In this document: piece after piece, positions 1-38,866 of the stretch
Numbering within the stretch: the stretch's first letter is position 1
How the letters are laid out: each line of letters starts with the position of its first letter
Assembly (NCBI GenBank): GCA_003224835.1
Contig: QHZX01000350.1
Span: 1-38,866 of the forward strand
Source: Acidobacteriota bacterium
Lineage (GTDB): Bacteria > Acidobacteriota > Terriglobia > Terriglobales > Acidobacteriaceae
Direction of reading: 5' to 3'
Length of the DNA stretch: 38,866 nt
Notes under the pieces: generated by a model
Told to the model about the DNA's origin: nothing
The model's database searches: none
What the model saw: the letters and a program-made list of their open reading frames with translations, nothing else
Made by a program: the position numbers and the translations under genes

Positions 1-230
1 TATAACCCGAGCGGCTGATGGGTGAGCGAATCCTGAAGCAGGCCAATTGCCGCTCCCGTAATTAGCCCGGCCACCTGGCTGCGGCGGGCCATGGCAAAGA
101 AGATAACAATTAACAGTGGCAGATCGAGAATCGAGAAAAAAGAGAAGCGCAAGGGCAAAAACGCCTGCAAGAATATGGCAAGCAAAGGAAAGATTAACGT
201 CACCGGCAAGCTGAACCGGTAAACTTCCAT
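1..230 (-). CDS. mreD: Rod shape-determining protein MreD (3' end cut by window edge)
   Basis: Minus-strand ORF running off the left edge, so absent from the ORF track. ATG is the complement of 228-230. Translation MEVYRFSLPVTLIFPLLAIFLQAFLPLRFSFFSILDLPLLIVIFFAMARRSQVAGLITGAAIGLLQDSLTHQPLG is a small polytopic hydrophobic protein. It lies immediately downstream of mreB-mreC, the canonical mreBCD order. Confidence 0.75.
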   Translation of the reverse strand, partial: MEVYRFSLPVTLIFPLLAIFLQAFLPLRFSFFSILDLPLLIVIFFAMARRSQVAGLITGAAIGLLQDSLTHQPLGL

Positions 231-263
231 CTGCTCTCGGGCTGTATAAGTCTGAATCACGGT

Positions 264-1502
264 CTATTGAGGGGCATCCCCCGGAGAATTTGGCTGAGGC
301 TGCGTTGAAGTTGTATCCGAGACCGGTTTTGAGGTCGCTGCCGGCGGCAATTTCGGTTTCGACGCAAACGACGGACTAGAAGAGATCACCGGTATTTTTG
401 ATCCCGGCGTTCCTGTCGCGGAATTCAATCTGCCAGCTATTGGCGTGGTTGCGGCCAATGCTGATGCCGCTGCCGGTTTCGTGGGCGACAATGCCACATT
501 TGATGCTGCACCACCCGCCGCAACGGGACGAACGCCGGCCGCATGGGGAGGAACCGCGCCCGGTGCAGCCGAACGCACGCCAGGCAAATTTGGAGATACA
601 GGTTTGTCCGGAACAGACGGCAGGCGCTCGGCAAGGATATCCGATGCCCGTCCGGATGCCGCAGTGGAGACCGGCTCGCGTTCCTCTTTTGTCACAATTA
701 CCAGCACTTCTTCCAGACGGTTGAGCGCAGCGCTTGGCTTGACAGAAATTTGCAGGAACTCCGGCCCTCGACTGATTCTGTCAACCGTCCCGATGATCAG
801 GCCTTTAGGAAATATCTGGTCGCCGCCGCTGGTCAGCACTCTGTCGCCGGGTTTGACCTCTTCATCTGCCATGATCTTGTCGATCACTAACTCGCCGGAA
901 CTTTTACCCTTTAACACTCCCTGCAAACGCGATTGTTCGAGAATGGTGCCCACGCCGCTCTGCTGATCGTTGATCAACAGCACCCACGAGGTGCTCCTGA
1001 ATACGTTGATGACTTTGCCAATCACGCCGGTAGCAGAAATGACAGCCATGCCCAACTGGACGCCGTCGTGGGTTCCTTTATCGATATAAACCATGCGCGA
1101 TTGCTCGCTCCCACTAGAGCCAATCACCTGCGCGGGGAGAGTTTTGGCAATGAACTGCTCCTTGAATCCGAGGAGCTTTTGCAATCTGTGGGCCTGGTCG
1201 GCATCTTGTTTTAATCGGACTTGTTCGAGTTGCAGTTGTTCTATTTCGTCCCGAAGTTCGCGATTTTCCTGCCGCACTCCACGCAAATAAAAATAATTGT
1301 GCCAGAGATCAGCGGCTCCGCTCTGAAGCCGGATCAATCCTTTTTCCAGCGGCGTAATGGTCGAAACTGCCCACACCCGTATCAGGCGCGTGGGTTTGTT
1401 CTCAGTCGGGGTCTTCACCTGTACCGCGAGTCCCAAAATTTGAAGGAAGATGGCCGCGGCTAGGAAACTCACATTACGATAGCGGCCCATAAGATTGTCC
1501 AT
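264..1502 (-). CDS. mreC: Rod shape-determining protein MreC with long P/A/S-rich C-terminal tail
   Basis: 412 aa. N-terminal anchor VSFLAAAIFLQILGLAV, coiled coil LRDEIEQLQLEQVRLKQD, then beta-rich MreC core (GMAVISATGVIGKV, GDRVLTSGGDQIFPKGLIIGTV). Lies between mreB and mreD. Confidence 0.85.
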   Translation of the reverse strand: MDNLMGRYRNVSFLAAAIFLQILGLAVQVKTPTENKPTRLIRVWAVSTITPLEKGLIRLQSGAADLWHNYFYLRGVRQENRELRDEIEQLQLEQVRLKQDADQAHRLQKLLGFKEQFIAKTLPAQVIGSSGSEQSRMVYIDKGTHDGVQLGMAVISATGVIGKVINVFRSTSWVLLINDQQSGVGTILEQSRLQGVLKGKSSGELVIDKIMADEEVKPGDRVLTSGGDQIFPKGLIIGTVDRISRGPEFLQISVKPSAALNRLEEVLVIVTKEEREPVSTAASGRASDILAERLPSVPDKPVSPNLPGVRSAAPGAVPPHAAGVRPVAAGGAASNVALSPTKPAAASALAATTPIAGRLNSATGTPGSKIPVISSSPSFASKPKLPPAATSKPVSDTTSTQPQPNSPGDAPQ

Positions 1503-1591
1503 AAATCAGCTATTAGCCTTGAGCTACTAGCTTTTAGCAAAACGCAAACGTTTTGGGTGCGAGAAGCCAGAGGCCAGTAGCCAGACGTTCC

Positions 1592-2656
1592 CTACTCGAT
1601 CGATATTTTCCTGAGCAGTTTGAAGTCGCTCAGCATCTTGCCCGTGCCGAGCACCACGCTGCACAAGGGGTCATCTGCAATCGACACCGGCAAACCGGTT
1701 TCTTCGCGGATGCGCTTGTCTAAATTCTTTAGCAGGGCGCCGCCTCCGGTCAAAACAATGCCGCGGTCGCTGATGTCTGCGGAAAGCTCTGGCGGAGTGC
1801 GCTCCAAAGCAACCCGCACTGCGTTCATGATTGTCGAAACGCATTCGCTCAATGCCTCGCGAATCTCGCTGTCATCTACCGTTATGGTTTTGGGCACGCC
1901 TTCAATTAGGTTGCGGCCTTTTATTTCCATGGTTAGAGGCTTATCCATCGGATACGCCGAACCAATTTCCATTTTGATCTGTTCCGCAGTACGCTCACCA
2001 ACCAGCAGGTTATATTTGCGCTTCAGGTAGTTCATGATGGCTTCATCCATCTGGTTACCTGCCATCCGAACTGATCGCGAATAAACGATGCCGCTCAGCG
2101 AGATCACTGCAATGTCGGTGGTCCCTCCGCCAATATCGACAACCATGTTCCCGGAAGGTTCAGTAATCGGGAGGCCCGCGCCAATTGCCGCCACCATTGC
2201 CTGTTCCACGAGATAAACTTCGCTGGCCTTGGCGCGATACGCCGAGTCCATGACCGCGCGCTTTTCCACCTGCGTGATCTCCGAAGGCACGCCGATCACA
2301 ATTCGAGGGTGCACCAGCATCTTGCGGTTATGTGCCTTCTGGATGAAGTAGTTGAGCATCTTCTCGGTGACTTTGAAGTCGGCAATCACGCCGTCTTTCA
2401 TCGGCTTGATAGCGACGATGTTTCCCGGGGTCCTGCCAAGCATTTCTTTGGCTTCTTTGCCGACCGCTTCCACTTCGCCGGTATTTTTGTTTAACGCTAC
2501 GATGGAAGGCTCATTGACGACAATGCCTTTGCCGCGTGCATAGACCAGCGTGTTGGCGGTGCCCAGATCAATCGCCAAATCGCTCGAAAAAATGCTGAAC
2601 AGCGACCTTACGTTGTGCCCACCCGATGAACCGTTGCGAAATCCGTTGGATGACAT
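1592..2656 (-). CDS. mreB: Actin-like rod shape-determining protein MreB
   Basis: Actin/Hsp70-fold motifs [27 protein letters not shown] and [11 protein letters not shown]. The ORF opens at 2695, but the ATG at 2656 (MSSNGF...) has an AAGGGA Shine-Dalgarno-like box about 7 nt upstream and is preferred. Confidence 0.95.
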
Positions 2657-2831
2657 GCTGTGTCCCTTTGATTGATCTAAAGCACTTCGGCACAATTCTG
2701 CCGAAGGCCGGGCCCGGCCCGAAAAATTTCAATTGTTCTGGGTCTTTGATCCTTATTGTAAGGATTTTTACGGCCCAGTGCTGAAAATAAACTCACTACT
2801 TGCGCTAGCCATTCCAACGAAAGTAACCCCT

Positions 2832-4106
2832 TCATTGAATAACCACCTTTTGCTGCTGTGTGTTTACCCCACCTCTCGAGTCCTGGGCGGTAACCGTGAT
2901 CAAGGTTTCGCCGTTAGGAAGTGGAGGCGTGAAATAGTGGAAACTGCCATCTGCGCCTATCACGGGAACTTCATGTCCGTTCACCATCACGCGAGCACCG
3001 ATCTCAGTTTTGCCCATCAACTCGATTACGTGTCCGTGCTGGATGAACGGATCGAGGCCCAGTGTAATTTTTCCCGAATCGGCGCCTTTAGCGATGACAG
3101 TGAATCGGTTCTTCTCGCTTTCTGGCGACTCTTTCTCTTGCGCGTCGAGCGAGCGCACCATCCAGTAATACGGTCCTTCGTTTAGTCCCGATACCATCAC
3201 ATCCGCCGAACTCACTTTACGATCCAAGATTAGCGACGAAAAGTACGGGTTCCGCGAAACTTGCAGTCGATAAGCTTTCGCGTTCGCCATTGGCGTCCAC
3301 GAGAACTCGATCGGCTTCGGGTCGTGAGAGATAAAAATCGGCATCATGTTGGCCGGGGAGATCGGAGTCGGTGGCCCTATCTCCTTGATTTTCTCCAGAC
3401 CGCCGGACTTGGGCTTAAAGCTAGCCTTTTCCCAACCTGCCAGTTGCAGAGTTTGACCATTGCGCTCAACAACGCCGCTGCCCTTTGTGATTAACAGTTC
3501 GTCGTGCTGCGCCTTCGCGTCCTTGCTCACGCGGGCCGCGCTTTCTGGGCCCAAAGAAGCAGTCGCTCCGTCCAAAATGACCTGTGACCTCGAACCTTGC
3601 GCATACGTCCCGGTCGCCAAGTCTACGGTTCCTGTGTTAACGCTTACCGCCACGTTTGTCTGCTGATGGGCGTTCGCGGAATTTTCTTCAATAACGATCA
3701 GCGAATCCTGCTTGACCGTGTAGTTGGTTCCGTCGTTGAAGACAATCTTTGCCATGCCTTCAGACCCGGTCTGGATCACGTCGCCCTTTTCAAGCGGAAG
3801 GCTGTAATCGGCCCGCACCCATTCATTGCTGTTTGCCTTTTTTATCCGAACTGTCCCATCAAGGGCAGTGATGTGAGCCTGCTGCGATACCACGCCGCCC
3901 GCCGTGCTGGGCTGCGCCGCCACGCGCTCCAATAAATTTGTAAACAGGTTTCTAACTTGTTTTTCGGCACGTCCGCTGAACTCCGGAAACGTAAATCGGG
4001 TGGCCACTAACATTGCTGTCAAAATAGCCATGACAAAAAGGACAACGCTGCGATAAGTGACAGTCTTCCAGGCGATTTGTATTCCTGGTTTTTGATTCGA
4101 GCGCAC
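2832..4106 (-). CDS. Membrane-anchored FecR-domain protein with Ig/FN3-like C-terminal domains
   Basis: One N-terminal TM helix (VVLFVMAILTAMLVA). FecR-like segment LDGTVRIKKANSNEWVRADYSLPLEKGDVIQTGSEGMAKIVFNDGTNYTVKQDSLIVI. Beta-rich repeats follow (FSWTPMANAKAYRLQVSRNPYF...). Function unknown. Confidence 0.6.
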   Translation of the reverse strand: MRSNQKPGIQIAWKTVTYRSVVLFVMAILTAMLVATRFTFPEFSGRAEKQVRNLFTNLLERVAAQPSTAGGVVSQQAHITALDGTVRIKKANSNEWVRADYSLPLEKGDVIQTGSEGMAKIVFNDGTNYTVKQDSLIVIEENSANAHQQTNVAVSVNTGTVDLATGTYAQGSRSQVILDGATASLGPESAARVSKDAKAQHDELLITKGSGVVERNGQTLQLAGWEKASFKPKSGGLEKIKEIGPPTPISPANMMPIFISHDPKPIEFSWTPMANAKAYRLQVSRNPYFSSLILDRKVSSADVMVSGLNEGPYYWMVRSLDAQEKESPESEKNRFTVIAKGADSGKITLGLDPFIQHGHVIELMGKTEIGARVMVNGHEVPVIGADGSFHYFTPPLPNGETLITVTAQDSRGGVNTQQQKVVIQ

Positions 4107-4350
4107 GAATATCCTCTACTGAACAGGACGGTCCCTTTGGATTTACGCCAAGATTATTACAGGCTGGAGAGACCCGGTAACAGTAAACCGCCGGTTTGAG
4201 GTTACTGAGGTCACGGGTTCGGAATACTGCGATGAATGAGGACCCGCGGTTTCGGGAGGGCTCCATCAAAATTTAACGTAGAAATCCGGCTTTCCCAAAC
4301 TTGCCCGCCCTCTGGCCGGGCGGTAGCATGAAAGGTTACCGGAGGACTTA

Positions 4351-5889
4351 ATGGCAACGGATACCCTGACCAAATCGGTCATCGAGGGCGATGCTTCTCG
4401 CCCCAATATCTATAGAAACTTCATTGACGGCGAGTGGGTGGAATCTGACTCCGGCGAGACTTTTGAGGACCGCAATCCTGCCGATAGCCGAGACGTGGTT
4501 GGAATTTTTCAGAAATCGAACAAGGCCGATGTGGACGCCGCCGTCGATGCTGCGAAACAAGCATTTTTGAAATGGCGCCTGGTTCCAGCCCCGCGCCGTG
4601 CCGAAATCATCTACCTCGCTGCTGAGATCCTCTTTGAGCGAAAGGAGGAGAACGCACGTGACATGACCCGCGAAATGGGCAAGATATTGAAGGAGACTCG
4701 CGGTGATGTCCAGGAGGCGGTCGATACCGCTTATTACATGGCGGGCGAGGGACGCAGGATGTTCGGCCCAACCACTCCATCCGAACTGCCGAATAAATTT
4801 GCCATGGCGGTACGGCAGCCAGTAGGTGTCTGCGGCATGATTACGCCGTGGAATTTTCCCATGGCGATGCCTTCCTGGAAGCTGTTGCCAGCGCTCGTTT
4901 GCGGGAACACTTGCGTGATCAAACCCGCACAGGATACGCCACTTTCGACGTTCAACCTTGTCCGGGCGCTTACCGATGCCGGCTTACCAAAAGGTGTGGT
5001 GAACATTGTGACCGGATTCGGTCCGGAAGCTGGCGCGCCCATGCTCGAACATCCGGACGTGCGGGCGATTTCGTTCACCGGGTCGAGCGCCGTCGGCAAG
5101 ACGATTGGGGTCACGGCTGCGAAGACTTTCAAACATTGTTCACTGGAGCTCGGCGGAAAGAATCCGATGATCGTGCTGGATGATGCGAATTTGGATTTGG
5201 CCGTTGAAGGCGCCCTCTGGGGGTCATTCGGCACTACCGGCCAACGCTGCACCGCAACCAGCAGAATCATCGTCCAGGAAGGTGTCTATCATGACTTCGT
5301 TAGCCGTCTCGTCGGGCGAGCTCGAAAGTTGCGCGTCGGCAACGGCCTGGACGAAACGACGGATATGGGGCCCGCCGTCAACGAGCGTCAGCTGCAAACC
5401 GATCTGCAGTACGTCGATGTTGGCAAGACCGAAGGCGCCAGGCTTGAATGTGGCGGCAACCGCCTCGGCGATGGCAACTATAAATATGGATTCTTCATGG
5501 AGCCGACGGTGTTCAGCGATGTGGATCCAAAGATGCGGATCGCGCAGGAAGAAATTTTTGGCCCGATAGTGTCGATCATTCGCTGCGAGAACTTCGAGGA
5601 TGCGGTGGAGATTGCCAACAACATCGAATACGGCCTTTCATCTTCGATCTACACGCGGGATGTGAACAAGGCATTTACTGCAATGCGCGATTTATATGCC
5701 GGCATTACTTACATCAATGCACCGACGATTGGGGCCGAAGTACATCTCCCATTCGGCGGCGTTAAGGCAACGGGCAATGGCCACCGCGAAGGGGGAATTG
5801 GCGCAATCGATTTCTATACCGAATGGAAGTCGGTGTACGTGGATTACTCCGACCGCTTGCAGAGAGCGCAGATTGACCGGCCGGAGTAG
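4351..5889 (+). CDS. NAD(P)-dependent aldehyde dehydrogenase family protein
   Basis: ALDH motifs [23 protein letters not shown] (catalytic Glu), GQRCTATSR (catalytic Cys) and EEIFGPI. GGAGGA RBS a few nt upstream of the ATG. Substrate not assignable. Confidence 0.9.
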
Positions 5890-5976
5890 AAGGATTTCAG
5901 AAGTAAGATTTTTGATTTTCGATTGGCTGATGCAGATGTCTGCGGGGCAGTGTCCAAGAGTCAGTTAATCTGCAAT

Positions 5977-6018
5977 CCGAAATCTTCGATCTGAAATCTT
6001 CGATCTGAAATCTTCGAC
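5977..6018. repeat. Three tandem copies of a 14-bp unit (C[C/T]GAAATCTTCGA[T/C])
   Basis: Read directly: 5977-5990 ccgaaatcttcgat, 5991-6004 ctgaaatcttcgat, 6005-6018 ctgaaatcttcgac. A partial copy precedes at about 5967-5976. An inverted copy of the core (gatttcag) sits at 5893-5900. All lie in the spacer between the ALDH stop and the aminotransferase start. Confidence 0.9.
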
Positions 6019-6049
6019 TGAAAAATAGCTCTGCCAGTACAATCTTTTT

Positions 6050-7255
6050 ATGCCTCTGACCCAAACCCGCGAAATCACACCAGCTCAACGCCTCGACAAT
6101 TTGCGTTATGCCATCCGCGACCTCGTCAGCACCGCCGACGAAGTTAAGCGACAGGGCCATAAAGTTTTGTATCTGAATGTTGGCGACCCGAACATTTTTG
6201 ATTTTGCCACCCCACCGCACATGATTGAGGCTGCGCATCGTGCCATGCGCGACAACAAGAATGGTTACGCGCCTTCGGCGGGTGTTCCCGAAGCGCTGGA
6301 AGCAATTCGCGGCGAGGCCAGAAAAAACGGGATCACCACTGTGCAAGATGTCTTCATCAGCAACGGGGCTGGCGAAGCGGTTGATCTCTGTCTTACCGCC
6401 CTGCTCAATCCTGGTGATAACGTGCTCACCCCACGCCCGGATTATCCGTTGTATCCGGCGGTGTTGTGCAAAGTTGGCGCCGAGCCGAATCCCTATTATC
6501 TGAACGAAGAAGATGGCTGGCAGCCCGAACTGGACGACATTAAGAAGCGCATCAATTCACGGACGAAAGCCATTGTTCTGATCAATCCGAACAATCCCAC
6601 GGGTGCGCTCTGCACGCGGAAGATGCTCGAGGATTTGGCCGAGCTGGCACGGCAGCACAATCTTCTGATCATCGCCGACGAAATTTATGACAAGCTGATT
6701 CTCGACAGCGGTGAGCACATATCGATCGCAGGCGTTGCTCCCGACGTTCCCGTTGTCACCATAGGCGGGTTATCCAAAAATTATCTCGCTCCCGGATGGC
6801 GCATGGGCTGGGGCGTCGTGAGCGGCGAAGCTTCAGCTGTGAAGCCTTATATTGAAGGCATTCACAAGATGCTGCGGGCACGGCTTTCGGCAAATCATCC
6901 CGAGCAATACGCAATCAAAGTTGCGCTTCAAGGACCGCAGCACCACTTGATCGAAGTGCGCCGGAAACTAACTGCGCGTCGCGATCTCACGGTTGAAGCT
7001 TGCAACTCGATTCCCCACATGAGCTGCGTTCCGCCGCGCGGCGCCTTCTATGCGTTTCCCCGAATCGATGTTCCTGAAGAGGACGCAACGTGGGTGAAGG
7101 AGTTGCTGCTGGAAAAGCACATTTTGACAGTACAGGGATCGGGCTTCGGACAAAAGCCCGGCTCCAAGCACTTCCGCATCGTTTTTTTGCCGCAGGAAGA
7201 AACGCTCAAGCAAGCCTACTCACAGATACGCGATTTCATGAGCAAGCGCAGTTAG
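6050..7255 (+). CDS. PLP-dependent class I/II aminotransferase (alanine/aspartate aminotransferase-like)
   Basis: Motifs NPNNPTGA, IADEIYDKL and GGLSKNYLAPGWRMGW (PLP lysine in SK). Length of 401 aa is typical. Confidence 0.85.
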   Translation: MPLTQTREITPAQRLDNLRYAIRDLVSTADEVKRQGHKVLYLNVGDPNIFDFATPPHMIEAAHRAMRDNKNGYAPSAGVPEALEAIRGEARKNGITTVQDVFISNGAGEAVDLCLTALLNPGDNVLTPRPDYPLYPAVLCKVGAEPNPYYLNEEDGWQPELDDIKKRINSRTKAIVLINPNNPTGALCTRKMLEDLAELARQHNLLIIADEIYDKLILDSGEHISIAGVAPDVPVVTIGGLSKNYLAPGWRMGWGVVSGEASAVKPYIEGIHKMLRARLSANHPEQYAIKVALQGPQHHLIEVRRKLTARRDLTVEACNSIPHMSCVPPRGAFYAFPRIDVPEEDATWVKELLLEKHILTVQGSGFGQKPGSKHFRIVFLPQEETLKQAYSQIRDFMSKRS

Positions 7256-7341
7256 ATTTGAAAGGGCGGCGTTTGGTCCCCGTTTCGTCCTCATCCCGAC
7301 GTTTTTGGAGCTTCACGCAGAATCTGCTCTAATCGAGTGCA

Positions 7342-8067
7342 GTGATCGACATTCACTGCCATGTTCTGCCTGAAGTAGATGACGGACCAAAGTCCTGGGA
7401 AATTGCGGAATCCATGTGCAGGATGGCAGCGGAAGACGGCATCGAGCACATCGTTGCCACGCCGCACTCGAATGACCGCTACTTTTACGACCGCCAGTAT
7501 CTTTTGACTCTGCTCGAGAGCTTGCGGCAGCGGGTTGGTCCTCGCCCAGCGCTGAGCCTGGGCTGCGACTTCCACCTTTCTTCTGACAATATGCAGGCCG
7601 CATTGCGCACGCCGGAAAAATACTGCATTGGCACAAGCCAGTACGTGCTGGTCGAGTTCAGCAATCTCAGCATCTCCCCGCAAATAGACGATTGGTTTAC
7701 CCAAATGCATGAGCGCGGCATTACGCCGATCATTACTCATCCCGAGCGGAATCCGATTTTGCAGGAGAATCCGCAGCGTGTTCTAGAGTGGAGGGAACTG
7801 GGCTGCGCAGTGCAGGTCACCGGGTCCGTATTCAGCGGATTCTGGGGTCCGCGGCCCCGGCAGATTGCTGAGTGGCTTCTAAAAAACGAGGCAGTGCATT
7901 TTCTTTCGACCGACGCGCATGACACAAAACGGCGTGTCCCTATACTCTCCAGCGCCAGAAAAGTAATCGCGAAAGACTTCGGCGAGGAACTTGCGCAATC
8001 ACTGGTCGAAAGCAATCCCGCCGCGGTGGTGAAGAATGAGCCGTTGCCTTACTTTCCGCAGAAATGA
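7342..8067 (+). CDS. PHP-family protein-tyrosine phosphatase (CpsB/YwqE-like)
   Basis: GTG start. N-terminal MIDIHCHVLPEVDDGP, then ATPHSN, ITHPERN and LSTDAHD. These are the metal-binding His/Asp motifs of CpsB/YwqE-type manganese phosphatases. Confidence 0.8.
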   Translation: MIDIHCHVLPEVDDGPKSWEIAESMCRMAAEDGIEHIVATPHSNDRYFYDRQYLLTLLESLRQRVGPRPALSLGCDFHLSSDNMQAALRTPEKYCIGTSQYVLVEFSNLSISPQIDDWFTQMHERGITPIITHPERNPILQENPQRVLEWRELGCAVQVTGSVFSGFWGPRPRQIAEWLLKNEAVHFLSTDAHDTKRRVPILSSARKVIAKDFGEELAQSLVESNPAAVVKNEPLPYFPQK

Positions 8068-8070
8068 GGA

Positions 8071-8631
8071 TTATCGCGCGGGGACGGCGCTCATGCTCGA
8101 AGGAGCTGAAACTTGCGCCGAACTGGCGGGCATCGATGCGCCGCCATTGGATGTTGCCGTGGAGGCTTTGACAGTGGATCTCGAAGCCACATGCGAAGTC
8201 ACCGGCGAGCTACTCATCGTCATAGCGCTTTCCGGGTTCAGCAAATGTTCGTGGTCGGGACCGAGCCCCAGGCGAATTAAAGCCCGCGAATCCGGGACCG
8301 TCTTGCTCTGCCAACCCTGGTCCGCCTGGTAACGGCGTAGAGCCTGTTGGGTCGAAGCATCCCACTTGCCCGAAGGCTCGCCTTTCAGGTAGTGCTCACG
8401 GGCCAGCGCTTCTTGAATTTGGCGAATTCGGTCTCCATCAATCGCTTTTTGTCCGCGAGCACGCGTTTTGCGTGTTCTCTTGCCGGCGTGATGAACGGAA
8501 TGGTACGAGGACTTTTTGGCCTTGGCTCCGGAATTCGCGGATTGCTCCTTCTGTGTGGAGGCACTGCCAAACGCCAATGACATCAGCAGCAAAGGTAAGG
8601 CCACAATCCGAATTTTGTTCAAATTCACCAT
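8071..8631 (-). CDS. Secreted peptidoglycan-binding-domain protein
   Basis: Signal peptide MVNLNKIRIVALPLLLMSLAFGSAS. PG_binding_1-like helix pair IRQIQEALAREHYLKGEPSGKWDASTQQALRRYQADQGW. Ser/Thr/Ala-rich tail. Confidence 0.65.
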   Translation of the reverse strand: MVNLNKIRIVALPLLLMSLAFGSASTQKEQSANSGAKAKKSSYHSVHHAGKRTRKTRARGQKAIDGDRIRQIQEALAREHYLKGEPSGKWDASTQQALRRYQADQGWQSKTVPDSRALIRLGLGPDHEHLLNPESAMTMSSSPVTSHVASRSTVKASTATSNGGASMPASSAQVSAPSSMSAVPAR

Positions 8632-8719
8632 GCTGATTCCTCAGCCAGCAGTTCCGGCGTCCCCATCATGATCTCGCGGAGCTACGACCTCGCGCCAGTT
8701 CCGATGGTGCAAGTAATAG

Positions 8720-10312
8720 TTACGGAAGTGTCCCGGCCAAAAAGATGGTGCCTTCGTTGCGACCTGCGCCACGTTGGCGGACCAAACATACGACATCTTG
8801 CCCGCTTTTTAAGTTGGATTGAACGCGGTCAAAATCGTCGACGCTATTCACCTTTTGCTTATTGATCTCCAGGACCACGTCTCCCCGGGTGAGTCCAATG
8901 TCATCGGCGAAGGAACCCGGTTTGACCTCTTGAACTACGACGCCCTGCCCTGAAGGCACATTCAGGCGATCCGCCATTTCCGGTGTAAGATCGCGTACGG
9001 TGACTCCCATCTTGCTCTGCTTGGGAGTGGATGGTTCGCCCCCTTCTTGTTCCTCGCCCAATCGGCTGGCGAACAATTTGGCGCGATCGGCGACGGTCAC
9101 CGCGGCCTCATCCTTTTTGCCATTGCGGTAGTAGCCGAGCATTACCTTGGAACCCGGTTTACGTCCGGCGATGTCGGAAACCAGCTCGTCGCCATTTTTG
9201 ATCGGTTTCCCGTCGACTGAAAATATAGTGTCACCCACCTTTAGCCCCGCACGCTCTGCCGGACTGCCGGGCACCACGCTGGAAATCGTAATTCCGCCCT
9301 GACCACCGTAAACCCGCGCTATGGCTGGATTTTCCTGCGCATTGAACTCAATACCAATCGATCCGCGCGAGACCCGGTGCTCGGGCCCGGTCAATTGGTT
9401 GTAAACCTGGGCAATGGTATTGGAGGGCAGCGCGAACCCCACTCCGGCGTATGCATTCGTGTCGGTCAGAATGGCGGTGTTAATGCCGATCACTTCACCA
9501 TCGAGATTCACCAGCGGTCCACCTGAATTTCCTGGATTGATGGCTGCATCGGTCTGAATGAATGACTGGAACTGACGGCCAGGGACGATGTTTCTACCCT
9601 TGGCAGAGACGATTCCCGCGGTAACCGTCGCTTGCAAACCAAATGGGCTACCAACGGCGAGCACCCAGTCGCCGACCTGCATACTATCCGAATTGCCTAA
9701 TTTCGCAGTAGGCAGCGCATGGTCTACGTCAACCTTGATCACTGCCAGGTCGGTTTCCTGGTCGCTGCCAATTACTTTCGCGTCGTGTTGAACTCCCGGG
9801 GCATCGTCTTGCAGATGGACGCGTATGCGGTCAGCTTTTTCGACTACATGACGATTGGTAATGATGAAACCTTTTGAATCCACCACCACCCCTGAACCGA
9901 GCGATCGCTCGCGGATCGGTCCCTGATCGCCACCTTGCCCACCAAAGAACTTGTCAAAGAAATCACCAAACGGGCTTTCTTCGTCACCGCCATCCTGATC
10001 ATTACCGCCGCGCCGGCGCGTTGGCTTTACCGTCGATTCGGTATTAATGTTGACAACTGCAGGCTCGAGCGTCTTCGCAATCTGTGAAAACTGGTTCGAG
10101 AGCTGGCGGGGCGACGGTATGGTCAGTTGGGTCGCGTCTGCCGACTTTTTATCTTTCTCTTGGCCCTTAACGCCATAGGAAATGATGGTGCCAATCAGAA
10201 TTCCCACAGTCAGAGTAAGTAAGATGACCGCTGCGAAGCTCAAACGGTTGGCTTTATAACGCTCCCAAAAATTGGCGCGCGCTTGCATGTCGAATAGCCT
10301 CCACATTTCCAA
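8720..10312 (-). CDS. HtrA/DegP-family periplasmic serine protease with two PDZ domains
   Basis: Catalytic triad contexts TNRHVV, DLAVIKV and GNSGGPLVN. PDZ segments SVVPGSPAERAGLKVGDTIFSVDG and VKPGSFADDIGLTRGDVVLEINK. N-terminal membrane anchor. Exact start (M1, M3 or M9) is uncertain. Confidence 0.92.
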   Translation of the reverse strand: MEMWRLFDMQARANFWERYKANRLSFAAVILLTLTVGILIGTIISYGVKGQEKDKKSADATQLTIPSPRQLSNQFSQIAKTLEPAVVNINTESTVKPTRRRGGNDQDGGDEESPFGDFFDKFFGGQGGDQGPIRERSLGSGVVVDSKGFIITNRHVVEKADRIRVHLQDDAPGVQHDAKVIGSDQETDLAVIKVDVDHALPTAKLGNSDSMQVGDWVLAVGSPFGLQATVTAGIVSAKGRNIVPGRQFQSFIQTDAAINPGNSGGPLVNLDGEVIGINTAILTDTNAYAGVGFALPSNTIAQVYNQLTGPEHRVSRGSIGIEFNAQENPAIARVYGGQGGITISSVVPGSPAERAGLKVGDTIFSVDGKPIKNGDELVSDIAGRKPGSKVMLGYYRNGKKDEAAVTVADRAKLFASRLGEEQEGGEPSTPKQSKMGVTVRDLTPEMADRLNVPSGQGVVVQEVKPGSFADDIGLTRGDVVLEINKQKVNSVDDFDRVQSNLKSGQDVVCLVRQRGAGRNEGTIFLAGTLP

Positions 10313-10447
10313 ACCTCTGATTATACAGCCGGAAACCGCGGGCTAGATCGCCCGGTTAGCCCTCAGTTCCTTAGACGCGGGAGTACGCGAAAGTGTTGTT
10401 GAGTTCCACGCCATGGCTATAAAGAAGTGTGATTCTCGATTTGCGCG

Positions 10448-11098
10448 TCACTGATCGGTAAGTGCAATGTAGTTAAAACCGCCGCCTGTCGCGTCAAGCG
10501 CGATTACCGTTTGGAATTGGCTTTGGGTCAAAGCCAATGCTCCGGTGTCCAACAAAAGATTGGTAGTGCCAGGTGAAGTCATAAAGACCTCATAGCCACC
10601 CCCACCTGTTGGGACTGACTCGTATTCCGTATTTTTATCAAATGAAAGGCTCGTGGCCACTGGTGTGGCGCCTGCAAGGCCAGTTCCGGCGTTGACGATG
10701 TAAACGTCGGCCGGACCCATTGTGATCGAGGCGTTGACCACCCGCACTTTGCCAGTTCCCGTAGTCGTCGTTGTAGTCTTTGAGCCGTCGGTGAGCAGAA
10801 CCTCTTGAATTTTCGATGCGGGGCCAGTCAGCAGAAGCGTCAGATTGGCGCTGGCGGTCAGTGAAATCGTCTGATCAAAAATTGAAGTCGAATTGCTTAT
10901 ATAAACGAGCGACGTGGCAACCTGCACTCCGTCTATCAGAATGTCCACTGCGGGCGCGTCAGGCGAGGCCATTACAACACGCAACTGCTGCGTCGTTTGG
11001 CTGCCGCCGCCCCCGCCGCCACATCCGATCGTCAACCCAGTCCAAAGACACAGTGCAATCAGCCCCACACGTCTGCCCACGCTTCTCCTCCAGTGCAA
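10448..11098 (-). CDS. DUF4397-domain lipoprotein
   Basis: Signal peptide with lipobox-like LTIGC followed by a Gly run. LRVVMASPDAPAVDILIDGVQV matches the DUF4397 signature as I remember it. Confidence 0.6.
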   Translation of the reverse strand: MHWRRSVGRRVGLIALCLWTGLTIGCGGGGGGSQTTQQLRVVMASPDAPAVDILIDGVQVATSLVYISNSTSIFDQTISLTASANLTLLLTGPASKIQEVLLTDGSKTTTTTTGTGKVRVVNASITMGPADVYIVNAGTGLAGATPVATSLSFDKNTEYESVPTGGGGYEVFMTSPGTTNLLLDTGALALTQSQFQTVIALDATGGGFNYIALTDQ

Positions 11099-11205
11099 GT
11101 TGTTGTTTATCAGAAATTAAGAGATTCTGGAAATAGGATGCGGCCAGGACGCACGAACGATGCGCTGCAAGCGCCGATTCTCGCTGACTGGATCTCGGCG
11201 CGAGT

Positions 11206-12546
11206 TCAATGTCCAGACAATGTGAAATTTACTGTTACCTGGGTCTCGACCTCCACAGGAGTTCTATTCATCACATATGGCCTGTATTTCCATTGCTTCA
11301 CTGCGTCCATTGCAGCTGGCGCGAGAAGAGGATCTCCGGAGACCAGGCGCTCGCTCTGAACATTTCCGTCCCTGCCGATAATGACCGCAATCACTACGGA
11401 ACCCTGGACCCGTGCGGCTTTCGCGTCCGGAGGATAGATTGGCTGGGTTTTGGAAACCACCATGCCCTGCACCACGCCTTGCGAGACTCGCACGCGCGTC
11501 GGCCGAGACCCTTGAGGCGCACCTCCACTGGGTTGTGGGTTTGTATTCGATAGCGATTGCGTATCGATTTGCGGGGCCGAAATCGTTGCGCCGCCAGCCG
11601 TGGCGGCAGCGAACCCGGTTGCTCTTGCTCCCTCGGATCTTTCTACCGCAACTACTTCTCCGCCGCTCAGGCACGTAGTCGCTTTACCGTCAGAAGCCGC
11701 CCGCATTGCCCCGCTCTCGTCAGAACAGAAGGCGCGCAGGCCGGAATCCGCCGTCTCCGGCTCAGCAACAACTTTGTACTGATTTCCATCACAGCCGGAG
11801 ATTACATAAACATACCCCGCATGTTTGCCGGTGGGCAGGTCCGTGAAGGGTCCGTTGAAGGCGGCACCTTTATTATTTCCCTGGCCTCTGCCCATCAGCC
11901 CCGAAAGGCTGCATGCATATGTGCCATTCGAAGAATGATGAGTGTTCTGCGCTGCAGTGATCATTTGCAACGCCATCTGCGCGCCTTCCTCATTCTGTTT
12001 GCCGTTCTGTTTTTCGATACTTTTCAGAAAATCGGGATCTTCCAGCGGCACCCGGACCTGGACACTGATTTCACTCAGTCTCCATACATCGGCTTCTGTC
12101 TTCATCACAAATGTGAAGTGCGGAATAAAAGGCAAGATCTGTTCCGTCCCACCCTTTGTCATATGCAACGTGACCTCGATCTGGTCCTCATCTCCAGAGA
12201 GGTTGTCAGACTCGATGGTAATTTCTGTTTTTTCGTTCTGCTCAACCTCTTCCGCTTGCAGCAGTGTCGGCCCTGTGTCAAACGTTTCGAATTTGGGGCC
12301 GCCCGCTTTGGCCATGTTTGCGAACGCTGAGAATTCATCGAGCATGCTCATTCCGCCCGTACCGCTCATTTTTTTAAAGGCGTTTCGGGTTGCATCCGAC
12401 AAATGTTTTTCCAGGTGATTGGGCGCGGTACCGAAAAACATTTCAATCAATGCCTGCCTGGCAGTTTGCGGAGCCGGCGGCGTTTGGGCTGGAACAAAAG
12501 AAGACAGCAGCAGCAGGGGAAGAAGCCATGCAAAAAGGCGGTGCAT
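11206..12546 (-). CDS. Secreted multidomain protein with C-terminal TonB-C domain
   Basis: C-terminus RVSQGVVQGMVVSKTQPIYPPDAKAARVQGSVVIAVIIGRDGNVQSERLVSGDPLLAPAAMDAVKQWKYRPY is a TonB_C fold signature. The ATG at 12546 (MHRLFAWLLPLLLLSSFVPAQ) gives a cleavable signal peptide. The ORF is open up to 12579. Confidence 0.75.
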   Translation of the reverse strand: MHRLFAWLLPLLLLSSFVPAQTPPAPQTARQALIEMFFGTAPNHLEKHLSDATRNAFKKMSGTGGMSMLDEFSAFANMAKAGGPKFETFDTGPTLLQAEEVEQNEKTEITIESDNLSGDEDQIEVTLHMTKGGTEQILPFIPHFTFVMKTEADVWRLSEISVQVRVPLEDPDFLKSIEKQNGKQNEEGAQMALQMITAAQNTHHSSNGTYACSLSGLMGRGQGNNKGAAFNGPFTDLPTGKHAGYVYVISGCDGNQYKVVAEPETADSGLRAFCSDESGAMRAASDGKATTCLSGGEVVAVERSEGARATGFAAATAGGATISAPQIDTQSLSNTNPQPSGGAPQGSRPTRVRVSQGVVQGMVVSKTQPIYPPDAKAARVQGSVVIAVIIGRDGNVQSERLVSGDPLLAPAAMDAVKQWKYRPYVMNRTPVEVETQVTVNFTLSGH

Positions 12547-12975
12547 TGGACCTCCGAACACGAAAAGTGCCGCTAGCATAACAGAGTTACTTCAGCGCGA
12601 CTCATCCCTACAGACACCGACGCGGGACGTCGGTGGCCGAGCTGGTTCACCGAATGTGCAAACTTCTGCACTTCAGCCCGATTGGCACGGTTCGTATCGT
12701 GTAACTTGGCTTTGTCCCTTAAATCCTTGCTGCACAGAGCTTTTCTCGTCCTAACGGCTGTACCCGGCCAGCAGCGGGGCTTTGGCCGCGAAGGTGCAAT
12801 TTTAGAAAGTACGAAAAGAGGCTGCCAGAGTCCATGATTTCGATCCTCTTCTTTGAAAGCTCTCGACCCGACCTTATGCCGTCCGCTCACGGTCTCTCGC
12901 GTGTTTATTCTCGGCGCGCTGGATAGAGCGAAAACGGTGCCATAGCTGTGTTTGCCCCTCCAATGGCCTCTTTAT

Positions 12976-13007
12976 AAAGTGGCTCCAGAAATGGAGCCAC
13001 TTTTTTT
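12976..13007 (+). terminator. Rho-independent terminator (plus-strand orientation)
   Basis: aaaGTGGCTCCAgaaaTGGAGCCACttttttt: a perfect 9-bp GC-rich stem (12979-12987 pairs with 12992-13000), a GAAA tetraloop and a 7-T run at 13001-13007. It lies about 100 nt upstream of the M28 peptidase start, inside an ORF-poor divergent spacer. Confidence 0.7.
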
Positions 13008-13108
13008 GCTCGAATATCTCTCGGTCGCCAGGTTTGTTAATGAGCCAAGGAAAACGGTGTCCCTGATGTTAACTTAGAAAGAACTGCTGAGCTGATTCGA
13101 AAGGTGAA

Positions 13109-14560
13109 ATGCGCCGCATAACATCTGCATGTCTGCTCCTGGTTCTTATTCCGTTTCTATATGCCCAGACCCCAACCCCACCGTGGGCCACTCCGCCGCG
13201 GGAAGCCGAGTCCGCTACGCGCGCCTTTCCACCGCAGTTAAGAAGTGAATTGGCGAAGATCCGCGACGCGGCACTTTCGGATGATTACGCTTACGAGCAA
13301 CTCGAACACTTGACCGACAGCATTGGGCCGAGACCGCAAGGCTCACCTCAGGCCGATGCTGCCGCGCGTTACGTTGCCGAAGAATTACGAAAACTTGGAC
13401 TCGACGTTCATCTCGAGCCGGTGCCGGTCCACCACTTCGAACGCGGAATCGATGCGGCTGAGCTGCTCGAGTATCCGGGGCAGGTAGAGGGCACAAAGCA
13501 AAAAATATATGTCACCGCTCTGCGCGGGAACTCTCCGACGCCGGACGCGGGCGTTACAGCCGAGGTCATCATTGTAAACAGCTTCGACGAGTTGAAGCAG
13601 CTGGGCAGAAACAAAGTCGCAGGCAAAATTGTTTTGTTCAATGTTGCGTATGATCACCAAAAAGCCGACGCCGGCCAGGCTGGGGCAGCTTACGGTGAGG
13701 TTGTGCGATATCGAAGCGCTGGCCCTTCGGAGGCCTCGCAGTTGGGCGCTGTAGGTTCGCTGGTTCGTTCAGCCGGCGATGGAGCATACCGCCTTCCGCA
13801 CACCGGATCGAGCGTTGACGCTCCGATTCCCGCGGGCGCCATCAGCGCAGAGGACGCAGAATTGATCGCGCGCCTGGCTTCGCGCGGTCGAGTACGCATC
13901 CATCTGACGCTCACGACGAAGGTCGGCCCCGAGGCGCAAGAGTACAACGTTGTAGCGGATTTGAAGGGCAGCGAACATCCCGAGCAAGTCGTAATCGTAT
14001 CCGGGCACCTCGATTCTTGGGATCTCGGCACTGGCGCGATCGACGATGGCGCTGGTGTTGTTGTCGCGATGGAGAGCGCGGAGATTATTCACAAACTCAA
14101 CTTGCATCCCAAACGGACGTTGCGCGTCATTGCATGGATGAATGAAGAAATGGGCGAGACCGGCGCATTGACCTATGCGAAGGACAACGCCATTGACATC
14201 GCGAACCACATTGCCGCTATCGAGAGCGACTTGGGCGCTGAGCATCCGTTGGGCTTCCATGCGAAAGTCAGCGAAGGCGCGACGAAGCAACTTTCACCCG
14301 TTCTCGATGTGCTCAGACCGTTTGGGGCCAATCTGTTCCAAACCGTGCCGCAGTCGCCCGAAACTGATATTGGCCCGCTTGCCGAAAAAGGCGTGCCGGC
14401 GTTCGGCATCTGGCAGAACGGTGTGAAATATTTCACCTATCACCACACTGCAGCCGACACTCTGGATAAAATCGTTCCGCGGGAACTGAGAGAAAACGCA
14501 GCCTGCATGGCCGTAATGGGTTATGCCCTGGCGGACATGTCCGAACCGCTTGAACGATAG
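13109..14560 (+). CDS. Secreted M28-family metallopeptidase (aminopeptidase/carboxypeptidase Q-like) with PA domain
   Basis: Signal peptide MRRITSACLLLVLIPFLYAQ. M28 zinc-ligand contexts SGHLDSWDLGTGAIDDGAGV and WMNEEMGETG, plus a late HH(T). A PA-like insert lies in the middle (KIVLFNVAY...). Confidence 0.85.
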   Translation: MRRITSACLLLVLIPFLYAQTPTPPWATPPREAESATRAFPPQLRSELAKIRDAALSDDYAYEQLEHLTDSIGPRPQGSPQADAAARYVAEELRKLGLDVHLEPVPVHHFERGIDAAELLEYPGQVEGTKQKIYVTALRGNSPTPDAGVTAEVIIVNSFDELKQLGRNKVAGKIVLFNVAYDHQKADAGQAGAAYGEVVRYRSAGPSEASQLGAVGSLVRSAGDGAYRLPHTGSSVDAPIPAGAISAEDAELIARLASRGRVRIHLTLTTKVGPEAQEYNVVADLKGSEHPEQVVIVSGHLDSWDLGTGAIDDGAGVVVAMESAEIIHKLNLHPKRTLRVIAWMNEEMGETGALTYAKDNAIDIANHIAAIESDLGAEHPLGFHAKVSEGATKQLSPVLDVLRPFGANLFQTVPQSPETDIGPLAEKGVPAFGIWQNGVKYFTYHHTAADTLDKIVPRELRENAACMAVMGYALADMSEPLER

Positions 14561-14646
14561 TGCCGCGTTTTCGCGAGAACTTTCGGGTTAAGAACCAGCT
14601 ACAACCTCTATGCCTTCCAGCGGTCGTATGTTGTAATGCCAGAAAC

Positions 14647-15519
14647 ATGAACGCCGCCGCCATTCTCGGGCCCGGGAATGTTGCCAAACCACTTGCGTCA
14701 TTCCAGCGCGCGGCACACACTCAATGGACCTCACTGATTGAGCAAGCCGATGCCATCGTGATTTTTGGCGGCGACGGCACCATTCATCACCATCTCCGCA
14801 CGGTCGTTGAATTGGGCGTTCCCTTGATGGTTGTGCCATGCGGCAGCGGGAACGATTTCGCGCGTGCCCTGGGATTGCAAAGTCCGCATGATTCGCTCGC
14901 AGCCTGGCAGAAATTCGCTTCCGGTGGCGGCAATGTCCGTACGATTGATCTCGGCGTAATTCAGCCGTTCCCGCAGACCGACCCGGCTTCGTTTGACTCC
15001 TTCAACGCCCAACAGCATTATTTTTGTTGTGCTGCCGGAGTGGGGTTGGACGCGAAGATTGCCCGGCGTGCTAATGCGCTTCCCCGATGGATTCGTGCGC
15101 ACGGGGGATACGGCATTTCAGCCCCTCGCGAACTCCTGAGTTTCCAATCTTTTCCCATGAGGATTTGCTCCAACGGCAGCGGCCCAGGCCAGTTTCGCCC
15201 GACCTTAGTTGCAGCCGTCGCCAATACTTCAACCTACGGCGGGGGGATGAAAATCGCCCCCCAAGCCCGACTCGATGATGGCAAGTTGGATTTTTGCATC
15301 GTGCGCGACATGAATAAGTTCGAACGATTTTTGTTGTTCCCGACGGTCTATTTCGGGCGCCATCTTATCTCGCAAAAAGTTGAATATGAGCAGAGCGATC
15401 ACATCAGCATCGAAACTGAATCTCCGTTTGATGTCTACGCTGACGGTGAATATGTTTGCCAGACTCCGGTTACTTTTCGAGTCGCGCGCCATGCCTTACA
15501 GGTAATCGTCCCGGAGTAG
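14647..15519 (+). CDS. Diacylglycerol-kinase-family lipid kinase (YegS/BmrU-like)
   Basis: DAGK catalytic motifs IVIFGGDGTIHH and VVPCGSGNDFARALG. The ORF opens with a GTG at 14560 overlapping the peptidase stop. The ATG at 14647 (MNAAAILGPG) gives a typical length. Confidence 0.8.
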   Translation: MNAAAILGPGNVAKPLASFQRAAHTQWTSLIEQADAIVIFGGDGTIHHHLRTVVELGVPLMVVPCGSGNDFARALGLQSPHDSLAAWQKFASGGGNVRTIDLGVIQPFPQTDPASFDSFNAQQHYFCCAAGVGLDAKIARRANALPRWIRAHGGYGISAPRELLSFQSFPMRICSNGSGPGQFRPTLVAAVANTSTYGGGMKIAPQARLDDGKLDFCIVRDMNKFERFLLFPTVYFGRHLISQKVEYEQSDHISIETESPFDVYADGEYVCQTPVTFRVARHALQVIVPE

Positions 15520-15557
15520 ACACGTACTGACTGCTAGGGTGCTAAACTACAAACTTT

Positions 15558-16472
15558 ATGTCGGAAAACGGACGCTCGCGGGTTTGGGTGTGGGTGCTGA
15601 TTGGGGGAGGAGCCTTCTTCCTCTTTGTCCTAGCCGTATTCACCTTGGTTTTCATTGCACTGCACGCCAGCGGGCGTCAGGCTGGGATTCACGCTTTCGG
15701 CGACAAAATCGGCGTGGTCGATCTCGACGGGGTGATCGTTGATCCCAGCGAAGTTGTGGAAGATGTCCGCCGGTTCGCTAATGATGACTCGATCAAGGCC
15801 ATCATCATCCATGTGAATTCGCCGGGCGGCGGAGTCGCCGCCTCGGAAGAAATTTACCGGGAGGTTAAACGGGTCCGCGACGAAAAGCACAAACGTATTG
15901 TGGCTTCCATCCAGACCGTTGGCGCTAGTGGCGCATACTACGTTTCTTCCGCAACCAACAAAATTTATGCAGACAGCGGCAGCGTCGTCGGTTCGATCGG
16001 TGTCATCGCCGAGTGGGTGAATTACGGTGACCTGATGCGCTGGGCAAAGCTGAAGCCGGAACTTCTGAAAGTTGGCCAATTCAAAGATACCGGGGATCCT
16101 ACCCGCGAGCTGACTCCGGCTGAGCGGCAATACATGCAAGGTCTTATCGACAACATGTATGTCCAATTTGTGCAAGCAGTTGCTGATGGCCGTCATGCTA
16201 AGGCATCCGATATTAAGTCGATAGCGGATGGGCGCGTGTGGACCGGCCAGCAAGCGTTGAGCATTCACCTGATTGATCAGATTGGCGATTTTCGCCCCGC
16301 CATACTCGACACTGCCAAGTCCGTGAATATCAGCGGCGAACCAGTTCTGGTACACCCGGAGAGAGACCGCAAGTCCTTGCTGGACTTAGTGTTCGGCGAT
16401 GCGTCCCAGTGGCTGCCCACAAAGGAAAAGTTGCTGGAGCAGCACGTTGGGTTTTACTATCTGTGGAGATAG
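15558..16472 (+). CDS. sppA: Signal peptide peptidase SppA, 36K type (S49 family)
   Basis: N-terminal TM helix. Motifs VNSPGGGVAASEEIY, GASGAYYVSSA and SIGVIAEW are typical of the S49 ClpP/crotonase-fold peptidase. Confidence 0.88.
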   Translation: MSENGRSRVWVWVLIGGGAFFLFVLAVFTLVFIALHASGRQAGIHAFGDKIGVVDLDGVIVDPSEVVEDVRRFANDDSIKAIIIHVNSPGGGVAASEEIYREVKRVRDEKHKRIVASIQTVGASGAYYVSSATNKIYADSGSVVGSIGVIAEWVNYGDLMRWAKLKPELLKVGQFKDTGDPTRELTPAERQYMQGLIDNMYVQFVQAVADGRHAKASDIKSIADGRVWTGQQALSIHLIDQIGDFRPAILDTAKSVNISGEPVLVHPERDRKSLLDLVFGDASQWLPTKEKLLEQHVGFYYLWR

Positions 16473-16628
16473 GCAAACGGCGTCTCCATCTGCCTCTTGC
16501 CAACAAGCCCTGAAATTTGAGAAGGTTATCCGAACTGGTTTCCATTCGGATGCAGTTCTCCCTGTGGAGGCGAATGAGTTGGCCCTCCGGCTAACGTAAT
16601 GTCGAAGATATTGGAGAGCATATAAGCC

Positions 16629-16946
16629 ATGACAAAAGCGGATCTGATCGATGAAGTCTCGGGGCTGGTAGAGTTGACCCGTAAAGACAGCGAGGTAGTG
16701 GTCGAGACTATCTTTGACAGCATCGTGCGCTCATTGAGGGCGGGCGATAAGATCGAGATCCGCGGCTTCGGCAGTTTCCGTACTCGCCAGCGTAAGCCTC
16801 GCGTGGGACGCAATCCTAAGACGGGCGACCGCGTCGATGTTCCTGCCAAGAAGATCCCATTCTTCAAGCCAAGCAAGGAACTAAAAGACCTGGTGAATGG
16901 CGAAAGCAATTCTCCAGCGCCGGCAGCGTCCTCGCCCGCGATGTAA
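16629..16946 (+). CDS. HU/IHF-family DNA-binding protein (IHF beta-like)
   Basis: MTKADLIDEVS...IEIRGFGSFRTRQRKPRVGRNPKTGDRVDVPAKKIPFFKPSKELK is the canonical IHF/HU arm. Short Pro/Ala tail. Confidence 0.9.
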   Translation: MTKADLIDEVSGLVELTRKDSEVVVETIFDSIVRSLRAGDKIEIRGFGSFRTRQRKPRVGRNPKTGDRVDVPAKKIPFFKPSKELKDLVNGESNSPAPAASSPAM

Positions 16947-16989
16947 GGCTTTTAACGACTGGCTTCCTTATTATTTAGAATCCCGTTGG

Positions 16990-17247
16990 ATGTTCTCCCG
17001 CAAAGTTCACGTTGAATACGAGCTCGATGGCATGCGCTTGCCCTGTCCCCTGAAATGGCTCGACAATTTTTCAATGCGCAATTTCACGAATGCCAGCATT
17101 TTTGACGACACGCTTCCGGTTGGAGACGGCATTATAGAAATTGGGGAGCGCGTACCTCTCGATAAATTAAAAGCAGCAATGGAAGACTGGTTCCAGCGGA
17201 AGGGGTATTTGCCGAAAAGCGCCGGTTTGTGGCTGGAGCTGGAGTAG
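16990..17247 (+). CDS. Hypothetical protein (85 aa)
   Basis: The ORF opens at 16897 overlapping the IHF gene. The first ATG after the IHF stop is at 16990 (MFSRKVHVEYELDG...). No motif recognised; composition looks coding. Confidence 0.4.
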   Translation: MFSRKVHVEYELDGMRLPCPLKWLDNFSMRNFTNASIFDDTLPVGDGIIEIGERVPLDKLKAAMEDWFQRKGYLPKSAGLWLELE

Positions 17248-17278
17248 TCGCCAGCTTGGCATTGTCTGCGGAATCTAA

Positions 17279-17986
17279 CTACGTCCTTTGACGTAGCGGC
17301 GTCGATATCCGCTCGGCGTAAAACTGAGAGTCCAGCCACGTCTCTAATTTGCTCTGCAGGTCCGGCGGCACAGAATCGAAGTGCAAGCCGCTTTTACCAT
17401 GTCGGTCATCCCATATGACTCTTACAATCGCTCCGAAATTAACCCCACCGGGGAGCATGCAACTAGCGTTCAACCGCTCTCCAGGCGTCAGCGCAGTCGC
17501 TGTTTTTATCCCCATTCCGCTGCTGCTAATGTTCATACTTGTACATTGAACACGTTCTGAATCGCTCCTTGCTAGCAAAACCACTAACTCTACCGCACAC
17601 CGAAAATATCGTCTGCGCTCTCCCAGCATGAAGCCCTTGGCCGCGGCTAAGCCACGTCTAACCTGTGCGATGTCAATTGGGCGATGAAGAAGAAAGTTGG
17701 CGCCATATTGCGAAGCAGTTTTCTTGTGCGCATTGTCCGTTGCCACGGCAAAAATGACTGCGCTCCTGTTTGAACGACTGCTCCGCACCACACCAAGGAC
17801 CTGAGAGGGTTCTGAAACCGTGTCGAAATCGAGAACGACGGTATCGTACTTTGAACGGCTGACTTCGTTCAACGCCAGTTCTGCGTCTCCGATGATTTGA
17901 GCTTCCATGCCAATTTCAGTCGAGGCTTTTCCGAACAAGGAACTCAACCATTGATCAGCGGTTACTACAAGCGCCTGCATTTGCAT
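17279..17986 (-). CDS. Receiver-like domain fused to PilZ domain (putative c-di-GMP receptor)
   Basis: The N-terminal half has CheY-like topology (ALVVTAD, TVVLDFD, IFAVAT, GANFLLHRP). The C-terminal half has both PilZ signatures: RRRYFR (RxxxR) and NISSSGMG (D/NxSxxG). Confidence 0.8.
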   Translation of the reverse strand: MQMQALVVTADQWLSSLFGKASTEIGMEAQIIGDAELALNEVSRSKYDTVVLDFDTVSEPSQVLGVVRSSRSNRSAVIFAVATDNAHKKTASQYGANFLLHRPIDIAQVRRGLAAAKGFMLGERRRYFRCAVELVVLLARSDSERVQCTSMNISSSGMGIKTATALTPGERLNASCMLPGGVNFGAIVRVIWDDRHGKSGLHFDSVPPDLQSKLETWLDSQFYAERISTPLRQRT

Positions 17987-18017
17987 CAGCCATCACCATG
18001 GGTTAATCAAAAGTACT

Positions 18018-18815
18018 TTATCCGGCACCAGCAGCGCTCCCTTTGGCTCGTGAACGCGCCCCAGTAAAGTCGGCCATCCGGCCTTTCAGCCGCATCACTG
18101 CTACTGAGTGAATCTGTGATACACGAGACTCACCCACTCCTATCGCAATGCCGATCTCCTTCATGGTAAGTTCCTCAAAGTAGTAGAGTCTCACCACCAT
18201 GCTTTCCTTCTGTGGAAGTTCGGAAATTGCCTGCTCTAACAAACCCCTCGTCTCCGATTCCAGACAGTGCAGCAACGGGTCATCACCGTTATGGCTTGAA
18301 AGCTGTTCGGTCATATCCACCTCCGCCCCGCCGTCCGGCGAGATAAACCGCAGACTGGAGATTTCAAGCGCGTTTATGTCGCGAAGCAGTCTGTGCATCT
18401 CTGGGAGCGTGATTCGTAGTTCAAGGGCTAATTCGGGTTCGGTGGGGTGCCGACCGAGTGCAGCCTGTAATTTGTTATGCGCCTCTTCAATTCGGCGTGA
18501 TTGACGCCGTAGGTCGCGCGGGCTCCAGTCAAGCTCACGCAGGCTGTCGAGGATCGCGCCACGAATCCGAAACTTCGCGTAAGACCCGAACTGTACGTGT
18601 TTGCTACTGTCAAATTTTCGGAACGCGTCCATCAGCCCCACGACTCCGGCATTGACCAGGTCTTCTATTGGAATATGCCGTGGCAACCTGTCGTGAATCC
18701 GCCGCGCCTGGTACTGCACAAGCGGCAAATGCTCGGTGAGTAGATTTTGCCGCTCCTCTTCGTTCGCTGCGGTGCAATCGCCGTTTGGTGATTGAGGAGG
18801 TCGACGGGTCGACAT
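18018..18815 (-). CDS. Group-3 alternative sigma factor, FliA/WhiG (sigma-28) family
   Basis: DLVNAGVVGLMDAFRKFDSSKHVQFGSYAKFRIRGAILDSLRELDWSPRDLRR (regions 2.x, FliA-type DW.PR), region 3 (LGRHPTEPELALEL) and the region 4.2 helix-turn-helix (LTMKEIGIAIGVGESRVSQIHSVAVMRLK). ATG at 18815; an in-frame TTG at 18839 is an alternative start. Confidence 0.8.
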   Translation of the reverse strand: MSTRRPPQSPNGDCTAANEEERQNLLTEHLPLVQYQARRIHDRLPRHIPIEDLVNAGVVGLMDAFRKFDSSKHVQFGSYAKFRIRGAILDSLRELDWSPRDLRRQSRRIEEAHNKLQAALGRHPTEPELALELRITLPEMHRLLRDINALEISSLRFISPDGGAEVDMTEQLSSHNGDDPLLHCLESETRGLLEQAISELPQKESMVVRLYYFEELTMKEIGIAIGVGESRVSQIHSVAVMRLKGRMADFTGARSRAKGSAAGAG

Positions 18816-18981
18816 ACATCTCGATTCAACCCTCGACAAATAAGAAAACGATTAAAAGAGAGTTAAGAGATTTTGTTCGAGCCGAAATATTTCCTATTAG
18901 GGGAATGTGCGCGAGGGAAGTCCGGAATCGGCAATCAATACGTACTTGAAAAAGGATGGATGGTGGGAAATTTCTGCCGTG

Positions 18982-19665
18982 CTAGATTGCGTTTGCTTTC
19001 GCACTGAGCTCGTAACCGACACCACGAACCGTATGAATCAGGCGCCGGCCAAATGCCTGGTCCACTTTGCGGCGTAAGTAGTTCACGTACACGTCGATGA
19101 CATTTGTGCCCGTGTCGAACGATAAGTTCCACACGTGCTCGATGATCATGGTGCGCGAGACTCGCCGCCCCGCGTTCAACATCAAATATTCGAGCAGGCC
19201 GAACTCTTTGGAGGTCAGTTCGATCCGCTTGCCCGCGCGCTCGACCTTTCGTTCCACGCGGTCGAGTTTAAGATCTGCCACTGTCAGTACCGAAGCCGCA
19301 GGCAGATGACTTCTTCGCAAGAGCGCACGGATCCTAGCCGAAAGCTCCGAATAGGAAAAAGGTTTGCCCATGTAATCGTCGGCGCCAAGATCAAGGCATT
19401 GCACCCGGTCTTCCACCCGGTTTCTGCTGGTCAAGACGAGAATCGGCATGCTAGGTTTGCGTGGCCGCAGGTGCCGCAGAATTGCCACACCGTCCATTCG
19501 CGGCAGATTCAAATCCAGCATGAATAGGTCATAGTCTAGTTCGGTTGCCATGGCCTTGGCCTGTTCGCCATCGTGGGTCACATCTACAGCGTAATGTTCG
19601 GCTTCGAGCCCTTTCCTCACAAAACTCGCTAAGGCAGGGTCGTCTTCAGCAATCAGTACACGCAT
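18982..19665 (-). CDS. OmpR/PhoB-family response regulator (CusR/CopR-like winged helix)
   Basis: Canonical receiver (LIAEDD, LFMLDLNLP, ILVLTS, GADDYMGKPF) plus a winged-helix output (LTSKEFGLLEYL, TNVIDVYVNYLRRKVD, IHTVRGVGY). ATG at 19665. No histidine kinase gene is adjacent. Confidence 0.9.
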   Translation of the reverse strand: MRVLIAEDDPALASFVRKGLEAEHYAVDVTHDGEQAKAMATELDYDLFMLDLNLPRMDGVAILRHLRPRKPSMPILVLTSRNRVEDRVQCLDLGADDYMGKPFSYSELSARIRALLRRSHLPAASVLTVADLKLDRVERKVERAGKRIELTSKEFGLLEYLMLNAGRRVSRTMIIEHVWNLSFDTGTNVIDVYVNYLRRKVDQAFGRRLIHTVRGVGYELSAKANAI

Positions 19666-19802
19666 AAACAATAGTTAGAGTCGATTCATTCTTAGAGACA
19701 GTTAGGTTGTGAAGCAAGGCACGAATGGCGCTGGAATCGAGCGGAACCTTGCATGGCACTCGCCATTTACCTCAGTAACACTGGAGGATAGGGAATTAGC
19801 TC

Positions 19803-21047
19803 ATGGAGCCTTGGAACAAACGATTTCTGCAATCTGTATTTCTTCCCGGGGGCGCGATCCTGCTCGGCGCCTATCTGCTCCTTGGACCGGGAAAGATCAA
19901 TCCCTCTGTATATGGAGTGAGGTTCTTCTATTTTGCGGTTTTCATTGCTGCCCTGGTATTAGCATGGCGTTTCCATACGACCCGCATTTTTCTTTCCGCT
20001 GTTGTGCTGCTGCTGGCCCATCACGCACTCGAGTTTTTTACCCAAGGCCACATTACTCCTTCAGGTCCGGGCCGCATTGCGTTTGAAACTATTGCTCTCC
20101 TGCTTCCCTTGAACTTCATCCTTCTTGCTTTTTTCCCGGAGCGTGGCTATCAGGGCCGGAGCTTGTTTTGGTTCCTGGCTCTGCTATTTTTTGAGTCAGT
20201 ACTGCTGGCCGCCGTGGCACGCCCAGATCAGCCCGCCCCCGAATTGCTACATGCTTCACCGCTGGCGTCGATGCATTGGCGGCTGCCACAGCCTGCGCTT
20301 CTGTTCTTTGTCATCGCTCTTATTTATTTGCTGGTGCGAATGGTTCGTTTTCAGAAGCCAACGATTATCGGGATGTTCTGGTCGTTAATTGCAATCTGGC
20401 TGGGGCTCAATGCCGGAGGAATAGGGAAGCTCGGCAGCGAATACTTCGGTGTAGCAGCACTCATTCTTGCCAGCTCCATCGTCGAGAATTCTTATTCCCT
20501 GGCTTACCGTGACGAACTCACCGGTTTAAGCTCGCGCCGCGCGTTTAACGACGCGTTACTGCGCCTGAAACCCCCATACGCCGTCGCCGCGGTCGATATC
20601 GACCACTTTAAAAACATCAATGACACCTATGGTCATGATGTAGGGGACCAAGTGCTGCGTATGGTTGCCTCCAAACTGGCGCGCGTCGGGGGTGGAGGTG
20701 ATCCCTTTCGTGTGGGGGGAGAGGAATTCCGGCTCAATATCGAAAGCTCCACGTTTCGCGTCCGCAGCGGTGACGAGCGTCGCAAAATCGAGCGCCCCAG
20801 TGACCGAAGGTTCCAACGGAAGAAGAGAGAGGCCCCTCGCCTGAGCGCTAATTCCTCCACCACGTTGTCCGTCACCGTTAGCATCGGAATCGGCGAATCT
20901 CAGTCGAAGCTGAGCTCGGATGAAATCATTAATCAGGCGGATAAGGCGCTCTATCGGGCGAAGCGAAGCGGAAGGAACCGCGTCGAGACCGGGATCCCGG
21001 AGAAAAAGATGTTGGGATTCGGGTCTAAAAAACCTAGACAGCCCTAG
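19803..21047 (+). CDS. Polytopic membrane sensor with C-terminal GGDEF domain (putative diguanylate cyclase)
   Basis: About 220 aa of hydrophobic helices, then RDELTGLSSRRAF, VDIDHFKNINDTYGHDVGD, GGEEF (20715-20729), VTVSIGIG and ADKALYRAKRSGRNRV. The segment after GGEEF is atypical (see findings). Confidence 0.8.
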   Translation: MEPWNKRFLQSVFLPGGAILLGAYLLLGPGKINPSVYGVRFFYFAVFIAALVLAWRFHTTRIFLSAVVLLLAHHALEFFTQGHITPSGPGRIAFETIALLLPLNFILLAFFPERGYQGRSLFWFLALLFFESVLLAAVARPDQPAPELLHASPLASMHWRLPQPALLFFVIALIYLLVRMVRFQKPTIIGMFWSLIAIWLGLNAGGIGKLGSEYFGVAALILASSIVENSYSLAYRDELTGLSSRRAFNDALLRLKPPYAVAAVDIDHFKNINDTYGHDVGDQVLRMVASKLARVGGGGDPFRVGGEEFRLNIESSTFRVRSGDERRKIERPSDRRFQRKKREAPRLSANSSTTLSVTVSIGIGESQSKLSSDEIINQADKALYRAKRSGRNRVETGIPEKKMLGFGSKKPRQP

Positions 21048-22078
21048 GTGGTCTTATTGCGACGGGTCCGTTGCACCGTCATTTCTACAATCTCTCCGAT
21101 GAGCTCAGTATAGGAGCGCCCCGACTTTTTCGCGGCCATCGCAAACTCATGCTTGCTGGAGAGCCACGGATTCGGGTTCGCTTCGATTACGTACACTTCG
21201 CCCTCGGGAGTGAGTCGCATGTCGATGCGCCCGTAGTCGCGCAGTTTCACCGCTCGATATGCCGCGATGGCGGTCTCCTGCAATTTCTGCGTGGTGGCTT
21301 CGTCCAGATCCTCCACCACCGTCGATTTTGTCAGCTTGTACGCCTTAGAGTCGGTTTCGAACTTAACATCACGGCTCGCGATCCTCGGAGTTCCCTCGGG
21401 TAATTTCGAGAGATCGAGTTCGACCAAGGGTAAGACCTCTGTCTTCTCATAACTCCCTAGAATCGCCGCGTAAATCTCCCGACCCTCAATGTATTCCTCA
21501 ATTAAGGCAGGAGAATCAAACTCATTCTGCACATATTCCACACGCTCCATCAGTTCTTTTACACCGGTGACCACTGCCTCAGCATCGATTCCAATCGATC
21601 CGTCTTCTGACTGCGGTTTTACTATGAGAGGAAACTTCACATCGTGAGCGTGATCAATGTTTCCGCGATAAGCCGTCGCGAAAAATGGCGTCCGAATGTC
21701 ATGAAAGGCAAACATTTTTTTCGCTGTGGCTTTGTCCTGGGCGAGAAAATGTGCGTGCGGCCCTGCGCCGGTGTAGGGAAGTCCCAGCAAATCCATGTAT
21801 GCCGCAACATTCATTTCTTTTGTGTCGTCGCCGGCATATGACTCCGTCAGATTGAAGACCAGGTCGGCGCCGCATTTGCTCAAACCATAGAGCGACTGCG
21901 GACGTCCATCCAGCACGTAATAAGAAGGCTCGTGCCCGAGTTTGCCGAGCGCATCAAAAATTTCTTCTCGGTCCTCTTTTACCTTGCGCTTGCGCCCGGC
22001 GCGTGTCGCCTCTGGTTCAGAGGTGTCTTCCTCTTCCCAAACGTCATACAGCACTGCGACTTTTAATGTATCGCCCAT
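21044..22078 (-). CDS. ATP-grasp enzyme of the D-alanine--D-alanine ligase-like family
   Basis: Motifs FPLIVKPQSEDGSIGI, LIEEYIEGREIY and GRIDMRLTPEGEVYVIEANPNP (Mg/ATP-binding E..N). Acidic and basic N-terminal stretch. Substrate unknown. Confidence 0.75.
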   Translation of the reverse strand: MGDTLKVAVLYDVWEEEDTSEPEATRAGRKRKVKEDREEIFDALGKLGHEPSYYVLDGRPQSLYGLSKCGADLVFNLTESYAGDDTKEMNVAAYMDLLGLPYTGAGPHAHFLAQDKATAKKMFAFHDIRTPFFATAYRGNIDHAHDVKFPLIVKPQSEDGSIGIDAEAVVTGVKELMERVEYVQNEFDSPALIEEYIEGREIYAAILGSYEKTEVLPLVELDLSKLPEGTPRIASRDVKFETDSKAYKLTKSTVVEDLDEATTQKLQETAIAAYRAVKLRDYGRIDMRLTPEGEVYVIEANPNPWLSSKHEFAMAAKKSGRSYTELIGEIVEMTVQRTRRNKTT

Positions 22079-22086
22079 CCCTGCTC

Positions 22087-23145
22087 CTAAGCCTGGAAAG
22101 CTCTCAATCGTGCCAGATGAGTCATGACCAACGTGGTCGCGAACACGGTAATCTCTGAAAGATATTCCGTCTCTTTTTTCTTGTCGATCATCAATCGCAG
22201 CTCTCCGCTTCGTTTCTCAATCGACTCCATCAACTTCTTCACTGCCGGCCGCTGCAGGGCGGTCCACCTGGCAATGTGGTCCACTATCGTCTTTCTGTGT
22301 TCGCGCAGAAAAATCTCCGCCGGCTGCGCGCTCTTGCTCTTTTTAGACGCATTAAGCATAGCGGTAAGATCGCCGTCCTGAGTCACATCCAGCAATGGAA
22401 TCTGGTCGGACGGATTGCGATAAAAATCGCCGATCGTCATTTCCATTTCCGCCGTAGTAATGTCCGGAGTGCCGCGCTTGCGAAGCGGATCCGCATTCCC
22501 CAACTCGCGCGCAATCCTCTCCATATACTTCAGCTTCCCCATCGCGCCCCAGTCGCGGTACTTCTTTCGCCACCCAGAACGCGGCGTCATCCACACGGCA
22601 AAGGTTTCGGCAAAATCCTCATCCGGATGTTTTTGGGCGTACCAACCCGGCAGATAGCGCACGTAGTCTTTCGAGAACAGCACCGGGCGATAGTTCTCGC
22701 GATATGGCCTTCGGTAAGGTCCGAATATCTGTTTCCACTCCGGCGTGCGATGCAATTTATACGCGTAGTTAAATGCATGTCCGGCTTCGTGGCGCAAATA
22801 CATCATGATTTCGCGATTGGTCTCCAGATCATTGTTCTCTCTTTCAATCTGCGCAAGGTCCGGGCGGGCCAGATAGAACGGAATTCCTATCACGGGTTCT
22901 CCGGAAGGGCATCCCCATTCGTCTGTCAAATAACATACGGGCCGGAACTTCAGAATTTTTTTTTGCTCCAGTTCACGATAGAGTTGTTGCACGAATCTCG
23001 CGACTGAGGATTCTTCAATGGTCAATCCCAAATCGCAAATCCGAGTGTTCAATAGCGATGGACTTTTCTCAGCCTCCGCCGGTGCGCTCAACTCCGTGGG
23101 CGGTTGTGCTGCCTCAGCACCCGCCGGTTGGCTCGATTCTGTCAC
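22087..23145 (-). CDS. Putative zinc-binding metallopeptidase (HExxH)
   Basis: HEAGHAFNYAY (HExxH) with a downstream HPDEDFAETFAVW candidate third ligand. The stop is 8 nt upstream of the ATP-grasp start, so probably one transcription unit. Confidence 0.65.
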   Translation of the reverse strand: MTESSQPAGAEAAQPPTELSAPAEAEKSPSLLNTRICDLGLTIEESSVARFVQQLYRELEQKKILKFRPVCYLTDEWGCPSGEPVIGIPFYLARPDLAQIERENNDLETNREIMMYLRHEAGHAFNYAYKLHRTPEWKQIFGPYRRPYRENYRPVLFSKDYVRYLPGWYAQKHPDEDFAETFAVWMTPRSGWRKKYRDWGAMGKLKYMERIARELGNADPLRKRGTPDITTAEMEMTIGDFYRNPSDQIPLLDVTQDGDLTAMLNASKKSKSAQPAEIFLREHRKTIVDHIARWTALQRPAVKKLMESIEKRSGELRLMIDKKKETEYLSEITVFATTLVMTHLARLRAFQA

Positions 23146-23310
23146 GTGTAATCAGTGTATTAAAACGATCGCGGACGCGACAGTGAGGAGAGAAGTGCAT
23201 CCTGCCGCTATGATCAGAGTATTCGAACCATTCACATAGGAAAAGATGACCATGGGCCGAGACCACGCGTCATCTCTTCATTGCGTATTAGTGCCGATTT
23301 TCCCGTCCAC

Positions 23311-24942
23311 CTAGTCGCGATCGAGAAGCAGCCGCAATTCACTGGACCGTGATGGATGCCGCAGCTTGCGCAACGCTTTAGCTTCGATCTGACGAATGCG
23401 TTCGCGCGTCACAGCGAAACACCGGCCTACTTCCTCCAGCGTGTGCTCTGAACCATCGTCCATGCCGAATCTCATCCTCAGTACCTTTTCTTCGCGTGGA
23501 CTGAGAGTACGCAACACCAGCTCAGCACGCTCTTTAAGATTGACCCCGATGACTGCGTCGGCGGGCGAAACAGCAGTGCGGTCTTCGATCAGGTCTCCAA
23601 GATGCGAATCGCCTTCCTCGCCAATCGGCGTTTCCAGAGAGACCGGGACGCGCATGATTTTGAGCGCCTTGCGAACCTTCCATTCCGGAATATCCATCTG
23701 CTTGGCAATTTCCGCCGACGAGGGCTCGCGTCCCAGGGATTGAACCAAGCGCCGCGACGTCCGAATCATTTTGTTCACTACTTCGGTCATATGTACCGGC
23801 AGCCGAATGGTGCGTCCTTGATCTGCAATCGCGCGGCTGATTGCCTGGCGAATCCACCACGTCGCATAAGTAGAAAATTTGTAGCCACGGCGATACTCGA
23901 ATTTATCGACCGCTTTCATCAGGCCAACATTGCCTTCTTGGATGAGGTCAAGAAAGTGAAGCCCGCGATTGGCATATTTCTTTGCGATCGAAACCACCAG
24001 TCGCAGATTGGCCTCAATCATCTCGTGCTTTGCCTTATCGGCATTCATCTGACCCTGAATTATGGCGCGCTGCACATTGCGTATCTCGGTGAAACTCATT
24101 CCGGCATCGCTTTCCAGCTTCTTTAATTCGGCTCGATGTTGACGTTGCGCTGCATAGTACGTTTTCCTGAGGTCCTCGCTTGTGGTCTTGGCGATTTTTT
24201 TATCAAGATAAGTCAGTTGCCGATCCAGACCGCGCATGGTTTCCGCAGTTTTAGTTACTCGCGAAATTAGGCGTTTGTGTTCGGATTGGTTAAGTCCCAA
24301 CGTCCGGATAATAAGTGAAATTCGGACCATTTCGCGGAACAGTTGCGACCGGCAACGTCGGTATTGCTTAGCCTTCTTTTTAGACGGGATCGTTGCCAGG
24401 CGTTCCGCCAATCGGCAGGCGACTTGATAATGCTTTCGCAGTTGATCGATGCGACGAATAAGTTCAGCGCTCCGCTTGCGCAATTTTTCCTCAGTGAGCT
24501 CCTCTTCATCGAAGGTAACCAACTCCTGAACTGCACGCCGGCCGGATTTCAGGTCCTCAGCAATATCCAAAATCTGGCGTACCGCAATCGGCGAGCGCGA
24601 CAGCGCTTTCAGCGCGCGGCGTTGTCCGTGCTCGATCCGCCTCGCTATTTCAACCTCGCCCTCTCGGGTTAGCAGCGGTGACACGCTCATCTCATGCAAG
24701 TAGAGCCGCACTGGATCGCTCGTTGTGTCAGGGGCACTGGAGGTCAGGTCGAGCTCGACTTCCTCGCCTTCGTCCGCCAACTTTTGATCCAAACTCAGCC
24801 AGGGGTGCGCTGCCTCGCCCGCGAACACATCTAGCCCCTGCGTACTTACCGCGCTGAACAAATCTTCCGAATCCGGCTGGGATTGCAAATCGTTGGTGGT
24901 CAATTCATCCATCTCTTCTTCGGCAACGTAGCTTTTTGGCAT
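23311..24942 (-). CDS. rpoD: Primary RNA polymerase sigma factor RpoD (sigma-70)
   Basis: [52 protein letters not shown] (regions 2.1-2.4/3.0). [30 protein letters not shown] (region 4.2). Acidic N-terminal region. Confidence 0.97.
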
Positions 24943-25034
24943 ATAGGTCTCTTTAAAGCGGCAGAACTGTAATCGCGAATGAAACCGGACAGCTTCGATT
25001 ACTTAAGAGATTCTGAGCACCGGTCGTTTTATCA

Positions 25035-25283
25035 TCACGGTTGTTCGTCACCAGGAACGGAAACGGCGGCAAATCTCAAAGCATCGGCTACTTCGAGCGC
25101 AGCGGATTCCCCATAAATCTGACTTATGGTATGCCGCAAAGCGATGAGGTTGCTGCGCGCAGATTCCGTGCCATGGCTGGTGGGATTTTTCGCGAACTCC
25201 AGCTCGTAGGTCCTCAACAGCAACCCGCTCTGCTCCTCTAGACGTTCAATCGTCTCCGGGCCGAGCTGTGGTTCTGGGTGCAT
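25035..25283 (-). CDS. Hypothetical small protein (82 aa)
   Basis: The ATG lies 3 nt downstream of the GH20 stop. No motif recognised; helical-looking sequence. Confidence 0.35.
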   Translation of the reverse strand: MHPEPQLGPETIERLEEQSGLLLRTYELEFAKNPTSHGTESARSNLIALRHTISQIYGESAALEVADALRFAAVSVPGDEQP

Positions 25284-25286
25284 ACC

Positions 25287-27301
25287 CTAGTGTACGCGAT
25301 TATCAGGGTTTACGGTGCCCTCATGAGTAGGACCCGTGCCAGTTGTGTGCCTCGCCGTCGCTTCTATCGGTTGCTTCACCGGTTGAACCACGGCCAGCAA
25401 GAGATCGGCTTGAGGCGCCTTTGCCGTATCAGCTATCGCTAGTTGCTGCGCGCGCCAAGATTCGGGCGATTCCTCCGATTTGTCCAAGTAATCCAAGGCA
25501 GCCAAGCCGGCCGATCCCAGGTTGGAAAGCGCCTCGGATAGTGGCGCAATCTCGTGCAGGAGAAAGGATTGTTGGATAAGAGGCTTTAACTTCGAGTCGT
25601 TATCACGCCACGTTGAAAGTAATGCGCGAATTTGAGCTTCGGCGTCGTGGTCTTGATAATCGCTTTGGATGTACTTTTGTACCAGACTTTGAAAGTGCCT
25701 TCCGGTCTCACTCTCCGGATTGGCGACATCGATAAGCCGATTCAATGGCGCTCTGAAGTCCCAGGCCCCTTTTACGTTTTCAAAGCGGGCGTAATCCTTG
25801 ACTGGTTCAACCACATCTGCAAGGGAACGCAGCGCGGAGATGTCTTCGACTCCCGCCATTCGATGCAACATTGGATCCTCGTGCGATCGATGCGTCAGAC
25901 CCAGCCACTCAAGGCGCCAGCTCACCTCGTCAAGTCTCGTGTACATCGAATTGATGTCCTGCACTTCCTCAGGCGACCACAAACGTTCGGCAATGGCAGC
26001 TGTGCGTGGCCATATGCGCGAATCCATGTTCTCAGGACTGATCCACTCTCCCCACATGCAGGCCTCGCCTCCAACAATGCGATTCTTCTTCTCAGGAGAG
26101 AGAGAAGCCGCCGCGCCGGACATTGGATCGACGGCGTAGTGCCGTGAGGCCGGCCACATCAAATCGAGATAGTAGCCAAAGGAGAGCATGCCGCTGAAAC
26201 CTTGCTTCGCTGCCGCAGCCAACGATTCCTGACCACGCCATGACTGCACGACAATATTCTTCGGTAAATCCGGCCGGAGGATTTCATCCCATCCCACCAT
26301 CGTTTTGTGGTGCTTGCTGAGTATTTTTTCCAGATGGTGATTGAAGTAAGCCTGCAGGTCCTGATTGTTTTTCAAGCCGTGAGAATGCATGAAGGCCTGA
26401 ATCTTCGGGTTGTCGTCCCATGGCTTGCCGTTTACCTCGTCGCCGCCGATGTGAAAGTAGGCGTCCGGGAATAGCTTTCCCATCTCATCGACGAACTTGT
26501 CGAGGAACTTGTACGTCCTCTCCTGTGTCGGATCCATCACTGTGTAAACCCCGCCTGGTTCAATCTTCTAAGTGCCCGGAGTGCTCGCCAGTTCGGGATA
26601 ACCAACGAACCATGAACGGCTGTGCGGCGTGATATCTACTGACCATCAGATCCCATCTCGTGCAGCTTCGGAAATTGCTTGCTCTCGACGCGGAAGCCTT
26701 CATCGTCAGAAAGGTGAAGATGCAGAACATTCATCTTCACCGCCGCCATTCCATCGATGTTGCGCTCGAGCACATCCACGGGAATGTAATGACGGCCCAT
26801 ATCGATCAGCAACCCACGCCAGGCGAAGCGGGGTTGGTCTTTGATTGTGACTGCAGGAATCGAAAATCCGTCCGTGCTGGTTTCGACTAGCTGCAAGAAT
26901 GTTTGCAGGCCATGCAATATACCGAGCGGATTTGTGGCCGTGAGCTTCGCGCCGGATTCGCTTATGGTGAGTTCGTAAGATTCGTCTTCGCCGAGTTTTT
27001 CGACACTCTCACTTCCGTGTTGCGCTTGAATTACGAGAGTTGCAGCGACTCCCTTCGCTGCAGTGGAATAAAGTCGCATTCCGGTCCGGTGGGAGAGATC
27101 GGCGACAAATCGTTGAACGCCGCGTTCCAGCGTGCCATCGCGATACCCCGAAACCGCAACCGAAAATGATTGGTTAATCAGGAGATGACCCGTCCCAAGT
27201 TGCACTCTGGACGGCATTGGCATGAGATTGAGTTGCGGAGGTGCCTGACCTGCGGCAAATGTCGCAACCATAAGAAGGAGCACAGCGATCGGGGTTCGCA
27301 T
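25287..27301 (-). pseudogene. Disrupted GH20 beta-N-acetylhexosaminidase
   Basis: ORF 26636-27301 encodes the signal peptide, the GH20b domain and the start of the catalytic barrel (FAWRGLLIDMGRHY, MNVLHLHLSDDEGFRVE), ending ...GSDGQ*. ORF 25287-26540 continues it (HIGGDEV catalytic pair, WGEW). Between them the downstream frame reads WSVDITPHSRSWFVGYPELASTPGT*KIEPGGVYTVMDP, with an in-frame TAG at 26568-26570 and a frame change near 26636-26645. The roughly 25-aa YYT...VVPE segment normally found before D(M/I)PGH is missing. Confidence 0.75.
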
Positions 27302-27701
27302 GGATAAGTAAAGAACGCCTCAACTTCAAGTTTGTGGAATTACTATGTTGCTCTACGCTTCGAAAACCAGACCTCGCAGTCTATACCCACTCAACGTGTA
27401 CCGGAAGATTAGTTCGGGGTTCGATTAGCCCTTGGAATCTGGTCACTTGATTCCAACAGCTGAGCGGTCCAGGTGGCTCGCTTCTTCCCGCAGAAGTTCG
27501 CAACACACCAGCAGACTAGGCCAGGCGAAATTGCCCACTTCAGATTGGCTAGGTGACGTTCGTAATCTATCGGAAATTACGCCGCACCCTAATATTAAAG
27601 ATAACTACGCACACCCGCGGGTAGCCGTCTCAACTGTTCGATTACAGACATTGAGTGAGGCACCTCCGAAATGTGCTTGCTCCGATCGCGAAGGGGTACA
27701 A

Positions 27702-28943
27702 ATGAAGTGTCGTGTAATTGCTGTGCTTGGCACACGGCCCGAGGCGATCAAGCTTGCATTGGTCATTGACCAGTTACGCCGGCGCTCAGATGAGTTCGAC
27801 ACTGCGGTAATACATACCGGACAGCATCGGACAATGCTGGACAACGCTCTCCAACTTTTCAAGATCAAGCCCGACTTCGACCTTGACGTGATGCGTCCCA
27901 ACCAGACGCTCAACTCTCTTACCGTCCGCGTACTTGATACGGTCGAAAATGCCTGTCGGCGTTTCGAGCCCAACATGATGCTCGTACAAGGTGATACAAC
28001 AACTGCCTTCGCTTCCGCGCTCGCGGCCTATTACTCCAAAATTCCTGTGGGTCACGTCGAGGCCGGTTTGCGAAGCCATGATATTTACAATCCCTTTCCC
28101 GAAGAGGCCAACCGCCGATGTGTTTCGGTGCTCACCGGCATTCATTTCGCCCCGACCGCGTTATCGCGAGACAAACTTCTCGCCGAGGGTGTACCTAACG
28201 AGCAGATCGTAGTCACCGGCAATACAGTTGTTGACACCCTGCGGGCACTCAGTAATGCGCCGCACTCCTGGGAAAACACTCCCCTGCAGAACATTCCTAC
28301 AGAGGGCTACCGCTTAATTCTGGTTACTTCGCACAGGCGTGAATCCCTGGGCGCAGATCAGGAGCATATGTGCCTTGCCTTAAAAGATCTGGTAGCAAAG
28401 CATCCTGACATTCGCGTCATTTACCCAGTGCACATGAACCCAAATGTGCGCAGCACGGTAAATGCCATTTTGGAAAACACCGAGCGCATTCACCTTACTG
28501 AGCCGCTCGACTACATCACCTTTGTCAGCTTACTCAAGAAATGCTTTCTAGTACTGACTGACTCTGGCGGAATCCAGGAAGAAGCTCCGACCTTTGGCAA
28601 GCCGGTGCTGGTATTACGCCGGGTGACCGAGCGGCCAGAGGCGTCAATGTTTGGGATGTCCAAGATCATTGGAATGTCGCGCGAAAGTATTGTGAATGAG
28701 ACTTCTGCCTTACTGACCAACCAGGACACATATCTGGATATGTCGGAAGGCGACAACCCATACGGTGACGGGAGGGCGTCGGAAAGAATTGTTGAGGCGG
28801 TATCCCGGTGGTTTCAGGGCAAAACGCCACTTCTCGATGCCAGTCAGGAGTTCAAGTTACCGCCTCGGTCAGAGCAGCGCCGGCGCAAAACCGACTCCGT
28901 AGAAATACCAGTTGCAGCAGCCGCTAAAGCAGGAGGGCATTGA
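27702..28943 (+). CDS. wecB: UDP-N-acetylglucosamine 2-epimerase (non-hydrolysing), WecB/MnaA family
   Basis: From the ATG at 27702 (AAGGGG RBS at 27691-27696): MKCRVIAVLGTRPEAIKLA, HTGQHR, VQGDTTTAF, HVEAGLRS, PFPEE.NR, LTDSGGIQEEAP, GDG.AS.RI. The ORF is open from 27432, but the upstream 90 codons do not look coding. A basic/Ala-rich C-terminal tail of about 35 aa is extra. Confidence 0.9.
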   Translation: MKCRVIAVLGTRPEAIKLALVIDQLRRRSDEFDTAVIHTGQHRTMLDNALQLFKIKPDFDLDVMRPNQTLNSLTVRVLDTVENACRRFEPNMMLVQGDTTTAFASALAAYYSKIPVGHVEAGLRSHDIYNPFPEEANRRCVSVLTGIHFAPTALSRDKLLAEGVPNEQIVVTGNTVVDTLRALSNAPHSWENTPLQNIPTEGYRLILVTSHRRESLGADQEHMCLALKDLVAKHPDIRVIYPVHMNPNVRSTVNAILENTERIHLTEPLDYITFVSLLKKCFLVLTDSGGIQEEAPTFGKPVLVLRRVTERPEASMFGMSKIIGMSRESIVNETSALLTNQDTYLDMSEGDNPYGDGRASERIVEAVSRWFQGKTPLLDASQEFKLPPRSEQRRRKTDSVEIPVAAAAKAGGH

Positions 28944-28980
28944 GTCCGGTGTTTCTGTCGAGCGGCGGCACTTACATTGA

Positions 28981-30222
28981 ATGGTCTACTTACTCTACTC
29001 TATCGTTGGTGTCATATGTATTTACACCGCCCGCCATTACTGGTTCACGCTGAACCGGCTATTCGGATTTCAACGCCACCCGTACATTGATATTGATACT
29101 GCTGACTGGCCTCAAGTCACCGTTTTAGTAGCGGCTCACAACGAAGAAAAAGTCATAGCGAACATTCTATCGGCGTTAATGACCGTAAATTATCCACAAG
29201 ACAAAATGCTGGTCATGCCCGTGAATGATCGGTCTAAAGACAGAACGCGACAAATTATCGACAAGTTCGTAAAAGACTTTCCGGGTCGCATACGTCCTTT
29301 TCACCGCACCAGTGGCAAACCCGGAAAAGCGGCAGCGTTGAAAGACGCAATGGAACTGATCGCGACCGAAGTGACCCTGATCTTCGACGCTGACTATATA
29401 CCTGGCGCCGGCCTGATCAAACAATTAGTCGCGCCCTTCTTTGATCCCGAAGTAGGTGGCGTTATGGGCCGCGTTGTACCGCTGAACTGTGGCACCAATT
29501 TGCTTACACGTCTTCTCGATCTGGAACGCTCAGGTGGATACCAGGTAGATCAGCAAGCTCGCATGAATCTGCGGCTCGTGCCGCAGCATGGCGGTACTGT
29601 GGCGGGCGTCCGGCTGAGTGCGCTGCGTGAAATCGGTGGCTGGGATGACACGACTTTAACCGAAGATACCGATCTTACATATCGGCTCCTGCTTCATGGC
29701 TGGAAAACCGCCTATCAGAACCGCTCGGAGTGTTATGAAGAGGTTCCGGAAACCTGGTCCGTGCGAATCAAGCAGATCATGCGCTGGGCCAAGGGCCACA
29801 ACCAAGCAATGATGACTTACACCGTGCGCCTGCTTTTCGGAAAGCATTTAGCGACTTTCCGCGAGCGGATCGACGGCGCATTGCTTTTGGGCGTCTACAT
29901 CATGGCTCCGGTCACGATTCTCGGTTGGGTTTTTGCTTTGATCCTGTTCTACCGGGGAGTGGCGCCGTTCAACGGCATCGTCGCGCTTCTGAGTATCACG
30001 ACTTATGCAGCGGTCGGTAACTTCGCGGCGTTTTTTGAAATTGCTGCGGCCGTGCGTTTGGATGGAAATCGTAATCGTCTGGCTGTTCTGCCATTCCTTG
30101 CATTGGGTTTTGTGGTCAGCATCTTTTCCGTTTCTCGTGCTTCCATATCGCAAGTCTATGGTTACCTCACGAAGGCTGAGTTGCACTGGGACAAAACTGA
30201 ACGTTTCCGGACGGCGCCTTGA
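28981..30222 (+). CDS. Membrane-embedded processive family-2 glycosyltransferase (PgaC/IcaA/NodC-like polysaccharide synthase)
   Basis: N-terminal TM helix, VLVAAHNEEKVI, NDRSKDRT, DAD (29386-29394), GGTVAGVRLSAL, TED (29659-29667) and QIMRW (QxxRW, 29773-29787). Several C-terminal TM helices follow. Confidence 0.88.
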   Translation: MVYLLYSIVGVICIYTARHYWFTLNRLFGFQRHPYIDIDTADWPQVTVLVAAHNEEKVIANILSALMTVNYPQDKMLVMPVNDRSKDRTRQIIDKFVKDFPGRIRPFHRTSGKPGKAAALKDAMELIATEVTLIFDADYIPGAGLIKQLVAPFFDPEVGGVMGRVVPLNCGTNLLTRLLDLERSGGYQVDQQARMNLRLVPQHGGTVAGVRLSALREIGGWDDTTLTEDTDLTYRLLLHGWKTAYQNRSECYEEVPETWSVRIKQIMRWAKGHNQAMMTYTVRLLFGKHLATFRERIDGALLLGVYIMAPVTILGWVFALILFYRGVAPFNGIVALLSITTYAAVGNFAAFFEIAAAVRLDGNRNRLAVLPFLALGFVVSIFSVSRASISQVYGYLTKAELHWDKTERFRTAP

Positions 30223-30230
30223 ATACCTAC

Positions 30231-31286
30231 ATGGCGGTCGCGAGTCTCGTGATGTTGACCGGCGTCCTGCTTACGGTGCCTCTAATTCCCGCATTTAAAG
30301 AGGTGCGCCGCAAGACAGATGCTGAGCCTTTGAACGTGATCCAGCGGCACGCCGGCGACATCCGTCACTTTGCGCACAGTTTTGCCGAAGTCATACAGGA
30401 ATTGAAACCAGTGCTGGAGCGCTGTCAGCGTTCTGGCGCGGGGGCACGTGGAGTGCTGGCCGGCGGCAGCGAATACCTGGTCGTGGGGAACTCAAAGAAC
30501 ATACCAGGCCTTGTGAAACAAGGCGAAGCTTTCATGTGCTCCACAGTCGTTGCTTTCGTGGCAGAGTTTGTCTGTCCCGGATCAGTAATCTTCGGCCAAG
30601 AAATCTATGCTCACCAGCGCTTCACCGGTGGCGCACACAACCAATACCGCGCGATATTGGGAGAGAACGATGTGTCCTTGGGTCCTGCGAGCACGATATT
30701 GCGGTGGGCCCACTCCGAGAAAGTACTTACTGCCGCAGCGCGCTGTCATCTTTATGGGCGAATTTCGGCAGCGCAGCTGATCCGTGTGGAGCAAGGTTGC
30801 ACGTTTTTGCGTATCAACGCTCCGCGTATTGAGCTTGGCACTCCGCTCTCAGCAAAGGAAAGCGTAGGAGTATCGAACAACGCAGTTTCTGGCAGACACC
30901 CTGGCCGACTTCTTTATGACGGTGACTTCGAAATTCCTGCTGGCGAAATCATCCACAACAACATTGTTACTCGGGGCAGATTAGTTATTCGCGCAGGCGC
31001 GCGCGTGGAAGGAAGTGTTAAGAGTAACAAAGACATGCTCCTGGAAGACAGAGTAACTGTCGAAGGCAGCGTCATCAGTGCTGAACGGATGCTAATCGGG
31101 CGGAACTGCGTTGTTCATGGGCCTGTGATCGCGGAACGAAAAATGGTCATTCGAACTGGCACACATTGCGGTGATCCACAGGAAGCTACCACGGTCAGCT
31201 CTCCCGAAATCGAAGTTGAAGAAGGTGTGCTGATTTTTGGCACTCTTTGGGCGCGACAATCCGGCACGGTAGTGGGACGGCAATGA
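30231..31286 (+). CDS. Membrane-anchored beta-helix repeat protein (bactofilin-like; hexapeptide-repeat fold is the alternative)
   Basis: One N-terminal hydrophobic helix (AVASLVMLTGVLLTVPLIPAF). C-terminal repeats IVTRGRLVIRAGARVEGSVKSNKDMLLEDRVTVEGSVISAERMLIGRNCVVHGPVIAERKMVIRTGTHCG (about 30963-31170). An in-frame TTG at 30219 overlaps the GT2 stop (TTGA), an alternative to the ATG at 30231. Confidence 0.6.
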   Translation: MAVASLVMLTGVLLTVPLIPAFKEVRRKTDAEPLNVIQRHAGDIRHFAHSFAEVIQELKPVLERCQRSGAGARGVLAGGSEYLVVGNSKNIPGLVKQGEAFMCSTVVAFVAEFVCPGSVIFGQEIYAHQRFTGGAHNQYRAILGENDVSLGPASTILRWAHSEKVLTAAARCHLYGRISAAQLIRVEQGCTFLRINAPRIELGTPLSAKESVGVSNNAVSGRHPGRLLYDGDFEIPAGEIIHNNIVTRGRLVIRAGARVEGSVKSNKDMLLEDRVTVEGSVISAERMLIGRNCVVHGPVIAERKMVIRTGTHCGDPQEATTVSSPEIEVEEGVLIFGTLWARQSGTVVGRQ

Positions 31287-33142
31287 AGCCACGAAAGCTC
31301 ATCTACTTTGTTTCCGCGACGCTGGGCTTAGTTCTTATCGTCTCTCTGTGGGCCGTCCGCGAGCGGCTGGAGTTCAGCAGTGACCGCATGATTCTTCTTG
31401 TACCGGACGGCATGAGCCAATCGGATCCAAGAGTGACGATGTGGCTCGACGCCGCAAGTGAAGAAGGTTTGCACGTCAGTGCGGTTCACGATTCTGAGTT
31501 TCTGCGTCCTGTGTTCAGCCAGGCCAGAACCGCAGGAGTCATTCTTCCGGATTCTATTCATCAACGCGCCAGCGATGCTTTTCTTGCAAGCTTGAAAACC
31601 TTTGTCGCAGATGGTGGAAAGCTCCTGCTCGTGTACGACGCGGGCACATTGCTGCCCAACGGCGGCTACTCACCAAAACAGTCACGGCTAACTGACCTTG
31701 CCGGCGTGTCCTACAGCCTCTATGACACCCTGGGTGATAAGACGATGCAGTGGAGCGTGATCAGCGGGCTTGATAGCACTTTTGATGAACTCGAAGTCCC
31801 GCCTGGCAAGTATTATCCCTTTCGTCCTGGCGTAATGACATCGGGTGCAGCGCCATCCGATGCTCCTGCATTTCGTGAAACTGAGCTTCGTCGTTACAAG
31901 TACGGAGATCTTGAGTATCCGAGTTTTGTAACCTCGGGCACTTACGATGGCAAGGTTTTATTACATTCCAGCGCCGGCACAGTAGCGGGAGAACACCCGT
32001 ATCAAAAAGGATCGGTCCTATTCGTCAATTTGCCGCTCTCGTACTTAAAGGGCAAAACCGATGGGTTGATGTTGCACGGATTTCTTAAATACTTCGCACT
32101 GCGCACGATGGCCCTGCCTCGGATGCTCACAGTACCGGACGGCATTGGCGGACTGGTTCTGAATTGGCATGTGGATTCGAATGCATCCATTAAGCCTATG
32201 CAGGAGATAGATTCGTGGGGACTGCTGAAGCAGGGACCTTACTCCATCCATATAACAGCGGGTCCGGATTCGACGGAACCAGGCGACCACCGCGGCTTCG
32301 ACCTGGAAGGTAATTTGATCGGCCAAACATTCGTACAGAAGTATCTCGCACTGGGGTACACGATTGGCAGCCATGGCGGTTGGATTCACGACTATTTTGC
32401 TAGCCATGTTGATAAAGATGATCCCAAAAGCCTCGAGAAATACTTGGCGTTGAACAAAGCTGCACTGGAGAGAGTAACTGGCACAACGGTAGCAGAATAC
32501 TCTGCTCCGGATGGCAATCAGCCTATGTGGGTCACGCAGTGGTTGGATGCGCATGGCTTCGTCGCTTACTACTTTACCGGCGATTCAGGAATGGGACCGA
32601 CACAGGGTTACAGGTATGGAATTCGTGAAGGTCACAATATTTGGGCATTTCCCATTCTTCATTTGGATCGAGCCGCAGCCTTCGAAGAGTTCGGCGAGGA
32701 CGGATACTCGACTGACGAAGTTGAGGGATGGCTGGCGGCTATCACGAATTTTGCCACAGAGCACCACGTGGTGCGGTTGGTTTACTTCCACCCATCCGGA
32801 ATTTTGGATTATCACGATGTCATCGAACGCTGGCTTGTGATGACAGGAGCAGCACGCGACAACCACACCTTTCGCTGGTACACGATGACGCAAATAGCAA
32901 ACTTTCTCAACGATCGCAAAAACGTGCAATGGAGAACCGCCGAAAGCGATGGTGTGCTGAAGATCACGGCCTCGCATCCGCGAAATTTGGCGCATTTTGC
33001 ATGGCAAATTTCCGCAGTCCAGTACACACAGCCGCAAATTACACGTGGAAATGGCGTAGTTCAGATGGACGGCAGTAGCTGGATAGTAGTCGCACAAGCA
33101 GGCAACGAGCTGGAATTCGAAAGCCGAGTACGTCACCAATGA
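31283..33142 (+). CDS. Membrane-anchored two-domain protein, C-terminal polysaccharide-deacetylase-like (PgaB/CE4-like) domain
   Basis: The ATG at 31283 overlaps the previous stop (ATGA). One TM helix (LIYFVSATLGLVLIVSLWAV). The N-terminal domain of about 280 aa has no recognisable motif. C-terminal candidate metal/catalytic motifs are NWHVDSN (32162-32182), HGGWIH (32372-32389, the same spacing as I recall for the PgaB His pair) and YSAPDGN (32498-32518). The assignment was made by eye only. Confidence 0.5.
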   Translation: MKPRKLIYFVSATLGLVLIVSLWAVRERLEFSSDRMILLVPDGMSQSDPRVTMWLDAASEEGLHVSAVHDSEFLRPVFSQARTAGVILPDSIHQRASDAFLASLKTFVADGGKLLLVYDAGTLLPNGGYSPKQSRLTDLAGVSYSLYDTLGDKTMQWSVISGLDSTFDELEVPPGKYYPFRPGVMTSGAAPSDAPAFRETELRRYKYGDLEYPSFVTSGTYDGKVLLHSSAGTVAGEHPYQKGSVLFVNLPLSYLKGKTDGLMLHGFLKYFALRTMALPRMLTVPDGIGGLVLNWHVDSNASIKPMQEIDSWGLLKQGPYSIHITAGPDSTEPGDHRGFDLEGNLIGQTFVQKYLALGYTIGSHGGWIHDYFASHVDKDDPKSLEKYLALNKAALERVTGTTVAEYSAPDGNQPMWVTQWLDAHGFVAYYFTGDSGMGPTQGYRYGIREGHNIWAFPILHLDRAAAFEEFGEDGYSTDEVEGWLAAITNFATEHHVVRLVYFHPSGILDYHDVIERWLVMTGAARDNHTFRWYTMTQIANFLNDRKNVQWRTAESDGVLKITASHPRNLAHFAWQISAVQYTQPQITRGNGVVQMDGSSWIVVAQAGNELEFESRVRHQ

Positions 33143-34002
33143 CAACTAAAATGCAAAGCCTAACACTTCTCATGAAACTAGCGGCGGTTGTCCTCGTCGC
33201 AACGCGAGCGACCGGTCAGGTTACGTCTTCTCCTCGGCCGGAGCAAAGTTCAGCGCTTGTCGCCTCAACCGTGACGGTCGCGCCTGAAAAGCACATCTTG
33301 ACCGATTACGTGGAAATCGGCAGCAGTGCTTTTCAGCTGACAAACGGCTTTGGCCCCTGGAACGGTGGTTATGTCCGCGGCTCAGTGGCTGCGGGAAACG
33401 ACATTCTGAATGGCGAAGTTTCCGGGCAGCACGAGTTTGGGGATTCAGGCGCTTACTTCGCGATTGGCGACACTCATAACTTCGGCGCTAGCTCCTATGC
33501 TTCTCTTACACTCGGCTCCAGCGAGGGAGGCTTCTTTTTGCCGCGTCTTCGCGGAGATGCATTCTTCAGCCATAAATGGATGGCTCGAAAGCAACTCATT
33601 ACGACAGCAGGGTTTGGTTACTATGAGGCAAAAGACCCGCACCGGGACCATAGCTTCTTCGTGGGAACTACCTATTACTTCGGCAAACCGTGGATCCTGG
33701 AGGATGGAGTTCGTTTCAATGTTAGCAATCCCGGCAAGGTGTTTTCTCCTTCAGGGTTTCTGGCGCTCACACAAGGAAGAAATAAACAGCATTACGTCGT
33801 CCTCCGCTTGGGTTATGGAGAAGAAGCGTATCAGCTGATTGGGCCTGCGAGCGAGTTGAGCGACTTTCGCAGCGAGACGGCGACAGTCACATGGCGCCAG
33901 TGGATAGGCCAGAACTGGGGAATTAACTGGGTTGCGGATTATTACGGCAACCCTTACTACAAAAGGGCGGGCACGACCTTTGGGTTCTTCAAGGAGTTTT
34001 GA
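33139..34002 (+). CDS. Outer-membrane beta-barrel protein (candidate polysaccharide export porin)
   Basis: The ATG at 33139 overlaps the previous stop (ATGA). Signal peptide MTTKMQSLTLLMKLAAVVLVATRATGQ. Alternating-hydrophobic strands rich in G/Y/F. The C-terminal ...GFFKEF ends in Phe, as in typical OMP sorting signals. Confidence 0.6.
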   Translation: MTTKMQSLTLLMKLAAVVLVATRATGQVTSSPRPEQSSALVASTVTVAPEKHILTDYVEIGSSAFQLTNGFGPWNGGYVRGSVAAGNDILNGEVSGQHEFGDSGAYFAIGDTHNFGASSYASLTLGSSEGGFFLPRLRGDAFFSHKWMARKQLITTAGFGYYEAKDPHRDHSFFVGTTYYFGKPWILEDGVRFNVSNPGKVFSPSGFLALTQGRNKQHYVVLRLGYGEEAYQLIGPASELSDFRSETATVTWRQWIGQNWGINWVADYYGNPYYKRAGTTFGFFKEF

Positions 34003-34815
34003 GTGAGCAGCGTTGCGAAGAAACCAAACCTCAGCATTCCCGATCTTATCCGCTTCCGTGGGCATCGGGGCGGCATCATTCCCATGCACCGCGCTCTTGC
34101 CCGCTTGGAGTACGGCCTCGCCGAGATGTCCGGCTCTATCGCTCTCACAGTCATAATCCTGTTCACATGGCTAAAATTTATTCCGTACATATGTGTGTTC
34201 TGGCAACGAATATTTCTTCTGGGATTGCATTATCTGCCGCTATCGGCGGTATTGACCACGAGTCCCCGTCACCTCGGACGTCTGCTCCGTTTTGACCTAC
34301 CGTATTTTCAGATCGACGGAGTCCTGCCCGACCCTGTTTTGTGGGAAGTGACTTGCGCGGTTACGTTGGCCATTTTTGCAATGACATTTCTTCTTCCACC
34401 AAAACTAATTCCTTTGATCTATGCATTGCGCGGAGGGCTGTTCGTACAGTTAAGCGCCCTGGCATATTTCGCCTTTCGCGCCGCACAATTTCCCTACAGT
34501 CCCAACGACTATTTACAAGCCTTGATAATGACGGGACTTGCTTTAGTCTCGACGATTCCCATACTGTTCTGCCTCACTTACTATGTTTTCCATTTTTCTT
34601 TTTTTAAGAAAGCCTTCCTCACTGTTTTGACAATGGGTTACCTGTGCCTGTTCTTGCCGGTTCAAGTGTTGCTGCAAGCGCTTATAATTCAAAAAAGCGT
34701 GCTGTTCATGCCTGTTCTCTATCTCATCTGTGGCATGCCGCTCGATGTCCTCATCGTAGTCGCTTTGTACTCCTGGGGCATGACCTGGAAATTCACCGAA
34801 TCTGCACCGCACTGA
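34003..34815 (+). CDS. Polytopic inner-membrane protein of unknown function (about 6 TM helices)
   Basis: The GTG at 34003 directly abuts the previous TGA (34000-34002). Multiple long hydrophobic segments (IALTVIILFTWLKFIPYICVFW, VTCAVTLAIFAMTFLL, LFVQLSALAYFAF, LIMTGLALVSTIPILFCLTYYVF, MGYLCLFLPVQVLLQALII, LICGMPLDVLIVVALYSW). The start codon is uncertain. Confidence 0.6.
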   Translation: MSSVAKKPNLSIPDLIRFRGHRGGIIPMHRALARLEYGLAEMSGSIALTVIILFTWLKFIPYICVFWQRIFLLGLHYLPLSAVLTTSPRHLGRLLRFDLPYFQIDGVLPDPVLWEVTCAVTLAIFAMTFLLPPKLIPLIYALRGGLFVQLSALAYFAFRAAQFPYSPNDYLQALIMTGLALVSTIPILFCLTYYVFHFSFFKKAFLTVLTMGYLCLFLPVQVLLQALIIQKSVLFMPVLYLICGMPLDVLIVVALYSWGMTWKFTESAPH

Positions 34816-34849
34816 ACACCTCAGACCATTTAAAAGCCTGCGGCATCAT

Positions 34850-35041
34850 CACTGGAATCAATACTGGAACCAACGAAACTGCTGGCCAAGGGGACTTCTC
34901 TAGGCACCCGCCCTGGTCTCGAGTTGCTGGCCTCGGGGATATGCGATCAGTCACGACTCTGACAGTTGTGGAAAACCTGGTGGTAATGCGATAAAGTACA
35001 CGCCAGAAGATTGCCAGCTGGCTATAGAGGTCGGGCAATAG
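34850..35041 (+). pseudogene. Relic of a histidine kinase ATPase domain (N-box region), frameshifted and truncated
   Basis: The plus strand reads ...GLGDMRSVTTLTVVENLV (frame of ORF 34644-34994). After an apparent 1-nt loss in a G run at about 34981-34984 it continues NAIKYTPEDCQLAIEVGQ* (34985-35041). The restored reading VVENLV(G)NAIKYTPE..I.IEV is the HATPase_c N-box consensus. No DHp/H-box lies upstream and no G-boxes lie downstream. Confidence 0.55.
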
Positions 35042-35183
35042 CCGCTGGAGTTCCAGCTCCGCTCCGATTCTTTGACGCATGTGACGGGACCTACGATCCT
35101 GCTGCATCAACGGCAAAATTAGTTTCGCGGTTCGGTTCAATGAAATCATTTCCTCTGGGTCGCTTACCATCGAGAGGGGCTCA

Positions 35184-35507
35184 ATGAAGCGTTATGGTTC
35201 GGTCATTGGAGTGAGGCCCGAAGCACTCCAGGAATACAAGAAGTACCACTCTGAAGTTTGGCCGGAAGTCCTGGAGATGATTAGAAAGTGCAACATTCGT
35301 AATTATTCCATTTTCCTCAAAGACGACTTTCTGTTCGGATACTTGGAATACCACGGGACTGACTTCCAGGCGGACATGGCGAAAATGGCGGCTGATCCCA
35401 AGACGCAGGAGTGGTGGAAAATCATGGGGCCGATGCAACGTCCGCTCGAATCTCGCGCTAAAGGCGAATGGTGGGCGAGCATGGAAGAAGTGTTTCACCT
35501 CGATTAA
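35184..35507 (+). CDS. L-rhamnose mutarotase (RhaM) family sugar mutarotase
   Basis: 107 aa. MKRYGSVIGVRPEALQEYKKYHSEVWPEVLEMIRKCNIRNYSIFL...WWKIMGPMQ...W..MEEVFHLD matches the RhaM family from end to end. Confidence 0.85.
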   Translation: MKRYGSVIGVRPEALQEYKKYHSEVWPEVLEMIRKCNIRNYSIFLKDDFLFGYLEYHGTDFQADMAKMAADPKTQEWWKIMGPMQRPLESRAKGEWWASMEEVFHLD

Positions 35508-35555
35508 GTCATTGTGTTGCAGCGTATCTAACTCGCATGTAGCGATGGAGATCCA

Positions 35556-37028
35556 ATGAAAGGATTTTTCGCTTCGGTCATACTCCTTGGTTTAGCAAGC
35601 GCGCCATTATTCGCCCAGACCTACCAGCCAAACTGGGACTCGGTCGACAAGCGGCCGACGCCGGCCTGGTTCAGTGACGCGAAGTTTGGAATTTTCATTC
35701 ACTGGGGCACCTATTCCGTTCCGGCTTATGCTCCTGTCCTTCCCGGCAAACTTGCTTACGCCGAGTGGTACTGGAATGCGTTGACGAATGGCAAGAACAA
35801 TCCGAAAGCCGATGAGCTGCAGAAAGGAACCTGGGCATTTCATCAGAAGGTGTATGGCGCGGACTTTCCGTATCAGGATTTTGCGCCGCAGTTTAAGGCA
35901 GAGTTATTCGATCCGGACCATTGGGCAGATGTGTTCGCGCGATCCGGCGCAAAGTATGTCGCGCTGACCTCGAAGCATCACGAGGGCTTTGCGCTGTGGC
36001 CCAGTAAAGAAGCTTCAGCAACCTGGGGACGTCCTTGGAATGCGATGGAGATCGGTCCCAAGCGGGATTTGCTCGGCGATCTCTCCCAGGCTGTTCGTCG
36101 CAAAGGGCTGCGCATGGGCGTCTACTATTCGCTTTACGAGTGGTATAACCCGCTTTGGCTTTATGACAAGCCGCGCTACGTGCGCGAGCACATGTTCCCC
36201 CAATTCAAGGACCTGGTCACTCACTACAAGCCGGCGATTATCTTCAGCGATGGTGAGTGGGAGATGACTTCGGCCGATTGGCACAGCGCTGAACTGCTGG
36301 CGTGGCTGTTCAACGAATCACCGGTTAAGGACGAAGTGGTTGTGGACGACCGTTGGGGCAGCGACACTCGCCATAAACATGGCGGTTACTGGACGACGGA
36401 ATACACGGCTGGCATGAGCGGCATTGATCATCCTTGGGAAGAGAGCCGTGGCATGGGCGTGAGCTATGGATACAACCGTGCGGAAGATCTCAGCATTTAT
36501 CACACTGGCAGAGAACTGCTGTTCATCCTGGTGGACACGGTGAGCCGCGGCGGTAACCTTCTGCTTGATATTGGTCCCAGGGCCGACGGCACAATCCCCG
36601 TGATTATGGAAGAGCGGCTCACAGAAATGGGAGACTGGCTGAAGATCAACGGCGAGGCCATCTACGGGACGAAACCCTGGAAGAACTCGCGTCAGTGGAC
36701 GGCAGGAGAAGTCCAGAAAGTCGAATACAACAAAGAGTATTCATCCGCATACGATGTGACCAAGTTGATCGATAAGCCGGCGGAAGGAAGGGCTTCGATC
36801 GAGGCTTTCTTTACGGTGAAGGGAAGCGACCTCTACGCCATCCTGCCGCGCTGGACGGGCCACAACCTTGTGATCAAAGATGTGAATGCCGCCAGGGGAG
36901 TGAGCCTTCTGGGTTCGAGCGCGCCATTGAAGTTCAGGGCGTCGAAGGCAGGATTGTCGGTTGAACTTCCGGACCTTCCCGAAGATCTGCGACCGCAGCC
37001 GGCATGGGTTTTGAAGATCAGCCAATAA
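35556..37028 (+). CDS. Secreted alpha-L-fucosidase, GH29
   Basis: Signal peptide. Motifs WFSDAKFGIFIHWGTYSVPAY, KYVALTSKHHEGFALWPS and IIFSDGEW. C-terminal beta-sandwich. Confidence 0.9.
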   Translation: MKGFFASVILLGLASAPLFAQTYQPNWDSVDKRPTPAWFSDAKFGIFIHWGTYSVPAYAPVLPGKLAYAEWYWNALTNGKNNPKADELQKGTWAFHQKVYGADFPYQDFAPQFKAELFDPDHWADVFARSGAKYVALTSKHHEGFALWPSKEASATWGRPWNAMEIGPKRDLLGDLSQAVRRKGLRMGVYYSLYEWYNPLWLYDKPRYVREHMFPQFKDLVTHYKPAIIFSDGEWEMTSADWHSAELLAWLFNESPVKDEVVVDDRWGSDTRHKHGGYWTTEYTAGMSGIDHPWEESRGMGVSYGYNRAEDLSIYHTGRELLFILVDTVSRGGNLLLDIGPRADGTIPVIMEERLTEMGDWLKINGEAIYGTKPWKNSRQWTAGEVQKVEYNKEYSSAYDVTKLIDKPAEGRASIEAFFTVKGSDLYAILPRWTGHNLVIKDVNAARGVSLLGSSAPLKFRASKAGLSVELPDLPEDLRPQPAWVLKISQ

Positions 37029-37095
37029 CGAATTCGGCAAGCGAGAACATTGCCTCGCATCCGAGAAGAAAGTAAATGCAGAAATCTATTACGAA

Positions 37096-38127
37096 TTGGA
37101 GCCGTGCCGCAAGGTGAAGGCGCTGGTAATCAGAGGACCCGGGGAAGCCACGATCGAGTCGGTGCCGGAACCCAAACAGGTTGACGGGAATCTGCTGTTG
37201 AAGGTGCGGATGGTCGGCCTCTGTGGCACAGACTTAAATTCGTTTCGTGGTAAGAATCCGCTGGTTACTTTTCCACGAATTCCTGGGCACGAGGTGGCAG
37301 CGACAATTGTTTCGTCTCACAAGACCGATCCAGCTCTACATGCCGGCGCAAACATTGCAGTCTCCCCGTACACGAACTGCGGACAGTGCGCCTCCTGTAG
37401 GCGCGGCCGTTCCAATGCCTGCCAGTTCAACCAGACGCTCGGAGTACAAAGAGACGGTGCGCTCAGCGAGTTCATCGTCATGCCACCTGAAAATCTCTAC
37501 GTTGCAGACCTCACGTTAAAGGAATTATGCCTGGTTGAACCCTTGACCGTGGGGTTTCATGCGGTTGCGCGGGCACGAATAACAGCCGATGACGTGGTTG
37601 CGGTTTTCGGTTGCGGCGGAGTTGGACTTGGTGCCATTGCCGGGGCCAGCGCTCGTGGAGCGGTGACGATCTGCGTTGATGTGGATGATCAAAAGCTTGA
37701 ACTTGCTCAAAAAGCAGGCGGCACTCACAAGATCCAAAGTGCGCGCGAGCCCCTTCATGAGAGACTGCTGGGACTGACAGACGGACGTGGGCCTGACGTG
37801 ATCATTGAGGCTGTAGGCACTCCACAAACCTTTCGTGCTGCGGTGGAAGAGGTAGCATTTACCGGACGTGTTGTGTACATCGGCTACGCCAAAGACACTG
37901 TGAGTTACGAAACGCGATACTTCGTACAGAAGGAGTTGGACATTCTGGGATCCCGAAACGCTCAGCCAGAGGACTTTCGCGCTGTGATCAAGCTTCTGGA
38001 AGATGGAAAATTTCCCGTTGCGGAGGCAATAAGCTCAATTGTATCGATTGAGGACGTGCCGAGAGCGTTGCAGTCGTGGAGCAAAAATCCGGCCAAGGTC
38101 AAAAAGATCATGGTTCGCTTGGACTGA
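37096..38127 (+). CDS. Zinc-binding medium-chain alcohol/polyol dehydrogenase
   Basis: GLCGTDL, GHEVAATIV (catalytic Zn), CGQCASCRRGRSNAC (structural Zn Cys cluster) and VFGCGGVGLGA (Rossmann). The likely real start is the GTG at 37114 (KALVIRGPGE). Confidence 0.85.
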   Translation: MEPCRKVKALVIRGPGEATIESVPEPKQVDGNLLLKVRMVGLCGTDLNSFRGKNPLVTFPRIPGHEVAATIVSSHKTDPALHAGANIAVSPYTNCGQCASCRRGRSNACQFNQTLGVQRDGALSEFIVMPPENLYVADLTLKELCLVEPLTVGFHAVARARITADDVVAVFGCGGVGLGAIAGASARGAVTICVDVDDQKLELAQKAGGTHKIQSAREPLHERLLGLTDGRGPDVIIEAVGTPQTFRAAVEEVAFTGRVVYIGYAKDTVSYETRYFVQKELDILGSRNAQPEDFRAVIKLLEDGKFPVAEAISSIVSIEDVPRALQSWSKNPAKVKKIMVRLD

Positions 38128-38160
38128 GTCATAAACTGATAATTCTGAGGGGGAGTTCAG

Positions 38161-38866
38161 CGTGCAGGTTTCGAGTGCCAGCAGTCAGCTTCCCGTGAAA
38201 CGCGGGACGGAAGTTGCGCCGCTCTTCCCATCCGGGCACCTTCTGCCGTTTGTTCTGGTTACGGTGCTGTTCTTTCTGTGGGGGATACCCAACAACCTCA
38301 ACGATGTTCTTATCCGGCAATTCATGAAGTCGTTCGCGATTTCGCGCTTTGAAGCCGGACTGATCCAGTTTACCTTCTACCTGGGATATTTCCTATTGGC
38401 CATGCCGGCTGCCATTCTCATGCGCCGATCAGGCTACAAGGCCGGATTCGTGATCGGATTGCTTCTGTTTGGCATAGGAACGTTTCTCTTCTGGCCGGCT
38501 GCAATTGTCGGTAAGTACTGGTTTTTCCTCTTCGCGTTGTTCGTGATCGCCAGCGGATTGTCATTCCTTGAAACCGCTTCGAATCCGTTCATCGCGCAAA
38601 TGGGAGATCCCGACAGTTCTGAGCGCAGGCTGAATTTTTCGCAAGCATTCAATCCTCTAGGTTCCATTACAGGTGTGCTCATCGGCACGGTGTTTATTTT
38701 CTCTGGCGTGGAGCTGAACCCAGAACAAGTCGACGCAATGAAGGCACAAAATCTCTATGAGGCGTACCTGCGTTCAGAAACGCTGCGAGTGGTTACGCCG
38801 TATCTCGTTTTGGGCGCCGTCGCGATCTTCTGGGCACTGCTGATTTGGAGAACAAAATTTCCCAAC
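38161..38866 (+). CDS. fucP: L-fucose:H+ symporter permease (MFS), 3' end cut by window edge
   Basis: Not in the ORF track because it has no stop in the window. Translation from the GTG at 38161 gives ...FFLWGIPNNLNDVLIRQFMKSFAISRFEAGLIQFTFYLGYFLLAMPAAILMRRSGYKAGFVIGLLLFGIGTFLFWPAA...LETASNPFIAQMGDP...RLNFSQAFNPLGSITG. This is collinear with my recollection of E. coli FucP. Confidence 0.88.

Follow-up and report, generated by a model that had tools for sequence, protein, structure and literature searches.

A six-gene operon

The window analysed here is a stretch of 38,866 nucleotides from an Acidobacteriota bacterium of the order Terriglobales. Between positions 27702 and 34815 it carries six genes, all on one strand, with a short repeat element upstream:

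27553–27566, + strand: upstream element GTGACGTTCGTAAT, direct repeat GTnAC-N5-GTAAY, about 150 nt 5′ of the wecB start
27702–28943, + strand: gene 1, WecB, 413 aa, cytoplasmic non-hydrolysing UDP-GlcNAc 2-epimerase, predicted to supply UDP-ManNAc
28981–30222, + strand: gene 2, GT2 synthase, 413 aa, membrane-embedded processive GT2
30219–31286, + strand: gene 3, 355 aa, membrane-anchored bactofilin-like β-helix protein
31283–33142, + strand: gene 4, 619 aa, type-II anchored periplasmic three-domain protein, putative polysaccharide de-N-acetylase
33139–34002, + strand: gene 5, YaiO-family barrel, 287 aa, outer-membrane β-barrel
34003–34815, + strand: gene 6, 270 aa, inner-membrane protein with 6–7 hydrophobic helices

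How closely are these genes joined? A gap of 37 nt separates the end of wecB (28943) from the start of the GT2 gene (28981). The GT2 gene and gene 3 then overlap in TTGA (30219–30222), genes 3 and 4 in ATGA (31283–31286) and genes 4 and 5 in a further ATGA (33139–33142). At the junction of genes 5 and 6 (TGAGTG, 34000–34005) the TGA stop abuts the GTG start, and gene 6, the last, ends at 34815. The ORF listing and direct reading of the junctions reproduced the six same-strand genes and every junction coordinate of an earlier, preliminary description. The longest ORF of gene 1 begins at 27432; homologue alignments and a GAAGGGG Shine–Dalgarno sequence nevertheless support the ATG at 27702 as its start.

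In 39 of 75 related loci the motif of this element recurs in the 300 nt upstream of wecB, where the background would give 0.047 per 300 nt; at the median it stands 156 nt before the start codon. Downstream of it in the window lies TAATAT, a −10-like hexamer (27590–27595). We regard the element as a putative operator or promoter-proximal site.

Conservation and distribution

Does the gene set hold together elsewhere? Among Acidobacteriota MAGs and related metagenome contigs, 81 of 82 loci have the same six genes in the same order; locus L033 lacks genes 5 and 6. Co-conservation, on which the preliminary description had made its proposal depend, is strict. The junctions are kept as well: the 4-nt overlap of the GT2 and β-helix genes in 68 of 70 relatives' loci, that of the β-helix and deacetylase genes in 72 of 76, and that of the deacetylase and YaiO genes in 44 of 72. 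The commonest gap between WecB and GT2 is again 37 nt. Such an arrangement is far beyond chance, and we conclude that the six genes form a real, tightly coupled operon. Since the flanking genes are not conserved, the module is autonomous.

Many soil Acidobacteria have the operon, and it also occurs outside the Acidobacteriota. The cultured Cupriavidus sp. P-10 has all six genes in a rearranged order, at 26–63% identity. A distant lineage of 43% GC has five of the six (24–48% identity), as have two further metagenomic variants; WecB was not found in the 8–10 kb examined of two distant variants. Its gene lies within the operon in Terriglobales, adjacent to it in Cupriavidus and divergently adjacent in locus L089. 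No member of the family comes from a studied strain.

The epimerase and the synthase

Gene 1 matches the wecB model TIGR00236 at 448.6 bits (cut-off 210.15) and Pfam Epimerase_2 at E 5e-112. The model for the hydrolysing NeuC enzyme, with a cut-off of 236 bits, was rejected, since gene 1 reaches only 88. WecB is about 80% identical over 80 loci and is the first operon gene in 80 of the 82, that is, in all whose contig extends that far upstream.

Gene 2 carries the motifs DAD136, TED227 and QIMRW265 in its GT-A domain, an N-terminal hydrophobic helix and a C-terminal bundle of 3–4 transmembrane helices (segments at about 297–385), much as the preliminary description had held in calling it a processive membrane GT2. 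In 73 species 259 of the 413 residues, all motifs included, are at least 97% conserved, and the cytoplasmic tail HWDKTERFR (aa 402–410) is invariant. Pfam Glyco_tranf_2_3 matches at E 2.5e-32. The top NCBIfam match is PgaC_IcaA (TIGR03937; 127.6 bits, E 5.8e-37), below its cut-off of 422.3 bits; the NodC profile gives E 1e-16, and the top PDB match is BcsA (E 5e-14). Judged by these matches, gene 2 groups with the processive membrane synthases, BcsA among PDB chains and PgaC, CelA and NodC among profiles, rather than with the non-processive soluble GT2s; it was grouping with the soluble enzymes that the preliminary description had named as evidence against itself.

What sugar might the synthase polymerise? 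WecB is linked to the operon, and for that reason a ManNAc-containing polymer, with chemistry of the kind seen in E. coli Nfr and Listeria Pss, is more likely than PNAG. Junkermeier and Hengge used WecB linkage as an argument for UDP-ManNAc as the substrate of NfrB (PMC8669469), and Listeria PssC makes a ManNAc polymer (PMC13492145). The opposing case is a divergent PNAG system of the pga/ica type, in which the GT2 would make poly-β-1,6-GlcNAc, gene 4 would stand for PgaB/IcaB, YaiO for PgaA and gene 6 for PgaD, with WecB serving another pathway. It would account for the top rank of PgaC_IcaA and for the shared layout, in which a synthase goes with a deacetylase, a barrel and one more membrane subunit. 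We consider it unlikely: the match falls well short of the PgaC_IcaA cut-off, all 80 Terriglobales loci have a translationally linked WecB and linkage recurs in Cupriavidus and L089, gene 4 follows the plan of Agd3, PelA_DA and NDST instead of PgaB's CE4+GH153, TPRs are missing and gene 6 is unlike PgaD.

Gene 6 gave no Pfam, NCBIfam or PDB match. The preliminary description took it for a 6-TM protein; a multi-helix membrane protein it is, but the count is 6–7 hydrophobic segments and not a firm six. Its cytoplasmic N-terminus bears a conserved motif (G20 R22 G23 ... M28 H29 R30 A31). All of its 416 homologues belong to this operon type, and the gene is always co-located with the GT2, including in Cupriavidus (35% identity); in distant lineages it is placed before the GT2. 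Gene 6 is presumed to be a partner subunit of the synthase.

The putative de-N-acetylase

Gene 4 has no Pfam or NCBIfam model of its own, and HMMER detected no sequence similarity to PDB chains. Pfam Polysacc_deac_1 scores 15.9 bits, below its threshold of 23.1, although weak matches recur in 45 of 47 family members; Glyco_hydro_42M matches 34 of the 47. In the AF2 model (pTM 0.80) a transmembrane helix (3–29) is followed by a GH42M-like α/β/α domain (about 35–275), a divergent (β/α)7 carbohydrate-esterase domain (about 285–545, with strands and helices alternating over 290–545) and a β-sandwich (549–616). Foldseek matches, at about E 1e-6, include STM3548 and the trimerisation domains of GH42/GH164; human NDST1 (9f6z) aligns over 587 columns at E 1.2e-6. 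The N-terminal domain, formerly described as unrecognisable, can be recognised by its fold: it is α/β/α, as in Agd3, NDST1 and PelA_DA.

Gene 4 shares with PelA_DA of Bacillus cereus, Agd3 of Aspergillus and NDST1 the succession of N-terminal anchor, α/β/α domain and distorted (β/α)7 metal-dependent esterase. With PelA_DA it also shares the C-terminal β-sandwich and almost the same length (619 against 610 aa). Aspergillus Agd3 is CBM87–CE18. PelA_DA follows the domain plan CBM114–CE26 (PMC13254593), and human NDST1 has N-terminal and deacetylase domains (PMC10864358). The substrates of these three differ from that proposed here, being α-1,4 GalNAc or GlcNAc polymers from non-GT2 machineries (Pel, GAG, heparan).

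Is the esterase domain active? Metal-dependent polysaccharide deacetylases (CE4, CE18, CE21, CE26) use an Asp-His-His metal triad, a base Asp in the D-D of motif 1 and an acid His in motif 5. In gene 4 the candidate catalytic residues are H296, D298, H364, H369 and H503, and in the AF2 model the candidate metal and catalytic positions lie at the C-terminal ends of predicted β-strands. D298, H364, H369 and H503 are conserved, in the expected order and spacing, in at least 91% of 98 divergent homologues, and the candidate residues are kept down to 23% identity. From H369, the second metal histidine, to H503, that of the catalytic acid, is 134 residues; the matching pairs in PelA_DA (H354–H488) and NDST1 (H393–H529) have about the same spacing. 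On the other hand, motif 1 reads N-x-H-x-D where the canonical motif, that of the PelA_DA, Agd3 and NDST1 type, is D-D, and the base position is H296-V297, not Asp. Given this motif and the Polysacc_deac_1 score below threshold, the domain could be inactive or of other specificity.

A synthase paired with a deacetylase, together with the NodC match, also recalls the Nod factors; short chito-oligomers would be made by the GT2 as by NodC, deacetylated as by NodB, and released as a signal. Such a role is highly improbable. NodB is cytoplasmic, whereas the putative deacetylase of gene 4 is predicted to sit in the periplasm on a membrane anchor; the locus lacks a NodA-type acyltransferase and has a dedicated outer-membrane barrel and WecB.

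The β-helix protein

What role might be played by the protein encoded between synthase and deacetylase? As the preliminary description had it, gene 3 is a membrane-anchored β-helix protein: a transmembrane helix (3–19) is followed by a conserved membrane-proximal helical region and two β-helical blocks (76–206 and 230–352), the second bactofilin-like, and AF2 models the β-helix with confidence (pLDDT 87). The match to Pfam Bactofilin (PF04519) is marginal, at 30.8 bits against a cut-off of 27.9; most homologues also match, and some fall below the cut-off. Bactofilins as a class form a right-handed β-helix that polymerises into filaments. The bulk of the protein is probably cytoplasmic, as suggested by the KEVRRK stretch after the transmembrane helix (positive-inside rule) and by a distant homologue with two transmembrane helices. 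Literature searches yielded nothing on a bactofilin combined with a synthase.

Alternatively gene 3 could be a left-handed β-helix acyltransferase like YaiX, one that adds O- or N-linked acyl groups to the polymer or to its precursor, instead of a scaffold of cytoskeletal type. Several observations point that way: weak matches to LbH_EIF2B (E 0.003–0.08) and to GlmU and LpxD (E about 0.25), a BLASTP value of 0.023 against YaiX, the JGI label ‘predicted acyltransferase (DUF342)’ on some homologues, and a gene position equal to that of yaiX, which encodes a hexapeptide acyltransferase, after the E. coli GT2. Yet Bactofilin is the sole match above threshold; the repeat, read directly, is the G-x-V-x-G-x-V... 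typical of bactofilins and not the [LIV]-G-x4 of hexapeptides; and the model gave no significant match to PDB folds, acyltransferases included (E above 0.4). An acyltransferase is unlikely.

The barrel and the fate of the polymer

Gene 5 has a signal peptide and ends in FFKEF. TIGR04390 OMP_YaiO_dom matches it at 167.1 bits (cut-off 32) and Pfam YaiO (PF19413) at 107.4 bits (cut-off 23.9; E 1e-30); the structure search found no solved relative. Pfam and NCBIfam profiles detected no TPR in any of the six proteins. The earlier picture of a 287-aa barrel without a TPR scaffold can therefore be refined to one of the YaiO family. It is presumed to be the outer-membrane exit pore. Its barrel spans about 230 residues; the porins of known systems are larger, with 16–18 strands.

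Does the polymer leave the cell? It could be a glycan or glycolipid retained in the envelope, either periplasmic or anchored in the outer membrane, with YaiO as its anchor or as an unrelated porin. The barrel is small, and literature searches gave no function for YaiO and no report of a YaiO protein passing polysaccharide. Synthase-dependent systems usually have a c-di-GMP receptor and a glycoside hydrolase. In the Terriglobales operon Pfam and NCBIfam show no glycoside hydrolase, and profile searches of the six proteins found no recognisable c-di-GMP receptor domain (PilZ, GIL, degenerate GGDEF or MshEN), in keeping with the earlier statement that the operon encodes no PilZ or degenerate GGDEF receptor; in only about 10 of 82 loci is the cluster flanked by GGDEF, EAL or PilZ genes. 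Against retention, across phyla the YaiO gene is conserved together with those of synthase and deacetylase and is translationally coupled to them, synthases with QxxRW and transmembrane bundles (BcsA, PgaC, HAS) are processive exporters, and E. coli yaiO likewise stands behind a membrane GT2. We regard retention as quite improbable and favour export.

Proposed mechanism and significance

We propose, with a probability of about 0.68, that the locus directs the self-contained, synthase-dependent secretion of an exopolysaccharide built of N-acetyl-hexosamine, with ManNAc as a most likely constituent. WecB would convert UDP-GlcNAc to UDP-ManNAc in the cytoplasm. The GT2, probably in complex with the gene 6 protein and its 6–7 helices, would polymerise the sugar and thread the chain across the inner membrane; the gene 3 protein, tethered at the cytoplasmic face of that membrane, may scaffold, position or regulate the synthase. 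On the periplasmic side gene 4, held by its inner-membrane anchor, would bind the nascent chain through its α/β/α domain and strip off some N-acetyl groups by means of its metal-dependent (β/α)7 domain, leaving a cationic polymer. The polymer would then exit through the small YaiO-family barrel, without the TPR scaffold that PgaA, BcsC, PelB and AlgK/E supply elsewhere.

The locus is most likely a new form of synthase-dependent exopolysaccharide secretion. The analysis establishes gene identities by profile or predicted fold, conserved motifs, translational coupling and co-conservation; from these we infer the substrate, the deacetylase activity, the pore function, the contacts between proteins and the role of the bactofilin-like protein. 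More tentatively, and short of even odds, it may stand for an unrecognised class of machine with a TPR-less YaiO pore, a partner of 6–7 helices, a membrane-anchored de-N-acetylase like Agd3 and PelA_DA and a cytoplasmic bactofilin-like protein that arranges or gates the synthases, by which abundant soil Acidobacteria would make a matrix polymer of partly deacetylated poly-ManNAc.

To our knowledge only a handful of synthase-dependent architectures are known; cellulose, PNAG, alginate, Pel and Nfr are the best-understood routes to biofilm matrix polymers. If our proposal is true, three parts would be unprecedented, namely the YaiO pore, which lacks a TPR scaffold, the bactofilin-like subunit in the cytoplasm and the new membrane partner. 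The deacetylase plan of Agd3, NDST and PelA_DA would extend to a Gram-negative GT2 system, and the YaiO family, the cryptic E. coli yaiS-yaiP-yaiX-yaiO cluster included, would gain its first functional context. Terriglobales dominate acidic soils and peat and are hard to culture; through their exopolysaccharides they influence how soils aggregate and retain carbon. Because Cupriavidus sp. P-10 has a copy, the hypothesis can be put to the test in a genus that can be cultured and is probably open to genetic work.

Comparison with known systems

Neither curated family models nor literature searches gave a description of the six-gene set, so that no match to a characterised exopolysaccharide operon, which would have told against the preliminary description, was found. 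The Pel system was rejected: PelF (a GT4), PelD, PelE, PelG and PelB/C gave no profile match, and the polymerase here is a GT2.

The yaiS-yaiP-yaiX-yaiO cluster of E. coli K-12 likewise has, on one strand, a membrane GT2 with a β-helix protein directly behind it, together with a deacetylase and, at the end, a YaiO barrel. YaiP (motifs DAD, VED and RxxRW) is 25% identical to the GT2 (E 1.5e-9). Its deacetylase, however, is a small cytoplasmic LmbE-type enzyme, YaiX is a genuine hexapeptide acyltransferase, and WecB and a gene 6 homologue are lacking. In K-12 yaiX is broken by IS2. The cluster is uncharacterised and is no functional anchor for the locus.

Listeria PssA-E makes a ManNAc-Gal exopolysaccharide (PMC13492145), and the likeness lies in the GT2 synthase and the ManNAc-based polymer. 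That system is Gram-positive, has no outer-membrane component, and includes a BcsB-like subunit as well as PssE, a receptor for c-di-GMP; its accessory proteins showed no homology to those here.

E. coli NfrB-NfrA-YbcH with WecB, the N4 glycan receptor (PMC8669469, PMC8669472), resembles the locus in linking a GT2 to WecB, which implies a UDP-ManNAc donor, and in its outer-membrane export protein. The NfrB profile (NF012033, cut-off 537 bits) gives the GT2 19.6 bits, in the C-terminal region only. NfrB carries a C-terminal MshEN domain, whereas the GT2 here stops at residue 413 with no extra domain; NfrA is a large protein that joins TPRs to a barrel, in contrast to the TPR-less barrel here; and Nfr is without deacetylase, β-helix protein or a subunit like gene 6.

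The preliminary description drew a parallel with the logic of pgaABCD/icaADBC while holding that the parts differ, and the profile scores and domain plans agree. Common to both are a membrane GT2 (D,D,D and QxxRW), an extra membrane subunit, a periplasmic de-N-acetylase, an outer-membrane barrel and a compact coupled operon. The putative deacetylase here, though, has a transmembrane helix in place of a lipid anchor, and another domain plan; the barrel is a YaiO without TPR where PgaA is TPR+porin; gene 6 has 270 aa and 6–7 helices where PgaD/IcaD is small, with two; no c-di-GMP site is known here; and WecB and the bactofilin-like protein are additions of this locus.

Organization and conservation of the operon

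Do the six genes constitute one unit? Listing the open reading frames and reading the junctions directly reproduced exactly the six genes and five junctions of the preliminary description, all on one strand.

27702–28943, +, gene 1, WecB, followed by a 37-nt gap
28981–30222, +, gene 2, GT2
30219–31286, +, gene 3, beta-helix protein, overlapping gene 2 by TTGA
31283–33142, +, gene 4, putative de-N-acetylase, overlapping gene 3 by ATGA
33139–34002, +, gene 5, YaiO, overlapping gene 4 by ATGA
34003–34815, +, gene 6, membrane protein, its GTG start abutting the TGA of gene 5

The base composition is uniform throughout this region, so there is no sign of recent insertion.

With a single genome scanned per species, 101 species were recovered; 80 loci, all from Acidobacteriota MAGs, were fetched. 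Searched by tblastn with the six proteins, the loci keep the six genes complete and in one order as far as each contig reaches. The one exception is the Acidobacteriota MAG L033, either a rearrangement or a mis-assembled contig; at 11800–14100 it has genes 1–4 without YaiO or gene 6, and convergent unrelated genes downstream. Mean identities across the loci are about 80% (WecB), about 82% (GT2), 47% (gene 3), 59% (gene 4), 57% (YaiO) and 49% (gene 6), and the 4-nt overlaps are kept. The genes on either side show no such conservation, which makes the six genes a module of their own. Close relatives of gene 4 number more than 1,200, essentially all in Terriglobales-type metagenomes; for genes 3 and 6 we counted 493 and 416.

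How far does the set extend beyond this group? When 1.84 billion cluster representatives were searched with a profile, only 471 clusters of the gene-4 family came up, among them a variant of 821 aa that occurs alone. In the lineage of 43% GC (L084) a 257-aa membrane protein (E 1e-3 to gene 6) is followed by a GT2 (48% identity), a 394-aa beta-helix protein (E 2e-28), a deacetylase (29%) and YaiO (30%); WecB is absent from the context examined. Two metagenomic variants, L087 and L089, have this same set plus an additional protein of 313–346 aa ahead of YaiO, and in L089 WecB is divergently transcribed. Among plasmids, tblastn located the complete set in Cupriavidus sp. P-10, a cultured member of the betaproteobacteria (plasmid replicon pMTS1, NZ_AP025172, about 207–216 kb; L090), in the order WecB (47%), deacetylase (41%), GT2 (63%), beta-helix protein (26%), an extra 341-aa periplasmic protein, YaiO (43%) and membrane protein (35%). 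That the genes co-occur in Cupriavidus despite their rearranged order is strong evidence that the six-gene set is a functional unit.

The extra secreted protein of Cupriavidus and the two metagenomic variants is encoded between the beta-helix/deacetylase genes and yaiO.

L090, 13485–14510, extra secreted protein
L087, 9823–10863, extra secreted protein
L089, 8664–9605, extra secreted protein

Against Pfam it gave no significant match, the sole hint (E 0.067) pointing to an (alpha/alpha)6 glycoside-hydrolase family. Possibly this protein is the hydrolase missing from the Terriglobales version.

A GH20 beta-N-acetylhexosaminidase gene lies divergent from the operon (25287–27301, − strand). It is broken: the N-terminal part (26636–27301) and the catalytic part (25287–26540) are read in different frames and separated by a frameshift and an in-frame stop, reflecting either a pseudogene or a sequencing error. 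We considered it as a dispersin-like hydrolase component and dropped it, as it adjoins the cluster in only 3 of the 82 related loci and is broken here. Downstream (35184–38127) are genes for L-rhamnose mutarotase, alpha-L-fucosidase and a zinc alcohol dehydrogenase, and at the start of the window (264–8067) those for MreC, MreB, an aldehyde dehydrogenase, an aminotransferase and a CpsB/CapC-type phosphatase; both groups appear unrelated to the operon.

Genes 1, 2, 5 and 6

Searches with Pfam and NCBIfam profiles gave clear assignments for genes 1 and 5, a generic GT2 for gene 2 and a marginal one for gene 3, and left genes 4 and 6 without a family. At 448.6 bits against a cut-off of 210 (TIGR00236), gene 1 is by its profile score a bona fide non-hydrolysing UDP-GlcNAc 2-epimerase. 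Gene 2 matches generic GT2 models; its best curated model is PgaC_IcaA (127.6 bits), then CelA, BcsA and NodC, all scoring well under their equivalog cut-offs. Judged by these scores, its best curated families are the processive membrane synthases, and its closest solved structures are BcsA chains (E 5e-14). The proposed signature of such a synthase is indeed present: DAD136, TED227, QIMRW265 and hydrophobic segments between 297 and 385. Conservation reaches at least 97% at 259 of its 413 residues, including all catalytic motifs and the cytoplasmic tail HWDKTERFR.

This invariant tail motif occupies residues 402–410 at the C-terminus (30184–30210) and reads WDKTARFR in a 48%-identical homologue. 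A second cytoplasmic motif, G-x-R-G-x2-I-x-M-H-R-A, lies near the N-terminus of gene 6 (residues 20–31; 34060–34095) and is invariant across species. The HWDKTERFR motif and the gene-6 motif, Arg-rich in both cases, are candidates for a regulatory or ligand-binding site.

Gene 5 scores 167 bits with TIGR04390 and 107 bits with PF19413, and its profile matches clearly place it among the YaiO-family outer-membrane barrels; that the barrel lacks a TPR scaffold, as first described, holds. A crude amphipathic-periodicity count of its strands gave 10 segments and was judged unreliable. At E 0.01 genes 4 and 6 matched no Pfam or NCBIfam family, save one stray deacetylase match for gene 4 (E 0.006), and sequence searches of all PDB chains with genes 3, 4, 5 and 6 and the gene-4 profile returned nothing significant.

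Gene 4 as a putative de-N-acetylase

If neither gene 4 nor its profile has a detectable sequence-level relationship to any solved structure, what is its fold? An AlphaFold2 model built from 47 homologues (pLDDT 74.7, pTM 0.80) has an N-terminal transmembrane helix, an alpha/beta/alpha domain at about 35–275, alternating strands and helices at about 290–545 and a C-terminal beta-sandwich at 549–616. The preliminary description had called the product deacetylase-like with an unrecognisable N-terminal domain. The first part stands, on weak Pfam scores and a fold match; the second does not, since Foldseek relates that domain to the GATase1-like trimerisation domains of GH42 and GH164 enzymes and to STM3548 in the PDB (E about 1e-6). 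Among the 47 family members, Polysacc_deac_1 was found in 45 (best E 1e-5) and Glyco_hydro_42M in 34 (best E 4e-4), scores that are sub-threshold yet consistent; more distant relatives behave likewise. Foldseek aligned gene 4 with human N-deacetylase/N-sulfotransferase 1 (9f6z) over 587 columns (E 1.2e-6), at a low TM-score of 0.30.

NDST1 is membrane-anchored; its N-terminal domain is Rossmann-like, and its (beta/alpha)7 deacetylase, a homologue of fungal Agd3, has metal ligands D320, H389 and H393, base D319 and acid H529 (PMC10864358). The 610-aa PelA_DA of Bacillus cereus combines a carbohydrate-binding domain of alpha/beta/alpha fold with a (beta/alpha)7 esterase domain and, at the C-terminus, a beta-sandwich; it carries D262/D263, H350, H354 and H488 (PMC13254593). 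The domain plan of gene 4 is thus, by the literature on these two proteins, an already known enzyme plan. In 98 homologues (23–47% identical to gene 4), N294, H296, D298, D335, H364, H369, Y406, P409, Y501 and H503 are at least 90% conserved, and in the model they lie at the ends of predicted strands. From H369 to H503 there are 134 residues, against 136 in NDST1 and 134 in PelA_DA. The first motif is unusual, N-x-H-x-D in place of D-D. We dropped H460 (the ILHLD motif) as catalytic acid; unlike H503, it is not conserved in distant homologues. We therefore take gene 4 to encode a putative polysaccharide de-N-acetylase, anchored in the membrane and facing the periplasm, with the architecture of the Agd3/NDST/PelA_DA enzymes.

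Gene 3 and its side of the membrane

Is the beta-helix of gene 3 that of a bactofilin or of an acyltransferase? Its AlphaFold2 model, a confident one (pLDDT 87), has a transmembrane helix at 3–19, helices up to 72 and two beta-helical blocks (76–206 and 230–352). Foldseek against the PDB returned only generic beta-helix matches, none significant (E > 0.4), and so cannot separate the two. Weak similarity to left-handed-helix acyltransferases keeps alive the reading of gene 3 as such an enzyme. Against it, the repeat G-x-V-x-G-x-V... and a Pfam bactofilin match, marginally above threshold (30.8 against 27.9 bits), favour a bactofilin-type helix. The side of the membrane, left unassigned in the preliminary description, can now be proposed: the positive charges KEVRRK after the transmembrane helix, and a distant homologue with two transmembrane helices ahead of the same conserved motif, would place the beta-helix in the cytoplasm.

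Upstream region and regulation

Rfam detected no riboswitches (c-di-GMP included) or other RNA families in the whole window or the 5′ region, and generic sigma-70 and terminator scans performed no better than on shuffled sequence. At 27553–27595, in the 5′ region of wecB, lies the conserved direct repeat GTGACGTTCGTAAT with a TAATAT hexamer after it. In 39 of 75 loci the repeat, in the form GTGAC-N5-GTAAT, recurs about 156 nt ahead of wecB (background 0.047 per 300 nt), an enrichment of more than 10-fold at the same distance. The repeat looks like a putative winged-helix regulator binding site, and with the hexamer may form a response-regulator operator plus promoter.

A signalling cluster (17279–21047) lies 6.6–10 kb upstream of the operon.

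17279–17986, −, PilZ protein
18018–18839, −, sigma-70-family factor
18982–19671, −, OmpR-type response regulator
19803–21047, +, GGDEF protein

These genes may be linked to the operon. Genes of this kind border the cluster in only about 10 of 82 loci, and a c-di-GMP link through neighbouring genes was dropped as a component of the system. L001, whose contig spans 2.1 Mb, is a 64%-identical relative in which the cluster sits amid c-di-GMP-type genes (1700–4500 and 13640–18770): PilZ, PAS-GGDEF-EAL, two receiver-GGDEF genes, a HAMP-GGDEF-EAL gene and a second PilZ gene. The PilZ protein of the window is 42% identical to that 4 kb upstream of the cluster in L001. The L001 context is the strongest local hint of c-di-GMP control, though not a general one.

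Proposed mechanism and comparison with known systems

What might the operon do? Every functional statement about it is a prediction. We favour, at a probability of roughly 70%, a system of the synthase-dependent kind that secretes a HexNAc polymer. WecB would supply UDP-ManNAc; the GT2, together with gene 6, would polymerise and translocate the chain; gene 4 would bind and partially de-N-acetylate it in the periplasm; and YaiO would provide the outer-membrane exit. Gene 3 would organise or regulate the synthase from the cytoplasmic side, although a role as its scaffold is doubtful. That the polymer contains ManNAc is slightly favoured, because the linkage to WecB recurs, the same argument as for NfrB, and because of the Nfr and Listeria Pss precedents. 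The observation in the preliminary description is confirmed, and its interpretation sharpened as well as supported.

The nearest genomic analogue found is yaiS-yaiP-yaiX-yaiO of E. coli K-12 (NC_000913, 380069–384616), on one strand. It encodes an LmbE-type deacetylase, a membrane GT2 with DAD/VED/RxxRW motifs (25% identical to that of the operon, E 1.5e-9), a hexapeptide acyltransferase broken by IS2, and YaiO; it is a cryptic and uncharacterised cluster built on the same logic as the operon. Full-text literature searches brought up no study of what YaiO, YaiP or YaiS do, and no link between bactofilins and exopolysaccharide synthases save a morphological remark on the Gluconacetobacter cortical belt.

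The operon would, on its gene content, work like Pga/Ica and Nfr, yet it belongs to neither. Its GT2 misses the PgaC and NfrB equivalog thresholds widely; a TPR porin, MshEN, and a PilZ or GGDEF receptor are all absent, as are a PgaB-type enzyme and a PgaD-like protein, which agrees with the earlier account of parts unlike those of pga/ica and of an operon without a c-di-GMP receptor of the PilZ or degenerate GGDEF kind. We conclude that it is a wholly uncharacterised system, now tied to a culturable host, Cupriavidus sp. P-10.
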